In this document: piece by piece, positions 1 through 64,000 of the stretch
How the letters are laid out: each line of letters starts with the position of its first letter
Position numbering within the stretch: position 1 is the stretch's first letter
From: Clostridiaceae bacterium
GTDB taxonomy: Bacteria; Bacillota; Clostridia; CAYPLH01; DUMO01
DNA: 64,000 bases
Assembly (NCBI GenBank): GCA_012839865.1
Contig: DUMO01000024.1
Span: 19,075 to 83,074 of the forward strand
Reading direction: 5' to 3'
Notes under the pieces: generated by a model
Seen by the model: the letters and a program-made list of their open reading frames with translations, nothing else
Told to the model about the DNA's origin: nothing
The model's database searches: none
Made by a program: the position numbers and the translations under genes

Positions 1-543
1 CAGGTTGAATGCCATGGCTTTCTCCAAATCACCTTTTTCTATCAAAAGGTAACCCAGGGTACCATAAACCACCGAAGTTTTATATGTTTCAATAATCTCC
101 TCAAGCTCCTTTATTGCTCCGTCCAGGTCTCCCCTTTTCCACATGGCAAGGGCCATATTCGACCTTGCAAACATCTTGTCGTCTTCATTAATATTTGAAT
201 TGATAACACTCTTAAACACTTCTTCAGCCCTGTCGATGTTTCCCATTTTAAGCTCCAGGTACCCGTAGGAAACCATGGTCCTCGGATTTGCGCTCTTGCA
301 GTTGTAAGCTTTGCTATACCAGGCTTTTGCTTCATCAATACAGCCCTTGTAATAATTCATGTTTCCAAACCAGGAGTATATTCCTGCCCTGTTCCTGTAT
401 GCCACGTACGCCAAAAGAAGCAGGAAAAGGCCAAGACCGGCCCATAGACTTACAAACCTTGCCAAAAGGTAAACAGCCAGCAAGGGTATCAAGATCTTCA
501 GAAACACTTTTTGGGTTAGAAATTTTAAAATAAGTCTTATCAT
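1..543 (-). CDS. TPR-repeat protein with N-terminal membrane anchor (N-terminal part only; runs off the window start)
   Basis: Minus-strand ORF with ATG at 541-543. Translation begins MIRLILKFLTQKVFLKILIPLLAVYLLARF (hydrophobic anchor) and continues with TPR-like helical repeats. It is absent from the ORF track because it is open at the window edge. Confidence 0.5.
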   Translation of the reverse strand, partial: MIRLILKFLTQKVFLKILIPLLAVYLLARFVSLWAGLGLFLLLLAYVAYRNRAGIYSWFGNMNYYKGCIDEAKAWYSKAYNCKSANPRTMVSYGYLELKMGNIDRAEEVFKSVINSNINEDDKMFARSNMALAMWKRGDLDGAIKELEEIIETYKTSVVYGTLGYLLIEKGDLEKAMAFNL

Positions 544-599
544 TTAAACCACCCGGATATATTTAATTTTTATTGCATATGATTATTCTATAAAAATTG

Positions 600-3185
600 C
601 TATACAATGACAAGCCCATTGTCATCCGCATCAACAGTTATAGTTTTGTTTTCCCTTATGTCTCCTTTAATTATCCGCTTGCCTATTTGTGTTTCAATGT
701 ACTTTTGCATATATCTTTTTACCGGCCTGGCACCGTATACAGGCGAGTAGGCGGCATTGGCAATGAACTTCTTTGCTTCATTTGTAATTTGAAGTTTGAT
801 ATTCATGTTGCCAAGCCTCTTTTGGATGTCGCAGACAGCCATATCTATAATCCTGATTATTTCATCAATTGACAATGACCTGAACATTACAATTTCATCA
901 ATACGGTTTAAAAATTCAGGCCTGAAATTTCTTCTGAGCTCGCCCATCACTTTTTCACCGGCTTCCGGAGTTATTTCGCCAAAATTTTGAATACTCTCCA
1001 TAATGTAATGACTGCCCAGGTTTGAAGTCATAATTACAACAGTATTCTTGAAATCCACCGTTCGTCCCTTGCTGTCGGTCAACCTGCCGTCATCAAGGAG
1101 CTGAAGCAAAATATTAAAAACATCTGAGTGGGCTTTTTCAATTTCATCAAAGAGTATGACCGAATAAGGCTTCCTGCGCACTGCTTCGGTAAGCTGCCCG
1201 CCTTCCTCGTAGCCCACATACCCTGGAGGAGCCCCGATAAGTCTTGCCACAGAATGTTTTTCCATATACTCGCTCATATCAATTCTGATTATATTTTCCT
1301 CCGAATCAAACAATGCTTCAGAGAGTGCCTTCGCCAACTCTGTTTTGCCGACACCCGTCGGACCCAGGAAAATGAATGAACCTATCGGCCTTCTGATATC
1401 CTTTAAGCCTGACCTGGCCCTTATAACAGCGTCACTCACAGCTGTTACTGCATCATCCTGTCCTACCACCCTCTTATGCAAAATTTCCTCGAGATTCATA
1501 AGTTTTTCCCGTTCAGACTCAACCAGCCTGGTTACAGGTATTCCTGTCCACCTGGAAACTATCTCGGCAATTTCTTCTTCTGTAACCTCCTCCTTGAGAA
1601 GCTGCCTTTTTGTGCTTTTCTGCCTTTCTATTTCCTGTTCAAGCCTTTTTTCTAGTTCAGGAAGTGTGCCGTGTTTCAAAACTGCAAGCTTGTCCAAATC
1701 ATATGACCTTTCGGCTTCCTCTATCTCACGTTTGACCTCTTCTATCTGACTCTTCAGTTCCTTTGCCCTCTTTATGTTCTCTTTTTCAAGCTCCAACTGT
1801 GCTTTCATGGCTTCATAGCGTTCCTTGAATTCAAGTATCTCTGTTTCAATCACCTGCAGCCGCTCTTTTGAAATTGTGTCATTTTCCTTTTTCAATGCCT
1901 GCCTTTCAATTTCCAGTTGCATTATTTTTCTGCTTATCTCATCAAGTTCTGCAGGCATGCTGTCAATCTCCATCCGGATCATTGAAGCTGCTTCATCCAT
2001 CAAGTCAATTGCCTTGTCCGGAAGAAACCTGTCGGATATATATCTGTCTGACAATACAGCACAGGCAATTATTGCATTATCCGTAATCCTGACTCCATGA
2101 TGTATTTCAAACCTTTCCTTTAGACCCCGCAGGATGGATATGGTATCTTCAACTGTAGGCTGGTCAACCATGACAGGTTGAAACCTTCTTTCAAGGGCGG
2201 CATCCTTTTCGATGTATTTGCGGTATTCATCCAGAGTCGTGGCTCCTATGCAATGGAGTTCCCCCCTTGCCAGCATCGGCTTCAGTAGGTTGCCGGCATC
2301 CATAGCCCCTTCAGCCTTCCCTGCACCCACAATATTGTGAAGCTCGTCAATAAAGAGAATGATTCTGCCTTCCGACCTGCTGATTTCCTTGAGTACAGCC
2401 TTCAGTCTCTCTTCAAACTCTCCCCTGTATTTTGCGCCTGCAATCAAAGCCCCCAAATCAAGGGCGTATATAGTTTTATCTTTAAGGCCTTCGGGTACGT
2501 CACCCTTAAGGATACGCTGCGCCAGGCCTTCCACGACAGCCGTCTTTCCTACCCCGGGCTCCCCGATCAATACTGGATTGTTTTTTGTTCTTCTTGACAG
2601 AATTCTGATTACACGCCTTATCTCCGAGTCTCTTCCTATTACAGGATCCAGGCTTCCTTTTCTGGCAAGCTCCACAAGGTCCCTTCCAAAACGGTTAAGG
2701 GCTTCGTATGTCTCTTCAGGATTTTTTGATGTTATCCTTTGATTGCTGCGGACCTTGCTTAAGGCTTCCAGAAATTTTTCAGTATTTATCCCGTATTTTC
2801 TGAATATTCTGGCGGATGGGGTGTTCCGCTCCCTTAATAGCGCCAGATATATGTGCTCGACTCCAACATACTCATCTTTGAACTTTTTTGCTTCATCACC
2901 GGCATAAATAAGGAGCTCGTTAAACCTTCTGGTGGCATAAAGCCCTTCTGAAGCTCCTCCATATACTTTTGGCAGCTTCTCCAATTCTGCCTCTACATCC
3001 CGGGCAACCATTTCAGGATTATATCCCAACACCTCAACAAGCCTTGGTATAAGGCCTTCTTCCTGCTTGAGCAAGGCATAATGCACATGCTCCCCGTCAA
3101 GCTGTTGGTGCCCCATCCTTACAGCCGTCTCCTGAGCTTGTTCTATCATCTGCTGCGCCTTCTCAGTAAATTTGTCAATACCCAT
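600..3185 (-). CDS. clpB: ATP-dependent chaperone ClpB (Hsp100 disaggregase)
   Basis: 861 aa with two AAA+ modules ([16 protein letters not shown] Walker A), a Clp N-terminal domain and a long coiled-coil middle domain. RBS AGGTGA precedes the ATG. Confidence 0.95.
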
Positions 3186-3222
3186 GAAAAATCACCTGTC
3201 TTGCATAAAAATATAATTTAAC

Positions 3223-3241
3223 TTTGACTATCTTTGACTAT
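3223..3241 (-). promoter_or_regulatory. CtsR operator (tandem heptad AGTCAAA-GAT-AGTCAAA) in the clpB promoter
   Basis: The minus strand reads ATAGTCAAAGATAGTCAAAG. This is an exact fit to the CtsR direct-repeat consensus (A/G)GTCAAA-NAN-(A/G)GTCAAA, about 40 bp upstream of the clpB ATG. Confidence 0.6.
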
Positions 3242-3621
3242 TGTATTAATATTACACCCTTTCCAAAGAAAATGCAATAGCGTTGAAAATATTTATGCAA
3301 ATATAACCGGTCTTTTTTATGAAATGTTACAGTTGCCCATGTCAAAGTTCACTTCGCGTAATGGTTCACTCGGTAAAAGGAATGTGTGCAGAATAATAAC
3401 AGTTGGCTTTATTTTGTTAGAAAACCAGGTGAGCTGAAGGCAAAAATGCGAGAAAAAAACTTCCACTCATACAATCAGCCCGATACCTCCTTTCAGCTTT
3501 CTTTCATTGAAGCTTGCATCCTCCATATGGTATACTTTAATTAAACTAAATTGAAAGGGTGGTCTGTGTGGGGTTGAAGATATCTGCCGTGAGATCTGAC
3601 AAGGAGAAAAAGGAGTTTATA

Positions 3622-4695
3622 ATGCTTCCTTTCAGGATATACAAGGATAACAAGTACTGGGTGCCACCTTTAATAAGTGATATGAAAGACACACTTGACG
3701 AGTCAAAAAATCCCCTGTTTTTAAAAGGTGAACATGAGCTATTCATAGCTATTCTTGACGGTAAAACAGTCGGTCGAATCTGCACAGGGTATGATAATAC
3801 GTTATTGGAGCTTAGGCATGATAATTCAGGCTACATAACAATGTTTGAATGCATAGACAATTATGAAGTGGCCAGGGTGCTTTTTGATACGGCAATAAAA
3901 TGGCTGAAGGATAAGGGTTATAGCAGTGTAAGGGGTCCGATTTCCCCAAAAGGCGGAGGAAGCGATGAATGCAGAGGACTCCTTGTCAACGCCTTTGACC
4001 AGTCCCCTGTATTAATGAATTCATATAATCCTGAATACTATGTTGATTTTTTTGATAATTACGGATTCAAAAAATACTTGGATTTATATGCTTATCTTCT
4101 GGATCCAAAGCTCATGTTTGACAAGAATCCCGAGAAAACCATTCTATATGCTCAAAAAAGATACAATTTCAGGGTGGACCCCATCAACCTGAAAAAAATT
4201 GATGATGAAATACATGCAATCAAGTATATTCTTGACCTGGCTGTACCTGAAGAATGGGCAGACATGGCTCCCCCTACCCTTGAAGAGGTCAGGAGCATGG
4301 CGGACCAACTAATGAAATTTGCCGATCCGGATATTATTCCAATTGCACGTTCCGGAGACGAACCAATAGGTTTTGGTATAGCCCTACCTGACTATAACCA
4401 GGTGCTGAAGCATATGAACGGTCGCATGAACCCGTTAAGCATTATGAAATTCTTATGGTATAAACGCAAAATCGATTGTGCCAGATTTTTTGTAATGTTT
4501 GTTATACCATCTTTCAGAAAAAAGGGCGTTTCTTATGCAATATATTATTTTACTTTCGTAAACGGGCTTAAAAAAGGCTACCGGTGGGGTGAAGGGTCCA
4601 CCATAGGGGAAACCAATACAAATATGCGCACTGATATAGAAAACTGTGGCGGCAAGCATTATAAAACCTATAGAATTTATCAACTGGATTTTTAG
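3622..4695 (+). CDS. Conserved hypothetical protein, probable tandem GNAT-fold acyltransferase-like protein
   Basis: 378-aa ORF. The likely true start is the internal MLPFRIYKDNKYW at 3622. It has no signal peptide and no TM segment. The family assignment rests on sequence similarity from memory and is weak. Confidence 0.45.
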   Translation: MLPFRIYKDNKYWVPPLISDMKDTLDESKNPLFLKGEHELFIAILDGKTVGRICTGYDNTLLELRHDNSGYITMFECIDNYEVARVLFDTAIKWLKDKGYSSVRGPISPKGGGSDECRGLLVNAFDQSPVLMNSYNPEYYVDFFDNYGFKKYLDLYAYLLDPKLMFDKNPEKTILYAQKRYNFRVDPINLKKIDDEIHAIKYILDLAVPEEWADMAPPTLEEVRSMADQLMKFADPDIIPIARSGDEPIGFGIALPDYNQVLKHMNGRMNPLSIMKFLWYKRKIDCARFFVMFVIPSFRKKGVSYAIYYFTFVNGLKKGYRWGEGSTIGETNTNMRTDIENCGGKHYKTYRIYQLDF

Positions 4696-4854
4696 TGGAG
4701 CAGGAGGCTAAAACATACTTACCCTTTCGGTTTTCTAATCAGACAAATCTGATCTCAACTCCAAAAGCGGATAGTCCGCAATTTCATGGTGTGGATTGCA
4801 TTTTTAAGCATATTCGGTTCCTGGCATATATTGTGCAGCAATTACAGGCAGAAT

Positions 4855-4886
4855 GGCAGGACAGTCTGAAGATTCCCTGTCCTGCC
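4855..4886. terminator. Stem-loop between convergent genes (10-bp stem GGCAGGACAG/CTGTCCTGCC)
   Basis: Perfect 10-bp inverted repeat with a 12-nt loop, followed by T-rich sequence. It lies in the gap between the plus-strand and minus-strand genes. Confidence 0.4.
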
Positions 4887-4891
4887 TTGTC

Positions 4892-5149
4892 CTAATTTAA
4901 ATCTATATATTTCGCTGTTATTCCTTCCAGCCTGTTGAGCTCATTAACCAAGCCCTCAACGTCCTCTTTATTGCCACATGGCTGCAGTACAATAAGCCCG
5001 TCATTTGAACAATCTTCGTCTCTTACTTCATGCATTCCCAGACGGGTTTTTATTTTACAACCGTTTTTTGTAAGCACCTCCTGAAATTTTACCGCATTGT
5101 CAATTCTGTTGTCCATTCGAACACCAATAATATAATAACAAGACATCAA
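4892..5149 (-). CDS. TM1266-like small ACT-fold protein (putative iron-only hydrogenase system regulator family)
   Basis: 85 aa, beginning YIIGVRMDNRIDNAVKFQEVLTKNGCKIKTRLGMHE with IVLQPCG further on. This matches the TM1266/TIGR03959 pattern recalled from memory (YVLGIVVENR...VLTKFG...GRMG). Confidence 0.55.
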   Translation of the reverse strand: MMSCYYIIGVRMDNRIDNAVKFQEVLTKNGCKIKTRLGMHEVRDEDCSNDGLIVLQPCGNKEDVEGLVNELNRLEGITAKYIDLN

Positions 5150-5299
5150 ACAACCCTCCTCAGCACTAATAGTTAAATTATAATTTCATTTATACCCGGT
5201 TTTTCACTTTTAATACTAACAAAGCCGGCATCCGAAGCTTTGCAATGCAATACATTTACCTGACCCACAGCGGCTTTCAACGTATGGCTGCCAGCCGTG

Positions 5300-5329
5300 G
5301 CCGGGAAAATAAAAAGAGGTTGCCTCTTC
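5300..5329 (-). terminator. Rho-independent terminator after the GT2 gene
   Basis: The minus-strand RNA forms AAGAGGcaaCCUCUU followed by UUUUAUUUU. Confidence 0.55.
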
Positions 5330-5439
5330 AAGACAGCCCCTGCTATTAATCTATTTAATTTTTCCCGTCATTCTGTTTCATTTATTTAAAAATTCAACTT
5401 TTACTCTGTGCTTTTTAACTTTCCACCAAGCAATGTAAA

Positions 5440-6636
5440 TTACTCGTCGTCATCCTCTTCTACCGACAGAACGGAATCGTCAACGGATATTGATGTAATA
5501 TGCCCGCCTTTTTCCACCTCATATTTAATTCCTCTCCATGTGACGGTAGGAGTAGTTTTCATTGCATATAAAAGATAGAAGGTCCCGAAAATGTCAAAAA
5601 ACAAGCCCATGAAAACATCGACAGGGTAAATCTTGTCTCCGACAATATATCGCATCATCAAACCTTGCATTGTTCTTATTGTCATAAAAACAAAACTTGC
5701 AAAAAGCAGGATTTTATTCTGAAGCATGGCTCCTACAATAAAGATGCCCCAATACCAGAACAACATCAATACAAAAGCGGGAAGCTCAAATTGTATATGT
5801 GTTCTGATGCCTATGGCGATGCGCTTTGCATAATTGAGGGATTTTTCAATTCCAAGCTTATCAACGTGACACTCTATAAATGGTCCTAAAACAATTTTGT
5901 ATCCCATTTCATAAAGCGTATTTCCAAGGTACAAATCCTCCAGAAGCGAAGTCCCAAATCGCTCCAGACCGCCAATTTCCTCTATCACTTCTTTTCTCAT
6001 TGCAAAGGCGGCACCGGTTATTCCCACATCCATGCCTAATTTGCAAAGGAAAGCCCAGATAAAATCCGTTTCATTGTTCTGAATAAACGTAAAAAATTTG
6101 GTTGGGAAATCGTGTCCTCCGATATTTATCTGGCCACAGGTGGTTACTCCTACTTTGCTGTCCTTCAACGGCCTGATCATTTTCAGAATAAAATCGCGTT
6201 TTACCCTGGTATCGCTGTCTCCAAAAAGAAGATAATTGTATTTCGCATTTTTTATTCCGTTTACCATATTTGATGTTTTGCCGTTGAGACCGCTTGCTAT
6301 CGGATTCACAATTATCGAAATATCAATATCGGAATACTTTTGCTTAAGATTTTCTACCACTTTAATTGCAGGATCATTGGGGTCCTGAAAGCTGAAAATG
6401 TGCTGAATTGGTCCCTGGTAGTCTTGATTAAGCCATGATTCAAGGTTCTTTTCCAGTTCGTAATCGAGATCCTTTATGGGATGAATTACACTTACTCCTG
6501 TGTCGGCATCGCTATTGTCCGAGTTGATAATTTTATTTGTCCAGTCCAGGTGAATTTTTACAAAAACCAGTTGTGCAACATAGAACGTACAAAAAAGAAT
6601 TCCAAACCCTATAACAAAATACATCATATGCCCCAC
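5440..6636 (-). CDS. Membrane family-2 glycosyltransferase (ceramide-glucosyltransferase-like, GT2/GT21 type)
   Basis: 398 aa with an N-terminal TM helix, a GT-A core with a D-x-D-like GDSD motif, and several C-terminal TM helices. Acidic C-terminal tail. Confidence 0.6.
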   Translation of the reverse strand: MGHMMYFVIGFGILFCTFYVAQLVFVKIHLDWTNKIINSDNSDADTGVSVIHPIKDLDYELEKNLESWLNQDYQGPIQHIFSFQDPNDPAIKVVENLKQKYSDIDISIIVNPIASGLNGKTSNMVNGIKNAKYNYLLFGDSDTRVKRDFILKMIRPLKDSKVGVTTCGQINIGGHDFPTKFFTFIQNNETDFIWAFLCKLGMDVGITGAAFAMRKEVIEEIGGLERFGTSLLEDLYLGNTLYEMGYKIVLGPFIECHVDKLGIEKSLNYAKRIAIGIRTHIQFELPAFVLMLFWYWGIFIVGAMLQNKILLFASFVFMTIRTMQGLMMRYIVGDKIYPVDVFMGLFFDIFGTFYLLYAMKTTPTVTWRGIKYEVEKGGHITSISVDDSVLSVEEDDDE

Positions 6637-6887
6637 CCTTATACTTTAATGTAGTTTACCGCAAAACAAACCTTTATAAAAAACTACCACCATTATGTAA
6701 TATTATATAAGCTTATCTGTAAACATACAACAATTATTTTAGCTTCATACGGCCATCAGCGGAATATGGCAGTTGCTTAAAGACCTCTGTAACTATTTTA
6801 TGAACACTGCAAAGATAATATGGCAAACTTAAAATTTTGTGGCATAAAACCAATCTTACGCATACATATATACTGGGTGATAATATA

Positions 6888-8162
6888 ATGGAAACTTTAA
6901 GATTGGGCATGAGAGGTCCCTATGTGAAGCTCGTCCAAAGCCTGCTTGCCAGAATTGGTTACAATCCCGGACCTGTAGACGGCATTTTTGGTCCGCAAAC
7001 CCAGCAGGCGGTAATTGCCTTTCAAAGAGATAACGGTCTTCTTGCTGACGGTATTGTAGGACCCAATACGTGGAGTGTCTTCAATAGATTCCTTCTTGGA
7101 TATGCAAGATACACAATCCAGCCGGGAGATACCCTATACAACATAGCACCCAGGTTTTTTACAACTGTAAATGCCATATTGACTGCAAATCCCGGTATCA
7201 ATCCGCTTATGCTCAGAGTCGGGCAGCAGATAACCGTTCCATATGGAATTGATGTTGTATTTACAGACGTGGACTATACTTACAGAATTCTTCAAATGGA
7301 CCTGGAAGGGTTGAGAGCCCGCTACCCTTTTCTGGAGATAGGAGTTGCCGGTCAGAGTGTTCTTGGCAAGAACCTTTATTATGTGAGGATAGGCCGTGGA
7401 TCCTGCAGGATTCATTACAACGGGGCACATCATGCCAACGAATGGATTACAACACCTTTGCTCATGAAATTTATTGAAAATTTTTCAAAGGCCTATTCAA
7501 GGGGAGGAAGCATAAGAGGTTACAGCACCACCGACATCTGGAACAGGTGCAGCATCTATATCATACCCATGGTCAACCCGGATGGTGTGGACCTGTCAAT
7601 TGAAGGATTGAGCCCTCAGAATCCTTATTACAATCAGCTGCTGCAATGGAATGATACCGGTCTTCCATTTTCACAGGTCTGGAAAGCCAATATTCGAGGA
7701 GTCGATCTGAATGTAAACTACCCTGCAGAATGGGAGCGAGCAAGGGAAATCGCCCAATCACTAGGAATAACCGGGCCGGGTCCTGAAAGGTACGTAGGTC
7801 CTGAGCCCCTCTCTGAACCTGAAACCCGGGCAATGGCTGAATTTACAAGACAACATGATTTTCAACTGGTTATTGCATACCACACTCAAGGGAGGGTGAT
7901 TTACTATAATTTCAATAACCTTGAACCACCGATTTCTCTCCCGATTGCCCGGCTTTTTGCTCAAGTAAGCGGCTACAGGGTTGCCATAGTACCAGCGATG
8001 GACGCTTATGCGGGATACAAGGATTGGTTCATACAGGAGTTCCGACGCCCGGGATTTACAATGGAAGTAGGGCTTGGCGTTAATCCGTTGCCACTGGCAC
8101 AGTTTAATGCCATATATGAAGATAATGAAGAAGTCATGCTCCTTGCACCATACCAGGTATAA
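6888..8162 (+). CDS. Gamma-D-glutamyl-L-diamino-acid peptidase (M14 zinc carboxypeptidase) with PG-binding and LysM domains
   Basis: A PG_binding_1 motif (GPVDGIFGPQT...ADGIVGPNTW), a LysM motif (YTIQPGDTLYNIA...VGQQITVP) and an M14 catalytic core (HANEW...NPDG). The start was taken at METLRLGM. Confidence 0.8.
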   Translation: METLRLGMRGPYVKLVQSLLARIGYNPGPVDGIFGPQTQQAVIAFQRDNGLLADGIVGPNTWSVFNRFLLGYARYTIQPGDTLYNIAPRFFTTVNAILTANPGINPLMLRVGQQITVPYGIDVVFTDVDYTYRILQMDLEGLRARYPFLEIGVAGQSVLGKNLYYVRIGRGSCRIHYNGAHHANEWITTPLLMKFIENFSKAYSRGGSIRGYSTTDIWNRCSIYIIPMVNPDGVDLSIEGLSPQNPYYNQLLQWNDTGLPFSQVWKANIRGVDLNVNYPAEWERAREIAQSLGITGPGPERYVGPEPLSEPETRAMAEFTRQHDFQLVIAYHTQGRVIYYNFNNLEPPISLPIARLFAQVSGYRVAIVPAMDAYAGYKDWFIQEFRRPGFTMEVGLGVNPLPLAQFNAIYEDNEEVMLLAPYQV

Positions 8163-8276
8163 TTATGCTTTTTATAACAGCAGGACAATAAAGAAGTTGG
8201 TTTTGCGCCCTTTGTTGATTAAATAAATAATAATGAAAGCTCTACTTCCATTGCTGCTTTTTTACCTGTTAAATGT

Positions 8277-10088
8277 TCACTGCTTTTTTTCCGTTGCCGC
8301 TCTTTTCACGGGCTCAAGTATTTCAATAACCAATATGATAATAAGTATTTCTGTTATTAAAAGCCCCCGTGGTGTATAGACAGTACTGAGAGCGAGATTC
8401 AGCAGCCCCCCTGCAGATATTGTAGTAACCAGCATCAGCAAAACAGCCTTTATCGTATCCACCGCTCCCAATTCTCTGAGCAATACCGTAAAAGTGGCTG
8501 TACAGGGGAAATATAGAATAAGAATAATCACCGCTACAAAGGTTTGGGTGCTGTTCAGATTAAGGGGAGCAAGCATGGCAACTGCGGTATCTTTTCTTAT
8601 TATTCCGATAATCAGTGCCAGGACGGCATCCTGAGGCAACCCGAAAACACCGGTTATCAAAGGTTCTGCAAGTTTTCCCATTAGTTTTATGATTCCGGTT
8701 ATCCTGAGCACATTAATGAAAGCAATTCCTCCCAGAACATATGGCATGGCATCTTTGAAAAAACAAGTCATTCGCATTCTGATTTTTTTAAGCTGGGCAT
8801 TAATCCCAGGCAGCCTGTAAGGAGGAACTTCCATGAGTAAGGACGGGGTTATACCTTTTACAGTGCTTTTCAAAAACAATCCAAGTATGCACCAAACAGT
8901 CAGTAATGTACATATAACCAACAAAACAAAAATGCCGTCATTCTCTCCCACCATTCGCATTACCAGCGCTGTTTGCGCCATACATGGAATTGTGATGCCT
9001 GTCAGTACGGCTGTGATGAACCTTTCCCTCCGTGTTTCCAGGTTCCTTACGGCAAGGATTCCCGGGACATTGCAGCCGCAGGCAAGAAACATGGGGATTA
9101 TGGAAAACCCATGAAGTCCGGCTTTTTTAAGCAGCCTGTCAAATATAACTGCAACCCTCGGAAGAAACCCAAGGTCTTCAAGAAAACCGAATACCAAATA
9201 GAAAAGAAAAACATAAGGCAAGACAATTCCGAAAGATACATAAACACCGGTGGTAAGCACCCCCATGGCGGCTTCAAAGTCCACACCTCCTGCACCCGTC
9301 TCACCTATTAAAATTTCGTGCAGGAAGCCTGAACCTCCTAAGAATTTGCTTATGGTGAGAATTACATGGGAATAGTATTTTTCAAAAGCTGAAAGCACTG
9401 TTTTTTCAATCAGCTTTCCCAATCTCATAATTCCGGTAAAGGCAGCATACAGTACACCGCAGGAAAGAACCGGACCAAGCACGGGATTTACAAAAAGATC
9501 CTGTATGTATTCAATTGTTGTGTGTTTCCTGCCGGACAGGTTCTGAACCTTGTCAACAATAAAACCTATTGTCTTCCACCTGTCCTTGTCCATCCAATTT
9601 GTCTCAGGAGCCTGTTTTGCGTTAAGGACAGCATCTGCAAGGCAGGAAATCCCCTCCCCGCTCCGCCCGCTCGTGGGAATCACTTTTATGCCCAGGATGG
9701 CAGAAAGCTTGTCCACATCAATTTGGATGCCTTTATGCTTTGTTTCATCCCACATGTTTAAGGCCATGACAATCGGTTTGCCGATTTTCATAAGCTGCAG
9801 CGTGAGGTTGAGATTTCGCTCAAGATTGGTGGCATCTACCACATTTAAAAGTACATCTCCTGTTGCAATCATTTGGGCGGCAACTTTCTCAGCGGCAGCT
9901 TCAGGATTCAACTGGTAAATTCCAGGCACATCAACTATTTCAATGGTTTTCCCCTTCCAATTCATGGTTCCTGAAAAAAACTCCACGGTAGTTCCGGGGT
10001 AATTGGATGTGGTAACATCAATACCGGTTAATTTTGAAAATATTGCGCTTTTCCCTACATTCGGATTGCCTGTCAGAAGCACTCTCAT
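8277..10088 (-). CDS. feoB: Ferrous iron transporter FeoB
   Basis: N-terminal G-domain (GNPNVGKS, DVPG) followed by a polytopic permease domain. 603 aa. Confidence 0.95.
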   Translation of the reverse strand: MRVLLTGNPNVGKSAIFSKLTGIDVTTSNYPGTTVEFFSGTMNWKGKTIEIVDVPGIYQLNPEAAAEKVAAQMIATGDVLLNVVDATNLERNLNLTLQLMKIGKPIVMALNMWDETKHKGIQIDVDKLSAILGIKVIPTSGRSGEGISCLADAVLNAKQAPETNWMDKDRWKTIGFIVDKVQNLSGRKHTTIEYIQDLFVNPVLGPVLSCGVLYAAFTGIMRLGKLIEKTVLSAFEKYYSHVILTISKFLGGSGFLHEILIGETGAGGVDFEAAMGVLTTGVYVSFGIVLPYVFLFYLVFGFLEDLGFLPRVAVIFDRLLKKAGLHGFSIIPMFLACGCNVPGILAVRNLETRRERFITAVLTGITIPCMAQTALVMRMVGENDGIFVLLVICTLLTVWCILGLFLKSTVKGITPSLLMEVPPYRLPGINAQLKKIRMRMTCFFKDAMPYVLGGIAFINVLRITGIIKLMGKLAEPLITGVFGLPQDAVLALIIGIIRKDTAVAMLAPLNLNSTQTFVAVIILILYFPCTATFTVLLRELGAVDTIKAVLLMLVTTISAGGLLNLALSTVYTPRGLLITEILIIILVIEILEPVKRAATEKKQ

Positions 10089-10277
10089 GCTAAATTACCC
10101 CATTCTCCTTCAACTTTTGTCATACCTTTTAATCTGATGAAAGTAATCCTGTACTGTGACTTTAAAATAAAATTTTCAAGAAATCTCTGTGGTTCCCGGA
10201 TGAATTTGATTGGTCAAAGTATGGCTGCAAACATTTCACCTTTTCTGAAACACCTTAAGCATCTCCGATATCTTTGA

Positions 10278-10523
10278 TTAAACTTCCACCCTGATGATGA
10301 CATTCCGGGCAAGGTCAAATCCGACTGCTATTTCCAAATTTCCAACGGCAGCTATTATGGGTCCCTGCCCCATCTGCTGAACTTTTTTCATCAATACAGT
10401 TCCTTTTCTTATACCAAGCACCTCCAGCCGCTCTCTTACATGCTTGTCCCCAAGCACGGCAATGACTTTGCCTGTTTGCCCCTCTTTACATGAAGCAAGG
10501 GAAATACACCCGGTTCCTTTCAT
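10278..10523 (-). CDS. feoA: FeoA family protein
   Basis: A small SH3-like FeoA pattern (GQTGKVIAV...RLEVLGIRKGTVL...GPIIAAV). The start was taken at the internal MKGTGC, directly upstream of feoB. Confidence 0.75.
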   Translation of the reverse strand: MKGTGCISLASCKEGQTGKVIAVLGDKHVRERLEVLGIRKGTVLMKKVQQMGQGPIIAAVGNLEIAVGFDLARNVIIRVEV

Positions 10524-10613
10524 TGTCAAACTCCCTCGATATACATTAATAAATAGCCAAAAAACATGCCTGGCATAAAGCCTGTACAAAAATATTTATA
10601 TGATATTTCCCGT

Positions 10614-10632
10614 ATGATAATTATTATTAATG
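10614..10632 (-). promoter_or_regulatory. Candidate Fur box upstream of feoA
   Basis: TGATAATTATTATTAATG is an AT-rich 19-mer resembling GATAATGATAATCATTATC. It lies about 90 bp upstream of the feoA start. Confidence 0.3.
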
Positions 10633-10689
10633 TGGTCATCCAAGATGATGCCTTTATTATGGCGGTAGATATTGCAATTTTATTCAAAA

Positions 10690-10708
10690 TGCTGCCTTCC
10701 TGGCAGGT
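10690..10708 (-). terminator. Hairpin terminator after cca (CUGCC-aggaa-GGCAG, then a U-rich run)
   Basis: An inverted repeat immediately after the cca stop on the minus strand. It separates cca from the feoAB promoter. Confidence 0.4.
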
Positions 10709-10748
10709 TGAAAATTTGAAAGTTCCGGTTTTGAATATTTAAAAAAAT

Positions 10749-12188
10749 TTAAGAGTTCCGGTTTTGAGCATTTTCCCCGCGGGGAAAATATTTTGATCTG
10801 ACAATACTGATAAGTGTATCCCTTGTGTTTAGTTCGGGATTTTCAAGCACCAGGTCAAGAATACCCTTTAAAATGTTTCCGATATCCTTTCCTTCCATCA
10901 ATCCCAGGGATATGAGATCATCTCCGTTAATTGCAAGATCGGATATTCCAAGGCATTGTTTTGAATGAACCAATTCCTCATAGGCAATCCTGACTTTTTC
11001 TATTTCTTCGCAATTTTTTTTGTAATTATCCGGGTTTTGAGCCATGGCACCAGCTTTTTTCAGCTTCAGCAACCTTTCAAAATCCCTGTTGCCCATCTTC
11101 TCAAGCCATTTACATATGGACTTTCTGGAATTTTCAATGGCTGCATCATGGTTTTCAACAAGCTTTACTACACTGTTAATCGTATTATTGTCGAATCTTA
11201 AATCCTTTAATATTTTATAACTCAGCCCTGCTGAAATTTCGCCATGTCCGGAAGGTTGAGAAATTCCCTTATGGTCTGCCCTGAGCCCTGTTGAAGGAGT
11301 ATGTGCATCAAAAAACAGAGGATGGGGCATTCCCTGCCTGTCTTCCCCTCCGGTCTCAGGTATCCCGATATCATGCAAAAGTGCTGCAAGACGCAGCACT
11401 ATATCCCTTTCAACATTTTCAATTGTTCTATATGTATGCTCATCCAACGTAAAAGCGCAGCCGGGATACTGTTGTTTGAACCCTATGCACTTTTTGAACT
11501 CAGGCATGATATGGTTCATAAGGCCCAATTCTGCAAGCTCCCTGACCTTTCCGGGAAAGTCTGAAATCAGGATTTTAACAAGCTCCGAGGCCACGCGTTC
11601 CCTACTTACTTTTTGCAGCAAAGCCATATTTTTTATAACAGCCTGCCTTGTATCATCGGATAATTCAAATCCCAACTGTGCGGAAAACCTGACAGCTCTC
11701 ATCATTCTCAGGGCATCCTCCGAAAACCGTTCATCTGCATTGCCTACACAGCGTATTACCTTTTCTTTTAGATCCAGCTGTCCTCCATAAGGGTCAACAA
11801 CCCCCCGGTGGTTGTTGTATGCCATAGCATTAATGGTAAAATCCCTGCGCTTCAAGTCTTCTTCTATGGAATCTGAAAAACTAACCTTGTCCGGCCTCCT
11901 GCTGTCCGAATATTCACCATCCACCCTGTAAGTCGTGATTTCAAAATTTTTTTCCTTTAAAACTACAGTAATGGTACCATGTCTAAGGCCTGTCGGAATT
12001 GTTTTCACATCTGAAAACAATTCCAGAACCTTTTGCGGCAGCGCATTTGTCGCAATATCCCAATCCTCCGGTTCTCTGCCAAGAAGCCGGTCCCTTACAC
12101 AGCCGCCTACTGCAAACCCTTCATATCCGTGTTTATTAAGCCTTTCGATAATATATCCGACTTCTTCAGGCAAATTTATTATCATCAC
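10749..12188 (-). CDS. cca: CCA-adding tRNA nucleotidyltransferase (with HD domain)
   Basis: A PolyA_pol head (GFAVGGCVRDRLLGREPEDWDIAT) followed by an HD domain (HD..IG motifs). Its start codon overlaps the galK stop. Confidence 0.9.
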   Translation of the reverse strand: MMIINLPEEVGYIIERLNKHGYEGFAVGGCVRDRLLGREPEDWDIATNALPQKVLELFSDVKTIPTGLRHGTITVVLKEKNFEITTYRVDGEYSDSRRPDKVSFSDSIEEDLKRRDFTINAMAYNNHRGVVDPYGGQLDLKEKVIRCVGNADERFSEDALRMMRAVRFSAQLGFELSDDTRQAVIKNMALLQKVSRERVASELVKILISDFPGKVRELAELGLMNHIMPEFKKCIGFKQQYPGCAFTLDEHTYRTIENVERDIVLRLAALLHDIGIPETGGEDRQGMPHPLFFDAHTPSTGLRADHKGISQPSGHGEISAGLSYKILKDLRFDNNTINSVVKLVENHDAAIENSRKSICKWLEKMGNRDFERLLKLKKAGAMAQNPDNYKKNCEEIEKVRIAYEELVHSKQCLGISDLAINGDDLISLGLMEGKDIGNILKGILDLVLENPELNTRDTLISIVRSKYFPRGENAQNRNS

Positions 12189-13372
12189 TTTCCTATCTCC
12201 CGTGCACCGTCCCCTGCTTCACAAACATAAAAAGTCGCATTCAAGCCTATACGTTCATAATAATTTTTGCCCACTTTTTCTTTAAACTCATCAACCACAT
12301 CGTCCCGGACAATACTGACCGTGCAGCCTCCAAATCCTGCACCAGTCATCCTGGACCCTGCCACACCGTCGATTTTCAGTGCTTCCTCAACAAGTGTATC
12401 CAGTTCATTTCCGGTTACTTCATATAAATCCCTTAAAGAATTGTGAGACTCTATCATCAGGCGTCCAAATTCTTCAATATTTCCATTGTTCAGTGCCTTA
12501 ACGGATTTTAAGACCCTGTCATCCTCTGAAATTACATGCTCCACCCTGTTTCTTATTGTTTTATTTTCTATAAGATGCTTGTATTCGTTAAACTGTTCAT
12601 AACTGATTTCACCAAGGCAGGTTGCCTCAGGGATTTTCTCATGTAAAATTTCAAAGCCTTTTTCACACTCACTGCGTCTTTCATTGTATTTCGACGCACC
12701 AAGGCTTCTCTTTTTATTGGTATTGGAAATAACAATTTTGTAGCCTTTCATGTGAAGAGGTACGTGTTTGAAGCTTAAATCCCTGCAATTTAAGAAAATG
12801 GCATGGTCCTTCTTGCCCATGGCGGAAGCAAACTGATCCATTATGCCGCAGTTGACGCCTACATAATTATTCTCGGCCCTTTGGCCTATTTTCGCCATTT
12901 CCACAAGGTCAACACAGGTGTTTATGCCTTTTGCTTCGTTTGCAAATGTTGCCAGGGTCAATGCCGTCGCAACTTCAATGGAAGCTGAAGATGACAACCC
13001 TGCCCCATATGGTATGGTACCGTGATACAAAAGATCACAGCCGATTAAATCATATCCCGCTTTCAAAAGTTCGTCAGCGACACCCAGTTGATAATGCCCC
13101 CAGTCAAGATTCTTATACCTGTCCAGTTCATCCAGGGATGCCTTGACTCTGATATCAAGGTCGGTGGCTGCCAGGTTTATCTGCCTGTCATTCCGTTTCC
13201 TTGCAGCAACAATGGTTGACAGGTCTACTGCCACCGGGAATACATAGCCTCCATTGTAGTCGGTGTGTTCACCGATAAGGTTTACCCTTCCCGGAGATGA
13301 AAAAAACCTTATCTCTTCTCCACACTCACCATAAATATCTATAAACCTGTTTTTAAGTTCATCAAGAATCAT
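12185..13372 (-). CDS. galK: Galactokinase
   Basis: The galactokinase signature PGRVNLIGEHTDYNGG and GHMP kinase motifs. Confidence 0.95.
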   Translation of the reverse strand: MILDELKNRFIDIYGECGEEIRFFSSPGRVNLIGEHTDYNGGYVFPVAVDLSTIVAARKRNDRQINLAATDLDIRVKASLDELDRYKNLDWGHYQLGVADELLKAGYDLIGCDLLYHGTIPYGAGLSSSASIEVATALTLATFANEAKGINTCVDLVEMAKIGQRAENNYVGVNCGIMDQFASAMGKKDHAIFLNCRDLSFKHVPLHMKGYKIVISNTNKKRSLGASKYNERRSECEKGFEILHEKIPEATCLGEISYEQFNEYKHLIENKTIRNRVEHVISEDDRVLKSVKALNNGNIEEFGRLMIESHNSLRDLYEVTGNELDTLVEEALKIDGVAGSRMTGAGFGGCTVSIVRDDVVDEFKEKVGKNYYERIGLNATFYVCEAGDGAREIGK

Positions 13373-13442
13373 TAGTTTCTACCTCCTGATTATTAGCATT
13401 TCGGCGATTTGACTTTACCGGCAGGCACCTGGCCTGACTGAA

Positions 13443-14417
13443 TCATTTGCCGGACTCGATATATTTTTTGTATGCTTTTCTCAACTCTTCAGCCTTTTCC
13501 TCCGGTGCCGTAGGATTGCAATGAGCCCATGCTCCTGTTTCGCTGGATGCATTGAACTTCTGTTTTTCCTTCGACCTCATGGGCGGGAAAAATTCTATAT
13601 GAAAATGGTAATAGTCGCTAAAATCTCCGCTATTGACAGGCTCCTGGTGCATACACATCATGTAAGGGAATCGCGTATCAAAGAGGGCATCAAGCATTCC
13701 TGCGGATTCTCTTACCGCCTTTGCCAGGTTGTGTTTTTCCCTTTCGGTAAACTGGGCCAGATTCTGTTTGTGATTTTTGCTTATAATATATACTCCATAA
13801 GGATATTCAACAAAGAATGGCAGGATAACGATAAAGTCGTCGTTTTCAAATATAACCCTTTGCCTGAACTTGATTTCTTCCCTCATCAAGTCACAAATGA
13901 GGCAGGATTTTTTCTCCTCATAATGCTCTTTACATGCCTGAAGTTCCAACTCCAGCTTCTTCGGTATATAGGAATAGCCATATATCTGACCGTGAGGATG
14001 GGGCATCGTGACTCCTACAACCTCTCCCCTGTTTTCAAATATGAAAACATACTTGATCTTCTCATCCTTCTGGAGTTCCAGTAATCTTTCAGTCCATAAA
14101 TCCACCAGTTTTTTTACATGGTCCTCCGAAAGTTCCGGCAAGGTTTTATTATGTTCCGGCGAATAAAGGATAACCTCACACTTGCCATATGCTTCCCTTA
14201 CCTTGAAAAATTCATTGGCCACATCATCAGGAATCGGTGGCTGCTGTGACAATGCGGGAAAATCATTGTCATACTCCAATACATCATAATCTTCGGGTAC
14301 TCTGCCCGATCCGGGGCAGAAGGGACACCAGTCCTTCGGCATCTGAGGCCTGTTCTGTCTGTGGGATGCTATCATTACCCAATCCTTAATAAGTGGATGC
14401 CAACGTAGTTCAGCCAT
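13443..14417 (-). CDS. galT: Galactose-1-phosphate uridylyltransferase (HIT-type)
   Basis: A CPFCPG zinc motif and an HPHGQ active-site motif. It lies upstream of galK on the same strand. Confidence 0.95.
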   Translation of the reverse strand: MAELRWHPLIKDWVMIASHRQNRPQMPKDWCPFCPGSGRVPEDYDVLEYDNDFPALSQQPPIPDDVANEFFKVREAYGKCEVILYSPEHNKTLPELSEDHVKKLVDLWTERLLELQKDEKIKYVFIFENRGEVVGVTMPHPHGQIYGYSYIPKKLELELQACKEHYEEKKSCLICDLMREEIKFRQRVIFENDDFIVILPFFVEYPYGVYIISKNHKQNLAQFTEREKHNLAKAVRESAGMLDALFDTRFPYMMCMHQEPVNSGDFSDYYHFHIEFFPPMRSKEKQKFNASSETGAWAHCNPTAPEEKAEELRKAYKKYIESGK

Positions 14418-14700
14418 ATTCGCACCTCTTTATCTTCTGATATTTTATTGAAATAACGTTGTTTTTGCCGCGACAGCTTGGCAACCGGTAAAATTAAAAA
14501 TCACCCGGCCTCTAAAGACAGGAAACAGCAAACTGCAAATCCGACCTTCCTACCTTCAAAGAAAGGTTTATGAAAAATTTCGAATTTAAGCATCAAAATT
14601 TTTCTAATTATACTTTTTGATTATACCACAGAACCATAGATATTCAAGCTATTATCAAACTGTTTGAAGGATTCATTTCATTCATTCCACTTTTTACCCC

Positions 14701-14752
14701 TTTACAAATCGGAACACATGTTCTATAATAATACGTGCGAACACATGTTCTC
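14701..14752 (+). promoter_or_regulatory. SOS-regulated dinB promoter with two LexA (Cheo) boxes flanking the -10 element
   Basis: TTTACA is followed 17 bp later by TATAAT. GAACACATGTTC sits at 14712-14723 and a second CGAACACATGTTC at 14739-14751. Both fit the Gram-positive LexA consensus CGAAC-N4-GTTCG. Confidence 0.75.
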
Positions 14753-14767
14753 GGCAAAGGTGATTTT

Positions 14768-16012
14768 ATGGACAGAGTTATACTGCATTCGGATTTAAAC
14801 AATTTTTATGCCAGCGTTGAGTGCCTTTACAATCCGGAGCTTCGCGACAAGCCGGTAGCTGTTTGCGGCTCCCAGTCCACCAGACACGGAATTGTACTGG
14901 CAAAAAACTATCATGCCAAATCTGCAGGGGTAAAGACCGGCGAGGCCATATGGGAAGCCCGGAACAAGTGTCCCGGCCTTGTAGTGGTTCCGCCAAACTA
15001 CCTTCTATACCTTAGGTTTTCCATGTCTGCACGGAAGATATACGAGGATTACACAAACCTGGTTGAATCCTTCGGTATTGACGAAAACTGGCTTGATGTA
15101 ACCGAAAGTGCAAGGCTTTTTGGAGACGGGGAAAGAATAGCTTTTCAAATCAAGGAAAGAATCAAGTCCGAGCTGGGTATAACCGCTTCCATAGGTGTAA
15201 GCTATAACAAAATTTTTGCAAAAATAGGCTCGGATTTGAAAAAACCTGACGCTGTAACAGTCATAACCCCTGAAAACTACAAAGAAAAAGTCTGGACCCT
15301 TCCCGTGGGGGATCTTTTATACGTAGGCCGCGTCACCAGGAGAAAGCTGGCCGACATAGGCATATTGACTATCGGCGACCTGGCCGGCGCATCGCCAAAA
15401 TTTCTTGTGAGGAAGCTGGGCAAGTGGGGTGAAATGCTGTGGTCCTTCGCCAACGGCTATGATCAGACACCTGTTGCAAGGACGGATTATGAACTTCCGA
15501 TAAAAGGCATCGGAAATTCCCTTACGACCCACAGGGACCTTACAACCAACGAAGATGTAAAAATTCTTGTTTACGTATTGTCCGACAGTGTGGCAGAGCG
15601 GCTGAGACGGCATCATTTCAAGGGGAAAGCCGTCCAGATATCCATCAGGGACTCAAAGCTTTCCTACATTGAGAGGCAGGGGCAGCTTGACACATATACC
15701 TGCACATGCTCGGAAATTGCGCAAAAAGCCTATGAGATTTTTCTGGATTCCTGGGATTGGTCACAAAATATCAGGGCACTGGGGGTACGGGTTACAAGTC
15801 TGATACCCTCGGACCGCCACGTGCAGTTGTCTTTTCTGGATGATGACAGAAGATTGAAAAGAGAGCTTCTGGACAGGAGCATAGACAAAATAAGATCCCG
15901 CTTCGGCCACTACTCGGTACAGCGGGCGCTGCTCCTTAAGGACAACGGCCTCAACGCCAACCCTGTAGAAGAAAACGTCATCCACCCCGTGGCATACCAC
16001 GTGGGGCAATAG
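14768..16012 (+). CDS. dinB: DNA polymerase IV (Y-family translesion polymerase)
   Basis: MDRVILHSDLNNFYASVE and the Y-family palm, finger and little-finger pattern. The start was taken at MDRV, 14 bp after the second LexA box. Confidence 0.9.
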   Translation: MDRVILHSDLNNFYASVECLYNPELRDKPVAVCGSQSTRHGIVLAKNYHAKSAGVKTGEAIWEARNKCPGLVVVPPNYLLYLRFSMSARKIYEDYTNLVESFGIDENWLDVTESARLFGDGERIAFQIKERIKSELGITASIGVSYNKIFAKIGSDLKKPDAVTVITPENYKEKVWTLPVGDLLYVGRVTRRKLADIGILTIGDLAGASPKFLVRKLGKWGEMLWSFANGYDQTPVARTDYELPIKGIGNSLTTHRDLTTNEDVKILVYVLSDSVAERLRRHHFKGKAVQISIRDSKLSYIERQGQLDTYTCTCSEIAQKAYEIFLDSWDWSQNIRALGVRVTSLIPSDRHVQLSFLDDDRRLKRELLDRSIDKIRSRFGHYSVQRALLLKDNGLNANPVEENVIHPVAYHVGQ

Positions 16013-16303
16013 TAGATTCAACGGGTGCTTCCAAGCGGATTGCGGTGTTTTCAGGCGGATTGCACATGAGAAACTTCCGGCACCAGGCATGCAAAGGGAA
16101 CATTATTTATACCGTGGGCAACCCGGTTATCCATATTATGTGCCATGGCTATTACATGCAAAGAAAACATCGTTCACCTTGTGTGGTTTTCCGCACGGGC
16201 CACCGTTCTTGGATGCTTCTGCGGGATGTGCATCAAAATGACAGGTTTATGAAACTTCACCTTGCTTTTGGGGAATAATCGTAATTCAAGTTAGGGTGAT
16301 TTT

Positions 16304-16540
16304 ATGCGGAAAGTGTTTGTTGACGTAATAGTACAGTATACAAAAGAAGGACAGAAAGTACCTCTCGCCGTCATCTGGGAAGACGGCAGAAGATATGAAA
16401 TAGATAAAGTTACGGATGTAAGACGTGCAGCTTCACTTAAGGTGGGCGGTCAGGGGCTCAGGTATAAATGCCGGATATCAGGCAATGAAACATTTTTATG
16501 GCTGGAGGAAGGCAAATGGTTTGTGGAAGCAAAAAAATAA
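16304..16540 (+). CDS. Small conserved hypothetical protein (78 aa)
   Basis: RBS AGGGTGA precedes the ATG. No domain recognised. It lies downstream of dinB after a 290-bp non-coding spacer. Confidence 0.4.
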   Translation: MRKVFVDVIVQYTKEGQKVPLAVIWEDGRRYEIDKVTDVRRAASLKVGGQGLRYKCRISGNETFLWLEEGKWFVEAKK

Positions 16541-16653
16541 GAAGAAATGTTTGATAAACGGAATCAGTAAGATAAAAGCAATATGGAAGCGGAAACGGAA
16601 CCATATAAATAAACTGGTTCCGGATCAGTAATGTCCCATGCCCGAAAAACAGC

Positions 16654-16690
16654 CAGGCCGGATCTCCATAAATATGGAGTTTTCCGGCCT
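16654..16690. terminator. Long nested hairpin between convergent genes
   Basis: AGGCCGGAtCTCCATAaatATGGAGttTTCCGGCCT. A U-run follows on the minus strand, so it terminates the Fe-S protein gene. Confidence 0.5.
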
Positions 16691-16780
16691 ACTCTCCAAG
16701 ACGCTGCTTTACCTGCAGCGGTTTTCTGCAACATGTAAAAATAACTTCCGGGAATCAGCCAAAATGCATGCATTCCTCAA

Positions 16781-17572
16781 CTAAAGAATACTCCCGTCAG
16801 GTGAAATAATCACTTCATTGTAAGGCACTATAACCTGGGTTTCCAACATGGCTTCCTTTACAGCCCTGACAATTCCGCTGCAGCATGGAACCTGCATTCT
16901 TACTACAGTTATGCTTCTAATGTTATTGTTTGCAAGAATATCGCACAATTTATCCTTGTAGTAATCAATGTCATCCAATTTCGGACAGCCAATTACAGTT
17001 ATGCGCCCCTTAATAAAATCCTTGTGGAAATCAGCATACGCATAAGCGGTACAATCGGCAGCCACAAGCAAATCAGCGTTGTTAAAATATTCCGCCCTGC
17101 TGTTTACAAGGTTAAGCTGAACGGGCCATTGCGAAAGCTCAGATTGCCTTGATTCATACTCAAATGCCGGACGATCCTGCCTTTGGACAGTTTTTCTCTG
17201 TATCATCCTTGCCGCACTGCCGGGGCACCCGCAGGCAAGAGGTTCCGGCCCCGGGCCATGCGTTTCACACCCTGCTCCATGTCCTGTTCCCGCATGTTCT
17301 TCTTCAATATCTGCAGCCCGGTTGTTTCTTTTCATTTCTTCCATCCGCTTTTGAACTTTTTCTTCATCAAAGCTTTTCGCTTCCCTTTCGATTATTTTAA
17401 TCGCACCCGTCGGGCATTCGGGAAGACAATTTCCCAATCCGTCACAATACTCGTCACTGATAAGCCTTGCTTTTCCGTCTATAATTTCTATTGCTCCCTC
17501 ATGGCATGCATTGGCACAAAGTCCGCAGCCATTGCACTTTTCCTCATCAATGCTTATAATCTTTCTTATCAT
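16781..17572 (-). CDS. 4Fe-4S dicluster ferredoxin-domain protein with Cys-rich C-terminal domain
   Basis: Two CxxCxxCxxxCP motifs (CNGCGLCANAC, CDGLGNCLPECP), an additional CGCPG motif, and a C-terminal CPK...CCSG segment. The start was taken at MIRKIIS. Confidence 0.7.
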   Translation of the reverse strand: MIRKIISIDEEKCNGCGLCANACHEGAIEIIDGKARLISDEYCDGLGNCLPECPTGAIKIIEREAKSFDEEKVQKRMEEMKRNNRAADIEEEHAGTGHGAGCETHGPGPEPLACGCPGSAARMIQRKTVQRQDRPAFEYESRQSELSQWPVQLNLVNSRAEYFNNADLLVAADCTAYAYADFHKDFIKGRITVIGCPKLDDIDYYKDKLCDILANNNIRSITVVRMQVPCCSGIVRAVKEAMLETQVIVPYNEVIISPDGSIL

Positions 17573-17854
17573 TATATTCAACCTCCTTGAACAATTAATA
17601 TTTTCACTATCGTTTTAACGCATTTTAATCAAGTTAATATATGAAACTTCCTGGCGAACTTATTTTCAGTTTCAATCATATTATATAAGTCCGGATTAAT
17701 AAAATCGGTACCATATGTTACGTTTTCAAATTTTCACGTACTTGCCAAGTAAAATGTTTTATGTGAAAATATTACTGTACGTGCTATAATAAAAGCTGTC
17801 TCCCCTGCCCTGTGAATACGCATTAAAAAAGTTGCCTGCAAGGAGTATAATTTG

Positions 17855-18535
17855 ATGCAAAAAACATCAGAAGTTTTGAAATTATGTATACTGTTCAGAA
17901 ATTTGAGCGACAATGATGTTGTTAATATTTTAAACACTACAAATTATAAGGTTTCTTCATTTTCAAAAGGGCAAATTGTTGCTACAGAGGACGATGTATG
18001 CTCAAGCATTGGCATTATTCTGGAAGGCAGCGCAGAAATACGGAAAATTTACGAGTCCGGCAAGCTGGTAACGATTGACCGGTTGAAACCGGGAGAAATT
18101 TTCGGTGAAGTAATAATATTTTCTTCCATGAACAAATACCCTTCCACAGTAGTTTCTACAGGAGAAACGCAGATTATGTTCATACACCGTGAGGAAATAC
18201 TGAAGGCTTGCAAAACGAATACAAAACTTTTGACCAACATAATGGAACTGTTGTCAAACAAGATACTGACTCTCAATAAAAAGTTAAAAAGTCTTTCCTA
18301 CCATACTTTGCGGCAAAAAATTGCAAGTTTTCTTTTGGAAGAGTATAAAAAGCAAGGCAGCCTGAATATTGCCCTGGACTGTACCAGAACTGAAATGGCT
18401 GAGCAGTTGGGGATACCCAGGCCTTCTCTTTCAAGGGAACTGATAAACATGAGGGAAGACGGCCTTATAACCTTCAAAGGTAGAAGTATAAAAATTCTGG
18501 ATCTGATTTCACTTGAAGATACACTTTTTGATTAA
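17855..18535 (+). CDS. Crp/Fnr family transcriptional regulator
   Basis: A cNMP-binding beta-barrel (GEIFGEV) and a C-terminal HTH (MAEQLGIPRPSLSRELINMREDGLI). RBS AAGGAG lies 8 nt before the ATG at 17855. Confidence 0.85.
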   Translation: MQKTSEVLKLCILFRNLSDNDVVNILNTTNYKVSSFSKGQIVATEDDVCSSIGIILEGSAEIRKIYESGKLVTIDRLKPGEIFGEVIIFSSMNKYPSTVVSTGETQIMFIHREEILKACKTNTKLLTNIMELLSNKILTLNKKLKSLSYHTLRQKIASFLLEEYKKQGSLNIALDCTRTEMAEQLGIPRPSLSRELINMREDGLITFKGRSIKILDLISLEDTLFD

Positions 18536-18636
18536 ATAAAAATCCAACCCGGTGATTTTTATAAAATCATAAGAACTGCTACACTAAAAAATCTGATCGT
18601 CCCACCGGATAAAAACTAAACTTGAGGTGATTTGGC

Positions 18637-19806
18637 ATGAAAAGTAAAATTAAAAGAAGAAAATTTGGAAATACCGGACTTTATGTTTCAGAATTAAGCT
18701 TTGGATCTATGAATTTAAGGTTGCTGGATTCTCCGGAGCAAGCCTATGAACTTCTGGACTATGTACTGGACCAGGGCATTAATCTTATAGATACGGCAAG
18801 AGAATATTGCAAAATGAATAAAGACGGTTACCTTATGGAAAGTGAGTACTTCGTCGGTCAGGCAATTGAAAAGCGTACCGGCCTGGATGAACCGATTGTA
18901 ATTGTTACAAAAGGACATGGGTATACATTGCCTGAGCTTGATGCCGACCTGGGAACAAGCCTTGAAAAGCTGAAAATCCGCGGAAAGGGCAACCTTAAAA
19001 TAGGAAAAAATGATATCAAGCTTGTATATTTTCTGCACGGTATAAATGAAGCAAGATGGGAAAGCATCAAAAACTCCGGAGTACTGGACAAACTTAAGGA
19101 ACTTAAATCCGAAGGGGTTATCAATTATATAGGCTTCTCAAGCCATTACAGAAATGTGAAGGAAATCAGGGAAGCTGCAGATACAGGAATTTTTGAGGTT
19201 GCAGAGCTCCCATACAATGTCTTCAACCGCTCCCTTGGAGAAGACGGCCAGATTAACTTCCTGAAATACTTTAATGATAAAGGCATTGCCCTTATCAACA
19301 TGAAAGCATTTGGCGGCAATGGAATGGTTCCTGTTATGAAAATACTCAGGGACTATGTTGATATTGACTACTCTGTAATGCTTAATTTCTGTCTTTCAAA
19401 TCCCTATATTTCAACTGTAGATGCCGGTGCCCGATATATACACGAGTTTGAAGCTGATATCAACACTGCGCTGGCTCCCCGGTTTGATGACAGTCAACTG
19501 ATGAAATTAAAGCAGGAAGCCGACAAGGTTTCCGGCCTCTTTCAGAACATATGCAGGGAGTGTATGCACTGCCTTGAAAAATTCAGTTGTCCACAGGAAA
19601 TTGATTTTCCGGGCATACTTTCAGTTTATTCAAGATATAATGTCAATGAAAAGCTTGGCCGGAGCACTTCCGAGTTTTTCGAGCAATACAGAAAATTTGA
19701 GCTGAATGCCGAAAATTGCCTTGAATGCGGAGAGTGCAGCAAGTGGTGCGAGTATGGCCTGAATATACCGGTAATGCTGAGAGAAGCCCATAATATCTTG
19801 AAATAA
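18637..19806 (+). CDS. Aldo/keto reductase fused to a C-terminal 2x[4Fe-4S] ferredoxin-like domain
   Basis: An AKR TIM-barrel N-terminal region. The C-terminal region carries CRECMHCLEKFSCP and CLECGECSKWCEYG cysteine clusters. Confidence 0.8.
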   Translation: MKSKIKRRKFGNTGLYVSELSFGSMNLRLLDSPEQAYELLDYVLDQGINLIDTAREYCKMNKDGYLMESEYFVGQAIEKRTGLDEPIVIVTKGHGYTLPELDADLGTSLEKLKIRGKGNLKIGKNDIKLVYFLHGINEARWESIKNSGVLDKLKELKSEGVINYIGFSSHYRNVKEIREAADTGIFEVAELPYNVFNRSLGEDGQINFLKYFNDKGIALINMKAFGGNGMVPVMKILRDYVDIDYSVMLNFCLSNPYISTVDAGARYIHEFEADINTALAPRFDDSQLMKLKQEADKVSGLFQNICRECMHCLEKFSCPQEIDFPGILSVYSRYNVNEKLGRSTSEFFEQYRKFELNAENCLECGECSKWCEYGLNIPVMLREAHNILK

Positions 19807-19857
19807 GCTAAATACCCGTATTCCGGGGTGTCCTGAATCTTAAACCGGTTTCCCGGA

Positions 19858-20226
19858 TTAAGCCGGTAATTTGGCGTCAGGCTCATGTTCCGGGATATCT
19901 CGAATCTCCAGCCGGTTGCCGGTTTTAATCCCGCCAATCAAACCCTGCCCTGATTCCAACACCATACAGGCACCTTTGATTGGCGGAATTATTCTCCCGG
20001 GTTTTACACCATCAATTTTCCTGATTATCTCCATATTTTCACCAATAAAAAGCACATCAATGTCAAACCTCATAAAAAAGGTATGGATGCTCCTGCAGGG
20101 CTTTATAAGTATGGCTTCATGGTGCGGTTTTTTGCGGAACATGTATCCCGTGAGCCTTTTTAAAAAAGTATCTGCAATATAAACCTCCGCCACCTTCACT
20201 GATTCATAAATCAACGCTTTTTTCAC
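19858..20226 (-). CDS. DUF192 (COG1430) family protein, last gene of the Tad operon
   Basis: IADTFLKRLTGYMFR...IHTFFMRFDIDVLFIGENMEII matches the DUF192 pattern recalled from memory (ADTPEERxxGLMFR...FWMKNTxIPLDIIFID). Confidence 0.6.
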   Translation of the reverse strand: MKKALIYESVKVAEVYIADTFLKRLTGYMFRKKPHHEAILIKPCRSIHTFFMRFDIDVLFIGENMEIIRKIDGVKPGRIIPPIKGACMVLESGQGLIGGIKTGNRLEIRDIPEHEPDAKLPA

Positions 20227-20268
20227 ATTATCACCCTTAAGCGAAAATTTGCTGCCTTCAATGAACCG

Positions 20269-21216
20269 TCATCTGCTGAAAAATTGTATTAGCTGAATAA
20301 CGGCCGGTCCCAATATTATAATGAAAATAGCAGGAAAAATGAAAAATATCAGAGGAAACAACATTTTTACAGGAGCTTTCATTGCTTTTTCCCTGGCTGC
20401 ATGTTTTCGGTTTTCCCTTATTTGTGCTGCCTCTATCTTCAAAACCCTGCCCAGACCCACTCCAAGTTCATCGGACTGAATAACTGATGTTATAAACGTG
20501 CTCAATTCTTTTATTTCACAGCGTTCACACATGTTTTTCAAAGCTGTTTTACGCTCGAGCCCCATTCTTATTTCCTTAAGGCTTTTTGCAAACTCATCGC
20601 TGAGTTCTCCGTTTATATTGCCTACAACCCTTGACATAGCACCATCAAAGGACAATCCCGCTTCAACACTTGCAGTTATTAAATCAAGGGTATATGGCAG
20701 GTCCTTTAAAATTTTTCGCTTTCTGATTTCTATTTTCCTTGACAGAAAGAAGTTGAAGAAGAATGCGGTATACAACATGGAAATCCCCATAAGGACAAAG
20801 GATGCCAACAGGTTCCTGCCGGTTATAAACGAAAACAGACCTGCTGAAGCGGAAAAAAACAATATCACCATGCTTCTAAGGTACAGCCATTGTTCTTTTG
20901 TTCTGTTTTTCAATAGCCCGGCCTTCTCCAGTTTACTGTAAAATCGCTCTAATTTTTTATCTGTTATGACTTTGGACAAAATAAAATTAAAAACCTTGTA
21001 AAAAAGCATGCGCAATGTTTCCAGCAAATGCGTGCCATCTTCATTTTGCGGTTTAACGTCCCCTAAAATTCTAATTTTCCCTATTCTGTTCTCTACCAGA
21101 ATCCTGTTTTTAAATAAAATCACTGAAACTGCATAAGCTAGTAAAAATATTACCGCAAATGACAGCAATACAATGAACAGCAACAAACCTACCGCCCCCA
21201 AAAGCAAATCTTGCAC
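20269..21216 (-). CDS. tadC: Tad pilus assembly inner-membrane protein TadC (T2SS-F domain)
   Basis: N-terminal TM helix, a T2SSF domain and a C-terminal TM helix (LFPLIFFIFPAIFIIILGPAVIQ). Confidence 0.8.
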   Translation of the reverse strand: MQDLLLGAVGLLLFIVLLSFAVIFLLAYAVSVILFKNRILVENRIGKIRILGDVKPQNEDGTHLLETLRMLFYKVFNFILSKVITDKKLERFYSKLEKAGLLKNRTKEQWLYLRSMVILFFSASAGLFSFITGRNLLASFVLMGISMLYTAFFFNFFLSRKIEIRKRKILKDLPYTLDLITASVEAGLSFDGAMSRVVGNINGELSDEFAKSLKEIRMGLERKTALKNMCERCEIKELSTFITSVIQSDELGVGLGRVLKIEAAQIRENRKHAAREKAMKAPVKMLFPLIFFIFPAIFIIILGPAVIQLIQFFSR

Positions 21217-21424
21217 CTATAGGCCTCATGTCCTGTGCAATTACCATGCCACATTTCGCTTTCCGCGATTTGACACTTAAACCCGTTAAGGGACCTGTCT
21301 CTTTACATTTCAATGTTGACAATTTTTCTTATCATCAAAAATCCAAACAATTCACTCACTATGCCTGTGACTACCATAGCCAGACCTACAGGTGTGGTAA
21401 ATAAAAGAAGCATATAGCTTTTGT

Positions 21425-22273
21425 TCAGAACAAAAAAACAGCACATAAAAAAACCGGTATCAACATGACAACAACTCCGGACAATCTTCCCTGAGCTGTC
21501 AATGTTTTGAGCTCATTTTTAATTTTTTGCCTATCCCTGATCATTTCTGAAATATTGTCCAGGATCCCTGAGAGATTTCCCCCAACATCCTTTTGTATTA
21601 AAACAACATTTACCATCAGTTTTAAATCTTCTGATTCCACTCGAAACAACAAATTCTTCAAAGCGTCTTCTTCAGCTATGCCCAGGCTGATTTCTTTCAG
21701 CAGTTTCCTGAATTCCTTTGACAGAGGCTCCTTTGTTTCCTCAACCACTATGGATAATGATTGCAAAAATGAGTAGCCCGCTTTTAATGAACTTGATAAT
21801 ATGATAATTCCTTCATTCAACTGTTCATCAAATAGTTTTAATCTCTCTTTTTTCTTATATGAGATAATTATCCGGGGCGAATAATATGCAAATAAAGATG
21901 AAAGAATAGCAAAAATTGTGCTTCCTGCTGCATAATGGGAAAATATAGCAGCAATTAATGATAGTATCATTTTTATGGTTAGAACTTCTCGTACCGGAAT
22001 TGGTATGTCAGCCTTTATAAGGTCCGCTTCAAGCCTTTTTGCCCCCTTGCTGTTTGCAACTGCATCCGGTACAAGGCTTGATAAAAACTTTATAAGCCCT
22101 GTTTTGTCGTTTTTTGGGTTTTCATCATTCCCGGCATTTTTATCATCCCTGTCAAAAAATTTGATCTTGTCAATGGGTTTTTCCCTGCCGAAAATTTTCA
22201 TTAAAACAGCACTCATAAAGACCCATGCAAATATGAAAGTTAAAATGCCTGCAAAATACAGCATCCATATCAC
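21425..22273 (-). CDS. tadB: Tad pilus assembly protein TadB (T2SS-F domain); C-terminus probably truncated by a frameshift
   Basis: T2SSF domain protein. A 36-codon ORF in another frame (21303-21413) carries the expected C-terminal TM helix and IRKIVNIEM tail. See the finding on the A7/T7 tract at 21432-21438. Confidence 0.75.
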   Translation of the reverse strand: MIWMLYFAGILTFIFAWVFMSAVLMKIFGREKPIDKIKFFDRDDKNAGNDENPKNDKTGLIKFLSSLVPDAVANSKGAKRLEADLIKADIPIPVREVLTIKMILSLIAAIFSHYAAGSTIFAILSSLFAYYSPRIIISYKKKERLKLFDEQLNEGIIILSSSLKAGYSFLQSLSIVVEETKEPLSKEFRKLLKEISLGIAEEDALKNLLFRVESEDLKLMVNVVLIQKDVGGNLSGILDNISEMIRDRQKIKNELKTLTAQGRLSGVVVMLIPVFLCAVFLF

Positions 22274-22422
22274 CTTTACACATTTAATAAAGCTTCAGAA
22301 AGCCTCGGAATCAGTCAGGCTGCACCTGTGTCGTTTACAAGAAGAATTGCAAAATTCATAATTCCTGTGTCAGAGGATTTGCAAAATTATATTAAAGACA
22401 ACGGCTTAACACAAAACAATAA

Positions 22423-23760
22423 TCAATTGAAAATGCTTTGAGGTATGTTGATCCCCTTTTCCTTCAACTTTTTTACAAATCCGGGTACAATGCCTGTATA
22501 AACAAACTCACCTTTTACCTTTCCCCTGTTATCCACACCTTTTTGCTGAAACCTGAATATATCCTGCAGTGTTATTACATCTCCTTCCATTCCTTGCACC
22601 TCGGTTATATATGTAATCTTCCTGCTGCCATCCATAAGCCTTGACTGGTGAATAACAAGGTCAATGGCTGATGCAATCTGGTCCCTTATAGCCTTTAAAG
22701 GCAAGTTGAACCCCGACATCAACACCATTGTTTCAAGTCTTGCCAGCATGTCCCTTGGGGAGTTTGCGTGTCCTGTCGTAAGGGAACCGTCGTGACCCGT
22801 GTTCATTGCCTGAAGCATGTCCAGTGCTTCTCCTGACCTGACCTCTCCTACAATAATCCTGTCAGGACGCATTCTTAAGCTGTTTTTCACAAGATCACGG
22901 ATTGTTATTTCACCTTTCCCCTCCAGGCTTGCCGGTCTTGTCTCAAGCCTTATTACATGCTCCTGGGAAAGCTGAAGCTCTGCTGCATCTTCTATTGTTA
23001 TGATTCGCTCATCATTTGGTATAAAAGATGACAGTACATTCAGGGTTGTTGTCTTACCGCTTCCGGTCCCTCCCGAAACAATTATGTTCAGCCTTCCTTC
23101 GACGCAGTACCTTATAAGCTCTGCCATCTTTGAATTTAGAGTGTTAAAGCTGATCAAGTCCTCCATTTTAAAGGGGTCTTCAGAAAATTTTCTAATCGTA
23201 ATTGAAGGGCCATCTATGGCAAGTGGAGGAATAATGGCATTTACCCTGGATCCGTTAGGGAGCCTTGCGTCAACCATGGGAGAGCTTTCATCAATTCTCC
23301 TGCCAATAGGTGCTACAATCTTTTTTATTACATGCATCACATGGCTGTTGTTTTTGAATTTTACATCTGTCAGTACCAATTTCCCTTCCTTCTCAATATA
23401 TACCTGGTTATATCCGTTTACCATGATTTCAGTAACTTTATCGTCTCCAAGGAACCCGGTAATCGGTCCAATCCCGACAATTTCATCCAAAAGTTCCTCC
23501 CGGATTTTACTTTTCTGACTGGTTGTCAAGTTAAGGGCTTCCTGTTCGATATGCTTCGTAAGAATGGAATGAATTTTCTTTTTCAGTTCCTCGTTCTTAT
23601 CGGAGATTTCATCAAAATTAATATCCAGTTCATCAATTACCTTGTTATGTATCTTCATTTTTAAAATTGTATAAGGATCTGCTTTTTTTTCATTATACCT
23701 GCCAAATTTTCTGTCTGCATTTACCTCTTCCAGTCTTTTTACAAGAGACATTACCTTCAC
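22423..23760 (-). CDS. cpaF: Tad/Flp pilus assembly ATPase CpaF/TadA
   Basis: A VirB11/GspE-family secretion ATPase with Walker A SGGTGSGKTT and an Asp box. Confidence 0.9.
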   Translation of the reverse strand: MKVMSLVKRLEEVNADRKFGRYNEKKADPYTILKMKIHNKVIDELDINFDEISDKNEELKKKIHSILTKHIEQEALNLTTSQKSKIREELLDEIVGIGPITGFLGDDKVTEIMVNGYNQVYIEKEGKLVLTDVKFKNNSHVMHVIKKIVAPIGRRIDESSPMVDARLPNGSRVNAIIPPLAIDGPSITIRKFSEDPFKMEDLISFNTLNSKMAELIRYCVEGRLNIIVSGGTGSGKTTTLNVLSSFIPNDERIITIEDAAELQLSQEHVIRLETRPASLEGKGEITIRDLVKNSLRMRPDRIIVGEVRSGEALDMLQAMNTGHDGSLTTGHANSPRDMLARLETMVLMSGFNLPLKAIRDQIASAIDLVIHQSRLMDGSRKITYITEVQGMEGDVITLQDIFRFQQKGVDNRGKVKGEFVYTGIVPGFVKKLKEKGINIPQSIFN

Positions 23761-23761
23761 C

Positions 23762-24916
23762 TCACACCGTCAATTTGCTGCACATTTCTTCAATTGCCTT
23801 GCATACTTTTATTTTGTTGTATTTGTCGCTGTCGCATATAGGTTGTCCTCTATTGACTGACAAACCCACAATTTTGTCTTTTCTGGGTATCATTGCAAGC
23901 AAATTGTCCTTGAAGGTTTCTTCCACATCATTCTTGCTTACGCCATAACCTGCATCCATTTTATTAATAACAAGTTTCACCTTGCTTTTATCATAGCCCA
24001 GGGAACGCATTACATTTAACCCCAGTTTGGTATTTTTCAATGCTGTTATCTCCATGGTGGAAACAAATATAATCGTATGGGAGTAATCCAGAATAAAAAG
24101 AGTATTATCGTTGAAGTTGATGCCTGTATCAATTACCAGCACATCATAATGCTTCTGACAGGCTTTAATAATTTTTTCAATATCATTCCTTCCGATGTAC
24201 TCTGCAGCTTCCGGTTTCCCCGGGGCAAACATCATATGAAGGTTTTCATTGTAAATATACAGATATGGTATTATATTTTCATAAGAATCCAACTGGCCTT
24301 CATCCACCAGGTCCAGAATGCTTTTGTGATTAATCTGGTTGGTTAATATGGAGATATCGCCAAATTGCAAATCCATATCAATTAAAAGTACTTTTTTGTT
24401 CGGATTTTTACTTAACATGACAGCGCAGTTCAATGCCAAAACAGATTTTCCGACACCGCCCTTGGAGCTGAAAAAGGTTATGACTTTCCCTTCCCTGTCC
24501 TTCTCCTGACGGCTCAACATTTTTATCTGCCTGTCCCTGTATTTGGTATATGTAACCCGGATGGTCTCAATCAAATCGTCCACATTGAAAGGTTTTATTA
24601 TATATTCCTTGGCTCCGTTCAGCATCGCCTTTTTCAGGTATTCGCTTTCTCCCTGCACCGACATGATTATAACTATTACATTGGGAAAAGTATTTGTAAT
24701 CTGTTCGGTAGCCTCAAGCCCGTTTAATACAGGCATGTTTATATCCATAAGAACTACATCGGGATTTACTTTTGGTATAAGCTCCAGTACTTCTTCGCCG
24801 TTTGTGGCTTCCCCTACAACTTCAAAAATGTCGGACTCCATCAGTAATATCCTTTTAATCAGGGTGATAGTATCTATAATATCGTCCGCAATTAATACTT
24901 TGATTTTATTATTCAT
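23762..24916 (-). CDS. Response-regulator receiver domain fused to CpaE/TadZ-like ParA/MinD ATPase
   Basis: The REC domain is intact: an acidic pocket (LIADDII), the phospho-acceptor Asp in LMDINMP, and the conserved Lys in IIKPF. The P-loop is a deviant Walker A (SSKGGVGKS). Confidence 0.8.
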   Translation of the reverse strand: MNNKIKVLIADDIIDTITLIKRILLMESDIFEVVGEATNGEEVLELIPKVNPDVVLMDINMPVLNGLEATEQITNTFPNVIVIIMSVQGESEYLKKAMLNGAKEYIIKPFNVDDLIETIRVTYTKYRDRQIKMLSRQEKDREGKVITFFSSKGGVGKSVLALNCAVMLSKNPNKKVLLIDMDLQFGDISILTNQINHKSILDLVDEGQLDSYENIIPYLYIYNENLHMMFAPGKPEAAEYIGRNDIEKIIKACQKHYDVLVIDTGINFNDNTLFILDYSHTIIFVSTMEITALKNTKLGLNVMRSLGYDKSKVKLVINKMDAGYGVSKNDVEETFKDNLLAMIPRKDKIVGLSVNRGQPICDSDKYNKIKVCKAIEEMCSKLTV

Positions 24917-24929
24917 TGTGCCACCCCTG

Positions 24930-25895
24930 TCAATTCAATACTGGAATTTTAAGTACCTGTCCGGTTATGATAATATTCGGATCTTCAATATTGTTTGCTT
25001 CCATAATCAACTTGTAATTTTCATCGTTACCATAGAATTCCCGGCTGATTTTAACCAGGGTATCACCGCTTTTAACAGTATAATTTATATATTCAGTGCT
25101 GTTTGTTGCGTTATTGTCGTCTTCACAAGGTGTATCAGCATCTGTTTGGGAAGGTTCATCATAAGCCGGTATTGAAATCTCCTTCCATATTACTCCTTGG
25201 GTTTCTATTACACTGTCATCTTTCAAAGGCCTCAGGGCAAGCGTTATATTGCCTATGTTGTCAGCCAGTACAATCTTTTCCACATCAGTTGCGGCAACTG
25301 ACAAAGTAACTAAAAACATCGACGGAACATTTTCTGAAGACTTTTCTGTTTCATCCCTGTTTAACAGTTTATCAATTGCCAGGACTTCAATATTCTGAAG
25401 CAGCATCTTTGAAGAGTCATACCTGACAATCTCCGAATCCTCTGTTTTCTCGTCAAAAGTAGCGACTATATCAACAAAGTCACCAGGTTTGATTAATTGG
25501 GAAACCCCTGTGCTTCCTAATACGCTGATTGAAATTGCTCTATGGTTTTCCCTTACTCTAAGGCTCAATTCCGTTTCCAGGGCATCCAATAGCTTGTCAT
25601 GATGAAAGCCTTCATTTTTCAGTATGGTTTCCCTGGTGTACTTGCCTTCAATCTGGCTGTAATCACGCAAATAATCCGCAAAGATTGGATTATCTTCAAC
25701 TTCGATTTCTCGAATCATGTTCCTTTTAATTAAAGTTCTAGGAGGTATTACATCCGCGGCAACAAGAATTTTTGTCAAAGGAACTTCCTTTTCCGGCTCC
25801 TTTAAAGTTCTTAGATATACAAAAACAGCCACTGCAGCAATTGCAGCCAGCACAAATGATATTAAAACCAGTTTCTGTTCCGTACTTTTCATCAT
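24930..25895 (-). CDS. cpaB: Flp pilus assembly protein CpaB/RcpC with C-terminal LysM domain
   Basis: N-terminal TM helix, a SAF/CpaB core and a C-terminal LysM (YTVKSGDTLVKISREFYGN...TGQVLKIP). Confidence 0.8.
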   Translation of the reverse strand: MMKSTEQKLVLISFVLAAIAAVAVFVYLRTLKEPEKEVPLTKILVAADVIPPRTLIKRNMIREIEVEDNPIFADYLRDYSQIEGKYTRETILKNEGFHHDKLLDALETELSLRVRENHRAISISVLGSTGVSQLIKPGDFVDIVATFDEKTEDSEIVRYDSSKMLLQNIEVLAIDKLLNRDETEKSSENVPSMFLVTLSVAATDVEKIVLADNIGNITLALRPLKDDSVIETQGVIWKEISIPAYDEPSQTDADTPCEDDNNATNSTEYINYTVKSGDTLVKISREFYGNDENYKLIMEANNIEDPNIIITGQVLKIPVLN

Positions 25896-25902
25896 GATAC
25901 TC

Positions 25903-26880
25903 CTACCTTGACAGTTTTACACCGTATGCTCCCGTATCATTCAAACTCATATCTATTACACCTTTTGTAACGTATTGCACAAATCTGCCAACCAGCTCTG
26001 CATTTCCTCCGCTATTGCGCACTTCCTCAACATAAAACTGTGCAAAGCCCACCACCTGCACCTGGCCTCTTCCATTAACCTCAAGGGTATCCACCAACGG
26101 AAGTGTCCATAAGCGGATGGAATCTCTGCTGAAATTGTTAAAGGTGCTGTTCTCCTGCTGTATATAATCCCTTATTGCATTGATGGCGCCTGACATGTTT
26201 CCTGTTTCAGTATCAATATAATCTCCGACTGATAATGTACCGCTGAAACCATAAAGGGCATTGTTCCTGTAAGTGCTTTGCCCGGTGCCTCCAAGGGCAA
26301 CGGTGCCATAATTGCCGCAATAACCGTCTCCTGCGCCTTTTTTGAGTATTACGACATCACCATAGGTATAATCAAAAATTTCAACTGCAAAAGGTCTTAT
26401 TCCCCCATTCACAGTTTTTATTGGTCCTATAACCGCCTTTGTCGCAGCAGCCACATCACTGTTATATATGCCCAGTATGGGGGCGAACAAGTGGTTCACG
26501 CTCAAATTGCCTTCTATTTCAATGCTTTTATTGTCAGGGCTTATTTTAATTACGGTATTGTCAGGATCAATATTGTTTTTAATAAGATATTCCAAAGCGA
26601 CACTTCTTGCCTTCGCTTCACCGGCAGGCAGCTCAAGAGCCGCTGCCAGGGCTGCTGCATCAATGGCATTGTACAATCTGGCTTTTTCTATATATACCAT
26701 CCCGACATCAACAGAAAGGGCCATAAACCCCAACAAAGCGCTTAGCAGCAGGCATGTAATAATTGAGACGCTTCCTTTTTTGCCTTTAAACAGCAGCAGC
26801 TTCTTATGACTCCTTGCCTGTACCATTCCGGATAAGGCAAGCAATTCAAAAACTGAATGTTCCACTGTCATCACCTTCAT
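25903..26880 (-). CDS. TadG-like (TadE/G-like N-terminal domain) pilus-associated protein
   Basis: KGSVSIITCLLLSALLGFMALSVDVGMVYIEKARLYNAIDAAALAAA is the TadE/G-like N-terminal motif. The remainder is a large Gly-rich extracellular domain. Confidence 0.6.
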   Translation of the reverse strand: MKVMTVEHSVFELLALSGMVQARSHKKLLLFKGKKGSVSIITCLLLSALLGFMALSVDVGMVYIEKARLYNAIDAAALAAALELPAGEAKARSVALEYLIKNNIDPDNTVIKISPDNKSIEIEGNLSVNHLFAPILGIYNSDVAAATKAVIGPIKTVNGGIRPFAVEIFDYTYGDVVILKKGAGDGYCGNYGTVALGGTGQSTYRNNALYGFSGTLSVGDYIDTETGNMSGAINAIRDYIQQENSTFNNFSRDSIRLWTLPLVDTLEVNGRGQVQVVGFAQFYVEEVRNSGGNAELVGRFVQYVTKGVIDMSLNDTGAYGVKLSR

Positions 26881-27206
26881 TCAATTCTCATGGAGACTTT
26901 GGCATGCAGTACAATTGTGTCGTTGAACAATAGATTAATTACAGGTACTGTAAGTTGATAATTATAATTTGCTTCCACGGTAAGAGTATTTCCTGATATC
27001 CTGCTACCCGGAAGCGGTGTTATATTAATTTCCAGATGGCTTTCATCCAGGACAGGAGAGGCAGACATCATCAAATGCATTATTTCAGCATCTGAACTAC
27101 CTGTAATGCCTGCCCTGGCTCCTTCCCGGACTGCGTTGTTAAGTGCAAGATATGCATTTAAAACCATACCAAATTGCGCAATTCCCATAACAATTATCAG
27201 CAGCAA
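26877..27206 (-). CDS. TadE-like pseudopilin (N-terminus probably extends upstream to about 27266; start codon unclear)
   Basis: In-frame upstream codons read GGQSLAEFAVVLPLLLIIVMGIAQFG. This is the classic TadE-like processed N-terminus. RBS AGGAGG is present at about 27240. Confidence 0.6.
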   Translation of the reverse strand: MLLIIVMGIAQFGMVLNAYLALNNAVREGARAGITGSSDAEIMHLMMSASPVLDESHLEINITPLPGSRISGNTLTVEANYNYQLTVPVINLLFNDTIVLHAKVSMRIE

Positions 27207-27288
27207 GGGTAGGACAACTGCAAATTCAGCAAGGGATTGCCCTCCTGGTAGATATAAAAAGTCACATTATGTAAAGTAATTAGGTCAT

Positions 27289-27383
27289 AAAAAAACAGGG
27301 ACTTTGGTCCCTGTTTCTACTGTTCAGAAAGACATAAAAAATGAACAGCAGCCCTGACAATGCTGTTTACAGCCGTTGTTCAT
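27289..27383 (-). terminator. Tandem rho-independent terminators after the degS/degU-like operon
   Basis: The first is CAGGGACcaaaGUCCCUG followed by U7. The second is a long imperfect hairpin (AUGAACAaCgGC...GCuGcUGUUCAU) followed by U6. Confidence 0.6.
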
Positions 27384-27395
27384 CTTGCGGGATTA

Positions 27396-27477
27396 GTGAC
27401 GTACTCCCTCCTACGCTCTCACTAAAGTGAGCAAGGCGGCTTAGAAGCGGAAGACTTCTTGCTGCTATATGTTAAAC
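27396..27477. repeat. Copy A of a structured ~80-bp intergenic repeat, immediately 3' of the response-regulator stop
   Basis: It shares GACGTACTCCC and CTTCTTGCTGCTATATGTTAAAC blocks with copies at 32566-32640 and 60847-60906. It contains an internal hairpin CTCAC-TAAA-GTGAG. Confidence 0.7.
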
Positions 27478-27480
27478 TTT

Positions 27481-28155
27481 CTATTCCTTGTTGCCAAACT
27501 TCGACTTATAATAATCTTCGATATTATTCTCAATGGAAAAGATGGTTGCCTGGACACGATGGCTTACGTTCAGCTTCCTGAAGATATTGGTAATGTAGTT
27601 TTTCACCGTCTTTTCCGATATATACAGGGCATCCGCTATTTCCTTGTTGCTCAAACCTCTCGATATATTAAGCAAAATTTCAATTTCCCTCTGTGAAAGA
27701 CAGTCAAAAACACCTTCGGCATTTTTATTTTTTATTTCTGAGAACAGCAAAGATATCAGCGCTTTATCAATATACTTTTCTCCATTATAGACTGTTCGAA
27801 TTGCACTCACAATCTGAGTTCCTGCAGAATCCTTCAGTACATATCCGTCTGCTCCTATATTAATTGCCTTGTTAATCGTCAGCCTGTCATTCTCTATGGT
27901 AAGCATAATCACTTTGACATTCTCATATTGCTGCTTTATTTTTTGGAGCAATGTAATACCGTCAATAACCGGCATATTTACATCCAGCAGCAATACATCA
28001 GGCTGATACCTTTTCAGCATGACCATTACTTCTTCTCCGTTTTTTGCTTCACCATAAATGGCAATATCATCTTCCATGCTTATAATTCTTCTTAAACCCT
28101 GTAGTATCAGGTCATGATCATCTGCAATCGAAACTCTAATTTCCTTTTTTTTCAT
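27481..28155 (-). CDS. DegU-like response regulator (NarL/LuxR family)
   Basis: A REC domain (ADDHDL, LLLDVNMP) and a C-terminal LuxR-type HTH (LSQREIEILLNISRGLSNKEIADALYISEKTVKNY). Confidence 0.85.
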   Translation of the reverse strand: MKKKEIRVSIADDHDLILQGLRRIISMEDDIAIYGEAKNGEEVMVMLKRYQPDVLLLDVNMPVIDGITLLQKIKQQYENVKVIMLTIENDRLTINKAINIGADGYVLKDSAGTQIVSAIRTVYNGEKYIDKALISLLFSEIKNKNAEGVFDCLSQREIEILLNISRGLSNKEIADALYISEKTVKNYITNIFRKLNVSHRVQATIFSIENNIEDYYKSKFGNKE

Positions 28156-29185
28156 CCTTAATCACCTCTCGATTAACCGGCAGCTTTATGGTATATGTGG
28201 TCCCTTTCCCTTTTTCAGACTGTATCTTTAAACTGCCCCTCAGTTGATTTACCCTGTCCTCTATACCTATCAATCCATAAGAAATCCCCTTGTTTCTTGC
28301 GTTTATCAAGGTTTCCTCCACGTCAAACCCAATACCGTCATCAGATATAACCAGCATTAAATATTTCGTGCCATAATCAAGCTTGATTTGAGCATGGCTT
28401 GCCCTGGCATGCTTTTTTATATTATTAAAAGCTTCCTGGATAATACGATAAACTGCAACTTGTATGATAGGCTCAATTTCTTTATGTACTGGCTTCATTT
28501 TTATGTCCAGTTCTATTCCTGTCTCGTGCATTATCATTTTTACGGTCTCGGAAATTGTTTCATTCAAACCCAAATCATCCAGCGCCATGGGTCTTAAATC
28601 AAAAATGATATCCCTTACTTCCTTAAGGGCCCTTTTGACACTTTGTTTCAGGTCTTCCAATTCTTTAAGGCCTTCGTTGAAATCCCTTTCAATCACCATC
28701 TTGCAAATATCTGCCTTCATTACTGCATTGGCCATATGCTGCGCCGGCCCGTCATGAACATCCCTTGCAATTCTCTTTCTTTCGTTTTCCTGGGCCTCCA
28801 ATATCTTTATGCTCAATTGTATTTCGGAATGGGCCTCAGCACCTTCCAGGGCTGTAACAACATCCCCCTCCAGGTACATTAAAGCAACACTCATCTGACT
28901 CATCACTTTTTCAGCACTTTCAATATTCTGCAATGATTTTTTCAATGCTATTTCTATTATTGACCTCCTTTTTAACAGTTCCTTCTCTTTGTTTTTTTCG
29001 ATAATCAGTGCTATTCGAGTGTCTTCTGCGTTTTTATAGGCAGCTTTAATATCTTCTTCCGTAAATGTATCAAACTTTTTTGAAACCTCTGCAAGTTTTT
29101 GTCTCGCAACTTTATCCTGCTTTTCCAGTTCATCCACCCTTGCAATAGTCTGCTTGATATCCTGTTTAATTGCAGCCAACTCCAT
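28136..29185 (-). CDS. DegS-like cytoplasmic sensor histidine kinase
   Basis: No TM segment. An N-terminal DegS-type coiled-coil sensor domain and the H-box [18 protein letters not shown] (compare DegS IHDGPAQMLANVMMRSEL). HATPase_c follows. The gene overlaps the regulator start by 20 bp. Confidence 0.85.
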
Positions 29186-31212
29186 TTCAAGATTCTCGGA
29201 GACGGAGTCGGTGACGGTGTCGGTGTCGGAGTCGGTGTCGGAGTTGGCGTCGGTGTCGGAGTCGGTGTCGGAGACGGTGTCGGTGTCGGACTCGGGCTCG
29301 GACTCGGGCTCGGGCTCGGCGACGATGTCGGCGTCGGGCTCGGGCTCGGACTCGGCGACGGACTCGGGCTCGGGCTCGGGCTCGGACTCGGACTCGGGCT
29401 CGGACTCGGGCTCGGCGACGGACTCGGCGACGGACTCGGGCTCGGTGACGGAGTCAATTCAGCCGGGTTTATAACAGCGCTGATTACCCTGACTTCCTGG
29501 GTTACCGTAAAGGTTACGGGAAGCATATTATCTGCCGAAATTTCCACGTTTGCCGTATATACTCCGGCCGGCAGCCCGTCTTTTGCCCTTATGGTAAATG
29601 TGGTGGAAGGTGTCACCTCATCAAGATTTTTAGCTTCAGGCTGGGTGATTTCAAAGGCATCCGCATCATCCCCGCTCAAGGTTACCGTAAGATTTGCAAT
29701 ATCCTCAGTTGCCTCCCTTGTCACTGTTATACTCCTTGTCTCCTGCATACCGGAAGCATAACCTATACCAAGTATCGTCATAACCTGATCGTCGATAGGT
29801 ACTATACTGCCTGTTGCCCACCTGGCATAAAGCGTGACGTTACTGTCACCCATGACAAGGGTCGAGCCTTGCAAATAATCCGCTCCTTTTCCATCGGCTT
29901 TGGTGTTCCAGCCTTTAAAGACATGACCTGTTTTTGACAGTTCATTGATGTTACCCGTGACAGTAACAGTTTGTCCCGGCTTATATACATTGGTGTCAAC
30001 GGGCACATCGCCCCCGGTATTCCCGTTCCCGTCATAGGTTACAGTGTAAAAGTCAACTTCCGCAACATTGAAGGTGTATCCATTAGGCAGCTTGCCGGGT
30101 GCAGTTATGTTGAGATCTATTGTAAAGTTCTCTTCACCCGTCAGTGTCAGCAAATAAGGCTGACCGTTCTCCACCTGCTCATCGTTTATGGTAATAATCG
30201 CGCCTTCCAGTGAAACTTCCGGTATAATGCTGAAACTCTCCAGTTCTTTTGGTATTTCCAGTACATAGTCGCTTATGTCCTTATTGAATGAAGGCATCAG
30301 ATCAAACCCGGGCAGTCCTTCAAATATCACGTTGTCTATATATGCCGGTGCAATGGCGGAGGACTCTACAGGCGCAGGATACATATCCACTACAAACATG
30401 TCTTTAAATTTATAGCTGTCATTTACCTTTATTTCAGCTGCCAGTACACACTGCCCTGCCTTCAGCGCTTTAAGGTATCCATCCTCTAACACTGCATTTT
30501 GGTCATCGGAGGCCATCCATATACCCGCTGCTTCGTCATTTTCGCCTGTTATTCTCAGAATTCCGCCTCCGAGATAAACCGGGTTTTCCTTTGGTATAAC
30601 CGAATATACATCCAAAGTATCATCAGATGAAACCTTCTGGATATCTCCCGTTATGCGCATAAGTTCCTTCTCACCCTGGGGTACCACAGGTTGCTGGTTG
30701 CCTTTAAAATGATAAATATAGTTCTTTATAATTGTAATCGGCTCATCGCCAAACCCATACACAATTTCATTCTTGCTTGTAATCAAAAGGGTGCCGAACC
30801 CCCGCCTCATATAAGCCGGATTATCCGTTATTTCAATGGCATTTTCCCTGTAAAAACCCTCGATGAGATTATGCCGTATTCCAAGGCCATAAGTACCCGG
30901 CCAGAGGAACGTGGTTTCCCCGTCAATTTTAAAGTGTGTCGGGACGGTGACGTATATGGTTGAATCATCTTCCACATTTACATTCTGGTAACCGATTATA
31001 TATTCATTACCTCCCGCGTCTTTCAGATACACTTCCCACTGGTCCGGATCATCCCTGAGGTAGCTTAGGTTGTCCCCCTTTATCTGAATAACCCTGTATT
31101 TGTCTTCATGATACAATTTGTTGGGAGAAATATATGAATATTGTACATTCGGCATATCCACAAAGGACGGCATGGCAACCACGTAGGCTTTTAAGTATGA
31201 CGTATGATTCAC
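29011..31212 (-). CDS. Cell-surface-type protein with cadherin-like and Listeria-Bacteroides repeat domains, ending in an SP/TP linker; probably a fragment or fusion
   Basis: A cadherin-like beta-sandwich ([10 protein letters not shown]...SFSIIPEV), a Listeria/Bacteroides repeat ([13 protein letters not shown]...[12 protein letters not shown]) and a C-terminal (SP)n(TP)n tract. There is no signal peptide. The last about 60 codons are an out-of-frame read through the degS-like start. Confidence 0.5.
29186..29460. repeat. Tandem 12-bp repeat array (GAGTCGGTGTCG-like units) encoding an (SP/TP)n linker on the minus strand
   Basis: A direct read shows about 22 near-identical hexamer and dodecamer units. 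They translate to PSPSPS...TPTPTP in the frame of the upstream surface-protein gene. Confidence 0.9.
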
Positions 31213-31361
31213 TCTTTTTACCGATACTACAAAATCGTATACGTTTACGTCATTGAGAGCTGTGGGTACAAATTTCCAATGAATAAGTTCCGTATATCAG
31301 GGATGAAGAAATGCACATGTTTGTAGGACAAGTTTATCTTAAGTAGAAAGGAGGTGCAAAC

Positions 31362-31529
31362 ATGCGGAAATTTAAAAAGTCCTATGATGCGGGAAAAGTA
31401 AATATATCTTATTCTTCAGGCGGAAAGATGATATTCTTTAAAAAATTACTGGCTGCGATCTTGTCAATACTTATATGCGCTACACTTCCGGTTTGTATTT
31501 TTTACGAAAGTCTGAGGGCGAGCAGGTGA
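31362..31529 (+). CDS. Small (55 aa) predicted membrane protein
   Basis: A strong RBS AAAGGAGG lies 7 nt before the ATG. It has a basic N-terminus and one TM helix (IFFKKLLAAILSILICATLPVCIFY). It falls below the ORF-track length cutoff. Confidence 0.35.
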   Translation: MRKFKKSYDAGKVNISYSSGGKMIFFKKLLAAILSILICATLPVCIFYESLRASR

Positions 31530-31564
31530 AGTATTGCTTAAAATGCTTGATCAGGTATTTTGGA

Positions 31565-32344
31565 TCAGAAAACCCGCATTCCAACGAAATATCTATCACC
31601 TTTTTTTGTGCCCAGAAGCAACTTGGCGGCATGTTCACACCTGCTGTAATATAGCATGTTCAAAAAGGTTGAACCGAATTTTTCTTTAATGTCGTGGGAT
31701 AAATGGTAAAGACTTATATCAAGCTCTTCTGCAATATCTTTAAGACTTGGATTCAACTCAAATTTGCTCCCCAGGCAATTTATAATTTTTCTGAGCCTTT
31801 GCACCAGCTTTTCATCGAAGGCTTCAGTGCCGTATCCCCAGCGTAAAAAGTCGAAATTGTATGTAACATGAACAAGAAGTTCTGTTAAATTATTCTTTAT
31901 GCTTGCCGAATACCCGGGTTGGAGCCTGTCGCCATTTACCGCCAGAACGAGCCTGGCGACATGCTCTTTGAGTTCATTGTACCTTTGGGGCAGTTCCCCT
32001 TCGAAATAGGCGGAACAGCAATAGATATACAAGTACTTGTTATCCGGAAAAAGGTTTCGAAAAAATTCCCCTGAAATCTGTATAATCAGCGTTTCATTAT
32101 TTTCGCTTTGACTAATGCAATGCAGCTCGTTAACATTTACAAGTGCTATATCGTTTTCTTTTAATTGAATTTTTTCATCACCGATGACCATATTGACTGA
32201 ACCCTTCCGGACTTGCACAATTTCCATAGTATCATGCCAATGATAGGGATACTTCCCAACATAACCGGAAAACATTTTTACAGGCAGTCCTTCGGAAAAA
32301 TCAAATAACTCAGGACGCATACATTCCCCCGTTATATAAAGCAA
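31565..32344 (-). CDS. AraC family transcriptional regulator (cupin sensor + AraC HTH)
   Basis: An N-terminal cupin-like domain and a C-terminal AraC-type HTH pair. Confidence 0.8.
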   Translation of the reverse strand: MLYITGECMRPELFDFSEGLPVKMFSGYVGKYPYHWHDTMEIVQVRKGSVNMVIGDEKIQLKENDIALVNVNELHCISQSENNETLIIQISGEFFRNLFPDNKYLYIYCCSAYFEGELPQRYNELKEHVARLVLAVNGDRLQPGYSASIKNNLTELLVHVTYNFDFLRWGYGTEAFDEKLVQRLRKIINCLGSKFELNPSLKDIAEELDISLYHLSHDIKEKFGSTFLNMLYYSRCEHAAKLLLGTKKGDRYFVGMRVF

Positions 32345-32565
32345 TGTTATAAAACATTTTATCCATTAATAGAGAAACCGTCAATTGATTTTAGAAAGCT
32401 GCAGTTGAAAATTGTCGAAATTTTTTCATTTCAGTAGTAGTTTTTGCAAACAATCAGCTCTGGTGAATTAATAAAATGTCAGTTTTTTGAACAGATGAAA
32501 TGAATACAGAACAATAACAATTAGCTTTATATTGTTAGAAAGCCAGGTACATGCCTGGCAATTCA

Positions 32566-32640
32566 TCTCCCGCCTACGCTCCCGCTAAAGTGGGCAAGGT
32601 GGCTTAGAGGCGGGAGACTTCTTGCCTCTATATGTTAAAA
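32566..32640. repeat. Copy B of the structured intergenic repeat
   Basis: TCTCCCGCCT...AGGCGGGAGA forms a perfect 10-bp outer stem. The inner hairpin CCCGC-TAAA-GTGGG shows compensatory changes relative to copy A. It ends in CTTCTTGCCTCTATATGTTAAAA. Confidence 0.7.
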
Positions 32641-32715
32641 TTGTTACAGTGTTTTGCAAATGCCTTAAAGCTTCAGACCAAAATCGGTCATATACTCATT
32701 CTAATTGCGAGTTCC

Positions 32716-33813
32716 TTAGAAATATACGGGTTTTCCGGTCCTGGAAGATTCATAGATAGCTTCAAGAATCTGTGTCACCACATAAGCTTCCTCTGGTTTT
32801 ACAACCGGTTCTGTGTCTTTCAGTATACACTCAATCCATAACCTTGCTTCCCTGTCCCCGGCACTTTCTGATCTTCCTTCATAATAGTCGGCACCTTTTG
32901 CCTGCAGAGAAATATTTTTGGTATACAGTCTTCCTTTATCCTCACCGTTGATTCTCAGGCCTTCTTCCATGTCTGCGCCGCCTTCGGTGCCGCACAAGGT
33001 TGTCTTTGCTTCTTTAACATCCAATGTATTGAGGGCCCAGCTGGACTCAAGTATTATGGTAGCACCGTTTTTCATTGTTACAAACCCAAAGGCGGAATCC
33101 TCAACTGTGAATTTTTCAGGATCCCAGGGACCCCATGCATTTGCTGCATTTTTCCTTCCGGAGAGTTTATGGTATACATTCCCAACTGCGTAATTGGGCT
33201 CATAATTATTCATCATCCATAATGTAAGGTCCAGTGCATGGGTGCCTATGTCAATCAACGGACCTCCACCCTGAAGCTCTTCATTCAGGAACACTCCCCA
33301 GGTAGGCACGGCACGTCGGCGAACGGCATGAGCCTTCGCAAAATAAATCTCGCCTAAATCTCCCCTGTCACATACTTCTTTCAGATAAAGTGAATCTGTT
33401 CTGAATCTGTTTTGATAAGCTATTGATAGTTTCTTACCTGTCTTTCTTGCTGTGTCGCACATAAGCTTGGCTTCTTTTGAATTCATGGCCATGGGTTTTT
33501 CACACATGACGTGTTTCCCTGCTTCAAGGGCTGCCACTGTCATTTCAGCATGAAATTTGTTTGGAGTGCAAATATGTACCACATCAATACTTTTGTCAGC
33601 AAGCAACTCCTCATAGGATTGGTACACCTTTGAATTCTCACAACCAAACTCCTTTGCCGCTTTTATTGCATTGCCGTTAACACTGTCATAAAACGCCACC
33701 ATTTCAACACTATCCAATTTTTTCAGAGCGGGCATGTGCTTTCCAAAAGCAATACCTCCGCAACCGATAACACCTGCTTTCAATTTTTTACCCAAGTTTT
33801 CCACTCCTCTCAA
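32716..33813 (-). CDS. Gfo/Idh/MocA family NAD(P)-dependent oxidoreductase
   Basis: An N-terminal Rossmann motif (GVIGCGGIAFGKHMPAL) and the Gfo/Idh/MocA C-terminal domain. Confidence 0.9.
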   Translation of the reverse strand: MRGVENLGKKLKAGVIGCGGIAFGKHMPALKKLDSVEMVAFYDSVNGNAIKAAKEFGCENSKVYQSYEELLADKSIDVVHICTPNKFHAEMTVAALEAGKHVMCEKPMAMNSKEAKLMCDTARKTGKKLSIAYQNRFRTDSLYLKEVCDRGDLGEIYFAKAHAVRRRAVPTWGVFLNEELQGGGPLIDIGTHALDLTLWMMNNYEPNYAVGNVYHKLSGRKNAANAWGPWDPEKFTVEDSAFGFVTMKNGATIILESSWALNTLDVKEAKTTLCGTEGGADMEEGLRINGEDKGRLYTKNISLQAKGADYYEGRSESAGDREARLWIECILKDTEPVVKPEEAYVVTQILEAIYESSRTGKPVYF

Positions 33814-33964
33814 TTTTAAATTTTATTGTTTTGCATAATCAAAAAATATAATTAAACAGGCCTCGATACATGTAGTAAGCAGTCAGCCTTATTAAAGTCA
33901 TTTTTTACTCTGCAATGTTTCGCATATACAGGCTAACAATTCTAAAAATCGTCAGTAATATTCC

Positions 33965-34687
33965 TTAAATCTTCTCCAGCGGTTCAACCTTGGGAGCTTC
34001 AATCTTATCCAGCCATATTGTTGGTTTTGACCATTTTACGGCGTTGGTAATTACTCTTTGAATTTGCTCATTGTAATATATGGGAAAAGTTTCATGCCCG
34101 GGCTGGAAGTAAAATACCTTGCCATAACCTCTCTTAAAGCAGCATCCGCTTCTGAAAACATCTCCTCCTTTGAACCAACCGATAAACACCAGCTCATCGG
34201 GAGTTGGTATATCAAACCTTTCACCATACATTTCCTCGTGTTCAAGTTCAATATATGGCCCTATCCCGTCTGCAATCGGATGATTAGGCTCTACAACCCA
34301 CAAGCGTTCACTTTCTTCAATTTCTCGCCATCTTAAAGTGCATGCGGTTCCCATCAGTCTTTTAAAGACTTTTGAAAAGTGTGCGGAGTGCAGGGCAATA
34401 AAGCCCATCCCCTTAAGAACCTTCGTGCATACCTTCTCAACAATATCATCTCTCACCTCGCTGTGAGCCATGTGCCCCCACCAGATAAGCACATCCGTAT
34501 TGTCAAGGACTTCATCCGTCAAACCGTGCTCCGGTTCATCCAATGTAGCTGTCCGCACTGTAATTTCCGGATCTTTCCCTAAAAAGTCCGCAATAGCCCC
34601 ATGAATTCCTTTAGGGTAAATTTCAGAAACCCTTGCTTCACTTTTTTCATGACGATACTCATTCCATACAGTAACCCTGATTCCCAT
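33965..34687 (-). CDS. ThuA-like (trehalose-utilisation) class-I glutamine-amidotransferase-like protein
   Basis: The ThuA family pattern ([11 protein letters not shown]...VLIWWGH...). The start was taken at MGIRVTVW. Confidence 0.8.
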
Positions 34688-34768
34688 ATCATCCTCTCCC
34701 TTTCTTGTAATAGTCAATATTAAACATAATCTGCCACTTACATTTGAGGTGCAAGTATTCATAAACCG

Positions 34769-35761
34769 TCATCCAAGTGTAGACTCCCTGATAATTAACT
34801 CGTGCTCCAGATAAATTGTTTGAGGTTCAATTATTTCTCCGCCAATCACTTTAAGCAGAAGTTCCATGGATACGCATCCCAAATCATATTGCGGCTGTGC
34901 TATGGTGGTAAGCCCCGGGCTGTACATTGATGCAAAATTAATATCATCAAACCCCATAACTGCTATGTCTTTGGGTACTTTAAGCCCTTTTGCCCAAATT
35001 GATTTGATTGCTCCTATTGCCATTGAATCAGAAATACAGAAAACCGCCGTAGGCACATTATTTTCTATAAAAAATTGATTCATTGCCCTTATTCCGCTTC
35101 TAAACCCATAATCCCCATGTTTAATCAATGACAAATCAACCAGAATTCCTTCTTCCTCCAAGGCTATTTTATAGCCTTCTTCTCTTTGTTTTGTTGAAAT
35201 GAAGCTGTTTTCGCAGCTTATTAGCCCGATTTTCCTGTGTCCCTGCTTTATAAGATGCTTAACGGCCATATAGGCTGCAGCTTTATTGTCTATGGAAACA
35301 TGAGAAGCCCTGGCTTCCTCCTTATATTCACAGCATTGAACCACCGGAAACCGCATTGCAATTTGGGAAAGTTCCTCTTCGCTCATTTCAGATGCAAGAA
35401 AGATCACTCCGTCAGCAAGCCTGTTTTTCATAAGTTCGAGGTATACCTTTTCCCGGGAAACATCTGAATTGGTATTGCAAAGCATGACATTATAGCCGTT
35501 TTTGTGAGCAACATCTTCCATGCCCTTAACGATCATCGAGTAAAAGGGGTTTGATATGGTAGGCAAAAGAACCAGCGCCATTTTTGTCTGCATCAGCCGT
35601 AAATTTCTTCCGAGCAGGTTAGGCTGGTAGTTTAGCTGCCTGATTGCGTCAAGGACTGCTTTCCTGGCTTTTGGAGAAACTTTTGAACTGCCGTTGATAA
35701 CCCTTGAAACTGTTGCCACTGAAACACCGGCTTCCTTTGCAACATCCTGTATTGTAGCCAT
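34769..35761 (-). CDS. LacI family transcriptional regulator
   Basis: An N-terminal HTH (MATIQDVAKEAGVSVATVSRVING) and a periplasmic-binding-protein-like sugar-binding core. Confidence 0.85.
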   Translation of the reverse strand: MATIQDVAKEAGVSVATVSRVINGSSKVSPKARKAVLDAIRQLNYQPNLLGRNLRLMQTKMALVLLPTISNPFYSMIVKGMEDVAHKNGYNVMLCNTNSDVSREKVYLELMKNRLADGVIFLASEMSEEELSQIAMRFPVVQCCEYKEEARASHVSIDNKAAAYMAVKHLIKQGHRKIGLISCENSFISTKQREEGYKIALEEEGILVDLSLIKHGDYGFRSGIRAMNQFFIENNVPTAVFCISDSMAIGAIKSIWAKGLKVPKDIAVMGFDDINFASMYSPGLTTIAQPQYDLGCVSMELLLKVIGGEIIEPQTIYLEHELIIRESTLG

Positions 35762-35807
35762 CCTGCACCTTCCTTCGTCACTAATAAAGCTATGAGGATT
35801 AATCATA

Positions 35808-35821
35808 TGTAATCGATTACA
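35808..35821. promoter_or_regulatory. Perfect 14-bp palindrome TGTAATCGATTACA, a candidate LacI-family operator
   Basis: It matches the LacI/CcpA-type operator architecture TG-N-AA-N-CG-N-TT-N-CA. It lies about 47 bp upstream of the LacI start. Confidence 0.55.
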
Positions 35822-36291
35822 GTATTGCTGTCATTCACTATGAAATGTAACACTTACTAATATAAGCTTATTCAATATGCCATGCCAGGTTGAATTGCTT
35901 TGTTGTAATTTAAAAATGTAATGGATTACATGAAATATTATAGTCAATGGAATTGTTAATTTCAATAGATTAATTGAAATTTTATGCACATGATGTGCTG
36001 ATAAATTACTGCTCAAATAAACAATCAAGCAACCAGCTATATAAGTCAGGGGTTGGATGAATGAAATGTATGCAGAACACCTGCCAGGGTAAGACAATAT
36101 TACTTCATGCATATAATGTTTTGCCTGGAGACTGGTGTGTGTACGTAAAACAGCATAAAAAAGCTGAACAGTAACTGCACGGGTTACTGTTCAAAAGTAT
36201 TTGTCTCTTTTAATTATCACACTGACTCAGTGTAATTCCCTTATTTAATTTCATCATTTATAAACCTGCCGGCTCATGATGACATATATAA

Positions 36292-37071
36292 TCACGCCAG
36301 TTCTATAAACTCCTTCAATGCCCTGGCATCTTCAATAAATTGCTCATCAGTTTCGCCCATTACAAATTCTATCATTGCAAAACGGTCTTCCTTAAGCTCC
36401 TTTATAACTTTAAAATACTCAACCCAGTTTTCCTTCCCGTCTTTAAGAGGTTGCCTGCCTGCTTCTGAAACATGATGCACATGTACATTTTCAAGCCATG
36501 GAAGTATATCCTTGAGACTGCTGATTCTTTCTTCAACAGTCATGGTTTTAAGGGGTTGCCAGTAAGACCGCATGTTTGCATGATTAACTCTTTCCAAAAG
36601 CTTTACAGCGGATTTGGAAGTGTCCGTAAGTGTATTGTTATGGTATTCATATGCAACCTTTATTCCGTATTCCCAGGCCAGTTCAGCAATATCATATGAT
36701 TCCTTCACACATTTATCCCACCATTCGTCGTCTGCAACCTCCGAAGCTTTATTGCCTGCCCAAACCCTTATAACTGGAGCATCCAGCTCCTTTGCAGAAT
36801 CAATTACCCGTTTGAAAGCACTCACACCGTCATTTTCCGTGCCAATACGATGGTAGGAACCGTAAGATGCAACCTTTAACCCGCTATCCTCTGTCATTTT
36901 GCGAACTTCACGGGCGAGCTTCGTGTCGCCGTGGGGGACATGCACGTCTCCGCCCCATTCAATTCCGTCCAAACCTGCTCTTTTTGTAAGCTCAATAATT
37001 TCCTTCGGAGTTTTTTTCCTGAATGTAACAGACACAATACCTGTATAAATCATTTGTGTTTCTCCTTTCAA
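36292..37071 (-). CDS. Sugar phosphate isomerase/epimerase (xylose-isomerase-like TIM barrel)
   Basis: An AP_endonuc_2 / xylose isomerase-like TIM-barrel pattern. It is the first gene upstream of the LacI-ThuA-oxidoreductase cluster. Confidence 0.8.
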   Translation of the reverse strand: MKGETQMIYTGIVSVTFRKKTPKEIIELTKRAGLDGIEWGGDVHVPHGDTKLAREVRKMTEDSGLKVASYGSYHRIGTENDGVSAFKRVIDSAKELDAPVIRVWAGNKASEVADDEWWDKCVKESYDIAELAWEYGIKVAYEYHNNTLTDTSKSAVKLLERVNHANMRSYWQPLKTMTVEERISSLKDILPWLENVHVHHVSEAGRQPLKDGKENWVEYFKVIKELKEDRFAMIEFVMGETDEQFIEDARALKEFIELA

Positions 37072-37544
37072 AATAAAAGTAATAAAAACCTGTTTATGTG
37101 AATACTATGGAATACTGAAAAAGTATTTTATTTGAACTTGCAACAGTATGTCTGATAAACCGCTGTAGTATTTGAGCATCATCTGACACAACAAATGCGG
37201 TGTCAATGACAGCTACTGGATAAATGAATAGTAACCGGATTTGAAATTTAACACAGGATGACAGTGGTAAAAAACAATGTTTCCAAAGATGTTTTGCAGG
37301 CTGTTTTTTAGAAGTATTTTAAGGTAAACCTCTGCAGCAGCCTTACAGGGAGCATGATTATTGCTATTAAAATGAGTATTGTGGCTTCAGCAATCATTTC
37401 TAAAAGGCAAATAAGCCTTTTCAAGAATAAACACCTCCGTTTTTTAATATTCATATATATTATTCCCACTTTATCCCCATAATATAATATGAATTTAACT
37501 AAAAAACGGTTACAGCCACAAAGCAGGCAAAAATCAATTTTATT

Positions 37545-38867
37545 TTAAAACATCTCTACTTTATCCCTGCTTACCCGCGCATATATCGAAGCTTTTTTTG
37601 GGGGGCGTTCGGAACTTGTTGAAATTGCTTTTCTTAAAATATTCTCTGCAGTTTCCACTGAATTTTCCCTGGATGTATAAAGAACTGCCAAAGGATCCCC
37701 TTCATTCACCCAGTCTCCCGGTTTTACTTCCAACACAATTCCTGCGCTGTGATCAATCATATCCTCCTTGCTCTCGCGTCCGGCTCCAAGTACTACCGAA
37801 GCAATGCCGCATTGCTCGGTATTCATGGATGAAATCCAACCGCTGCCTTTTGCTTTAACAACATGAGAGATTGGCGCTTTTCTAAAAAGAGCGGTTTTAT
37901 CAATTACCGTTACATCACCTCCCTGGGATATAACCATTTCTCTGAATTTTTCCAAAGCTGCACCACTTGCAAGGGCTTGCCTTGCAAGATGCATGCATTC
38001 CTCCAGGCTGCCCTTTTGCGCCAGATACAGCATATTTGCGGCAAGATGGATGCATATTTCGGTAAAATCGGAAGGGCCATGACTATTCAAGGTATCAACA
38101 GCCTCCGCCACTTCCAATGAATTTCCAATGGCTTTACCCAGTGGTTTGTCCATATCTGTGATTAAAGCAACTGTTTTTCTCCCAGCATGCTCACCTATTG
38201 CCACCATTTCCTGCGCCAGCCTGATGGAATCCTCTATAGTTTTCATAAAGGCTCCGCTGCCTGTTTTAACATCAAGTAAAATCGCATCAGAACCAGCGGC
38301 GATTTTTTTACTCATTATGCTGGCTGCAATCAGTGAAATATTATCTACAGTTGCAGTTACATCTCTCAGTGCGTAGAGTTTTTTATCTGCGGGAGCCAGG
38401 TTGGCGGTCTGGCCAATGATACACAGGCCGATTCTTTTTACTATGTCCACAAACCGTTCTGAAGAAATAGTCGTAGAAAAACCAGGAATTGATTCAAGCT
38501 TGTCCAGTGTACCGCCGGTATGCCCAAGACCCCGTCCGGACATCTTTGCAACTGGTACCCCGCAGGAGGCAACAATCGGAGCAACAACCATGGTGGTTTT
38601 ATCCCCGACCCCGCCTGTGCTGTGCTTGTCAACCTTGATGCCGGGAATGGAGGAAAGGTCCACCATATCTCCCGATTGCGCCATGTATTTTGTCAGTGTG
38701 GCGGTTTCAAAACTTGACATACCTCGAAAATAAACAGCCATCATCAGGGCAGATGCCTGATAGTCGGGAATCTGTCCATGGGTATATCCTTCAACAAAGT
38801 ACTTTATTTCCTCATCACTAAGCTCTCCACCGTTTCTCTTTTTCAAGATAATGTCATACATCCTCAT
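37545..38867 (-). CDS. pdp: Pyrimidine-nucleoside (thymidine) phosphorylase
   Basis: MRMYDIILKKRNGGELSDEEI and the glycosyltransferase family 3 pattern, including a TGGVGDKT motif. Confidence 0.9.
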   Translation of the reverse strand: MRMYDIILKKRNGGELSDEEIKYFVEGYTHGQIPDYQASALMMAVYFRGMSSFETATLTKYMAQSGDMVDLSSIPGIKVDKHSTGGVGDKTTMVVAPIVASCGVPVAKMSGRGLGHTGGTLDKLESIPGFSTTISSERFVDIVKRIGLCIIGQTANLAPADKKLYALRDVTATVDNISLIAASIMSKKIAAGSDAILLDVKTGSGAFMKTIEDSIRLAQEMVAIGEHAGRKTVALITDMDKPLGKAIGNSLEVAEAVDTLNSHGPSDFTEICIHLAANMLYLAQKGSLEECMHLARQALASGAALEKFREMVISQGGDVTVIDKTALFRKAPISHVVKAKGSGWISSMNTEQCGIASVVLGAGRESKEDMIDHSAGIVLEVKPGDWVNEGDPLAVLYTSRENSVETAENILRKAISTSSERPPKKASIYARVSRDKVEMF

Positions 38868-39063
38868 TTTGATAACCACCCACTCCAGATTTTAAAATAA
38901 ACCCTATTTTTCACAGGACCAAACCTTTTCCCGTTATTGTTTATTTCTGCACTGACTTCTAAAACCTTTTGCAGTGAATTTTTCATTTATTAAGTAAGAA
39001 GTTGCAAGTCAAGTATAAAATATATTTTAAGTCAAGATAATTCTTCATCCCCGGCAGCTAAAG

Positions 39064-39762
39064 TTATGGACTTTTGGTCAAACTCCTGTAATTTTCTTTA
39101 ATATACTTTACAAGGGAGCTTGTTCCCAGCCTGGAGGCCCCAAGATTGATAAAGTCCATGGCATCATCAAGTGTTTTTATACCGCCGGCTGCTTTTATTT
39201 TCACATTGCCTCCCACATTTTCAGAAAACAACCTGATATCCTCCCTTGTCGCACCTCCTGTTGAAAATCCTGTCGACGTCTTTATAAAATCCGCACCTGC
39301 ATTTGTGACAACTTTGCACATTTTAATTTTCTCTTCCCGGGTAAGAACACAGGTTTCAATAATGACCTTCAAGATTTTGCTTCCTATTGCTGATTTTACA
39401 GATTTTATTTCATCTTCCACAGCCTTGAATTCACCTGACTTAACCAGCCCGATATTAACCACCATGTCAATTTCGTCGGCTCTGTTTCTTATTGCATCCT
39501 CCGCTTCAAAAATTTTTGCTTCTGTGGTGCTGTAACCGTTTGGGAAACCAACCACTGTGCATATAGCCAGACGGTTTCCCACATACTCCTTTGCCTTTGC
39601 AACATATGCCGGAGGAATACACACAGAGGCAACATCATACAAAATTCCTTCGTCGCATAATGCTTTGATTTCATTCCATGTTGCCGCTACATTGAGCAGG
39701 GTATGATCAACCAACTTTAATACTTTTTGAATTTCCAAGCTTGATTCTCCTTTATGCCACAT
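39064..39762 (-). CDS. deoC: Deoxyribose-phosphate aldolase
   Basis: A DeoC TIM barrel with the Schiff-base lysine region ([10 protein letters not shown]). The start was taken at the internal MWHKG. Confidence 0.85.
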
Positions 39763-39823
39763 TCTATTTCCGCTTCTCCTGCGAGCTGCTTTTTTGACAC
39801 ACTCTGATTCTTGCTTTCTCTGG

Positions 39824-40777
39824 TTACACTCTGTTCCTTGCTTCACCCTTTAGGAATGCTTCAATATTGAGGTAAATTTCATAAACCAGTTTTTTTCTGG
39901 CTTCAACGCTTGCCCAGGCAATATGCGGAGTTATAAGCAGCCTGTCGGGATTTTTAATTTTAAGAAGCGGATTATTCTCTTTTATTGGTTCGTTCTCCAG
40001 CACATCCAATGCTGCACCCAAAATAAGTCCTTCATCAAGCGCCCTGGCCAGGCCGGCTTCATTTACAATAAATCCCCTGCCTAAGTTCAGCAAGATCCCG
40101 GTGTTTTTCATTAATTTCAATTTCTCATATGTTATAAGATTTCTTGTTTTGTCATTTAAAGGGGCATGAATTGAGACAATATCCGATGTTTTCAAAAGTT
40201 CATCCAATTCAACCTGTGGGTAATCAGGGCTGTTATTTCTGCCTGAAGTTGAATAGTAAATAACCTTGCACCCAAAGGTTGATGCAATTGAAGCTACTGC
40301 TTTGCCTATTGTGCCCAATCCGATAATTCCCCACGTTTTGCCTTTTATCTCCCAGAAGGGTCTGGAAATGTTCGTGAAGATATCACTTTTAGCATATTCC
40401 CCTGACTTTACAAAGCTGTCATAATAAGAAAGCTGTTCAAGCAGGTAAAAAAGCATTGCAAATGTGTGTTGAACAACGCTGTTTGTGGAATAGCCTGATA
40501 CATTGGTTACGGCAATTCCTCTTGACTTTGTGTACTCCAGATCAACATTGTTTGTTCCTGTTGCTGCAATGCAAATGAGCTTCAGCCTGTCTGCATTTGC
40601 CAGGCTTTTTTCATTCATCAGAACTTTGTTGGATATTACAATATCCATATCCTTAACTCTCTCCAGAGTTTCATCCGGTGCGGTTGTCTTATATACTGCC
40701 ACATTGCCGAATTTGTTAAAAATTGAAAGATCAACGTCATCTCCCAGGGTTTTTGCATCAAGAATACAAATATTCAT
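39824..40777 (-). CDS. D-isomer-specific 2-hydroxyacid dehydrogenase (glycerate/hydroxypyruvate reductase-like)
   Basis: An NAD-binding motif ([13 protein letters not shown]) and the catalytic R/E/H arrangement of the 2-Hacid_dh family. Confidence 0.85.
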
Positions 40778-41091
40778 ACTTTACACATCCTTTACTGCAT
40801 TTTTTATTTTAGTATTTACGATATAAAAAAATGTTGTCAACAGACAGTTAAATTGTACCACAAATTGGATACCATGACCAGAGCAAACCTGTACAGCTGA
40901 ACAGGTACCCTGTACCGGTTTCCTTTATGAAAAATCATATGAAATAAACTTGGAAGAAGAGAAATAGTAATAATAGAACAGGGTAACCGGAAAATACGGT
41001 TACCCTAAAAAAATTATGAGGTAAGAATTTGTTTGTAAACTTGATATATACACAGGTCGAAATCTAGTCCACAAAGTGTTGTTTTCAATTG

Positions 41092-41137
41092 ATCTGACAG
41101 AAATAATGCATAACCCATGCTGTTATTTCTGTCAGAT
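41092..41137 (-). terminator. Perfect 15-bp-arm hairpin 3' of the lyase gene
   Basis: ATCTGACAGAAATAA, a 16-nt loop, then TTATTTCTGTCAGAT. It lies 40 bp after the lyase stop and has no strong U-tail. Confidence 0.45.
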
Positions 41138-41176
41138 GAATAAATATCAATCAGGTTTGGTATTTGCAAAGCAGTG

Positions 41177-44100
41177 TTATTCTGCAGTGCTGTTTATTAC
41201 CACCTTGCTGAGGTTGATTGACCAATATGGTGCAGCAGGCGGATCATTACCGTCATGGACGGTTTTATTGAGTGCGTTTACTTCACCGGTCGGTCTGATC
41301 TTGATCTTATATATACCATCGCTCAGCACAGGGCTTGTGTATATGAGCACATCCGAGGTTTTAGCTTCCGCATACACATCTACAAGCTGCTCTGCAATAA
41401 CAACTTTATCATTTGCATCAAGGATGCTGATTGCAACGATACCTCCATATGGGGCGTTCTCTGCGTATACCGATATGCCAATGCCCTTGAATTTGTAAAC
41501 TACATACGCATCTGTGGCACCCCTGTCATTGTATATAGTCTTAGCCCCGCTAACTGCCCATTTGGTTGTTGCCTTGCCATGTAAATTCATGGCAGTACCG
41601 TCGGAAAATGTATATTGGTTAAGTTCATCGCCTTGATTTGCCTTGTCAAAATTCAGTGTCACCTCAGTCGCTACTGGTGCTGTGGCTTTGTTTATAACTG
41701 TAATTTTGAAGAGGTTGACAGACCAGTACGGTGCAGTCGGAGGATCATTGCCATCGTTGACGGTTTTGTTATTTGTATTTACTTCGCCTGTAGGTCTGAT
41801 CTTGAGCACGTAGACACCCTTGGCAAGTTCGGGGCTGGTGTACACAAGGGCATTGGCTTCCTTGGCCTCAGCATACAGGTCCACAAGCTCTTCTGCCTGT
41901 ACAACCTTTCCGTTTTCGTCAAGTATGCTTATTGCAACAATTCCGCTGTACGGAGCCCGTTCAGCATACAGCATGACCTGAGTGCCTTCAAATTTGTAAG
42001 CCACGTAAGCATCTGCCGCACTCCTGTCGTTGTACAGGCTCTTTCCTCCACTGACGGCCCATTTGGTTGTTGCCTTGCCATACAAGTTACCGGCAGTACC
42101 GTCGGAGAATGTGTACTGATTTACTTCTGTGCCCTGGTTTGCTTTATCGAAGTCCAGAGTCAGCTCTTCCGGGGTCTCCTGCTGGGCAGGTGTCGGTGTC
42201 GGCGTAGGTGTTGGTGTAGGTGTGGGTGTAGGTGTGGGATCAGGTGCCTTGCTGGCAATGGTGACTTTACTTAAATTGATAGACCAGTAAGGTGCCGTCG
42301 GAGGATCATTGCCATCGTTAACGGTTTTGTTGTTTGCATTTACTTCACCGGTAGGTCTTACATTGAGCACATAAATACCCCTGGCAAGTTCCGGACTGGT
42401 AAATACAAGAACATTAGCCTCTTTGGGGTCTGCATACAGATCCACAATCTCATTGTGTACAACGCTGCCATTTGCATCAAGTACGCTTATTTCAACTTTA
42501 CCGCTATATGGTGCGCGTTCAGCATACAGGGAAATCTGTGTACCCTCAAACTTGTAAGCAACATAGGAATCTGTTGCACCCCTGTCGTTGTACAGGGTCT
42601 TTCCTCCACTGACTGTCCACTTGGTTGTTCCTTTGCCATACAAAGTAGCTGCAGTACCATCGGAGTATGTGTACTGGTTGACATCGGTACCCTGGTTGGC
42701 CTTGTCAAAATCCAGAGTCAGTTCTGCCGGTATTGCAGGTGTAGGTTCAGGTGTCGGCTCAGGTGTCGGTAAAGCCGTTCCTTTAACAGCAACACCAACT
42801 CTGCTCACATTCACAGACCAGTATGGAGCAGTCGGAGGATCATTGCCATCGTTAACAGTCAGGTTGTTCTTATTGACTTCACCTGTAGGTCTTATCTTTA
42901 GCTTATATGTGCCCAAATCAAGTCTGGGGCTTGTGTAAACAAGTACATTCTGTTTTCTTGCTTCTCCATAAAGATCAATTATTTCTTCTGCATGTATGAC
43001 TTTGTCATTTGCATCCAGTATGCTTACGGCTGCCTGACCGCTGTAAGGAGCATTTTCACCAAACAGCAATATCTGTGTACCGGTGAAGGTAAATATAACA
43101 TAGCTGTCCGGTGCGGCTCTGTCATTATACAAGCTATTGGCTGAACTTATTGTCCAGTTGGTAGTTCCTTTACCGAATATTGTGGTTCCAGTTCCGTTAT
43201 CATAGGTAAACTGGTTAATTCCGGTACCATGGTTGTCTTTGCCGAAATTGTAATATTCAATTACTTCACCGGGCCATGGAGTCGGTGACGGGTCTGGAGC
43301 GGGTGTAGGTGTAGGAGTCGGAGTCGGTGATGCATCCGGTACGGGTGTCGGTGTCGGTGCTGCGGGTACAGGTATCGGGGTAGGCATCGGTATTATACCC
43401 CAGTAAAGGTTTTCAAGGAAACGGATATCCGGGGCGGCGCCAGAAGCAAGCCTGGAATTTCCGCTTGCACTTAAAGTCCTGGATACGGCATAACCTTGAA
43501 TATCAGAATTGCCACCCAGCGCGAGTTCTGCATTCGGTGCATAGATAACACCTGCATCAACTTTTACATTTCCATCAGCTTTCACTGAACTTCCACCTGC
43601 TACGAGATTGCCAACCAGTTTGCTGTTCCCGCCAAATTCAACATCAGCCTTCTGAGCATATATGGAGCCGTAAATTGCAGTATTCCCGCCAATAGTTACC
43701 TTATTGCTTCCCAGATAGTAAATTATAGCATCGTCGGGGTTGCCTCCTGCATTGATTCCCATGCCTTCAATCTCAATACTGTCTTTTACAAACAGAATCA
43801 ATTTGCCATTCCCTGTTTTGTTTATTTTTATGCTTCCATTCTGGGCTATTTTTAATGTATTGCAGGTTATAATTATATCCTCGTCGCCAATATCCACCCA
43901 TAACGGCTTCCTTATCAGTACATTGCCATAGGCAGCACTTTCGCTTATGGCAGCTTTTCCTACAGCTAATGGACTGGTGGCCAGGTCTCCCCTGTTCTCG
44001 AGAACGGGAACATCAGGAGCATTCGGCATGCGATAATCTCTGCCTGCTGATGCAAAGGTCTCACCCTTCACAGTTGCAGAACCGGAAACAGATATGCCAT

Positions 44101-46462
44101 CATTGCCTGCATTCGTACCCAGGTTACCGGTTATGCTTGCTGAACCTTGCAATTTGATATTGCCCAGTGAGAAAATCATATCCACCTTTGGTACACTGAA
44201 ATGTACCGTTCCATTTACAAGGCTGATATCAAAAGTACCCTGTGGAACATTAACTGTTACCCATCCATCACCTTTTGCCTTAACATTGGCGGTCTCGCTT
44301 CCGAGTTTTACTCCGGATATTCCGGGGTAATAGAAGGTCACATCTGTTCCGGGAGATACAATACAGCCATTTTTATCGTTCATGTAGATACTTACATTAT
44401 CATTCGAAGTAAAGCCCTGTTTCAGGGAAGATCCATCGCTGAAGCTCTTTCCGCTTCTTACAAAATAGAAGCCTGTTGAGCCCTTATCGTTGCGATACAT
44501 TGCAGCAAGACCCTGGAACGCGAAGTTGTCATATTTAACTTCTTTTGCTCCTGAAGATTCCAGAGCATAGTCTATTGCATTGCTGTTATGATATATAATT
44601 GCACCGGAGTAATCATTTCCGGAAATGCTTATCATGTCTGCTTTCTTATGATTGGCATCACTTGGGAAGAGTACTGTAACAATATTCTTCTTCCCTGTTG
44701 TTGCATCAGTTGAATATGTTGAATACAAGTACCTTGCAATAAATGAATTGCCATAACTTCCGATGGCGCCCTTCTTAATTTCGGTATAATCAGGCGCAGT
44801 GCCCAGGAAAATGTTTAAATCGACGTTTTTTCCGGTTATCTTGTTCACAGTCCATTTATACTCTTTGTCGGGGTGAACCACAGTGTAACTGTCAGACGGC
44901 GGATGCAGTGCAACATGCGCTGTCTTCCCGGGAGTTTTTGCCGTCAGCTCATCAAAGAGAACCCAATACCCGTTGTTAACACCATCAGAAGATATTGAAA
45001 CGAGGTTCCTGATATGCTTGCCATTTGCCAGGGCTCCTCCTGAATCTCCTGATGCGTAGCTCAAAAGGTCGGATACAAAACCTTCAGATATTCCGGCGCC
45101 ATATTTGGCTACATGGTCATTTGTTGCCGGCGGGTTGTATTCATTTGTAAATTTATAATCTATAAGCGCTGTATTGCCTGATACAGCCCTGTTGCTTATG
45201 TAATCCCATGTAAAGTCTTCTACTCCGCTTCCCCAGTTGTTGTAGCCCGAGTTAACCAGCAGAAGTTCACCGTATGCAGCAGTATTTATGGCATTGACTT
45301 CCTTATGGCTGTGACCATCGTCAGATTTGGGATTCCACAAAACTGCTCTCAGAGCGTTGGGATCATCAGTGTGCTCAAAAAGGTATGCACCGCCGTCATA
45401 GTAAATCTTGCTCTTTGCAGGTTCTGCTTCAGGCATGTCGGTATCAAGGAGAACATAATTCAGGAAGCGGCCGTTCGGGAGACTGTAGCCCTCCATAATC
45501 CATGCTGCATATTTTGCGGCATCTTCAGAAAATCTGCCTGCCTTGAATATGGAGTATCTGCGGGCCATTGTATTGTTATAGACCGAATCTCCAAATACCC
45601 ACATACGTTTATTTGCAGTTACTGCATGACCATAAAGCCATTCATAGAAACTTTTGATCTGGTAGTTATTGTAGGTATCATAAAGTCCCGTATAGGCCAA
45701 TACGTCCATAAAATACTGCTTGGCATGCCTGTCTGAATTGAACCTGGCGTTTCCGTAACCTGGCCCCGGCAGGCTCACACCGTCTGCTGACAAATAGCGT
45801 GTAACACTGTAAACACCGCTGTTGATAACCTGATTAAGACGTTTAGTGTCATTTTTATAGACCGTCCAAATTCCCCGGGCTCCCCAGAGGGCTGAATCCC
45901 AGCTGAAATCATATGCCCAGAACCAGTCATTCATCTTTTGAAGAATTTCTTCAGCAGTGGTCAACTGTTCCTGGGTAAGTTCAGGATGAATAACATCCAG
46001 GGCAATAACTGCGGCAAAAAATGCAGTACTTGGCATAACGGCATACGTCCAGTTGTTGCTTGCCAATTCATCATATATATTGCCTTCCACACCGCTCTTG
46101 AAATACTTCATTGTGTCAAGTATTTTGGCGATATACTTATCCTTGTTAACTGGATCCAATATGTATGCCAGTGCACAGGTATCCATGATGTCAGCTATCC
46201 TGAAGCACTTGTTTGTGTAGTTGTCAGCCACACTATACACAAGATTGTTTGCATCGCTGATTGCTGTAGTCTTAAGTGACTTCCAGGGTTCCCTGGCAGC
46301 ACGGCTTCTGAGTTCTTCAAACTCTGAAGACTTTACCAACAAAAAAGGGTGCACTTGTTCCGAAGCGCTGATACTTTCAGGAACGACTAAAACTGTCGAA
46401 ACCGTGAAAATAATAACCAACATTAATGTTGATAATATTTTCAAGAATCCCTTTTTACTCAT
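41177..46462 (-). CDS. Secreted multidomain polysaccharide lyase (heparinase II/III-like catalytic region, beta-helix region, and 4 tandem ~165-aa modules joined by PT linkers)
   Basis: A signal peptide (MSKKGFLKILSTLMLVIIFTVSTVLV). The N-terminal 650 aa has an alpha/alpha-toroid plus heparinase II/III-like beta-sandwich character. Gly-rich GGN repeats suggest a beta-helix. PT linkers occur, and four repeats of a W/Y-rich module each end in NDGNDPPTAPYWS. No dockerin or SLH domain. Confidence 0.8.
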   Translation of the reverse strand: MSKKGFLKILSTLMLVIIFTVSTVLVVPESISASEQVHPFLLVKSSEFEELRSRAAREPWKSLKTTAISDANNLVYSVADNYTNKCFRIADIMDTCALAYILDPVNKDKYIAKILDTMKYFKSGVEGNIYDELASNNWTYAVMPSTAFFAAVIALDVIHPELTQEQLTTAEEILQKMNDWFWAYDFSWDSALWGARGIWTVYKNDTKRLNQVINSGVYSVTRYLSADGVSLPGPGYGNARFNSDRHAKQYFMDVLAYTGLYDTYNNYQIKSFYEWLYGHAVTANKRMWVFGDSVYNNTMARRYSIFKAGRFSEDAAKYAAWIMEGYSLPNGRFLNYVLLDTDMPEAEPAKSKIYYDGGAYLFEHTDDPNALRAVLWNPKSDDGHSHKEVNAINTAAYGELLLVNSGYNNWGSGVEDFTWDYISNRAVSGNTALIDYKFTNEYNPPATNDHVAKYGAGISEGFVSDLLSYASGDSGGALANGKHIRNLVSISSDGVNNGYWVLFDELTAKTPGKTAHVALHPPSDSYTVVHPDKEYKWTVNKITGKNVDLNIFLGTAPDYTEIKKGAIGSYGNSFIARYLYSTYSTDATTGKKNIVTVLFPSDANHKKADMISISGNDYSGAIIYHNSNAIDYALESSGAKEVKYDNFAFQGLAAMYRNDKGSTGFYFVRSGKSFSDGSSLKQGFTSNDNVSIYMNDKNGCIVSPGTDVTFYYPGISGVKLGSETANVKAKGDGWVTVNVPQGTFDISLVNGTVHFSVPKVDMIFSLGNIKLQGSASITGNLGTNAGNDGISVSGSATVKGETFASAGRDYRMPNAPDVPVLENRGDLATSPLAVGKAAISESAAYGNVLIRKPLWVDIGDEDIIITCNTLKIAQNGSIKINKTGNGKLILFVKDSIEIEGMGINAGGNPDDAIIYYLGSNKVTIGGNTAIYGSIYAQKADVEFGGNSKLVGNLVAGGSSVKADGNVKVDAGVIYAPNAELALGGNSDIQGYAVSRTLSASGNSRLASGAAPDIRFLENLYWGIIPMPTPIPVPAAPTPTPVPDASPTPTPTPTPAPDPSPTPWPGEVIEYYNFGKDNHGTGINQFTYDNGTGTTIFGKGTTNWTISSANSLYNDRAAPDSYVIFTFTGTQILLFGENAPYSGQAAVSILDANDKVIHAEEIIDLYGEARKQNVLVYTSPRLDLGTYKLKIRPTGEVNKNNLTVNDGNDPPTAPYWSVNVSRVGVAVKGTALPTPEPTPEPTPAIPAELTLDFDKANQGTDVNQYTYSDGTAATLYGKGTTKWTVSGGKTLYNDRGATDSYVAYKFEGTQISLYAERAPYSGKVEISVLDANGSVVHNEIVDLYADPKEANVLVFTSPELARGIYVLNVRPTGEVNANNKTVNDGNDPPTAPYWSINLSKVTIASKAPDPTPTPTPTPTPTPTPTPAQQETPEELTLDFDKANQGTEVNQYTFSDGTAGNLYGKATTKWAVSGGKSLYNDRSAADAYVAYKFEGTQVMLYAERAPYSGIVAISILDENGKVVQAEELVDLYAEAKEANALVYTSPELAKGVYVLKIRPTGEVNTNNKTVNDGNDPPTAPYWSVNLFKITVINKATAPVATEVTLNFDKANQGDELNQYTFSDGTAMNLHGKATTKWAVSGAKTIYNDRGATDAYVVYKFKGIGISVYAENAPYGGIVAISILDANDKVVIAEQLVDVYAEAKTSDVLIYTSPVLSDGIYKIKIRPTGEVNALNKTVHDGNDPPAAPYWSINLSKVVINSTAE

Positions 46463-46618
46463 TCAACACACACTCCTTGCTTAAGTACTTGTGAACAATT
46501 TCAGGCATAAAACACTTGTTGCAGGGTTTCTTACGCAAGTTTAACACTTTGCATATACTTAATAATAAGTACTAAAAAAAATATTGATATATAATTTGTT
46601 TGATTTTACTCGTCTCGC

Positions 46619-47485
46619 CTAACCTTTTATCGAGCCAATCATTACACCCTTTACAAAATATTTCTGCAAGAAGGGGTATACACAAACAATTGGTACAACT
46701 GAGACAATAATAGTTGCGAATTTTAATGAATCTTCATATACTTCAGATTGCCCGCCTGCATACTCAGTATCAAGAGAAGTACCCTGAAGTACAATACTCC
46801 TGAGTATGACCTGCAGAGGCCATTTTGACTCGCTTCTTAAATACAAATACGGTTCCATGAATGAATTCCAATACCCAACTGCATGAAACAGGCTCATGGT
46901 GGCCAGTATTGCAGTGGAAGTCGGCAGTACAAGGTAGAAAAGTATCCCAAGGTCATTAAGACCGTCAATACTTCCGGACTGTTCAATTTCTTCAGGATAA
47001 TTCAGGAAAAAGGATCTCATAACAAAAAGATTCCATGCACCTACTGAAGAAGGCAGTATAATTGCCCAGATCTTATCAATAAGTCCAAGAGCATTAACTA
47101 CAAGAAATTTGGGTATCATACCTCCGCCGAAAAACATTGTTATTACTATTAAAATGTTGAAAAACTTATAACCGAACAACCTGTTTTTCTTGCTTAAAGC
47201 GTAAGCTCCAAGGGTTGTAAGGAGCATTGATGTAAATGTACCCAATACGACATAGATAATCGTATTTTTATATGCGGTATATATCCTTTTATCCCTGAAA
47301 ACAAACTTATATGCTTCAAGACTGAAATCTTTAGGGAAAAGATAAACCTCTCCCCGCATAACACTAAGTTTGCCGGATAAAGATACTGATATCATATAAA
47401 TAAACGGATATATGGTGATTATCACCATAAACACCAAAAAAGCTACTTTCAATACTGTCCAAAAGGAAACTCTTTTTTTGCTCAA
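46619..47485 (-). CDS. ABC sugar transporter permease (LplC/YtcP-like)
   Basis: A binding-protein-dependent transport inner-membrane component with six TM helices and an EAA-like loop. Confidence 0.9.
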   Translation of the reverse strand: MSKKRVSFWTVLKVAFLVFMVIITIYPFIYMISVSLSGKLSVMRGEVYLFPKDFSLEAYKFVFRDKRIYTAYKNTIIYVVLGTFTSMLLTTLGAYALSKKNRLFGYKFFNILIVITMFFGGGMIPKFLVVNALGLIDKIWAIILPSSVGAWNLFVMRSFFLNYPEEIEQSGSIDGLNDLGILFYLVLPTSTAILATMSLFHAVGYWNSFMEPYLYLRSESKWPLQVILRSIVLQGTSLDTEYAGGQSEVYEDSLKFATIIVSVVPIVCVYPFLQKYFVKGVMIGSIKG

Positions 47486-47500
47486 CTAATTCCCTCCTGT

Positions 47501-48451
47501 CTACCACAGACTTGTTTCATTAACGCTCCTGGAAATATAATTGGCTGCAAATAAAAATGATATATTCACTATGGAATTAAGGAGTCCTATCGCAGTGCCA
47601 TAACTATATTGCAGGTTTCTAAGACCGTTTGTATATACATATGTCTGAATGACCTCAGATACTTCAAGATTTACCGCTCCTTGCAGCAAATATACTTTTT
47701 CAAAACCAACCGACATCAGCTGGCCTGTTCTTAAAATCAACATCGTTATGATCGTAGGTGCTATACAGGGAATGTTAATATGAATAATCTTTTGGAAGGT
47801 ATTTGCCCCATCCATAATTGCTGATTCATATAATGTTGGATCAATATTAGTTAATGCAGCAAGATATAGAATTGATCCCCAACCGACTCCTGACCATATG
47901 CCTGAACTGATATAGATGGTTCTCCAATATTTGGGACTCCCCATAAAGTTTACTTTATTTAAGCCCAGGGATTTAATGAATGTATTGAGAATACCTGTGC
48001 TGGGCGATAAAAACATGGTTACCATGCTGACAATAACAACAGTAGATATAAAATGCGGCAAATAAGTTACAGTTTGAACAAATCTCTTCCCACGCTCGTT
48101 TTTTACCTCATTCAATATCAGAGCAAAAATAATCGGAGCAGGGAATCCCCATATAAGTGAATAGAACGACAGCAAAAATGTGTTTCTTACCATTCTCCAA
48201 ACATAGGGATACTTAAATAACGTTCTGAAATGTTTCAGACCAACCCAACTGCTGGCGAAATAACCTTTGAAGGGCTTATAATCCTTGAAGGCTATGGTTA
48301 CCCCATACATCGGCAGATAGTGGAATATTATGAAATATAATATCGCCGGAGCAATCATAATCAGAAGATATTTGCTGTCCTTCAACTTTTTCCAGCGATT
48401 GTTATTTTTCTTTACTGCAGCCATCGAAACGCTTGTTGCCAGTTTTGCCAA
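47501..48451 (-). CDS. ABC sugar transporter permease (LplB-like)
   Basis: A BPD_transp_1 permease with six TM helices. Confidence 0.9.
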   Translation of the reverse strand: MAKLATSVSMAAVKKNNNRWKKLKDSKYLLIMIAPAILYFIIFHYLPMYGVTIAFKDYKPFKGYFASSWVGLKHFRTLFKYPYVWRMVRNTFLLSFYSLIWGFPAPIIFALILNEVKNERGKRFVQTVTYLPHFISTVVIVSMVTMFLSPSTGILNTFIKSLGLNKVNFMGSPKYWRTIYISSGIWSGVGWGSILYLAALTNIDPTLYESAIMDGANTFQKIIHINIPCIAPTIITMLILRTGQLMSVGFEKVYLLQGAVNLEVSEVIQTYVYTNGLRNLQYSYGTAIGLLNSIVNISFLFAANYISRSVNETSLW

Positions 48452-48643
48452 TTAAGCCTCACCTCCGCAAGCTAACGCAAAAACATTTAGCCCTTTCTAA
48501 CTTTTCTTTTTAACTTTATTGAATATTTTTTTTACCTGATGGGTAAATCCATTGATTATTGTTTTTTCCAGTCTCAAAAAAATAACGGTAATTATTATTG
48601 GAGCCAGGCACATTCGCAATGTGCCTGGCACGGTAAGTTAATG

Positions 48644-50194
48644 TCAGGATCCTCCTGTCTGTCTCTTGAATGCAACATTGAGCATATCAAGGTATTCATC
48701 AAGGCCAAGAGTCTTCATTTCCTGAACGTACATATCCCACTCTTCCAACGGTCTTTCGCCAAGGATAAACTTGGAGGCTTCTCCTCTGTAATGGTTTCTT
48801 ATTGCAGCTCCTGTTGTTGCATCTATCGAAGCTTCATCCTGGTTAAGTGATACAGTTGGAATCTGTATATCCTGATACTGCTGAGCCAAACGGTCTGCCT
48901 CTTTCAACTGTTCGCTGGCAAGAGATATGTGAGCATCATAATTAAACCTGGCAAACATTCCGTTTGTTGACAATCCGTATCTCTGACGAATAGTGGTAAC
49001 ATTCACTTTTCCATCATCTCCAGGTATCCATTTGCGCTGGTTGTTAGCGATTTCATAAGTAACTCCTTCTTCTCCCCAGGACAGGACATCAATTCCCTCA
49101 TCGGAATACATCCAATCCATGAACTTCAATGTATTGGCAAGATTGGAATTAATTGAAACAGACATTACTGTATTTTCCTCACAGGAAAATCTTAATTTGG
49201 ACTGCCCGTTTTTACCGAAAGCCGGTGGAGGCATGTACCGAATATCGACTGTAGGGTCAGCCTGCCTCATCTCATCGCCCCAGGTATCAACACGTGCAAT
49301 ATAGTCCAGTGTTAAAAATGCATTATGTGTAGTGAAAATTTGTGACCATTGTTGAGTTGTAAGAGTGTTCCAGTCGGGCGGAATGAGTTCTTCCTGGTAC
49401 AGTTTCTTATAGTATGCCAGCATATCTCTGAAGTTGTCCTCTATCGGCCCAAACTTCCAGACTTTTGCATTCCAGTCATAATATTCTGTGTTGCATGTTC
49501 CCCATGCTGTTGCTGCCATTTTGAAATGGTTGAGATTTTCTCTGAAAACAAGAGGATAGCTTTCCGGATAAAGTTCTTTCAGCTGTTTCAGGACATTATA
49601 GAATTCGTTTTCATCCTTTGGAATCTGAATATTATGTTTTTCGAATATGTCCTTCCTGTACAGCCAACCTCTGAGATTGGTGTTGCCCAAACCCACAACC
49701 GGGAAGCTGTAAAGTCCACCGTCTGCACCCATTTTGCTTATTACAGCAGATTGGTTCTGTTCATAGTATTTTTTAAAATTCGGCAGTTTGTCCATATGTT
49801 CAAGCAGGTTTGCAAATGCCCCGTCAGCGCCGTGTGTATTTGCGTAGGCAGAAGTCCAGTCCCAAACGATATCGGGCAGGCTGTGTGTCGTCAGCAACGT
49901 ATTGTACCTGTCATAATAACCGGTGGACGCAACTGCATCCATTACGTATGTAACATTAGTCTTTCTTTTAATAAGGTCAAGTACATACCAATCTTCCTGA
50001 AAGGGCCATGTGTCATGATAAGGTGCCAATACTGTAATGGTGACAGGCTCATCAAACAGTGTGGAAGAAACCTTTCCTGTTTCATTTGTTCCCGGTGCGT
50101 TGGTAGGAGTGGTGGCCGAGCTTTCTTTCACTGCACATGATGCAAGTGAAAGAACCATGATTAACATTAAAGTTACTGCCAAAAGTCTTTTCAT
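48644..50194 (-). CDS. Extracellular solute-binding lipoprotein (LplA-like, family 1, long type)
   Basis: Start taken at MKRLLAVTLMLIMVLSLASC. This is a lipoprotein signal with an LASC lipobox, and an AGGAGG RBS precedes it. An SBP_bac_1 fold of about 515 aa. Confidence 0.85.
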   Translation of the reverse strand: MKRLLAVTLMLIMVLSLASCAVKESSATTPTNAPGTNETGKVSSTLFDEPVTITVLAPYHDTWPFQEDWYVLDLIKRKTNVTYVMDAVASTGYYDRYNTLLTTHSLPDIVWDWTSAYANTHGADGAFANLLEHMDKLPNFKKYYEQNQSAVISKMGADGGLYSFPVVGLGNTNLRGWLYRKDIFEKHNIQIPKDENEFYNVLKQLKELYPESYPLVFRENLNHFKMAATAWGTCNTEYYDWNAKVWKFGPIEDNFRDMLAYYKKLYQEELIPPDWNTLTTQQWSQIFTTHNAFLTLDYIARVDTWGDEMRQADPTVDIRYMPPPAFGKNGQSKLRFSCEENTVMSVSINSNLANTLKFMDWMYSDEGIDVLSWGEEGVTYEIANNQRKWIPGDDGKVNVTTIRQRYGLSTNGMFARFNYDAHISLASEQLKEADRLAQQYQDIQIPTVSLNQDEASIDATTGAAIRNHYRGEASKFILGERPLEEWDMYVQEMKTLGLDEYLDMLNVAFKRQTGGS

Positions 50195-50570
50195 ATTAAC
50201 ACTTTCCTCCTGTACATTTAATTTTATTAGATGTGAACTCTGCAGAGCATCCGATTTTATTCTATTCACGCCTGGTTTTAAAAACAATAGACATTGTTTA
50301 TGAAAGTGGACATTTAGCATACTATTGCAATTTAACTTCAGGTGCAATTTTATGCTTTTCTTGCTGTAATAACGGTTTAGCTGCACTTCGGATAGACACT
50401 TTTTTTGTTTGTAGACATTTTTATAAATTTGCTGTTCTTATGAATTTACATTTATAAAAAGGAACATAATTGTTCCAATGTCTGATAAAGTGTACTAAAC
50501 ATCATCAAGTTATATGGCAACAGAAAGGCCTTATTGCAATTTTTATGAACATCATGCCCGGTAAGACCTT

Positions 50571-52850
50571 TTATGAAAGACTGCGCCTGTATTCATTCGG
50601 AGATTTTCCGGTGTACTTCTTGAAAGACCTGTTGAAAGATCTTATGTTTGGAATACCGACTTTTATTGCGACATCCTTTATCATTGTGGACGAATCTTCA
50701 AGAAGTTTGGTAGCTTTTCTTATCCTGTAAGAGTTCAGATAATCAACAAAGTTCATACCTGTTTTTTCTTTAAAGTAAGAAGAAAGATAAGTTTTTGATA
50801 TATTTAGCTTTTCCGAAAGCAAATCAAGAAATATTTCCTTCTCGTAATTTTTATCGACATAATCTTTAATATAGTCCACAATATAATCATTTTCTTTTCT
50901 ATATGCATTTATATAGTTTACACAAACAGACAGAAAATTCAAACATGCTACTTTATAATCTTCAATAGTAGTGCATTGGTTGAAAGAAGCATATGTATCA
51001 GCCAGTTTTATCCTGTTGGGTATACGGTTGTACAACTCCATAAATATGGTGCTGCAGCAACTGACTATCTTATTGCACAGAAGTTTCATATAGAAATTGT
51101 TGACATCTTTTTTAAAATTGAATTCAAGTATCTCAGTTATAAGTTTTATTGATTCCTCCATTTTTCCATTTTGAACCAGATTGACAAACTGATCCTGCTG
51201 CTCTTTAGTAAAGTAGTAGCTGTTTTGCTCATGAACCAAAGTTTCCTCGGTTATAAGCTGGTTTCCCGTCGTCAGAATTCTATGGTCCGCCATTTCCATA
51301 ACCCTGTTGTAGGCATTTTTCAATTCGGTTATATCTCTGTATTTTTTTGTGCATGCCACAGTAAAAAAGACAAAATCTTCTTCTGTCTCCAACCTCTTAA
51401 TAATTTCATTTACTGTATCATGGACATCTTTTATCATGCTTTCAACACTTACAACAGAAACAATCTGATCGCTGCCCACCTGAAATGTAATTGAATCATC
51501 AAAATATTCGTCAACATAGTTTTCAATCAATTCCCTTAAAAAGAATGTTCCTTTTCCCTTGGATTCGAAAATGTGGTCATAAAAAGAGGATTTATAATGA
51601 GCTTTGAAATATATCACAACATAATCTTTAAAATTACCGAGATTGCCTAATTCTTCAATGGAAGCTGAGCTGTCCACAAAGATATCCAACATCTTCACCT
51701 GATATGAAAACCTCTGCAGCAGAGAATCCTTTTTACTGATATTTTTTTCGTAAGAACAATTCTTTTCAATCAAACTCTTAATATTGCTGGCTATGCTTTT
51801 GAAGTCCGAAGAAATGCTAAATTCAGGATTCTTTTCCTGCATTTTAATGAGTTCCACTATCTGCCTGACAGGATTGTTTATTCTCTTTACGATGTAAATA
51901 GCAATGAGTACACTCAACGCAACAGAGCACAAAATTATTAACTTCACTACGGATGAAATCCTGTTCATTTGCTCCTCTATATGAACAATAGAATAAAATT
52001 TAATATATTTAAGGCCGGTGGTATTACCTTCCTGAATAAAAATATAACCATCTTCAATTTGGGTTAAGGAGTTGCCGCTATTTATCAATTCTTCAGTTAT
52101 TATTTCCCTGTTAATATCCATGGGAAACAAAAGGTCATTATCTTTGGTAAATACATATAAATCCTCTGTAAATCCTGATCTTGCAGTTTTCATTAATAAA
52201 TCCACATTAATCAATGCCGCCATTATAAAGTTTGATTTTCCTTTGGTTATAGCAGTCTTAAAAGCTACAGGCATCAGATAATTTTTTCTCTTGGTCGCAA
52301 GAACTGAAAAATCATAAAAATCATCCGCAGGATAAAATTTAAAATAAAAGTTCTCGTTTATCTGGTTTATCCAAAAGTCTTTAGTGTATGTATTATTGCA
52401 GAAAAAGGTATTGAACTGCAAATCATTGGGGGTAAAAATGCCATTGGGCGTCTTTATTATACAAAAAATTTCAGCTATATAGTTTTCTTTTTCCGGCATT
52501 AACCTTTCGGTTGTAATAAATTCATCAAGCTTTCCTTCTATAATCCCGTATGTATATTTCGACAATTGCGGATTATTCATATCATGATAATATTCTAAAT
52601 AGGTATTCATGAAAACATCATGCTGCAATCTGTAAAATCTGCTTTCCAGTTCACTGACCAGCAATTGCAGCCGCGAACTGACATTTGTAGTTATTTCAGC
52701 CTCTATATTCTTTAAATATACCTTGTTTGTTAAAATATGAGAAGAAGATATGAATATTATAATGAATATAAAACTAATCAAAAGCCTGACAAGAAGTGCA
52801 TTCATCCTTAGAAATTCCTTAAATCTCTTAAGCATTATAAACTCCCCCAT
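50571..52850 (-). CDS. YtdP-like membrane-anchored AraC-family sensor/regulator
   Basis: Two TM segments flank an extracytoplasmic sensor domain. A cytoplasmic region and a C-terminal AraC HTH (IKDVAIKVGIPNIRSFNRSFKKYTG) follow. This is the same architecture as the regulator of B. subtilis lplABC. Confidence 0.8.
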   Translation of the reverse strand: MGEFIMLKRFKEFLRMNALLVRLLISFIFIIIFISSSHILTNKVYLKNIEAEITTNVSSRLQLLVSELESRFYRLQHDVFMNTYLEYYHDMNNPQLSKYTYGIIEGKLDEFITTERLMPEKENYIAEIFCIIKTPNGIFTPNDLQFNTFFCNNTYTKDFWINQINENFYFKFYPADDFYDFSVLATKRKNYLMPVAFKTAITKGKSNFIMAALINVDLLMKTARSGFTEDLYVFTKDNDLLFPMDINREIITEELINSGNSLTQIEDGYIFIQEGNTTGLKYIKFYSIVHIEEQMNRISSVVKLIILCSVALSVLIAIYIVKRINNPVRQIVELIKMQEKNPEFSISSDFKSIASNIKSLIEKNCSYEKNISKKDSLLQRFSYQVKMLDIFVDSSASIEELGNLGNFKDYVVIYFKAHYKSSFYDHIFESKGKGTFFLRELIENYVDEYFDDSITFQVGSDQIVSVVSVESMIKDVHDTVNEIIKRLETEEDFVFFTVACTKKYRDITELKNAYNRVMEMADHRILTTGNQLITEETLVHEQNSYYFTKEQQDQFVNLVQNGKMEESIKLITEILEFNFKKDVNNFYMKLLCNKIVSCCSTIFMELYNRIPNRIKLADTYASFNQCTTIEDYKVACLNFLSVCVNYINAYRKENDYIVDYIKDYVDKNYEKEIFLDLLSEKLNISKTYLSSYFKEKTGMNFVDYLNSYRIRKATKLLEDSSTMIKDVAIKVGIPNIRSFNRSFKKYTGKSPNEYRRSLS

Positions 52851-53146
52851 ACATTAGCAGCAATACAGAAAGCTTATGATATTAACTTTATCTTGTATTG
52901 ATTATTTCAAAAAGAACTGTTAATAAGCTGCGAACAATTACCTGTATATATATTTTATATATAATTATATCATATCATTTATAAAGATAATATTATCACA
53001 TATTTCATAAAGAGTGAACAAAAAAACTGCTTTTCCTGCGTATTATTTATCCTTGAGACAGTAATATAGATTGGTGCAGCTCACAATTAATTTGACAACC
53101 GGTAGTTGTTTATTATTAAGTAAACCTTCGAAATAACACAACAAAA

Positions 53147-53171
53147 CCCTACAAATCGCTTGTTTGTAGGG
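53147..53171 (-). terminator. Terminator downstream of tRNA-Arg
   Basis: CCCTACAAA-tcgcttg-TTTGTAGGG. On the minus strand it is followed by UUUUGUU. Confidence 0.5.
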
Positions 53172-53177
53172 TCCTTC

Positions 53178-53254
<77 letters not shown>

Positions 53255-53291
53255 ATAATGTAAAAAAGGTGGCCATGCCACATTATTTTAT

Positions 53292-53365
53292 TGGAGCGGG
53301 TGAAGGGAATCGAACCCTCGCAATCAGCTTGGAAGGCTGATGTTCTACCATTGAACTACACCCGC
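53292..53365 (-). tRNA. tRNA-Gly (anticodon TCC), CCA encoded
   Basis: Minus-strand sequence GCGGGTGTAGTTCAATGGTAGAACATCAGCCTTCCAAGCTGATTGCGAGGGTTCGATTCCCTTCACCCGCTCCA. The anticodon loop is CTTCCAA. Confidence 0.85.
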
Positions 53366-53526
53366 AAATGCTTATCACGAGCTGACTTAAGTAATTATAC
53401 AAGGTGATTTTTATTTTGTCAACACTATTTTTATCCCAATTTTATTGCCATTAAATAGCAAGCCCGGAAGAAATTCATCTTCACCATCTTACATAACCGT
53501 ACATGAACCTCCCGTTTGATACGGTA

Positions 53527-54402
53527 TTATTCCTTAAGCATCATCTCGATTTTCTTCTGGATACTCTCTGCCGATTCCCTTGCATTTATTTTGCCGCTTA
53601 GAAATTCATTAATCCCGTCTGTAACAACCTTATTCATGTCTGTTGTAAAAGTCCATTCCTTTGCATTATCCAATATAAACTCATACACATCATCAAGCTG
53701 CTCACTATCAATGAACTTGGAACCTCTGACTTTATCATCAGGTTTTACATAAATGCTTTTATCTTTATAAAAGCCATCTGAAAAGAAGTTTTTGGATACT
53801 TCCCTGGATGCATATATTCCTAAAAACTTTGCAGCAAGCAATTTATTGCTTGATTTTTTGTTTATACATAATTTGGCGCTTTCTGCCTTATAACAGTATC
53901 CTGCTTTATTCATCGGATAATTCAAGTATATAAAATCTTCACCATATACAGATTCAGTAATAAAAGAAACAAGACTCTCTGTCATTCCAATATTATCGTT
54001 GGTAATATTTGTGCCCGCATTGCCTATTAGTATCAGATTTCTATCAATAAGATTCTTTAAATAATTAATCATCGAAATAAACTCTTCTGTGTTGAAGTAA
54101 CATTGTTTCTTGTTAATATCAACAAAATCCTTTCCCCAACTTTGCAGCAAACTGAATATTATTCTATTGGTGGAACTGGCTTTATATAAATATATATCAT
54201 TTATCCCATCAGAATTTATATCTCTGGAAAATTGCAAGGCAATATTATAAAAATCATCCCAGTTCCATTCTTTTGACGGCAATGGGATATTTAATCTTTC
54301 AAAAAGAGGCTTATTAACCTTCAAGCCAACTACGCTAACTTCTTTTGGAAGACCGTATAAGTAATTTTCCCGGGAGCAAATCCGGATTATTTGAGGATAC
54401 AT
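53527..54402 (-). pseudogene. N-terminally truncated ABC solute-binding protein remnant
   Basis: The translation aligns to the middle and C-terminal portion of family-1 SBPs. There is no signal peptide or lipobox and no RBS, and an in-frame stop lies 13 codons upstream. It is flanked by AT-rich DNA and lies next to two tRNA genes. Confidence 0.45.
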
Positions 54403-54804
54403 CCCATTTAAAAATTTATAGCGACCAGTAAATTTTATTTATCTTAATTGGGCTCCTCATCATATAAATTAGATAATTTCACTCTTTTGTTTATTTTATT
54501 TATGTGCTGATTCAATGTTGCCATTGATAAAATGAATTCCCAGGCATTTTACTTGATATAAGGCTGGGATTTATCTTCGAATCTGCGGTATTGAAATGTG
54601 ATAATTTTAATAGCAATATTTGCATACCTGGCTTGTATTACATATATTACCATATAATAAGATACAAGTCAATGTCACTTATGAGCATTTTTACCCTATC
54701 TCTTAAATAAATTGATGTATCATTTCAAAAGCAATCAGCTCCAACACTGCCATACAGCAATATCAGAGCTGATCATGCTGAGACTTATAAAAAATTTGCT
54801 TAAT

Positions 54805-55395
54805 CTATCTTTCCCGGAGCTTTTTCACCAATTCTGCAAGGGCTTTCCCCCTATGGCTGATTTTGTGTTTATGCTCAGGCTCCAATTCGGCCATTGAAAC
54901 CCCATTTTCATGTAAATAGAATATCGGGTCATAGCCAAAGCCATTACTGCCCCTTAACTCAAAACCAATATACCCGTCACAAATGCCTTTTACCGTCAGA
55001 TTGCTGCCATCCGGAAAGCATACTGCAATGGCGCATACAAACCTGGCTGTTCTTTTTTCCCAGGGAACTCCCTCAAGAAGATTTAAAAGCTTATTTATTC
55101 TCTCCAGGTCGGTGGCACCTTCACCGGCAAATCTGGATGTATATATACCCGGTGCTCCGCCAAGGTAGTCAACTTCAAGGCCGGAATCATCCGCCATAAC
55201 CATTTCATTTGTCAGTTTGAAAATTTCTCTTGCTTTTATAAGAGCATTTTCCTCAAAGGAATTTCCGGTTTCTTCAATTTCTTTTCCAATGCCTGCCTGG
55301 TCCATTGAAATTACATTGAAATTGAAATCCTTCAAAATCTCTTTTATTTCCTCAAGTTTGCCCTTATTCCTCGTCGCAACGATGAACTTCCTCAT
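54805..55395 (-). CDS. rdgB: Non-canonical purine NTP pyrophosphatase (RdgB/HAM1 family)
   Basis: The Ham1 family pattern ([21 protein letters not shown]). It overlaps the 3' end of rph, the classic rph-rdgB operon arrangement. Confidence 0.9.
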
Positions 55396-56140
55396 TCTTT
55401 GTTACTCTCCCCACTCTATCTGCAATTGAACCCAATGCTTCCTTCTGTATTTCAATCAATTCTTTTATGCCTTGCTGAGCCATGCTCAGAAGTTTGTTAA
55501 ACTGTTTTCTTTTAAAAGGGGCTTGTTCTCCGGTGCACTGTATCTCAACAAATTCGCCATTTCCTGTCATAACCACGTTCATGTCAAGCTCTGCATTGGA
55601 ATCCTCAACATAGCACAAATCCAACATTTCAATGCCATCAATTATTCCTACGCTTGTTGCCGCCACAAAATCAGTGATTGGGATTTTTTCAATCTGGCCT
55701 GTTTGTACAAGGTAATCCATTGCATCAACAAGGGCTACAAAGGACCCGGTAATTGATGCAGTCCTTGTGCCGCCGTCAGCCTGTATGACATCGCAATCAA
55801 TAATTATTTGCCTTTCGCCAAGTAAATTCATATTTACAACCGACCTTAAGGACCTTCCGATCAATCTTTGTATTTCCTGGCTTCTTCCTGCAAGTTTAAG
55901 TTTGCTTATATCCCGGGGATTTCTGACCTGGGTTGACCTGGGTAGCATGGAATACTCACAAGTTACCCAGCCTGTACCTGTATTTTTTTTGAAAGGAGGT
56001 ACCTTGTCATCAACCGTAGCGGTGCAAATCACCTTTGTATCTCCGGTTTCAATAAGCACGGAGCCTTCCGCATGCTTTATATAATTTCGTGTAATTTTCA
56101 CTTTCCTAAGTTCGGAATAATTTCTGCCGTCCACTCTCAT
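55364..56140 (-). CDS. rph: Ribonuclease PH
   Basis: RNase_PH domain: MRVDGR, a [12 protein letters not shown]-type motif, and [18 protein letters not shown]. Confidence 0.95.
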
Positions 56141-56283
56141 ATTCTCACCTTATTCAATAAATTTGGGAACATCATAAAACACATCAAGGCTGCAACCCCC
56201 GGATTGTGATCCTCGCTGCTTTAAAATGTGGTGAATTATATTATGTTACATTATTATAAAAAAATAACCCCCATATTAAAGCA

Positions 56284-56308
56284 AGGCGATGTGCCTGTCC
56301 CATCGCCT
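56284..56308 (-). terminator. Hairpin downstream of the AraC regulator gene
   Basis: GGCGATG-tgcctgtcc-CATCGCC, with the T-run TGTTTTC on the plus side. It may terminate transcription in either direction. Confidence 0.35.
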
Positions 56309-56452
56309 GTTTTCATCTTATATTATCATTAACAAATTGTCAAATTTTATCCGTGACAATGTAGCTTATATAAATGAGTTGCAGCAGGGATTACAATTGG
56401 CCTTGTTTTGCATAAAAACCAACCTTCATTTTCATCTGCCGCCTTGCCATGC

Positions 56453-57367
56453 TTAAAACTGCATGTTTCTGAACTGCTTTGGGGACATGCCCACATGGTT
56501 CCTGAATGTATATATAAAGTTGGACACACTTGAAAAACCTGCATTAATGGCAATCTCTTTTATACTTAAATCTGTCTTTTTCAATAAAATTTTTGAATTA
56601 TCTATCCGTGTTTTAATAATAAACTCATATGGAGAGTACCCCGTTTCCTTTTTAAAAAGCCTTGAAAAATAAAAGGAACTCAGGGAAACACTTGATGCAA
56701 GACCTGCAATGGTTAATTTTCTCCCGTAATTGTTCTGAATATAATTAATAACATCAGCTATCTGGTTGATGCTTTCATTTTTATTCCCTGCAGGCTGCAC
56801 ATTGTATCCAGGTTCGGCCACAGGCGTAAACTTTCCACTGATTCTTTTTTCCATGCCAAGTTCAGAAGACAGCATCATCAAATCGGACAGTATCATATGA
56901 ATATAGGCGGAAATAAGAGCCTCCGAACTTTGACCGGATGTTTTCATCTCTTCAATTATAGATGTCAGCAGCCTTTTAACCAGTATTGTATTGCTGGTGC
57001 TTATTACATATCCCAACCTGCTGTTTATCAGCTCAACAAATTGCCTGCTGCAGTTTCCGTCAAAGTGCATCCATAGTATCTCCCACCCCTCCCTGGTAAA
57101 ATACTCATGGGGTTTGTAGCAATCCAGCAATATAATGTCATTGGCTTTTGCACTGTATTTTTTACCATTATAATCTACATAACCCAAGCCGTTTTTTATA
57201 TAAATGAGCAGATAACTGTTATAACTGTTTCGCTTAACATGATAATTTCCATTGCAATAAAAATGCCCCACACACCTTAAATAATAAAACATTTCATATG
57301 CCATGCTGCCCGGGGTGTTAAAATAGGTATTTGAATTAGGTAGTACTCCCTTTTCCGGAATGTACAA
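56453..57367 (-). CDS. AraC family transcriptional regulator (cupin + HTH)
   Basis: A C-terminal AraC HTH (IKEIAINAGFSSVSNFIYTFRNHVGMSPKQFR) and an N-terminal cupin sensor. It is divergent from the plus-strand hydrolase cluster. Confidence 0.8.
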   Translation of the reverse strand: MYIPEKGVLPNSNTYFNTPGSMAYEMFYYLRCVGHFYCNGNYHVKRNSYNSYLLIYIKNGLGYVDYNGKKYSAKANDIILLDCYKPHEYFTREGWEILWMHFDGNCSRQFVELINSRLGYVISTSNTILVKRLLTSIIEEMKTSGQSSEALISAYIHMILSDLMMLSSELGMEKRISGKFTPVAEPGYNVQPAGNKNESINQIADVINYIQNNYGRKLTIAGLASSVSLSSFYFSRLFKKETGYSPYEFIIKTRIDNSKILLKKTDLSIKEIAINAGFSSVSNFIYTFRNHVGMSPKQFRNMQF

Positions 57368-57585
57368 TTTTCAACATCTCCTGCCTGCTAAATATAGCAA
57401 TTTTCTTATATAAGTAAGCAAATTCCTATAATGAAAAGCTCTTTACTATATAATATAATAACAATATAAGATAGCGCAAGATTATTAAATTCAATATATG
57501 CGTTAAGTTCACCAAAGTCCGGCTATCATGTTCACATACAAGATCAACAACTGCCAGTAAACAATTTTTTTCAAGGAGGTTCTAT

Positions 57586-58845
57586 ATGACTTCAAGGCAA
57601 AGGGTGGTAGATGCCATTAACCACAGAAAACCTGACAGAGTTCCTGTGGATCTGGGTTCAACGGGTCAAACGGGAATCAGCGCCAGTACTTTATACAGGC
57701 TTAGAAAAGCACTTAACATGGATTCAGGTCCGATTAAAGTTCATGAGCCTTTTCAAATGCTGGGTGAAGTTGACAAGGAGCTGGTCAGAGCTTTTAATGT
57801 TGACATCATTGGGCTATGGAGCCCGACAAACATGCTGGGAATAAAAAATGAAAACTGGAAACCCTGGCAAATGCCTGACGGTACCCCTGTATTAATGGCA
57901 CAAGGTTTCGAATACGATGTAGGTGATGACGGTTCAATATACGCATATCCGCAGGGAGACAGAACTGCCATGCCAAGTGTCAGACTGCCAAAGGGTGGTT
58001 TCTTTTTTGACAATATTGAGCGAAGCGGAGATTTTGATGAAGATGACCTGGATGCAGAAAGAGACTTCGGAGAGTCCTTTCAGGTCATGGATGATGAGAC
58101 TGCAAATTATCTTGAAAAGGAGTCCATCAGGTTGTTTGAGGAAACGGATCTCGCAATAGTTGGAAACTGGGGTGGCGGCGGGTTTGGAGATGTTGCATTA
58201 ATTCCGGGGCCCTCCCTGAAAAATCCCAGAGGTATCAGGAAAATAGAGGATTGGCTGGTTGCCCACATTTTGTATCCGGACTACATTATGGAAGTTTTTG
58301 AATTACAGGCGGAATCAGCCCTTAAAAATCTGGAAATATATAAGCAGGCAGTAGGCAACAGAATCCAGGTGATAAACGTCAGTGGAACAGATTTTGGCAC
58401 CCAAAACGGAGCGTTTATTTCGCCTGAAGTTTTCAGAAAGCTATACAAACCTTTCTACAGGAAGATAAATGACTGGATTCATAAAAACACAGAATGGAAA
58501 ACCTTTTATCACTCCTGCGGTTCCATAATCAGCCTGCTGGATGATTTGATTGATTCAGGAGTTGATATTATCAATCCTGTTCAATGTTCAGCTTATGGTA
58601 TGGACCCGGAAGTCTTAAAGCAGAAATACGGCGACAAAATCGTATTTTGGGGAGGCGGTGTTGATACTCAAAAAATACTTCCTTTTGGAACTCCTGAGGA
58701 CGTACAAACGCAAGTCAAAGAAAGGCTGAAGACATTCTCCGCCGGAGGTGGTTATGTTTTCTGTACAATACATAATATTGTTGCAAAAACACCGGTTGAA
58801 AACATTATTGCAATGTTTGATGCCATAAGGGAATTCAATGATTAG
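57586..58845 (+). CDS. Uroporphyrinogen-decarboxylase (URO-D) family protein of unknown substrate
   Basis: A URO-D/MtaA-like TIM-barrel pattern that is common in Firmicute glycan-utilisation loci. RBS AGGAGG precedes the ATG. Confidence 0.75.
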   Translation: MTSRQRVVDAINHRKPDRVPVDLGSTGQTGISASTLYRLRKALNMDSGPIKVHEPFQMLGEVDKELVRAFNVDIIGLWSPTNMLGIKNENWKPWQMPDGTPVLMAQGFEYDVGDDGSIYAYPQGDRTAMPSVRLPKGGFFFDNIERSGDFDEDDLDAERDFGESFQVMDDETANYLEKESIRLFEETDLAIVGNWGGGGFGDVALIPGPSLKNPRGIRKIEDWLVAHILYPDYIMEVFELQAESALKNLEIYKQAVGNRIQVINVSGTDFGTQNGAFISPEVFRKLYKPFYRKINDWIHKNTEWKTFYHSCGSIISLLDDLIDSGVDIINPVQCSAYGMDPEVLKQKYGDKIVFWGGGVDTQKILPFGTPEDVQTQVKERLKTFSAGGGYVFCTIHNIVAKTPVENIIAMFDAIREFND

Positions 58846-58977
58846 CGTTTGAGCCTGATGCGTATGATTTGACCAAAAGGAACCCGGGAACTTATAATTA
58901 AACAGTGAGGGTGTAACAGATTTTCGGATTCCATAAGGGCAATAATCAGATATAATTGATTAGCATCCAGGTTGTGC

Positions 58978-59005
58978 TTTTCTCCGGGCTGCCCCGGAGA
59001 AAAAC
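58978..59005 (+). terminator. Symmetric T-run / hairpin / A-run (TCTCCGGG-ctgc-CCCGGAGA)
   Basis: Read from the sequence. It is a possible bidirectional terminator or attenuator between the URO-D-like and GH genes. Confidence 0.35.
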
Positions 59006-59048
59006 GGTTTGTTCATAGATATTGAAAATAAATTATGGAGGAGTAATT

Positions 59049-60596
59049 ATGGAAACTAGCAATTGCGATAAAAAAGGCCGATGGTCCAGGGAAAAAGCCT
59101 GGTTATGGTACAATAGCCGGCCATGGATATGCGGATTTAATTATTTGCCCAGCACTGCGGTAAACTCAACGGAAATGTGGCAGAAGGACAGTTTTGATGA
59201 AGCAACCATTGACAAAGAGTTAAGGTGGGCTTCTGAATACGGATATAACAGCTGCAGAGTCTTCCTTCAGTTTATTGTCTGGAACCACGATCCGGAGGGC
59301 TACAAAAAGCGTATGGGAAGATTTTTGGAAATTGCAGATTCCCATGGCATATCAACCACATTTATATTATTTGATGATTGTGCCTTCTCAGGAAAGGAAC
59401 CTTACCTTGGCAAGCAAAACGACCCAATCCCGGGAGTACATAACAGCGGTTGGACACCCAGTCCGGGGCCTTCCATTGCAGATGATGAAAGCATGCAGGG
59501 CAAATTGGAAGCATATGTAAAGGATATTCTGTCTGGTTTCTCGGATGACAAAAGGGTTCTTATGTGGGATCTGTATAACGAACCCGGAAACTCCGACAGA
59601 AAAGAAAAAAGCTTGGATCTTTTGAAAAACGCATTTTTATGGGCAAGAGAAGTCTGTCCCTGTCAACCTTTAACCAGCGGTGTCTGGAATTGCCAGGCAA
59701 CGGAAAAAGCTTGCATAGAAAACTCAGATATCATTACCTTCCACTGCTATGAAAATTACGATAAGACAACAGAAAAAATCAAAAAATTCAAATCCGAGGG
59801 GTACCCTGTAATCAACACAGAGTGGATGGCACGTAAATTTGACAGCCTGATAAAAACACATCTTCCGCTTTTTAAGGAGGAAAATGTGGGCTGCTATCAA
59901 TGGGGTCTTGTACAGGGAAAAACCCAGACATACTATCCATGGGGCAGTGTTCCCGGCTCACCTGTTCCTGAAGTCTGGTTTCATGATGTTTTGACGCCTG
60001 ACGGTACACCTTATGATCAGGAGGAAATGGAAGTGGTTAAAGAAATTATGGGAAAGAATATTATTCAGCTGAAACTTGAAGCAAAGGAAATGACACCTGA
60101 AATAATGCAGGACCTGGAGGACAGAGGATTAATATACAGGCTGTGCCCCGGACATGATGAATTAAACCCCAAACAGGGTGAAACTTCGGTTGAACAAATT
60201 TATGCCTGCGACAGCAAATACGGAGCTCACATGCTTATAACGGTAACAGTAAACAGAACAGAATTTTCAGCCTTTGGGACACATCCGGACAATGAAGATG
60301 TTTTCCTGATTGGAGATGCAAATTGCAAGCCAATGTATTTCCTTTTCGGATTGTGCAAAAAAGATGAGTTTGTGCAAAAGATAAACAACGGCAGTCTCAC
60401 AGAAAAGGACCTTATAGTTTTTGTTGCAAAATACAATGACCCGCAGGTTAGTTTCTTCACTGTATTAAAGGATGCCCCCCACGGGGAAGCAGTAGCCGGT
60501 GCGGAGGGCAAACCACCGTCCTTCTACGTGACCGAACCAACAAGCATGCCACTGGATATAATAGATTTCAAGAATTATAAAATCAGTGTAAGCTAG
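59049..60596 (+). CDS. Clan GH-A (TIM-barrel, GH5-like) glycoside hydrolase, cytoplasmic
   Basis: The LYNEPG motif is the acid/base NEP motif of clan GH-A. The NTEWMA motif is taken as the nucleophile region. There is no signal peptide. The start was taken at METSNC, which has an RBS GGAGGAG. Confidence 0.7.
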   Translation: METSNCDKKGRWSREKAWLWYNSRPWICGFNYLPSTAVNSTEMWQKDSFDEATIDKELRWASEYGYNSCRVFLQFIVWNHDPEGYKKRMGRFLEIADSHGISTTFILFDDCAFSGKEPYLGKQNDPIPGVHNSGWTPSPGPSIADDESMQGKLEAYVKDILSGFSDDKRVLMWDLYNEPGNSDRKEKSLDLLKNAFLWAREVCPCQPLTSGVWNCQATEKACIENSDIITFHCYENYDKTTEKIKKFKSEGYPVINTEWMARKFDSLIKTHLPLFKEENVGCYQWGLVQGKTQTYYPWGSVPGSPVPEVWFHDVLTPDGTPYDQEEMEVVKEIMGKNIIQLKLEAKEMTPEIMQDLEDRGLIYRLCPGHDELNPKQGETSVEQIYACDSKYGAHMLITVTVNRTEFSAFGTHPDNEDVFLIGDANCKPMYFLFGLCKKDEFVQKINNGSLTEKDLIVFVAKYNDPQVSFFTVLKDAPHGEAVAGAEGKPPSFYVTEPTSMPLDIIDFKNYKISVS

Positions 60597-60641
60597 AAAC
60601 TGAATAAGGAACCGAGGCTTTTGAAAAGTCTGTATAACTTG

Positions 60642-60673
60642 TGCCGGTGAACACACCGGCATAAGTTTTTTAT
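60642..60673 (+). terminator. Rho-independent terminator after the GH gene
   Basis: TGCCGGTG-aaca-CACCGGCA followed by TAAGTTTTTTATT. Confidence 0.7.
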
Positions 60674-60846
60674 TCTTCAAAAGCAAAGCAATATTTTCAA
60701 TATTGATGCATACAACATGTAAAAACTCGCGGCTAGTTTCAGTACAGGCGACATAAAAGGCCTCCCGGCGATTTGCCGGCAGGCTTTTGGGAAATGTCTT
60801 TTATAATTTCTTTGTGATAAAGCTGAGTGAACATTACATCATACAG

Positions 60847-60906
60847 TACATGACGTACTCCCGCCGCCTAAAAGGCAGGAGGTTTCTTGCTGCCATATGT
60901 TAAACA
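60847..60906. repeat. Copy C (short form) of the structured intergenic repeat; it contains the sulfatase stop codon
   Basis: CATGACGTACTCCCGCCGCCTAAAAGGCAGGAGGTTTCTTGCTGCCATATGTTAAAC. It shares both end blocks with copy A. Confidence 0.65.
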
Positions 60907-62306
60907 TCCGCCAATCCCTGACCCTCGGGTATTTCCCCGTCCACTTCATCAACCCAGTTCATCAGTTCCTTATGATGCTTTTTCAGTTGGTCCTTATGTT
61001 TTTCCGCCAGATTGTTCAACTCTGATTCGTCATTTTCCAGATTGTACAGCTCTGCAGAGGAATTGTCCAGATACTCGATGAGCTTCCAGTTCCCATTGCG
61101 CAATGCAGCAGATGAGCGGCCGCCTAAAAAGTGATTCTTTTTAAGGGGATAATGCCAGAAAAATTTACGCCCCTGCATGTTTCCTCCATTATTCTGACCG
61201 GTAAGCACAGGATAAATGGAAATACCGTCAACAATATGGTTTTCAGGAATTTTATAACCGATTATTTCAGCAAATGTAGGATAAAAATCAAGATTAATTG
61301 TCGGAGCCTTGCATACACTGTTTCCGGGGATGACACCAGGCCATGACATTACAAGCGATACCCTTAAGCCCCCCTCATATGTCATGGATTTACCTCCCCG
61401 TAAGTGTCCGTTAACCGTAACTCTGGCTTCTCCTCCATTGTCACTGGTAAAGACGATTATTGTGTCCTTTGATAGTCCAAGCTCCTCCAGTGTGTTTTTA
61501 ATCATGCCCACACCGTCATCAATGCTCTTTAGCATGGCTGCAAGAACCGGGTTGTCTCTTTTGGTCCATTCTGTTTTTTCAGCAAGGTCCTCCCGGTTGC
61601 CGCGCTTTTTGAGGAAATATTCCACATATTCCGGTTTCCCCGCCAGGGTCGTATGTACGGCATAATGGCTGAGATATAAAAAGAATGGTTCTTTTTTGTT
61701 TCTCTTTATGAATTCCACAGCTTCATAATTCATCCTGTCCACCAGATACTCGTTTTCACCCAGAACAGGTTCAATTGATGGATCCACACAGGTATACGGG
61801 TGGAAATAACTTCCATCGCCTATAAATACCCTCTCCGACATGATGACTTCATCAAATCCGTATTTTTCAGGTCCATATTTGGTTCCCTTTTCATCGTAAC
61901 CTGAAAGATGCCATTTTCCAACGATTCCTGTCCTGTATCCCTTGGTTTTGAACATCTGTGACAATGTGACCATGTTGGGGTCAAAATGAAAATCCGTATC
62001 TTCAGGCAGTTCATTGTCTGCAAAGGATGTGAACTCAGGATTCATCGGCAGGTACCATTCGGTATCTGGTCTGAGATAGTCGGTTATTCCATTTCTCACA
62101 GGTGTTTGTCCTGTAAGAATCCCTGCCCGGGAAGGGCTGCAAACAGGCGCGCTTGCATATGCTGTATAAAAAAGCATCCCTTCTTTTGCCAGATTATCAA
62201 TGTTTGGTGTTTCATTGAAGCTGTTTCCGTAACAACCCGGTTCTCCCCACCCCAGGTCATCAACCAGTATAAAAACTACATTAGGCAGTCTTTTCTCTGA
62301 CAACAT
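60900..62306 (-). CDS. Cys-type (formylglycine) sulfatase
   Basis: The sulfatase signature PVCSPSRAGILTG (C-x-P-x-R) and an N-terminal metal-binding DD motif (VFILVDDLGWG). No signal peptide. Confidence 0.9.
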   Translation of the reverse strand: MLSEKRLPNVVFILVDDLGWGEPGCYGNSFNETPNIDNLAKEGMLFYTAYASAPVCSPSRAGILTGQTPVRNGITDYLRPDTEWYLPMNPEFTSFADNELPEDTDFHFDPNMVTLSQMFKTKGYRTGIVGKWHLSGYDEKGTKYGPEKYGFDEVIMSERVFIGDGSYFHPYTCVDPSIEPVLGENEYLVDRMNYEAVEFIKRNKKEPFFLYLSHYAVHTTLAGKPEYVEYFLKKRGNREDLAEKTEWTKRDNPVLAAMLKSIDDGVGMIKNTLEELGLSKDTIIVFTSDNGGEARVTVNGHLRGGKSMTYEGGLRVSLVMSWPGVIPGNSVCKAPTINLDFYPTFAEIIGYKIPENHIVDGISIYPVLTGQNNGGNMQGRKFFWHYPLKKNHFLGGRSSAALRNGNWKLIEYLDNSSAELYNLENDESELNNLAEKHKDQLKKHHKELMNWVDEVDGEIPEGQGLADV

Positions 62307-62395
62307 TTTGGTTCATCCTTTCATTGAAATTATTCCCGTCCTGGCATGCTGCAAAAAACTTGCGGGTTCATCTAAATTGTTCATGTTTCATAAAT

Positions 62396-63814
62396 TTAAA
62401 TATAATCATAATATTCAGTGTCAATAAGCCAGTCCAGAATATGGCCTTTCAGCTTGCAGATTACCTCTTTATACCTGTCGTCATTTGCAAGGTTGACAAG
62501 CTCAAATGGGTCTGACTCAATGTTATACAGTTCTGTCACGTCATTGGGTGTTATGCACAACTTCCATTTTTCCGTTCGTACACCCTTGGTTCTGCCTTTG
62601 TAAACTTCATCGCAAAGATGCAAATTTCCGCTGTTCTTCAATCTTTTTTGATCATCCGGGGATAATTCCCCCAGCTGCAATACTGTACCCGGGCCACCAT
62701 GTTCCATAAAAACCATTTCCCTGTGTTTGTTGCTTTTGCCCATAACCACATCATAAAAACTTCTGCCATTAATACCATCTGGCTGCTCTAAATTAATAAT
62801 ATTAAACAATGTAGGGAAAATGTCAATGTTGCTTACCAGGCAATCTGCAACTTGTTGCTTGATTTTTCCCGGAAAGCTGAAAATTAGGGGAACACGGGTA
62901 AGAGAATCGTAAAGGTGCGGCCCCTTTCTTATCATCTTATGGTCGCCAAGATAATCTCCATGGTCAGAGGTAAATACAATAATAGTATTTTCAAACAGCC
63001 CCTCTTCTTTCAGAAAGCCCAGTAACAGCCCCACCTGTTGGTCAATGCAGCTTACCATGCCATAATAAATACTTACGAGTTTTTGAAAATCCTTTTTCGT
63101 CGGATAATCAGCCGTCAATTTATCCATTTCCACCACCATTCGCTGGCGGTAAGGCTTGTTGGCCATCTCATCTTCTCCATAAACCGGACCTGGAAAATCA
63201 ACATCCCTGTACATACTTGCAAAGGGCTCCGAAACCATATACGGTGGGTGCGGGTCAGGTATTGAAAGCCACAAAAAGAATGGCTGCTCATTGCTTTCTT
63301 TAATAAATTGCTTTCCCCGGTTAAATATGGATGCCGTTAAGTTTTTCTCTGCCGGAAACGGATCTTCACAAAAGGGTACGGTAAATTTACCGGTTCTGTA
63401 TTTGTTTATTGCGACTTCATCTTCACTTGCCGGTTCTTTAAAACCTAAGTGGGATGCTTCCCATACAAAATCAAAACTTTCAGAAAGCCGCCTTCCAAAA
63501 CAATGGTCTTTTCCGGACAGCCCTGTCCTGTAACCGGTTTTCCTGAGATACCCTGCAAAATCCATTTGATTGTCACAAATCAAACGGCTGTTGTTATAGC
63601 TCAAGTTTGCATGATTATATTTTCCAGTAAATAAAGATATCCGGGAAGGTACACATATCGGACATGTGACAAATGCATTGGTGAACAACGTCCCGCTATT
63701 GGCCAGTTGATCCAAATTTGGGGTTTTAATATATGCATTCCCGGTAACGCCTAAAGTGTCATATCTTTGCTGATCCGTATAAATTATAATGATATTTGGT
63801 TTTTTAGCATTCAT
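62396..63814 (-). CDS. Cys-type (formylglycine) sulfatase
   Basis: The signature CVPSRISLFTG and an N-terminal IIIIYTDQQRYD. No signal peptide. Confidence 0.9.
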   Translation of the reverse strand: MNAKKPNIIIIYTDQQRYDTLGVTGNAYIKTPNLDQLANSGTLFTNAFVTCPICVPSRISLFTGKYNHANLSYNNSRLICDNQMDFAGYLRKTGYRTGLSGKDHCFGRRLSESFDFVWEASHLGFKEPASEDEVAINKYRTGKFTVPFCEDPFPAEKNLTASIFNRGKQFIKESNEQPFFLWLSIPDPHPPYMVSEPFASMYRDVDFPGPVYGEDEMANKPYRQRMVVEMDKLTADYPTKKDFQKLVSIYYGMVSCIDQQVGLLLGFLKEEGLFENTIIVFTSDHGDYLGDHKMIRKGPHLYDSLTRVPLIFSFPGKIKQQVADCLVSNIDIFPTLFNIINLEQPDGINGRSFYDVVMGKSNKHREMVFMEHGGPGTVLQLGELSPDDQKRLKNSGNLHLCDEVYKGRTKGVRTEKWKLCITPNDVTELYNIESDPFELVNLANDDRYKEVICKLKGHILDWLIDTEYYDYI

Positions 63815-63887
63815 GCTCAGGGCTCCTCAAATTAGTATACTTGGGATGAACTATTTTTTCAATACAACTTATCAACTTAAAAATTAT

Positions 63888-63927
63888 ACTTAGTAAGAGT
63901 ACGGTAAAGCTCGTACTCTTACTAAGT
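63888..63927. repeat. Perfect 16-bp-arm inverted repeat (ACTTAGTAAGAGTACG-gtaaagct-CGTACTCTTACTAAGT) upstream of the sulfatase gene
   Basis: Read from the sequence. It is flanked by two copies of TTTTGCAAAAT at 63935-63947 and 63985-63997. Confidence 0.8.
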
Positions 63928-64000
63928 CTCAGTGCTTTTTGCAAAATACTGATGCTGTCTGATTCATTCCTATTCTATCAGCAATTTTGCAAAATTTTTG

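Follow-up and report, generated by a model that had tools for sequence, protein, structure and literature searches.

The locus analysed here lies in a 64-kb stretch of DNA (the window) taken from a metagenome assembly, so that each lesion described below is the dominant allele of a sample, not of a clone. An earlier note on this DNA had claimed a gene order running from a TadE-like gene to a DUF192 (UPF0127) gene, and this order is real, as judged by Pfam profiles (minus strand, 19858-27245). The DegS/DegU-like pair placed directly upstream was borne out by its Pfam domains, and the tandem terminators between degU and the tad genes were also found, one of them strong and one weaker; the RNA fold of the terminator region has a z-score of -3.57. 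Both TadB and TadC were recognisable as paralogous T2SSF proteins (Pfam, family HMM), the tadB gene being split by a frameshift. The operon is not intact, a point that had escaped the earlier note. A secretin domain was detected by Pfam in none of the operon products, as expected for a monoderm.

Table 1. Features of the tad locus and its upstream region (positions in the window)
Feature	Position	Strand	Evidence or remark
DUF192 (UPF0127), last operon gene	19858..20226	-	PF02643, 51.9 bits
tadC platform protein (T2SSF), intact	20269..21216	-	Pfam; family HMM, 405 bits; identical to L009
tadB pseudogene, T2SSF platform protein	21303..22273	-	Two frames: 21425-22273 and 21303-21446
T7 homopolymer, tadB frameshift site	21432..21438	-	T8 in intact alleles
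cpaF/tadA secretion ATPase	22423..23760	-	T2SSE, 223.6 bits; TIGR03819, 330 bits (below the strict cut-off of 373)
REC-CpaE: canonical receiver (residues 1-120) and MinD/ParA-type ATPase	23762..24916	-	Response_reg (PF00072), 92.1 bits; AAA_31/CbiA/ParA
cpaB/rcpC with C-terminal LysM	24930..25895	-	RcpC, 86.7 bits; LysM, 49.7 bits; TIGR03177, 137.9 bits
tadG-like pseudopilin	25903..26880	-	PF13400, 41 bits; identical to L009
tadE remnant, codons 16-136, G/QSLAEF site kept, no start codon	26877..27242	-	TadE PF07811, 59.1 bits
Deletion junction CCAGGA/GGGCAA, 2-bp GA microhomology	27242..27244	-	blastn and exact-flank comparison with L001/L009/L013
flp promoter/operator remnant	27245..27288	-	Intergenic alignment across species
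Post-degU terminators	27289..27383	-	Perfect 10-bp hairpin and T7 (27316-27289); weaker hairpin and T-run (27383-27336)
degU-like NarL/LuxR-family response regulator (REC+GerE)	27481..28155	-	Pfam
degS-like cytoplasmic histidine kinase, 5'-truncated	28136..29185	-	DegS+HisKA_3+HATPase_c (Pfam)
Surface-protein ORF: Flg_new repeat, long Pro/Ser/Thr linker	29011..31212	-	Linker fused at degS codon ~40

The LysM module of CpaB (PF01476) spans residues 272-318, and CpaF differs from its counterpart on the conspecific contig L009 by two amino acids (K208R and M209T). The tadG ATG overlaps the tadE stop codon (ATGA), so that the two genes are probably translated in a coupled way. The DUF192 product matches PF02643 above the gathering score and was assigned to the DUF192 fold; it is cytoplasmic and carries neither a signal peptide nor a transmembrane segment. 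Invariant Cys, His, Asp and Glu residues characterize its family.

The REC-CpaE protein holds the TadZ/CpaE position in the operon. Against the PDB, its N-terminal part matched CheY and Spo0A best by sequence (E 1e-20) and its C-terminal part 3EA0 and MinD; the receiver is ~45% identical to Thermotoga CheY. Residues D11, D12, D58, S86, K108 and P109 of the receiver were invariant in 80 of 80 family members, and the description of a genuine REC domain, with acidic pocket, phospho-acceptor Asp and Lys, is upheld by this invariance of the phospho-site. The Walker A motif KGGxGK[ST] was equally constant (80/80), and reads KGGVGKS in the window copy. DegS may phosphorylate REC-CpaE; the pointer to this is the synteny of REC-CpaE with DegS/DegU (44 of 48 loci). 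The two receivers carry different alpha1 docking signatures, E-T-(V/N) in CpaE and (L/I)-I-G in DegU.

No Flp pilin was found in the 64-kb window by motif scan, tblastn or family HMM (--max on six-frame segments of at least 20 aa), and no A24 peptidase by tblastn or family HMM with the same settings. With the family HMMs, the best window E-value was 4.5 for the Flp model and 0.32 for the TadV model; for comparison, the conspecific flp scores 86.8 bits. The absence of a visible pilin and prepilin peptidase, reported previously, therefore holds across the whole window, which covers 64 kb of the genome; a second flp or a tadV may lie elsewhere in it. Absence of tadV from the locus is common in the cassette family (24 of 45 relatives), and the nearest relative (L016/L018, 77% identity) also lacks it there. 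The prepilin peptidase of Bifidobacterium breve is encoded at a separate locus (PMC6916266), and in Bdellovibrio Flp is processed by PilD (bioRxiv 10.64898/2026.07.08.737194).

Conspecific metagenome contigs that are 99.95% identical to the window bear a typical flp of 66 aa (G/QGMVEY) exactly between degU and tadE, together with a 136-aa tadE and a 320-aa tadB. In the window, a 308-bp deletion takes out the flp -10 box, the 5'UTR, the RBS, the 66-codon flp and tadE codons 1-15. The flanks of the junction are separated by 308 bp in L001, L009 and L013, and by 0 bp in the window, L008, L010, L011 and L014. The deletion was present in assemblies made independently from the runs DRR066657, DRR066658 and DRR066660 (for the last in both the ENA and Logan assemblies) and was not found in two JGI metagenomes. 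Another contig, L012, breaks precisely at this junction, a hint that the two alleles are present together.

The TadE profile match (1-43 of 43) begins upstream of the first ATG, GTG or TTG of the remnant, whose first in-frame TTG (27206) lies within the hydrophobic helix; family-HMM positions 1-9 are missing. The N-terminus of the L009 TadE reads MKIWVKPVKYLRSQR-GQSLAEF. Upstream of the junction, the remnant of the flp promoter retains a TGACCT box (27287-27282), a GTGACTTTT box (27265-27257) and a -35-like ATCTACCA (27253-27246), the matching -10 box having been deleted. Across relatives, the degU-flp spacer conserves the -10 box, the terminator, in the form of a GGGAC...GTCCC+T7 hairpin, and a direct repeat GACNTT-N14-17-GACNTT, which was observed in 16 of 53 loci against 0.035 expected.

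The tadB family HMM aligns in one frame at positions 1-276 and in another at positions 271-318, in comparison with a single 320-aa ORF in the conspecific contigs. The T7 run is the only gap in a 9.65-kb alignment to L001. T7 was found in the window, L008 and L011, and T8 in L001/L009, L003, L010 and L012-L015; by sample, T8 occurs in both assemblies each of DRR066659 and DRR066660, and T7 in DRR066657 and DRR066658 (one assembly each). The alleles thus form a series, from flp+/T8 to deletion/T8 and then to deletion/T7. Between the window and the flp+ conspecific allele there are 4 substitutions in 9.6 kb. The genes other than tadE and tadB are intact and nearly identical between the alleles, and the decay is therefore very recent. 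A second homopolymer frameshift, in the A7 run of an AraC gene, was observed within 12 kb.

At its 5' end, degS lacks the first ~35-40 codons: the Pfam DegS match starts from position 35 and the family HMM from position 36 of 385, and the DegS proteins of relatives measure 390-395 aa. The surface-protein ORF runs into degS out of frame, with the junction at ~29186-29200; it occupies the tadV site of many relatives, and the identical junction was found in the independent assemblies L008-L011. The start codon of degU is ATG in the window and ATA in L008-L011 and L013; this change and a degS Q97* allele are further loss-of-function alleles that segregate in the species.

The cassette was surveyed in 80 species-level loci from species-representative genomes, the counts referring to testable subsets (61, 48 and 45). 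The clostridial order is (tadV)-degS-degU-flp-tadE-tadG-cpaB-REC-cpaE-cpaF-tadB-tadC-DUF192, and Ruminiclostridium and Clostridium contigs show the identical order in precomputed Pfam annotation. In all 61 testable relatives flp lies directly upstream of tadE; some have 2-3 flp copies, the extra ones being in tandem and inside the locus. A DUF192 gene follows tadC in 48 of 61, the DegS/DegU pair precedes the tad genes in 44 of 48, and CpaB has a LysM tail in ~46 of 74, while tadV lies inside the locus in only 21 of 45. By these sequence comparisons, Clostridia widely share a highly conserved Tad cassette with REC-CpaE, LysM-CpaB, DUF192 and DegS/DegU. These four elements of the composition that the earlier note had called unusual are therefore conserved cassette parts and not peculiar to this genome, and DUF192, which had appeared as an unexplained oddity, is tightly linked to the clostridial tad operon. 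For Bulleidia and Helcococcus, such a linkage had already been pointed out in 2025 (PMC12786226).

The closest Tad/Flp (type IVc) systems are those of Aggregatibacter actinomycetemcomitans (flp-tadV-rcpCAB-tadZABCDEFG) and Caulobacter crescentus (pilA-cpaA-K), which belong to the same family as the clostridial cassette, with Flp (PF04964, G/XXXXEY), TadE/TadG, RcpC/CpaB, TadZ/CpaE, the TadA/CpaF motor, paralogous TadB/TadC and an A24 peptidase in common. In contrast to them, the clostridial cassette lacks secretin, TadD and RcpB, as expected for a monoderm, carries a LysM on CpaB and a canonical instead of an atypical receiver on CpaE, and includes the DegS/DegU pair and DUF192; the window copy further lacks flp and tadV and has a broken tadE and tadB. 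Eubacterium rectale TadZ (PDB 3FKQ; Xu et al. 2012) shares the operon position and the two-domain plan, with an N-terminus that resembles a receiver and a C-terminus that resembles MinD/ParA. Both its receiver and its ATPase are described as atypical, and TadZ receivers are presented as atypical protein-interaction modules, whereas the clostridial receiver keeps its acidic pocket, D58, S86 and K108. A sequence search with only the ATPase half (E up to 0.01) did not detect 3FKQ, nor was it among the best 60 matches listed for the full-length protein.

In the tad locus of Pseudomonas aeruginosa, a NarL-type two-component system directly activates flp (PMC3510237). This PprA-PprB system, a kinase and a NarL/LuxR-family regulator encoded within the locus, is the closest analogue of DegS/DegU here, but the clostridial kinase is of a soluble type that combines a DegS sensor domain with HisKA_3, and a second receiver is present on CpaE. 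With Bacillus subtilis DegS-DegU the pair shares its domain architectures (DegS N-terminal, HisKA_3 and HATPase_c with no transmembrane segment; REC and GerE), and the window degS differs in its missing N-terminal codons. B. subtilis is not known to carry a Tad locus. The monoderm Tad systems of the actinobacteria B. breve and Micrococcus luteus are described without RcpC. In Bulleidia extructa and Helcococcus ovis, the tad operon has a 3' DUF192 gene, followed in Bulleidia by a coiled-coil gene; the Bulleidia description consulted mentions neither a DegS/DegU pair nor a receiver-CpaE.

Taken together, the locus is very probably a decaying, broken copy of the Tad (type IVc, Flp) pilus cassette conserved among Clostridia, and its missing pilin reflects gene loss and not a new architecture. 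The earlier note had offered three reasons for the absent pilin (a pilin encoded elsewhere, TadE and TadG as the sole fibre subunits, or a Tad-derived machine of another function), none of which is supported: conspecific contigs carry flp between degU and tadE, the window differs by the 308-bp deletion, and all 61 testable relatives have flp at this place. The first would make the operon the machinery of a split but functional Tad system, with pilin and peptidase elsewhere in the genome. The 24 relatives without tadV in the locus, the separate B. breve peptidase and the multiple flp copies of some relatives are in its favour, yet flp adjoins tadE throughout, extra copies remain within the locus, conspecific contigs have flp at the exact place, the tadE start was lost in the same deletion, as was the -10 box of the promoter, and tadB is frameshifted; we regard a split system as very unlikely. 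A Flp-free machine, whether a TadE/TadG fibre or a non-pilus device, e.g., for secretion, is hardly credible: it could draw on the remaining seven genes, intact and identical or nearly so to the flp+ alleles, but the few substitutions place the separation too recently for intact genes to have decayed, TadE lacks a start codon and leader, with TadG translation probably coupled to it, the platform protein TadB is broken, and none of the 61 relatives is without flp.

Both lesions in the tad genes could also be read in other ways. Since the source is a metagenome-assembled genome, and since two frameshifts within 12 kb both fall in homopolymers (tadB T7, AraC A7), the deletion and frameshifts might be consensus errors over an intact locus. 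This is highly improbable, as the identical deletion junction recurs in three sequencing runs and with both assemblers for DRR066660, is absent from the two unrelated JGI samples, and the T7 or T8 state is consistent per sample across assemblers (DRR066659 and DRR066660 both T8). The tadB T-run might instead be a reversible phase-variation switch (ON = T8, OFF = T7), regulatory and not degenerative, as T7 and T8 alleles coexist within one reactor series and slippage switches of pilus genes are known in Bifidobacterium (PMC9187656). But T7 occurs only on a background already without flp, the tract stems from Val-Phe-Phe-Val codons, its length and position vary among relatives, and the T6-T8 runs there are scattered or absent; such a switch is improbable.

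The cassette of this genome, then, has three breaks. Through an illegitimate 308-bp deletion it lost flp with its -10 box and the tadE start, which also uncouples tadG translation; a 1-nt deletion in the T8 run produced the tadB frameshift; and degS lost its first ~35-40 codons through fusion with the upstream surface-protein gene. With these three breaks the strain therefore could not build a Flp fibre from the locus, and the window copy is, from its sequence, almost certainly non-functional.

In its intact form, the cassette would have, upstream of the terminator, a cytoplasmic kinase of the DegS type and a NarL-family regulator of the DegU type, and then a flp promoter with two TGACTTTT boxes on which DegU is presumed to act. 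The pilin side of the operon would supply a Flp prepilin (G/QGMVEY) and the pseudopilins TadE and TadG; the gene for the prepilin peptidase would lie within the cassette in roughly half of the lineages and outside it in the others. A peptidoglycan-anchored CpaB-LysM would replace the secretin complex of diderms, and the machine would consist of a MinD-like CpaE/TadZ-type ATPase that bears a canonical receiver, of the CpaF motor and of the TadB/TadC platform, the receiver presumably serving as a phospho-switch on assembly or positioning; the last product would be the cytoplasmic DUF192 protein. We tentatively propose, as a possibility that may well prove wrong, that Clostridia possess a phospho-regulated monoderm Tad machine, in which the canonical CpaE/TadZ receiver gates assembly or positioning at the post-translational level, DegS/DegU drives flp via the conserved TGACTTTT direct repeat and might also feed CpaE, and DUF192 is a core component. 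If this reading is true, DUF192 would represent a new core Tad component, and the several independent loss-of-function alleles of the species would point to piliation being selected against in stirred biogas reactors.

Judged from sequence, the window holds a Tad (type IVc) pilus locus of a conserved clostridial variant, in a copy that has recently been broken. The gene order described in the earlier note, from a TadE-like protein to DUF192, was borne out on the minus strand by ORF listing and Pfam scans, as was the DegS/DegU-like pair directly upstream. The two hairpins reported after degU were both seen by RNA folding: a perfectly paired 10-bp stem-loop that ends in T7 and, ahead of it, a weaker hairpin. 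This anatomy stood in large part, while damage to three genes of the locus, tadE, tadB and degS, had been missed. The window matches the MAG proteins HHV59294 and HHV59298. The minus strand of the window also encodes, at 41177-46462, a large surface or secreted protein of 1761 aa, in which a DUF7305 domain was recognised along with weak matches of lipocalin-like and Por_Secre_tail-like type.

Coordinates of the tad genes and the adjacent two-component system in the window
Feature	Window coordinates	Strand	Basis	Position
TadE domain	26877-27245	minus	Pfam	
TadG-like	25903-26880	minus	Pfam	
CpaB/RcpC + C-terminal LysM	24930-25895	minus	Pfam	
Response_reg fused to MinD/ParA-type ATPase (CpaE/TadZ position)	23762-24916	minus	Pfam	
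CpaF	22423-23760	minus	Pfam	
TadB	21425-22273	minus	Pfam	
TadC	20269-21216	minus	Pfam	
DUF192	19858-20226	minus	Pfam	
DegU-like	27481-28155			directly upstream of tad genes
DegS-like	28136-29185			directly upstream of tad genes, next to DegU-like

Homologues of DUF192 and of the receiver-ATPase fusion (REC-CpaE) led to three reference neighbourhoods, namely a Ruminiclostridium MAG, a Clostridium genome whose DUF192 protein is named for C. ljungdahlii DSM 13528, and the nearest relative, at 77% identity. All three have the same order, (Peptidase_A24)-DegS-DegU-Flp-TadE-TadG-CpaB/LysM-REC-CpaE-CpaF-TadB-TadC-DUF192. An alignment scan with REC-CpaE, taking one genome per species, found 495 relatives, and the best 80 loci, which are the closest of these, were annotated by HMMs that had been derived from the reference cassettes and passed through one iteration. 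They come from Clostridiaceae, Caloramator/Thermobrachium, Fusibacter/Peptostreptococcales, Thermoanaerobacterales, Oscillospiraceae and Syntrophomonadaceae, and their REC-CpaE identity falls as low as 39%. The GTDB representatives retrieved did not include the species of the window, the best match being 77% identical, and NCBIfam contained no specific model for REC-CpaE, TadC, Flp or the Tad-linked DUF192 subfamily. Among the best 80 of 495, and counting only loci whose contig covers the relevant position, flp preceded tadE in 61 of 61, DegS-DegU lay upstream in 44 of 48, and DUF192 was found 3' of tadC in 48 of 61; about 46 of 74 CpaB proteins carried LysM. A TadV-like gene occurred within the locus in 21 of 45 cases (18 upstream of degS, 3 between flp and tadE), according to a model that rests on 24 sequences. 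Given these counts, the composition once considered unusual (REC-CpaE, LysM-CpaB, DUF192 and DegS/DegU) is the norm for the cassette family.

Two MAG loci (L043 and L045, the latter at 8030-11149) retain only DegS-DegU-REC-CpaE. When L045 was read through, no flp, cpaB, cpaF, tadB/C or DUF192 gene remained; its Walker A motif (SSKKGVGKS) and DxD region are degenerate, an MCP gene forms its flank, and it is another decayed cassette. In the "complete genome" of Caloramator sp. mosi_1 (NZ_CP117677.1), degS, degU, cpaB and REC-cpaE are each in 3-4 pieces, which suggests an indel-rich long-read assembly rather than biology.

Neither a Flp pilin nor a TadV/CpaA peptidase had been visible to the earlier reader, and this was upheld across the 64-kb window: a regex motif scan, tblastn with the relatives' proteins and family-specific HMMs, the last run unfiltered on all six-frame segments of at least 20 aa, detected no Flp pilin and no A24 peptidase. 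The best HMM E-values were 4.5 (Flp) and 0.32 (TadV); the conspecific flp scored 86.8 bits. A locus without tadV is common among the relatives, the nearest of which (77% identity) also has none within 10 kb. In B. breve the prepilin peptidase is encoded at another locus (PMC6916266), and in Bdellovibrio Flp is processed by PilD (bioRxiv 10.64898/2026.07.08.737194). The only truly exceptional feature of the window locus is the absence of flp, and this is explained by a deletion. The conspecific JGI contig Ga0211716_1001583 is 99.95% identical to window positions 27244-17592 (4 substitutions and 1 gap in 9.65 kb) and encodes a 66-aa Flp (MFNGLRQYFLSKLSNKKG/QGMVEYALIIGL...), a 136-aa TadE and a 320-aa TadB. 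By comparison, 308 bp are gone from the window at the point where CCAGGA meets GGGCAA (microhomology of 2 bp, GA), and flp is missing because this segment contained it. Three explanations had been offered for the missing pilin: that it is encoded elsewhere, that TadE/TadG are the sole fibre subunits, or that the locus is a Tad-derived machine with a different function. None of the three is supported, since conspecific contigs have flp at this place and the window has the deletion.

The deletion is shared within the species. DUF192 and REC-CpaE proteins identical or 99% identical to those of the window occur on metagenome contigs, and the same deletion junction was found in contigs of the biogas-fermenter runs DRR066657, DRR066658 and DRR066660, in the last case in ENA and Logan assemblies alike; two JGI samples lack it. 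The sole gap in the alignment with Ga0211716_1001583 is a T8-to-T7 change in tadB. T7 is confined to DRR066657 and DRR066658 and invariably accompanies the deletion, and DRR066659 and DRR066660 have T8 with both assemblers. Since T7 is found only with the deletion, and T8 both with and without it, the alleles form a series from flp+/T8 through deletion/T8 to deletion/T7. A contig from DRR066659 (L012) begins, at position 1-2, exactly at the right flank of the deletion, which suggests an assembly-graph break caused by coexistence of flp+ and deleted alleles in that sample. Further loss-of-function variants segregate within the species in degS and degU. The flp+ contig L009 (from Ga0211716_1001583) carries degS Q97* (codon 97 corresponding to window 28897), and the degU start (window 28155-28153), ATG in the window, is ATA in five contigs (L008-L011 and L013); translation would then yield only a 198-aa product that has lost the acidic pocket.

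The damage in the window is of several kinds. A full-length match to the TadE profile lies ahead of the first codon that could serve as a start; the frame opens ...PGGQSLAEFAVVLP after TAA, with no ATG, GTG or TTG ahead of the TTG at 27206. TadB stops early, its final 47 residues lying in another frame downstream of the T7 run at 21438-21432, and one additional T restores the 320-aa protein. Phase variation at this tract is unsupported, since the tract is not conserved in the relatives. The DegS match begins only at profile position 35-36; upstream of it, the DNA belongs to a 733-aa surface-protein ORF (Flg_new repeat), whose Pro/Ser/Thr linker continues into degS in a different frame, a junction common to every conspecific contig covering that site. 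The surface-protein gene (29011-31212, minus strand), with its Flg_new/Listeria-Bacteroides repeat and long PS/PT linker, lacks both a C-terminal domain and a stop codon of its own. In L009 (663-4823) its product is 1386 aa, the linker is polymorphic, and the sequence 5' of window position 30519 has no blastn match to the window. An AraC-family regulator (31480-32344, minus strand) is split at an A7 run (31607-31601) into a 259-aa ORF (AraC_binding and half of HTH_18) and a 52-aa ORF with the remaining HTH; A6 would restore the AraC-family sequence ...LLLGTKK-VIDISLECGFSDPKYL... Like the tadB frameshift, which is within 12 kb of it, this one lies in a homopolymer.

A consensus terminator scan missed the degU terminators, and a consensus promoter scan gave no sigma-70 site for the intact flp spacer; the elements of the degU-flp spacer were found instead by RNA folding and cross-species alignment. 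In order, the alignment contains a terminator hairpin that is conserved (GGGAC...GTCCC+T7), a pair of TGACTTTT-like boxes at a distance of 21-22 bp, a -35-like element of the form ATCTNCC, a -10 box of TATAAT type, a leader of 50-70 nt and an RBS. The direct repeat TGACTTTT-N13-14-(G)TGACTTTT, upstream of ATCTNCC and TATAAT, occurs in many species (spacers L018-L069 of the relatives) and is a candidate for the operator through which DegU would act on the flp promoter. In its strict form it is present in 16 of 53 spacers versus 0.035 expected from shuffles, an excess that reflects conservation and is not a probability, since the sequences are related. Window positions 27287-27246 keep the two boxes together with the -35-like element, but the deletion took away the -10 box, so transcription of the remaining tad genes from the native promoter has probably been lost.

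In REC-CpaE, residues D11, D12, D58, S86 and K108-P109 are invariant in all 80 sequences, as is the deviant Walker A motif KGGxGK[S/T]. Among solved structures, the N-terminal domain has its best matches in CheY and Spo0A (E about 1e-20) and the C-terminal domain in a ParA-family ATPase (3EA0) and MinD; the structure of E. rectale TadZ was not detectable by sequence among the matches listed. The TadZ receiver was reportedly found by Xu et al. in 2012 to be atypical and to function in protein interactions. TadZ is usually described in such terms (bioRxiv 10.64898/2026.07.08.737194), in contrast to the canonical, strictly conserved phospho-site of the cassette protein. With the site invariant in 80 of 80 sequences, this is a real family-level difference from TadZ as described, and the TadZ/CpaE of the cassette is probably phosphorylatable. 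In favour of DegS as the donor, DegS/DegU are syntenic with REC-CpaE in 92% of loci, and the REC-CpaE and DegU receivers share 37% identity. Against it, the alpha1 positions that set kinase-regulator specificity read E-T-(V/N) in REC-CpaE versus (L/I)-I-G in DegU, each set being conserved in its own family, and the CpaE receiver is at least as similar to CheY and Spo0A as to NarL-type receivers. Because of the alpha1 difference, the likelihood that DegS would serve as the phosphodonor of REC-CpaE stays low to moderate.

The association of DUF192 with tad genes, already remarked upon in the earlier note, held when co-occurrence was counted across the relatives, and was independently noted by a 2025 paper, in which the gene lies at the 3' end of tad operons in Bulleidia extructa, other Erysipelotrichales and Helcococcus ovis, with no function assigned (PMC12786226). 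On both grounds, the linkage is real and broader than previously reported. The Tad-linked subfamily has invariant R24, C44, H48, D57 and E91, and no signal peptide or membrane segment was found in it. As a working guess, held with low confidence, DUF192 may be a cytoplasmic accessory of the CpaF-TadB/TadC platform.

For the window, the result is mostly corrective: a seemingly pilin-less Tad machine is an ordinary one, recently broken, and the locus shows that strain comparison can tell architecture from decay. The window by itself is of modest interest; what deserves pursuit, in a relative with an intact cassette, is the possible phospho-switch on CpaE, the candidate DegS/DegU operator and the role of DUF192. 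Monoderm type IVc pili have been studied only in Actinobacteria (PMC6916266). The compact cassette of 11-12 genes is common to hundreds of clostridial genomes, among them genetically tractable acetogens of the C. ljungdahlii/C. autoethanogenum group. Its four notable features are a TadZ/CpaE that is canonical and probably phosphorylatable, a two-component system of its own with a conserved repeat resembling an operator, a CpaB anchored to the wall and an unexplained DUF192 protein, and the family provides direct, testable handles on the switching-on and positioning of Tad assembly in single-membrane bacteria.

Follow-up and report, generated by a model that had tools for sequence, protein, structure and literature searches.

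Adhesion pili of the Tad/Flp type are encoded by loci such as tad of Aggregatibacter actinomycetemcomitans and cpa of Caulobacter, in which genes for a TadA/CpaF ATPase, a TadZ/CpaE-like ATPase, CpaB, a TadG-like protein, and TadE are followed by a tadB-tadC pair of paralogs, each with a single T2SSF domain of the GspF/PilC superfamily. In A. actinomycetemcomitans, the conversion from rough to smooth colonies is said in a review to occur through mutations in tad/flp, while poly-G contingency tracts are found in pilus or surface genes of other bacteria such as pilC of Neisseria or in Campylobacter. Single-nucleotide transcriptional insertions concentrate in runs of A or T and rise exponentially with run length (Traverse & Ochman 2017, PMC5574713), and in many genomes selection against slippery A/T runs is evident at ca. 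9 nt (Baranov et al. 2005, PMC1088944). In E. coli test cases with 1-bp deletions, -1 suppression of the non-programmed kind reached an aggregate of 1-10% (Springstein et al., PMC10861913).

The operon described here lies in a 64-kb window (the whole stretch of DNA that was analyzed) from a metagenome-assembled genome (MAG) of a Clostridiaceae bacterium and shares the architecture outlined above, i.e., a single T2SSF domain on TadB, a tadB-tadC pair of paralogs, and the same set of partners (TadA/CpaF, TadC, TadZ/CpaE, CpaB, and TadE/TadG) encoded around tadB (Table 1). It differs from the described loci in being a Gram-positive clostridial form whose TadZ has a receiver domain and whose CpaB has LysM, and by two lesions: a 1-bp deletion has split tadB, and flp, the Flp prepilin gene (PF04964) that belongs to a functional Tad/Flp locus, is missing. 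Scans of the tad operon for promoters and terminators gave no excess over shuffled sequences. Directly upstream of the former flp promoter region, at 27481-29185, the window encodes a DegS-type histidine kinase and a LuxR-type response regulator that likely control the tad operon.

Table 1. Features of the tad operon and its two lesions (window positions; strand relative to the window).
Feature	Position	Strand	Basis or remark
tadC, T2SSF paralog, intact	20269..21216	-	ORF table, Pfam
tadB 3' part, -1 frame	21303..21431	-	VLNKSYMLLLFTTPVGLAMVVTGIVSELFGFLMIRKIVNIEM followed by TAA (21305-21303)
Premature TGA stop, product of the frameshift	21425..21427	-	minus-strand reading
tadB 5' part, 279 aa	21425..22264	-	ATG start at 22264, used in public gene calls
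tadB with alternative GTG start at 22273, 282 aa	21425..22273	-	ORF table
T7 homopolymer (plus-strand A7), site of the 1-bp deletion	21432..21438	-	T8 in the intact allele
Second T7 run, codons P-V-F-L, 8 nt upstream of the first	21447..21453	-	invariant among the contigs compared
tadA/cpaF secretion ATPase, intact in the window	22423..23760	-	Pfam
A8 run in tadA (plus-strand T8), codons E-K-K	23683..23690	-	A7 in contig L008
tadZ/cpaE-like ParA-family ATPase with N-terminal response-regulator receiver domain	23762..24916	-	Pfam
cpaB/rcpC-like protein with LysM	24930..25895	-	PF16976, PF01476
Tad-domain (TadG-like) pseudopilin/assembly protein	25903..26880	-	PF13400
tadE remnant, first 15 codons (start codon, leader) gone	26877..27243	-	contig comparison
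Junction of the 308-bp deletion, 2-bp GA microhomology	27243..27244	.	comparison with L004:1737-2044; TACCAGGA joined to GGGCAATCC at 27243/27244

The initial annotation had proposed that tadB is truncated by a frameshift in a homopolymer and that the missing C-terminal transmembrane (TM) segment is encoded in the next frame. All of its coordinates agree with the minus-strand reading and the ORF table. Around the tract, the codons of the window read GCT GTT TTT TTG TTC TGA on the minus strand, and the truncated protein ends in ...IPVFLCAVFLF (C-terminus ...MLIPVFLCAVFLF) ahead of the TGA at 21427-21425. At the RNA level, frame-0 GUU UUU UUG holds U_UUU_UUG, which formally is an X_XXY_YYZ slippery heptamer with a stop two codons on but is a by-product of the homopolymer. 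The 36-codon ORF that follows (21413 to 21303, minus strand) encodes MLLLFTTPVGLAMVVTGIVSELFGFLMIRKIVNIEM in frame -1 relative to tadB, and this frame is open from ATG 21446 (47 aa) as well as from ATG 21413 (36 aa). Adding one T to the tract joins both parts into a continuous ...LCAVFFVLNKSYMLLLF..., and this predicted fusion is, residue for residue, the public 320-aa protein P0122.

Reading of the minus strand revealed no Shine-Dalgarno-like sequence ahead of ATG 21413 or ATG 21446. Translation of the tail fragment from ATG 21413, which lies 11 nt past the TGA, could in principle occur by re-initiation and complement the truncated TadB. At the other end of the gene, the 282-aa product of the GTG start had no match in the exact-protein look-up; public calls start at ATG 22264. 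The second T run, in the P-V-F-L codons, is not peculiar to this species, and runs of seven or eight Ts at this position are common in related species.

The window tadB is a disrupted member of the TadB/T2SSF family. Its T2SSF domain (PF00482) scores at E=2.4e-20 and 73.2 bits against a gathering cutoff of 25.2 over residues 159-281, a nearly complete match even in the truncated protein with the lost part falling beyond the Pfam model. A search with the reconstructed 323-aa protein recovered 814 relatives at E<=1e-10, the best 120 of which are 310-349 aa long (mostly 316-326) and cover 92-100% of the query. We then compared the lost part with orthologs. The 40 downstream residues align with the C-terminus of 22 orthologs, in all of which (22/22) the tail is contiguous with the rest of TadB, the last 40 residues are strongly conserved, and N281, L288, F289, T290, G294, G308, I312, I315, and I318 are invariant. 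Similarly, among 80 loci fetched from GTDB species representatives, the tail could be measured in the 66 in which a TLTAQG motif was found, and from this motif to the stop it comprises 67 aa in one frame in 66/66. Orthologs thus do not end at the equivalent of CAVFLF, and the downstream ORF is no unconserved stretch. Given the Pfam match and these alignments, the split of tadB into two frames is not due to chance. TadB of the window lacks the contiguous C-terminal loop and last TM helix, with the tail left in the -1 frame.

An AlphaFold2 model of intact TadB (mean pLDDT 72, i.e., medium confidence) has helices at residues 231-280, 282-290, and 292-319. The frameshift deletes the conserved C-terminal 43 residues (278-320): the penultimate TM helix loses its end, and the conserved loop helix is gone together with the last TM helix and its basic RKIVNIEM tail. 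With Foldseek, the cytoplasmic domain of this model matches EpsF, OutF, PilC, and TcpE at probability 1.00 and a TM-score to the target of 0.7-0.79. Searching PDB sequences with a TadB profile gave no match, and only cytoplasmic domains of GspF/PilC relatives have been solved. Because the membrane part of the family is unsolved, what the lost TM helix does is deduced from its conservation and from the medium-confidence model.

To follow the tract across public data, we read allele states from assembled contigs (ENA, Logan, JGI, and NCBI MAG) that were found by exact-protein look-ups. The 90%-identity cluster of the top TadB match holds three proteins. P0122 is the window sequence plus one T (T8) and occurs in DRR066659, DRR066660, SRR15686344, and JGI samples 3300064362, 3300012949, 3300022230, and 3300010011, while P0001 (320 aa, one amino-acid difference, also T8) was found in JGI 3300021045 and 3300020111. 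The third, P0121 (279 aa), is the truncated product and identical to NCBI HHV59296.1, which is annotated as [quoted passage not shown]. Around these alleles, the DNA is 99.8-100% identical to the window, so the intact T8 allele is present within the same species. It was seen in at least eight other samples or runs, i.e., the ENA and Logan assemblies of DRR066659/DRR066660, Logan SRR15686344, and six JGI samples. By contrast, T7 is limited to the window with the NCBI MAG protein HHV59296.1 and to two runs, DRR066657 (ENA contig k127_81646, 86.9 kb) and DRR066658 (ENA contig k127_44728, 48.4 kb, and a Logan assembly), whereas their sister runs DRR066659/DRR066660 have T8. These four DRR runs come from a single project, PRJDB5067 (“biogas fermenter metagenome”).

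Across the tad operon, the tadB tract is the sole indel between the window and nine T8 contigs. The alleles also differ in their surroundings: at 23753 and 24740, the window and DRR066658 share A and T, respectively, and DRR066659/60 have G at both positions. A sequence pattern with flexible tract length had no match in the JGI metagenome and GTDB genome collections that we scanned; the same pattern works on the fetched loci, and the species is therefore absent from those two collections. Our literature searches on PRJDB5067, HHV59296, and the DRR0666xx runs turned up no paper, and those on tad-locus pseudogenes found no direct precedent for a homopolymer frameshift in tadB.

The other lesion is a 308-bp deletion that took all of the flp pilin gene with its ribosome-binding region as well as the 5' end of tadE. 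What remains of tadE has no start codon ahead of the conserved prepilin-like G/SLAEF processing motif and is called as a protein of 103 aa versus 136. No copy of flp or flp-like ORF is present anywhere in the 64-kb window, although another flp gene or tad locus could be encoded elsewhere in the genome. However, flp is present in the conspecific contigs L004, L108, L115, and L118, and in ca. 30 related species it adjoins tadE with a near-full-length TadE match. The state of the window is therefore derived, i.e., a deletion and not an insertion elsewhere. All scorable runs of PRJDB5067 (56, 57, 58, and 60) have this deletion (Δflp), and five JGI samples are without it. The ENA contig of DRR066659 (L114/L121, position 1 corresponding to 27244 of the window) begins exactly at the deletion junction, which suggests a break in the assembly graph and perhaps a mixed population of flp+ and Δflp cells.

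When both lesions are scored together, three combinations emerge: flp+/T8 in JGI 3300020111, 3300021045, and 3300064362 (each with the whole operon on one contig), Δflp/T8 in DRR066660, and Δflp/T7 in DRR066657, DRR066658, and the window. The fourth, flp+/T7, was not seen among the scored samples. These nested states point to a loss of flp first and the tadB frameshift second as the simplest history, in which flp and the 5' end of tadE would have been deleted in the biogas-fermenter lineage and the tadB frameshift would have followed in a sub-lineage. Since Δflp is found on two SNP backgrounds (23753 and 24740), there must also have been recombination among co-existing strains or a history beyond two sequential events.

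Of the three explanations that the initial annotation had left open, a true inactivating mutation is the one favored by these data, with sequencing error and programmed expression both disfavored. T7 is probably a genuine, lineage-specific 1-bp deletion that reflects gene decay rather than recoding: it is missing from close relatives, and the same operon carries a further lesion, the 308-bp flp/tadE deletion. Having arisen in a lineage already without flp, it would therefore be the second lesion in a dispensable Tad pilus operon that was no longer needed, or was selected against, in the fermenter habitat. Mechanistically, an ancestral run of eight Ts in V-F-F-V codons (GTT TTT TTT GTT) would have lost one T, most likely by replication slippage. 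The frameshift swaps residue 278 onward for L-F-stop and removes the conserved periplasmic-side loop N-x-x-Y-x-x-L-F-T-x-x-G together with the last TM helix and the cytoplasmic RKIVNIEM tail. As far as can be judged from sequence, such a truncation would inactivate or severely cripple the TadB/TadC inner-membrane platform. A few per cent of full-length TadB could still be made by slippage of RNA polymerase or the ribosome on U7, though only incidentally. The kind of event is ordinary, i.e., a homopolymer frameshift that creates a pseudogene, and the intact allele is already public as “tight adherence protein B”.

The most serious rival is phase variation, in which the T8/T7 tract would be a reversible slipped-strand ON/OFF switch of the Tad platform and different samples would have caught different majority states. 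Both tract lengths indeed occur in near-identical genomes within one fermenter project, and in one case (L009, JGI 3300010011, with T8) the tract is the only difference from the window over 4 kb. Moreover, the species' version of the window has seven 8-nt runs, and the two variable ones both fall into tad genes, with a chance of ca. 1 in 21 if they were distributed at random. However, we consider a switch quite unlikely. T7 has a single origin on one haplotype, being confined to one lineage that is marked by linked SNPs and comes from two runs of a single project, and the contigs compared showed no T9 or T6 variants and no second independent origin of T7 that would indicate repeated switching. 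The tract is not maintained in relatives either, with T6 in the nearest one (L011, 64% identity) and no run of at least 6 nt at this site in most others. Eight A/T residues are also short for a contingency tract. Finally, the tad operon of the T7 lineage already lacks its pilin gene, so that nothing is left to switch.

The other variable 8-nt run is the A8 run of tadA. One contig (L008, JGI 3300022230, ~718) has A7 there, and the resulting frameshift splits tadA into calls of 29 and 411 aa. This change is a singleton and could be an error, which weakens its use as a sign of switching. A broader idea, which we regard as unlikely, is that loss of the Tad pilus is recurrently selected in this digester Clostridiaceae species, or that the pilus alternates between ON and OFF. 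If true, the flp-tadE deletion, tadB T8>T7, and tadA A8>A7 would be three independent lesions in different reactor populations, and the two 8-nt runs of Phe and Lys codons would be mutational fuses or primitive contingency tracts for adhesion in engineered anaerobic ecosystems.

An artefact of sequencing or assembly, i.e., a genuine T8 organism from which one T was lost by homopolymer under-calling, is very unlikely. Homopolymers are classic sites of indel errors, all T7 contigs come from two runs of one project, and two other contigs, L008 and L092, each have a singleton homopolymer difference. Yet T7 was obtained from two separate runs and in independent assemblies (MEGAHIT at ENA, Logan, and the NCBI MAG), sister runs of the same project give T8, and T7 co-segregates with SNPs. 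Other homopolymers also behave differently from what general under-calling would produce. Other contigs cover ca. 52.6 kb of the window, and the only two further homopolymer-length differences in this part are the singletons just mentioned. The 29 A/T runs of at least 7 nt in the covered region (11310-64000) are otherwise the same in T7 and T8 contigs, and of the six 8-nt runs in the window (none is longer) the five covered ones agree between them. In L092 (JGI 3300010011), it is a T7 run at ca. 31594-31600 that has 8 nt; it lies near the 3' end of a gene for an AraC_binding-domain protein (31565..32344, minus strand), and the change alters the last ca. 10 residues of this protein (241 vs 251 aa in gene calls).

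That full-length TadB would normally be made from T7, by programmed -1 frameshifting on U_UUU_UUG or by programmed transcriptional slippage, is extremely improbable and was rejected, because beyond the formal heptamer and its nearby stop the ancestral allele is in frame (T8 prevails within the species, and related species are all in frame), neither the tract nor the frameshift is conserved among homologs although conservation is the defining feature of programmed events, downstream RNA structure is absent (MFE -23.6 vs a shuffle mean of -23.3, z = -0.08), and 7 nt are under the threshold of ca. 9 nt for efficient slippage (PMC1088944). The T8 tract itself is an incidental product of Val-Phe-Phe-Val codons. 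Low-level synthesis of full-length TadB from T7 is plausible, either as ...CAVFFVLNK from a U8 transcript or as ...CAVFLVLNK by a slip on U_UUU_UUG. Such a product bears no sign of an evolved mechanism and, without the pilin, would have no obvious use.

Comparison of the contigs also revealed variation outside the tad operon. A large ORF at 29011-31212 (minus strand) with a long Ser-Pro/Thr-Pro repeat varies among contigs, with 6-bp and 42-bp differences in repeat length at 29340-29420, and its 3' end shares ca. 175 nt with the annotated start of the DegS-type histidine kinase. In L091, a 1-bp difference at 29930 splits this ORF. In L092 and L118, the N-terminal part joined at 30519/30520 is a different and much longer one (1386 aa in L118 vs 733 aa in the window). 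Elsewhere, the DRR066660 contig (L003:13073-13079) differs from the window at 16245 by a 7-bp indel, AAATGGA, between ORFs ending at 16012 and 16781.

For annotation, these results mean that HHV59296.1 (279 aa) and the orphan ORF of 36/47 aa are halves of a single disrupted tadB. Because flp is absent and both tadE and tadB are truncated, a non-functional score is appropriate for the tad operon of this MAG. More generally, comparison of independent public assemblies from one population can resolve a homopolymer frameshift in a MAG without recourse to reads. The locus is also a minor case of an adhesion pilus being lost at strain level in biogas reactors.

Among known systems, genes rescued by slippage such as mxiE of Shigella (T9) or the poly-A genes of Buchnera and Blochmannia (PMC1088944, PMC5574713) resemble tadB in that the frameshift lies inside an A/T run and that one extra U in the mRNA would restore the exact wild-type protein. 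Unlike in those cases, the tadB run of 7 nt falls short of ca. 9 nt, and any rescue would be incidental and low. With homopolymer contingency loci such as the poly-G tracts of Neisseria pilC and Campylobacter, tadB shares that a change of one base in a run toggles the frame of a pilus gene. However, its tract is short (8), made of A/T, incidental to Phe codons, unconserved, and OFF in one lineage. A further likeness is to the progressive pseudogenization of dispensable surface or adhesion operons in specialized, laboratory, or reactor-adapted lineages, as in the rough-to-smooth conversion of A. actinomycetemcomitans. While the pattern described here is known from metagenome assemblies of one uncultured Clostridiaceae bacterium only, both have in common that multiple independent lesions accumulate in one adhesion-pilus operon, here the flp-tadE deletion and the tadB frameshift, with a tadA frameshift in another sample.

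Follow-up and report, generated by a model that had tools for sequence, protein, structure and literature searches.

The window, that is the whole stretch of 64,000 nt that was analysed, comes from an uncultured bacterium of a biogas fermenter (sample origin), which its gene content suggests to be a member of the Bacillota. Three related short repeats, here called copies A, B and C, are located on the minus strand behind a DegU-like response-regulator gene, a Gfo/Idh/MocA oxidoreductase gene and a sulfatase gene, respectively. All three neighbouring coding sequences are intact, and no effect of the repeats on the neighbouring genes is evident. The features of the three loci are as follows, where LE and RE are the left and right ends of IS200/IS605-type elements and TAM is the motif at the left end.

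27481-28155, minus strand: DegU-like response-regulator gene (Response_reg and GerE) upstream of copy A, with a DegS kinase gene upstream of it
27472-27476, minus strand: TTTAA, putative TAM of copy A, directly 5' of the element, with the TAG stop of the DegU-like gene 4 nt before it
27396-27471, minus strand: copy A, 76 nt, gene-less, putative LE/RE hybrid, matched by the LE and RE models
27455-27471, minus strand: LE-type 5' part of copy A, CATATAGCAGCAAGAAG
27403-27454, minus strand: single hairpin of copy A
27418-27431, minus strand: inner hairpin CTCAC-TTTA-GTGAG in the loop of the main hairpin of copy A
27396-27408, minus strand: RE-type tail of copy A, GGGAGTACGTCAC, comparable with the RE ends ...GGGAG(T/C)ATGTCAC of the relatives L002, L023, L033, L042 and L048
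27334-27384, minus strand: native terminator-like hairpin with UUUUUU, 3' of copy A and outside the repeat (-16.3 kcal/mol, z -2.3)
32716-33813, minus strand: Gfo/Idh/MocA oxidoreductase gene upstream of copy B
32635-32639, minus strand: TTTAA, putative TAM of copy B, 75 nt past the stop of the Gfo/Idh/MocA gene
32558-32634, minus strand: copy B, 77 nt, putative solo left end, matched by the LE model, RE tail absent
32537-32559, minus strand: native terminator-like hairpin GCCAGG-CATGTA-CCTGGC with UUUCU (-11.1 kcal/mol, z -3.0), overlapping copy B by 2 nt
60900-62306, minus strand: sulfatase gene upstream of copy C, full length compared with its homologs
60900-60904, minus strand: TTTAA, putative TAM of copy C, whose last three bases (60900-60902) are the TAA stop of the sulfatase gene
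60850-60899, minus strand: copy C, 50 nt, gene-less, putative LE/RE hybrid, matched by the LE and RE models
60752-60788, minus strand: terminator-like hairpin with a U-run between convergent genes, 3' of copy C and outside the repeat (-19.7 kcal/mol, z -3.4)
27456-27476, 32619-32639 and 60884-60904, minus strand: exact matches of the block TTTAACATATRGMRGCAAGAA (3/3 at 0 mismatches)

A block of 21 nt, TTTAACATATRGNNGCAAGAA, occurs three times on the minus strand of the window, compared with 0.02 occurrences expected from shuffled sequences, and is followed in each copy by a C-rich/G-rich hairpin. A search of the window with TTTAACATATRGMRGCAAGAA allowing three mismatches returned nothing beyond the three exact sites. 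Copies A and B are 87.7% identical over 73 nt, and all three copies can be aligned in register over 41 nt. An earlier note on this DNA had reported three related minus-strand copies at these places. Their presence is confirmed, with limits refined to 27396-27471 (A), 32558-32634 (B) and 60850-60899 (C) without the target motif; including the target-motif side, the copies span 27396-27477, 32558-32640 and 60850-60905, all on the minus strand. Further copies were found neither in the window nor in about 20 kb of added flanks (up to four mismatches, blastn-short, and covariance models in the window), the extra flank being taken from other assemblies of the same organism. A BLAST search of copy A against plasmids gave no match, and a literature search with the repeat sequence returned only papers on SARS-CoV-2 primers.

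The hairpin of copy A has imperfect arms, with two U.G pairs and mismatches, and its folding energy is not exceptional (z -0.31). An LE origin of the 5' arm combined with an RE origin of the 3' arm might lead to such imperfect pairing. Copy B contains CATATAGAGGCAAGAAG and forms a perfect 10-bp outer stem, TCTCCCGCCT/AGGCGGGAGA, around a 32-nt loop that holds an inner hairpin. It is the only copy whose fold stands out (-27 kcal/mol, z -2.7). The LE-specific tail of copy B, TGAATTGC, pairs with GCAA upstream. Copy C, with the 5' part CATATGGCAGCAAGAAA and the RE-type tail GGGAGTACGTCAT, has one simple hairpin, CCTCCTGCC / GGCGG[C]GGG, with one bulged base and an unexceptional folding energy (z -1.5). 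A search of all copies for the RE-type block GGGAGTACGTC located it in A and C and not in B, which ends ...GGGAGATGAATTGCC in place of the RE tail.

Several details of the earlier note can be judged against these structures. Of the two terminal blocks that it had ascribed to all three copies, the 21-nt block is indeed common to them, whereas GACGTACTCCC occurs only in A and C. The perfect 10-bp outer stem of copy B and the inner hairpins of A and B read as described. However, only one of the two inner-hairpin changes said to preserve pairing really alters both bases of a pair (T-A to C-G); the other converts A-T to G.T on the plus strand and leaves an A.C mismatch on the minus (sense) strand of copy B. 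Copy C had been described as overlapping the sulfatase stop. The TAA stop is the end of the TTTAA motif, but the stop is undisrupted and the element starts directly after it. The additional hairpin reported next to each copy was found in every case as a separate hairpin with a U-run 3' of the copy on the minus strand, and is taken as the terminator of the gene; the one 3' of copy A has no similarity to the other copies. A simple terminator scan did not call these three downstream hairpins. The copies themselves were rejected as terminators, as no copy has its own U-run and the separate downstream hairpins serve this role. A promoter reading was also rejected: copy A is crossed by a single weak sigma-70-like match, and copy B has none.

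A scan of 185,579 species genomes with the 21-mer gave five matches, about the number expected by chance, and the real relatives are only L001 (Firmicutes bacterium UBA3738) and L002 (Parasporobacterium sp. MAG), in both of which the block is followed by the same C-rich/G-rich hairpin. The L001 contig stops within its repeat copy. The hairpin is absent from all matches of the 21-mer in viral contigs (two) and metagenome contigs (seven), which are regarded as chance. The copies of the source organism itself were missed by the exact-21-mer scans, which did not return even a JGI contig that was afterwards found to have copy C, so that the rarity of the block is weak evidence. In L002, the block and hairpin are positioned about 90 nt upstream of a Y1_Tnp gene, tnpA (PF01797, E 3e-43), which is overlapped by a downstream TnpB gene (OrfB_IS605, with a Cas12f1-like TNB domain). 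Because the block and hairpin precede tnpA-tnpB in L002, the repeat is assigned as the left end of an IS200/IS605-family IS. The RE of L002 lies about 130 nt past the tnpB stop and reads ...GAACAGGAAG-CCCCCACTT...AAGTGGTGGGAG-TATGTCAC, followed by unrelated DNA; its tail is the GGGAGTACGTCAC of copies A and C. No Rfam family matched the full-length L002 element.

A search with the L002 TnpA returned thousands of homologs, many at 77-94% identity, and the contigs of five of them were fetched for comparison of the element ends. Six or more full-length relatives have a common LE and RE anatomy, and Y1_Tnp and TnpB genes lie between the LE and RE in L002, L023-L055 and L056. In the LE of the relatives, N-TTTAAC is followed by 8 variable nt, GCAAGAAT, a hairpin TCCCCCAYC / GRTGG[T]GGGA with one bulged base and then TGAATTGC, which pairs back with GCAA. 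The LE of the subfamily can be summarised as TTTAA, the first element base C, N8, GCAAGAA, the bulged hairpin and TGAATTGC. In the RE, (A/G)GAAG precedes a hairpin CCCCCACTT...AAGTGG[T]GGG and AG-(C/T)ATGTCAC, giving the summary GAAG-hairpin-GGGAGYATGTCAC with the tail GGGAG-YATGTCAC at the element tip.

The motif TTTAA(C) stands 5' of all three window copies, of the L001 copy and of every full-length left end found. The flanks of the relatives change directly outside TTTAA...GTCAC at different insertion sites, and the bases after GTCAC are AGCC, AAAT and CACA in L023, L024 and L029, respectively. Comparison of the native sequence in L024, GGAATTTAA followed by AGCCGAC, with the L023 junction, ...GTCAC followed by AGCCGAC, indicates that the RE ends at GTCAC, that the TAM is TTTAA and that the element starts with the following C; these boundaries are based on this one native-versus-junction comparison and on conservation. 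A frame-restoration test of the boundary in L024 gave a different boundary. It was judged unreliable because the same IS occurs with exchanged flanks in L023, L024 and L030, and a pair of flanks may therefore not stem from a single simple insertion. No inverted repeats are formed by the two termini, CATATAG... and ...GTCAC, and the flanks have no duplication.

In the full-length relatives, the four guide bases on the 5' side of the hairpin foot read GAAT at the left end and GAAG at the right end. Their final base changes together with the final base of the motif: T goes with A in the LE, and G with C in the RE. Following the pairing rule of IS608 base by base, GAAT fits a TAM of TTAA and GAAG fits a TEM of TCAC. 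The base adjoining the hairpin foot is G in copies A and B and A in copy C, whereas it is T in all full-length LEs, and the guide of copy B is GAAG rather than the LE-typical GAAT. The guide rule may differ in the lineage of the window copies. Copies A and B also have in common a loop expansion of 25-32 nt with an inner hairpin. A comparable inner hairpin was seen only in the RE loop of L050, showing that loop expansions occur in the IS subfamily. A full-length parent with the enlarged hairpin loop of A and B was found nowhere.

Covariance models were built from six foreign LEs (R1) and six foreign REs (R2), with the window sequences excluded from both. With the filters off, the top three R1 matches in the window are copies B (24.2 bits, E 0.0075), A (23.0 bits, E 0.014) and C (21.3 bits, E 0.032), in this order, and the next match has 14.7 bits (E 0.88). 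With default filters, R1 matched copy B over the whole model with 47.4 bits (E 1e-7). The top two R2 matches with the filters off are copies C (17.8 bits, E 0.022) and A (13.4 bits, E 0.26), and copy B scores 7.1 bits (E 9.6). The modest E-values of A and C (0.014-0.26) are attributed to their divergence and loop insertions. Another RE-model match, at 23493-23548, is inside a coding region and without a hairpin, and was rejected as chance. R1 also finds an LE of L042 that was absent from the training set (67.8 bits). On the B. longum plasmid NZ_CP084013.1, annotated with an 'IS200/IS605 family transposase' and an 'RNA-guided endonuclease TnpB family protein', the LE match is located about 60 nt before tnpA and the RE match about 70 nt after tnpB (44.5 bits, E 3e-10).

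An alignment of 12 LEs has 97.8% of its cells paired and 4 of 13 pairs changed on both sides, compared with 30-60% paired cells in slid controls, although the alignment was fitted to the model and therefore leans towards the tested structure. The family as a whole shows selection on the hairpin, which would be expected of a structure that the transposase recognises. Its bulged T resembles the extrahelical T of the IS608 ends (PMC5027513).

These comparisons make it very likely that the three repeats are what remains, without any genes, of the ends of IS605-type (tnpA plus tnpB) members of the IS200/IS605 family. Judged from sequence, copy B is a solo LE, and copies A and C are LE/RE hybrids, each composed of an LE 5' part, one hairpin and the RE tail GGGAGTACGTCA(C/T). 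No similarity to tnpA or tnpB was detected in the 64-kb window and its flanks of about 20 kb (about 84 kb in total). As neither a local tnpA or tnpB nor a parent element was found, the link to the IS rests on homology to elements in other organisms. The window copies are derivatives and not autonomous members of the family. The earlier note had listed a miniature mobile element among its options, and this was right in kind, since the ends are homologous to those of IS200/IS605 elements with tnpA and tnpB. Its appeal to relatives was answered in part: the block and hairpin recur in L001 and in L002, in the latter upstream of tnpA, but the exact 21-mer is rare in public collections. The covariance analysis that it had suggested found the pairing conserved across the family, with four double-change pairs.

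IS200/IS605 insertion involves neither inverted repeats nor target duplication. TnpA cuts 3' of the TAM at the left end and 3' of a related, transposon-encoded motif, the TEM, at the right end, and the excised circle re-inserts 3' of another TAM. The elements move as single-stranded DNA, in which the Y1 (HUH) transposase TnpA recognises imperfect subterminal hairpins (PMC5027513, PMC7290912), acting as a dimer that binds one hairpin per end (PMC7290912). Pairing with the TAM or TEM is provided by a DNA guide on the 5' side of each hairpin foot; in ISGst2 the two motifs are TTTAT and TTCAC, respectively (PMC5027513, PMC10055086, PMC7290912). In the proposed origin of the window copies, full-length or PATE-like copies would have targeted TTTAA, inserting on its 3' side in the strand exposed as single-stranded DNA at the replication fork. 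Copies A and C would most likely have arisen by deletion between the similar, directly repeated end hairpins, leaving single-hairpin hybrids, and copy B may have arisen by an internal or rightward deletion that left a solo LE. The predicted empty-site alleles are GAAAGTTTAA joined to TAATCCCG at locus A and GATGTTTAA joined to GTACTG at locus C. Because the TnpA dimer holds one hairpin from each end, whereas only one is present in each hybrid and the guide base deviates from the LE consensus, copies A and C are probably poor transposase substrates or inert.

The position behind genes is ascribed to the motif TTTAA, which is AT-rich and contains a TAA stop, and to the loss of insertions inside genes. 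Among the minus-strand TTTAA sites of the window, 39 of 149 are intergenic, so that all three copies would lie outside coding sequence with a chance of about 0.02, which points to a loss of genic insertions. Strand-biased insertion at the replication fork might be a third reason. The top strands of all three copies are on the minus strand, which is G-rich throughout and carries 38 of the 45 genes. IS200/IS605 insertion is biased towards the lagging-strand template (PMC5027513). The minus-strand orientation fits this bias, with n=3 and the direction of replication inferred.

Active, non-autonomous elements (PATE-, MITE- or REP-like) mobilised in trans by a TnpA encoded elsewhere and still spreading would account for part of the same observations. 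In copies A and C the TAM is still present, as are a hairpin, a guide-like GAAG or GAAA on its 5' side and an RE tail whose last bases, GTCA(C/T), resemble a TEM; three copies occur within 64 kb; the L001 contig ends inside its copy, as contigs do at repeats; and gene-less PATE-like derivatives of IS605-type elements are known, some of them mobilised in trans (PMC10055086, PMC7290912). However, the TnpA dimer binds one hairpin per end (PMC7290912), whereas A and C have a single hairpin and B lacks a right end. Divergence between the copies is 12% or more, which is not what a recent burst would leave, and neither extra copies in the 20-kb flank nor a tnpA within about 84 kb was found. The hairpin-foot base is G or A where the full-length LEs have T. 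Empty sites were not found either: loci A, B and C are unchanged in every other assembly recovered, with copy B identical in three further metagenome samples and copy C identical in a JGI sample and in ENA and Logan assemblies. Ongoing spread is considered unlikely, and decayed ends remain the preferred reading.

A related thought concerns the single-hairpin form itself. Very speculatively, A and C might represent a minimal REP-like unit of Bacillota that can be mobilised, an evolutionary intermediate between IS200/IS605 and REP; alternatively, and just as speculatively, they might be RNA elements of 3' UTRs that have been taken over. The basis of the first idea is that one hairpin has both the TAM-side and the TEM-side cleavage motifs, and that of the second is that A and C are probably transcribed as part of 3' UTRs and retain the final stem of the scaffold of the TnpB guide RNA. 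Spread of the single-hairpin form could also account for three remnants within 64 kb, two of which are built alike.

The earlier note had interpreted the conserved pairing as a selected RNA structure, such as a 3'-UTR stabiliser, a terminator or a small RNA. A functional 3'-UTR RNA of the upstream genes, acting as a stabiliser, processing site or small RNA, would agree with the location of all three copies between the stop codon and a terminator-like hairpin in sense orientation, where they are probably transcribed. It would also agree with the stable hairpin that copy B can form (-27 kcal/mol, z -2.7) and with some U.G pairs in the outer stem of copy A, which work on the sense strand only. 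However, the sequence is explained by homology to transposon ends beside tnpA and tnpB, and in the relatives the same sequence is found upstream of tnpA and not in a 3' UTR. The three upstream genes are functionally unrelated, the inner hairpin of copy B has its A.C mismatch on the sense strand, and A and C fold no better than shuffled sequences. At the gathering score, Rfam matched only two tRNAs elsewhere in the whole window, and in the regions around A and B matches with E up to 10 were at chance level. The pairing is conserved because the transposase needs a DNA hairpin and is therefore not evidence for RNA. As the single-stranded DNA hairpin of a Y1 transposase explains the pairing, and the copies have neither an own U-run nor an Rfam match, the RNA interpretation is not upheld and is now highly improbable. 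A secondary use of the transcribed copies as RNA is conceivable, but none of the results points to it.

Other recombination sites (integron attC, Xer/dif-like sites or REP with RAYT) can be dismissed as extremely improbable: the plus-strand end GTTAAAC fits the attC R' box GTTRRRY, ATATGTTAAA resembles the XerD arm of dif and REPs are likewise hairpins with a conserved 5' motif derived from IS200/IS605-like ends, but there is no R'' box (RYYYAAC), the other end being GACGTAC... or CAATTCAT..., no cassette array, no second dif arm and no integrase, Xer or RAYT gene nearby, and the conserved blocks match the IS605-type LE and RE, including their LE- and RE-specific tails.

With the copies read as remnants of IS605-type ends, what had appeared to be a new structured-RNA family with covariation is transposon-end debris, and a false lead is removed. 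Conserved pairing alone is no proof of RNA, as the hairpins of single-stranded-DNA transposases co-vary alike. The comparison also defines the ends of a widespread and apparently unnamed IS605-type subfamily found in Bacillota of guts and digesters; Bifidobacterium has a related copy. These ends could aid annotation and TAM prediction for TnpB nucleases (TAM TTTAA). IS200/IS605 ends, their hairpins and PATE-like derivatives are already well known, and the single-hairpin LE/RE hybrids are a small curiosity on IS decay.

Compared with IS605-type elements such as IS608 of H. pylori and the ISGst elements of Geobacillus stearothermophilus, the subfamily likewise has no terminal inverted repeats and no target duplication. 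Both also have an imperfect subterminal hairpin with a bulged base at each end and a guide of 4 nt on the 5' side of each hairpin foot, and the top strands of the three window copies all lie on the gene-rich strand, which would fit IS605-type elements as well. The 5' motif at the left end is TTTAA, whereas it is TTAC in IS608 and TTTAT in ISGst2, and the right-end tip is GTCAC instead of the TTCAC of ISGst. The window copies differ further from IS605-type elements in being gene-less, whereas the relatives carry Y1 TnpA and TnpB. Copy B has a left end only, and A and C have one hairpin between an LE 5' part and an RE tail. The loop expansion of 25-32 nt in A and B and the hairpin-foot base off the LE consensus are additional differences.

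REPs and REPINs are single short hairpins with a conserved 5' motif and an evolutionary link to IS200/IS605 ends; they are often found behind genes, and an earlier interpretation took them for stabilisers of mRNA. REPs have a RAYT (TnpA-REP) gene, a hairpin of 20-40 nt, a conserved GTAG, frequent inverted pairs and a high copy number. In contrast, no Y1 gene, no GTAG and no inverted partner near the copies were seen here, and there are three copies in about 84 kb.

In IS200/IS605 elements, the region downstream of tnpB encodes the scaffold of a guide RNA (omega/reRNA) (PMC10055086, PMC8612924). The RE hairpin and GGGAG-YATGTCAC of the relatives are at the 3' end of this scaffold, and copies A and C keep that last part. 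However, only the last 45-60 nt or so are present in A and C; the upstream scaffold hairpins of L002, L023 and L048 are missing, and there is no tnpB nearby.

PATEs, or palindrome-associated transposable elements, are IS200/IS605 derivatives without genes, and PATE-like copies occur in Haloquadratum, Halanaerobium and Geobacillus (PMC3119063, PMC7290912, PMC10055086). Like PATEs, the window copies are short, non-coding and intergenic and consist of IS200/IS605 end sequence only. The 271-nt PATE-like element of Halanaerobium keeps the LE hairpin and a complete RE (PMC7290912), whereas A (76 nt) and C (50 nt) have one hybrid hairpin and B has no RE. The window copies, whose mobility is doubtful, are thus not canonical PATEs but PATE-like in origin.

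The relatives reached through TnpA homologs include an IS that carries two variants of the linker of its left end (LE, at ~2355-2375) at the same locus. Comparison of contigs L033, L040 and L041 with L036, L038 and L039 showed the two linkers to be AGTCAGTG and ATTTAGTG. Together with the C before it, AGTCAGTG reads CAGTCAGT, which repeats the DNA immediately past the right end (RE; flank at 4221-4235 of L033) and, combined with the left flank, completes an 8-bp hairpin. The linker variants could have arisen by conversion from an empty allele or by insertion into a terminator hairpin.

On four ENA metagenome contigs from gut or digester (L023, L024, L029 and L030), the IS encoding TnpA P0189, a transposase present on ~190 contigs, is bordered by two different sequences on its left side and three on its right, variously combined. 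One of the combinations implies a ~340-bp deletion beside the RE, within an AAA-ATPase/PDDEXK_9 gene. The mixed flanks stem from rearrangement mediated by the IS or else from chimeric assembly across the repeat.

The hairpin of the Firmicutes bacterium UBA3738 copy (L001, 1-64, minus strand) is decayed, with its 3' arm mostly gone, and the contig ends 42 nt past the 21-nt block common to this copy and copies A, B and C, the gene-less remnants in the window. An extended -10-like sequence, TGATATAAT, starts 26 nt upstream of TTTAAC (the target motif plus the first C of the element) in L001. A 31-nt segment between the LE and tnpA, ACTGGCAGAACATAACAAAACGGCAGAACGTT, is tandemly duplicated at ~850-920 of contig L043 only, and not in L042 or L044.

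Within the window, the DegS/DegU-like pair and copy A are followed directly downstream by a set of Tad/Flp-type pilus genes, and just downstream of copy B comes an AraC-family ORF with a 352-nt gap after it:

24930-27206, Tad/Flp-type pilus genes, among them RcpC/CpaB with a LysM domain, a TadG-like and a TadE-like member
31565-32344, minus strand, AraC-family ORF

Pfam matches to the AraC-family ORF comprise a ligand-binding domain and no HTH domain, and the gene may be truncated; the same short gene model is found in three other samples.

The only window-wide Rfam matches at the gathering score are two neighbouring tRNA genes:

53181-53254, minus strand, tRNA gene
53295-53365, minus strand, tRNA gene

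Repeats of other kinds are also present. The 30-nt sequence AAAATTTGAAAGTTCCGGTTTTGAATATTT occurs twice as a direct repeat with 33-nt spacing (10711-10773), beginning in the gap upstream of feoA/feoB-like genes, with the second copy extending into the 3' end of ORF 10749-12188; the pair may be an operator pair. Long runs of GGTGTCGGAGTC-like sequence with a 12-nt, sometimes 18-nt, period (29172-29470, 42159-42264 and 43266-43371) lie in two large ORFs:

29011-31212, minus strand, Listeria-Bacteroides repeat protein
41177-46462, minus strand, ORF of 1761 aa

The runs in both ORFs probably encode acidic or Ser/Thr/Pro-rich linkers. The 1761-aa ORF additionally contains 3-4 diverged tandem repeats of ~500-560 bp each at 41205-43100 (62-83% identity), which are repeated protein domains.

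Follow-up and report, generated by a model that had tools for sequence, protein, structure and literature searches.

We found that the 733-amino-acid open reading frame (ORF) at positions 29011–31212 of the reverse strand, which begins with GTG in the ORF list, is very probably a nonfunctional remnant of a gene for a giant wall-anchored surface protein, and that the rearrangement involved also truncated the neighbouring degS gene. All positions refer to the window, i.e., the whole 64,000-nucleotide stretch of DNA that was analysed (Table 1). Comparison with homologous sequences supports the reading of this locus as a real and recent scar of gene decay, which would be an ordinary event and would not involve a new kind of protein.

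Table 1 Features of the locus and their positions in the window
Feature	Positions	Strand	Evidence or remark
degU response regulator gene, intact, 20-nt overlap with the end of degS'	27481..28155	-	Pfam Response_reg and GerE
degS', 349-codon DegS-type histidine kinase gene	28136..29185	-	Pfam DegS, HisKA_3, HATPase_c
ORF tail, degS remnant read out of frame, no protein module	29011..29196	-	three-frame translation, ORF list
Breakpoint between the array and degS-derived sequence	29197..29198	-	tblastx; GAG (29197-29195) fits either side
(SP)n(TP)n-coding tandem array, 258 bp	29197..29454	-	between unique anchors
Ig-like domain, last globular module before the linker	29455..29820	-	62% identity to the L020 module
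InlB B-repeat (Listeria-Bacteroides repeat) domain, aa 389-463	29824..30048	-	Pfam PF09479
Ig-like and cadherin-like block, ORF aa 226-383	30064..30537	-	blastp, Pfam
Junction of the in-frame internal deletion, 3,888 bp (1,296 codons)	30519..30520	-	versus same-species contig L002
N-terminal homology block, ORF aa 10-227	30532..31185	-	blastp, HMMER
Decayed coding stump 5' of the ORF start	31213..31340	-	tblastn, blastn, by-eye reading

Full-length homologues of the surface protein

The full-length protein family was revealed solely by an index-free HMMER search against 1.84 billion representative proteins. A word-indexed search with the whole ORF gave hundreds of matches confined to the InlB B-repeat, which covers about 11% of the ORF, as well as three informative proteins, and the same type of search with the N-terminal part of an 89%-identical copy of the ORF (L001) returned almost nothing further. 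The HMMER search identified four full-length homologues (P0122, P0123, P0124, and P0126) of 2,375–2,871 aa, in which residues 403–420 align to approximately residue 8 of the ORF. All four possess a typical signal peptide at the N-terminus, and P0122, P0123, and P0124 end with three SLH or three CWB2 domains (Pfam) located after a PT-rich linker. This bears out the original prediction of a signal peptide and a C-terminal module for such a protein, and the full-length homologues have about 400 N-terminal residues in addition. As determined by blastp, ORF residues 10–227 match residues 418–636 of P0122 (2,871 aa) with 60% identity, while residues 226–383 match residues 1873–2032 with 51% identity. 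Locus L020 likewise encodes a collinear orthologue, more than 3,000 aa long, for which the protein numbering covers the part inside the locus and the 5' end lies beyond the locus edge. ORF residues 3–230 and 232–587 correspond to residues 242–471 (71% identity) and 1719–2075 (62% identity) of this fragment, respectively (blastp). Past the last shared Ig-like module, the L020 protein continues for about 900 residues, which comprise about 480 residues of modules and then a PT-rich linker, one more domain, and the wall-anchor region at the C-terminus. Overall, about 585 of roughly 3,000 residues (about one fifth) are left in the window copy.

The ORF itself was then compared with these homologues. 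The Flg_new/Listeria-Bacteroides repeat domain scored 46.6 bits (cut-off 27, E-value 3.6e-12) in Pfam, whereas the cadherin-like domain reached 19.9 bits, under the cut-off of 24.2; in the aligned region of P0122, P0123, and P0124, the same domain scored 28–52 bits, above the cut-off. These results agree with the two domains proposed earlier for the 733-aa product, the cadherin-like one being sub-threshold in the ORF. The proposed absence of a hydrophobic leader was likewise confirmed, as the peak 11-residue hydrophobicity (Kyte-Doolittle) in the first 80 residues after the upstream stop was 1.25, compared with 2.3–3.3 in the signal peptides of the four full-length homologues. No ribosome-binding site was detected before any candidate start of the ORF. 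Neither an SLH nor a CWB2 anchor was found in the ORF by Pfam or anywhere in the 64-kb window by tblastn with the four full-length proteins. At the 3' end, three-frame translation showed that the final 61 codons (RILKWSW...) are degS read in another frame, close to the 60 out-of-frame codons noted earlier.

Homology also extends upstream of the ORF. Residues 380–636 of P0122 align to positions 31287–30532 of the window (tblastn), reaching 25 codons past the GTG start, and the blastn homology to L001 begins at 31295; an in-frame TGA is located at 31297–31299, upstream of the GTG. Further upstream, to about position 31336, there are out-of-frame remains (..NLSYK..FIPDIRN..), whose similarity to P0004 was judged by eye.

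Within the ORF, the comparison with the same-species contig L002 revealed an internal deletion. L002 matches the window at positions 37000–30520 with 99.9% identity and at positions 30519–29424 with 100% identity, and its positions 6952–10839 lie between these two stretches. The segment missing from the window corresponds to residues 637–1872 of P0122, i.e., the central region of the family (about 1,250–1,300 residues with FN3-type modules), which is kept in L002. No long repeat was found at this junction. Judging from these contigs, the 3,888-bp deletion is polymorphic in the species, because one metagenome strain keeps the segment. The long L002 allele also carries a stop-rich insert of about 147 bp, and the window contains no copy of it.

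The repeat array and its junction with degS

The array comprises 86 codons of SP/TP, and Tandem Repeats Finder placed it at 29196–29452 with periods of 6, 12, and 30 bp and scores of up to 175. An initial estimate of 275 bp therefore proved slightly too long, while the suggestion that the array may vary in length was confirmed: between the same anchors, it measures 258 bp in the window, 228 bp in L017 (ENA, sample DRR066659), and 299 bp in L019 (JGI 3300022230), with the caveat that these lengths come from short-read assemblies, in which collapse is possible. The difference between the window and L017 amounts to exactly one 30-bp unit, and the L019 array is frameshifted. We also considered a phase-variable (contingency) repeat locus and rejected it: the array varies in length, but the gene is already a relic without leader or anchor, so changes in the array would switch nothing functional.

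The array ends 11 nt ahead of the degS ATG at 29185. When four relatives (L006, L007, L009, and L010) were compared with the window by tblastx, the homology started in all of them at exactly 29197, the last base of the array, and nothing in the 64-kb window matched their 6-kb upstream flanks. Neither the Cys-rich gene that directly precedes degS in relatives nor the missing 5' end of degS was found elsewhere in these 64 kb. L017 and L019 show the same sequence as the window at the junction. The missing gene parts, the breakpoint at the array end, and the recurrence of the junction in these two assemblies all agree with the interpretation of the junction as a deletion or rearrangement scar. Furthermore, none of the relatives compared combines a missing leader with termination in the linker and a degS directly next to it; this layout was seen in the same species alone. 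We also rejected a fusion of the ORF with DegS by read-through, given that the two lie in different frames and that the length of each repeat unit is divisible by three.

Two alternative explanations concern the junction and the ORF. The first is an assembly artefact, in which two contigs ending in Pro/Ser/Thr-coding repeats were misjoined and the surface gene and degS are not truly adjacent. The array is indeed hard to assemble, as four conspecific contigs assembled from short reads (L002, L003, L004, and L005) terminate within it; however, L017 and L019, which derive from other samples and pipelines, span the array with the identical junction, the degS side is free of repeats and consists of orthologous sequence from the first base after the array, and a misjoin would leave the loss of the degS 5' end unexplained. 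We regard such an artefact as hardly conceivable. The other is that the architecture is native, i.e., that the 733-aa protein is complete and functional, being leaderless or non-classically exported and having a flexible SP/TP tail. This would fit the frame being open for 733 codons, the prediction of the ORF by gene callers in several assemblies, and the dN/dS of 0.17–0.19 between the window ORF and the L001 copy, which indicates purifying selection over most of their divergence, so that either the decay set in recently or some parts of the protein may remain in use. Yet the homologues with the collinear blocks are four to five times longer and have signal peptides and wall anchors, and 3,888 bp of the absent central part persist in a conspecific strain. 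In addition, decayed homologous coding sequence that contains a stop precedes a start without a ribosome-binding site, and the ORF ends in out-of-frame degS codons. Moreover, a 1-bp deletion at 29930 shifts the frame in three assemblies (L003, L004, and L005), in addition to the array frameshift in L019. A native architecture thus appears very unlikely, and we favour the reading of the ORF as a gene remnant.

The truncated kinase gene

Missing from degS' are approximately the first 44 codons, the native start, and the region upstream of it. Pfam DegS (PF05384) matches it only over profile positions 35–144 of 159, meaning that the input domain is incomplete. The original prediction that DegS is short at the N-terminus held, but its figure of about 35 residues did not, the shortfall being about 42–46 residues relative to clostridial orthologues. 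In ten relatives, the frame is open and conserved for about 42–50 codons upstream of the point where the window DegS starts, and the segment of about 44 residues is present in 29 of 29 aligned DegS orthologues, with 11 nearly invariant positions. The AlphaFold model of the orthologue P0270 shows an input domain folded as a hairpin of helices 8–80 and 87–157, according to which the lost residues 1–44 would be the first half of helix 1. This N-terminal hairpin of DegS was treated as the sensing domain in a chimera study (10.1101/2021.10.04.462985).

The remainder of the kinase is well preserved. HisKA_3 (63.2 bits) and HATPase_c (47.3 bits) are both over the Pfam cut-offs, the invariant columns including HDGPAQ are kept, and in both the window and L019 the 349-codon frame is uninterrupted and retains every kinase motif. 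The window DegS' differs from the database copy P0269 by one residue, and its nearest orthologue in a genome collection that lacks this species shows 80% identity. A protein identical to the DegU of the window occurs in L017 and L018, two assemblies of the same sample, and degU is also present in L019 (224 aa).

The question is then whether degS' still encodes a working kinase. It may be that the scar is real but degS' remains expressed and functional from the ATG at 29185 on a read-through transcript, perhaps deregulated in the manner of hyper-active degS alleles, in which case the DegS-DegU system would have been rewired rather than inactivated. The intact HisKA_3 domain with its conserved histidine motif and the intact HATPase_c domain are consistent with this, as is the occurrence of the truncated allele in all three same-species assemblies that cross the junction. 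With its frameshift, the relic ORF of L019 terminates at a TGA that lies a single base ahead of the degS' ATG, a spacing that would allow translational coupling, and degU, which overlaps degS', has a strong ribosome-binding site. On the other hand, a ribosome-binding site is absent before 29185 (predicted pairing with the 16S rRNA 3' end is weak at -3.0 kcal/mol, compared with -10.1 kcal/mol for degU), and no convincing promoter was found upstream on that strand; the promoter and terminator scan gave 17 sites, near the chance expectation of 12.5. The truncation removed the eleven nearly invariant residues as well as half of the first helix in the input hairpin, and among the best 120 DegS hits, 118 are 389–415 aa long and none of these 118 orthologues is as short. 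The degS' copy of L017 is frameshifted by an extra G at 28868; the base is absent from L018, and this may be an assembly error. The persistence of the open frame is uninformative on selection, because divergence among the strains is only about 0.1% outside the array. Taken together, we consider a working degS' rather doubtful. An extended form of this explanation, in which the rearrangement created a naturally truncated, input-independent DegS that was fixed in the biogas-reactor species, is translated via relic read-through, and rewired the control of the downstream tad pilus, is improbable.

Under the preferred reading of degS' as a casualty of gene decay, the DegS' protein would be poorly translated because there is no ribosome-binding site, and its signal input would be lost or deregulated given the absence of the first half of input-hairpin helix 1 in the model. 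Expression of degU may continue independently. A second, intact degS may also exist beyond the visible 64 kb.

Damage was also observed in neighbouring genes: an adjoining AraC-like gene carries a frameshift, and the flp pilin gene has been lost through a 306-bp flp-tadE deletion. Besides, the window contains a 76-bp direct repeat at 27404–27479 and about 32567–32642. This 76-bp match had been considered as a link from L001 to the region downstream of degU, which was rejected once it turned out to be an intragenomic direct repeat; Rfam gave no match to it.

Probable course of decay and comparison with known systems

Based on the homologues, the intact gene would have encoded a signal peptide, a region of about 400 residues, a conserved core, and a centre of about 1,250–1,300 residues with FN3-type modules, followed by modules of the Ig-like, cadherin-like, and InlB types and then by a Pro/Thr/Ser linker, another domain, and three SLH repeats. 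At least four lesions affected this gene in the species of the window. The 5' end with the signal peptide was lost, leaving a stop and out-of-frame debris, and 3,888 bp of the centre were removed in frame. Everything downstream of the linker disappeared by deletion or another rearrangement (a simple deletion, an inversion, and a translocation all fit) with its ends at the last base of the SP/TP array and about 126 nt inside degS, an event that also cost degS its promoter region, ribosome-binding site, and start codon along with some 44 conserved codons. Additional 1-bp frameshifts are present in some strains, in line with relaxed constraint in the population. The array is probably a slippage-prone repeat whose length differs among samples. 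The relic protein, if made at all, would probably be cytoplasmic and have no role.

These results mean that the 733-aa "surface protein" should be flagged as a gene remnant and the 349-aa "DegS" as 5'-truncated, and that both are unfit as family representatives; the results are of use mainly for annotation and for the triage of genome scans. The locus also offers a well-resolved natural case of stepwise gene decay, in which intermediate alleles, such as the 3,888-bp internal deletion, the frameshifts, and the flp-tadE deletion, persist in metagenomes. Speculatively, the damage to an adhesin-like surface protein, DegS, and the Flp pilin suggests that surface or adhesion traits were lost in a reactor-adapted lineage. 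If the truncated DegS is active, it would represent a natural experiment on the role of the N-terminal helix of the input domain.

Pro/Thr/Ser linker arrays occur in clostridial surface and cellulosomal proteins. Similar to such length-variable coding tandem repeats, the array described here has periods of 6, 12, and 30 bp and a variable length; unlike them, it no longer joins two modules, one of its alleles is out of frame, and no functional consequence of its length variation is visible. With the giant SLH- or CWB2-anchored multidomain surface proteins of Clostridia (P0122, P0123, P0124, P0126, and the L020 protein), the ORF has two collinear blocks in common, namely the N-proximal block and the Ig-like/cadherin-like block, at 36–71% identity, and with L020 also the InlB B-repeat and the last Ig-like module. 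Like these proteins, it has a Pro/Thr/Ser linker after the globular modules, but it lacks the signal peptide and the first approximately 400 residues, the centre of about 1,250–1,300 residues, and all that lies past the linker, including the wall anchor. The DegS-DegU two-component system, in which a kinase with DegS, HisKA_3, and HATPase_c domains is paired with a NarL-type regulator, is known from Bacillus subtilis and Clostridium. Although the window kinase is without its first approximately 44 residues, native start, ribosome-binding site, and usual upstream neighbour, the domain order, the overlap with degU, and the downstream tadE-tadG-cpaB-tadZ-cpaF genes match those of the clostridial relatives L006–L010.

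Lesions in the surface protein gene

The 733-codon frame (relic ORF) contains a significant Listeria-Bacteroides/InlB B-repeat match (Pfam, aa 389-463, 46.6 bits) as well as a cadherin-like match below threshold. When HMMER was run without an index against 1.84 billion representative proteins, it returned four full-length relatives, P0122 (2,871 aa, 56% identity), P0123, P0124 and P0126 (2,375-2,608 aa), all of which start with a typical signal peptide and end in three SLH or three CWB2 domains, as expected from the original prediction that longer relatives with these parts exist. In all four, residue 403-420 pairs with residue ~8 of the relic ORF, and the ~400 codons expected before its 5' end are missing. 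Upstream of the GTG, another 25 codons of homologous coding sequence lead to position 31287, a few codons short of an in-frame TGA (31297-31299), and out-of-frame coding remnants reach about 31336. Counted from this TGA, the relic ORF has no leader peptide, in keeping with what had been noticed previously: its best 11-residue hydrophobic stretch scores 1.25, compared with 2.3-3.3 for the true signal peptides of the homologues on the same measure. Likewise, no ribosome-binding site was found at any candidate start, judged by predicted pairing with the 16S rRNA 3' end (-0.7 to -3.1 kcal/mol vs about -10 for degU and tadZ).

The interior and the 3' end are also affected. Two blocks of the relic ORF align with P0122 by blastp: aa 10-227 with residues 418-636, and aa 226-383 with residues 1873-2032. 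The same-species contig L002 (JGI 3300010011), which matches the window at 99.9% over 37000-30520 and at 100% over 30519-29424, has, between 30520 and 30519, an in-frame stretch of 1,296 codons (3,888 bp) that the window lacks; no long repeat was found at this deletion junction. This long allele is itself broken by a ~147-bp stop-rich insert. The insert (L002 7921-8067) lies at the equivalent of P0122 residue 966, opens with a short palindrome and has no copy in the window. At the 3' end, all sequence beyond the linker is absent, and no SLH-coding DNA was found across the 64 kb window. L020, a metagenome locus, codes for a collinear orthologue (>3,000 aa) whose sequence runs ~900 residues past the last window-shared module (…VTFTVTQEV…); these residues comprise two more module pairs, a long PT-rich linker, a further domain and a C-terminal wall-anchor region. 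Of roughly 3,000 residues, the window copy thus retains about 585 plus the linker.

Other alleles differ. One base is missing at 29930 in three same-species contigs (L003, L004 and L005), yielding a 456-aa protein (P0001), while L001, a more divergent copy with 89% identity at the nucleotide level, is truncated differently from the window. At 0.17-0.19, the dN/dS of the window against L001 argues that the gene was constrained until recently and that its decay would be young and lineage-specific. The DNA identity to L001 is uneven, being only 73% in the AraC-like gene and 89% in the neighbouring surface-gene block (L001 420-1249 vs 2767-3539), as might be seen if the surface gene had recombined or been transferred.

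The linker array and the truncated degS

Tandem Repeats Finder located the array at 29196-29452, with periods of 6, 12 and 30. Between unique anchors it spans 258 bp (29197-29454), rather than the 275 bp first reported, and codes for (SP)n(TP)n. The degS ATG begins 11 nt beyond its end, and the final 61 codons of the relic ORF read degS in a different frame, consistent with the earlier description of this tail.

Three Pfam families match the kinase gene: DegS, HisKA_3 and HATPase_c. The match to DegS begins only at position 35 of the 159-position profile. Ten relatives in the genome collection have 42-50 further conserved codons upstream of the window DegS start, and the segment missing here, with 11 nearly invariant positions, is kept in 29/29 aligned orthologues. 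When 5.8 billion proteins were searched, 118 of the best 120 matches were 389-415 aa in length. The other two are the 349-aa protein of this species itself and a 221-aa call from L017, which is frameshifted; the degS' of L017 carries an extra G at 28868 that is absent from L018 of the same sample. Thus, the N-terminus is indeed shortened as noticed previously, by 42-46 residues relative to the closest orthologues rather than by the ~35 given for the comparison with B. subtilis DegS. No ribosome-binding site was found at the degS' ATG (29185). Because tblastx homology to the degS loci of four clostridial relatives (L006, L007, L009 and L010) starts at exactly 29197 in all four, continuing through degU and the tad genes, the breakpoint is placed at 29197/29198, where the array has its last base. 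Three bases there, GAG, are compatible with both sides and may represent a 3-nt microhomology. No part of the 6-kb upstream flanks of these loci was found in the window by tblastx, and a ~180-aa gene directly upstream of degS in most of them is absent from it.

Four short-read contigs terminate within the array, and misassembly was considered as a source of the junction; this is very unlikely, since two other assemblies of the species, L017 (ENA, sample DRR066659) and L019 (JGI 3300022230), cross the array with an identical junction. L017 has an array of 228 bp, the window's length less exactly one 30-bp unit, and L019 has one of 299 bp, which agrees with the slippage-driven variation proposed before, bearing in mind that short-read assemblies can distort repeat lengths. 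In L019 (6477-6803, array plus junction), a 1-bp loss shifts the frame of the relic ORF. The shifted frame stops at a TGA one base ahead of the degS' ATG (TGAAATG), a typical translational-coupling layout.

In the AlphaFold model of the full-length DegS orthologue P0270 (mean pLDDT 70; 72-93 over residues 10-130), the input domain is a hairpin of helices 8-80 and 87-157. On this model, the residues lost from DegS' would be the first half of helix 1, which, given the hairpin geometry, would be expected to lie against the stretch of helix 2 leading into the kinase core. The DegS N-terminal domain was handled as a sensing domain in a chimera study (10.1101/2021.10.04.462985).

Damaged and other neighbouring genes

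Features of the locus and its surroundings (window coordinates)
Feature	Coordinates	Strand	Remarks
1,761-codon ORF	41177-46462	-	two Pro/Thr linker arrays, 42188-42247 and 43277-43330
AraC-like regulator gene	31480-32344	-	upstream of relic ORF; frameshift in A-tract at about 31607
55-codon ORF	31362-31529	+	between relic ORF and AraC-like gene; overlaps 3' end of the latter on opposite strand
733-codon ORF (relic ORF)	29011-31212	-	GTG start in ORF list
degS-like gene (degS'), 349 codons	28136-29185	-	next after relic ORF
degU	27481-28155	-	next after degS'
76-bp direct repeat	27404-27479 and about 32567-32642		both copies intergenic
degS-degU and tad/flp cluster	22400-28155		degS-degU directly upstream of tadE, tadG, cpaB, tadZ, cpaF

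The A-tract of the AraC-like gene is 7 A long in the window, and L002 and L019 each have 8; both lengths are out of frame compared with the intact L001 copy (316 aa), and 6 or 9 A would restore the frame. On the other side, a 306-bp deletion at 27243|27244, common to the window and L018, takes the flp pilin gene (66 aa, Pfam Flp_Fap) and leaves tadE without its initial ~15 codons and a proper start; L019 keeps this segment (8746-9051).

The 55-codon ORF is a gene call in six assemblies and has no Pfam match on record. Its ribosome-binding site (AAAGGAGGTG) is perfect, and one of its segments (ILSILICATLPVCIF) is strongly hydrophobic. The two 76-bp repeat copies (87% identity) flank the AraC-like gene, relic ORF, degS' and degU as a block; they show internal complementarity and have no Rfam match. 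The degS-degU/tad order recurs in L006, L007, L009 and L010, the four relatives that were studied in detail, which suggests a conserved regulatory link between degS-degU and the tad/flp pilus in these Clostridia. The 1,761-codon ORF probably encodes another large multidomain surface protein.

Interpretation of the locus

Overall, the best-supported account is that the gene for a giant wall-anchored surface protein decayed step by step, and that a single rearrangement connected its linker array with a point inside degS. The original observation therefore stands with two corrections only, to the array length and the DegS shortfall. The relic most likely yields no useful product, because it has no ribosome-binding site, leader or anchor and carries an out-of-frame tail. 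DegS' probably combines low expression with a crippled input domain; continued activity towards DegU, perhaps deregulated, seems doubtful, and is kept in view because the kinase core is intact. Pseudogenes and deletion scars are a known kind of feature, of which the present instance is an undescribed and unsurprising one; its value lies in a scar resolved to the base pair, in intermediate alleles that survive and in a truncated DegS that is found species-wide and is open to test.
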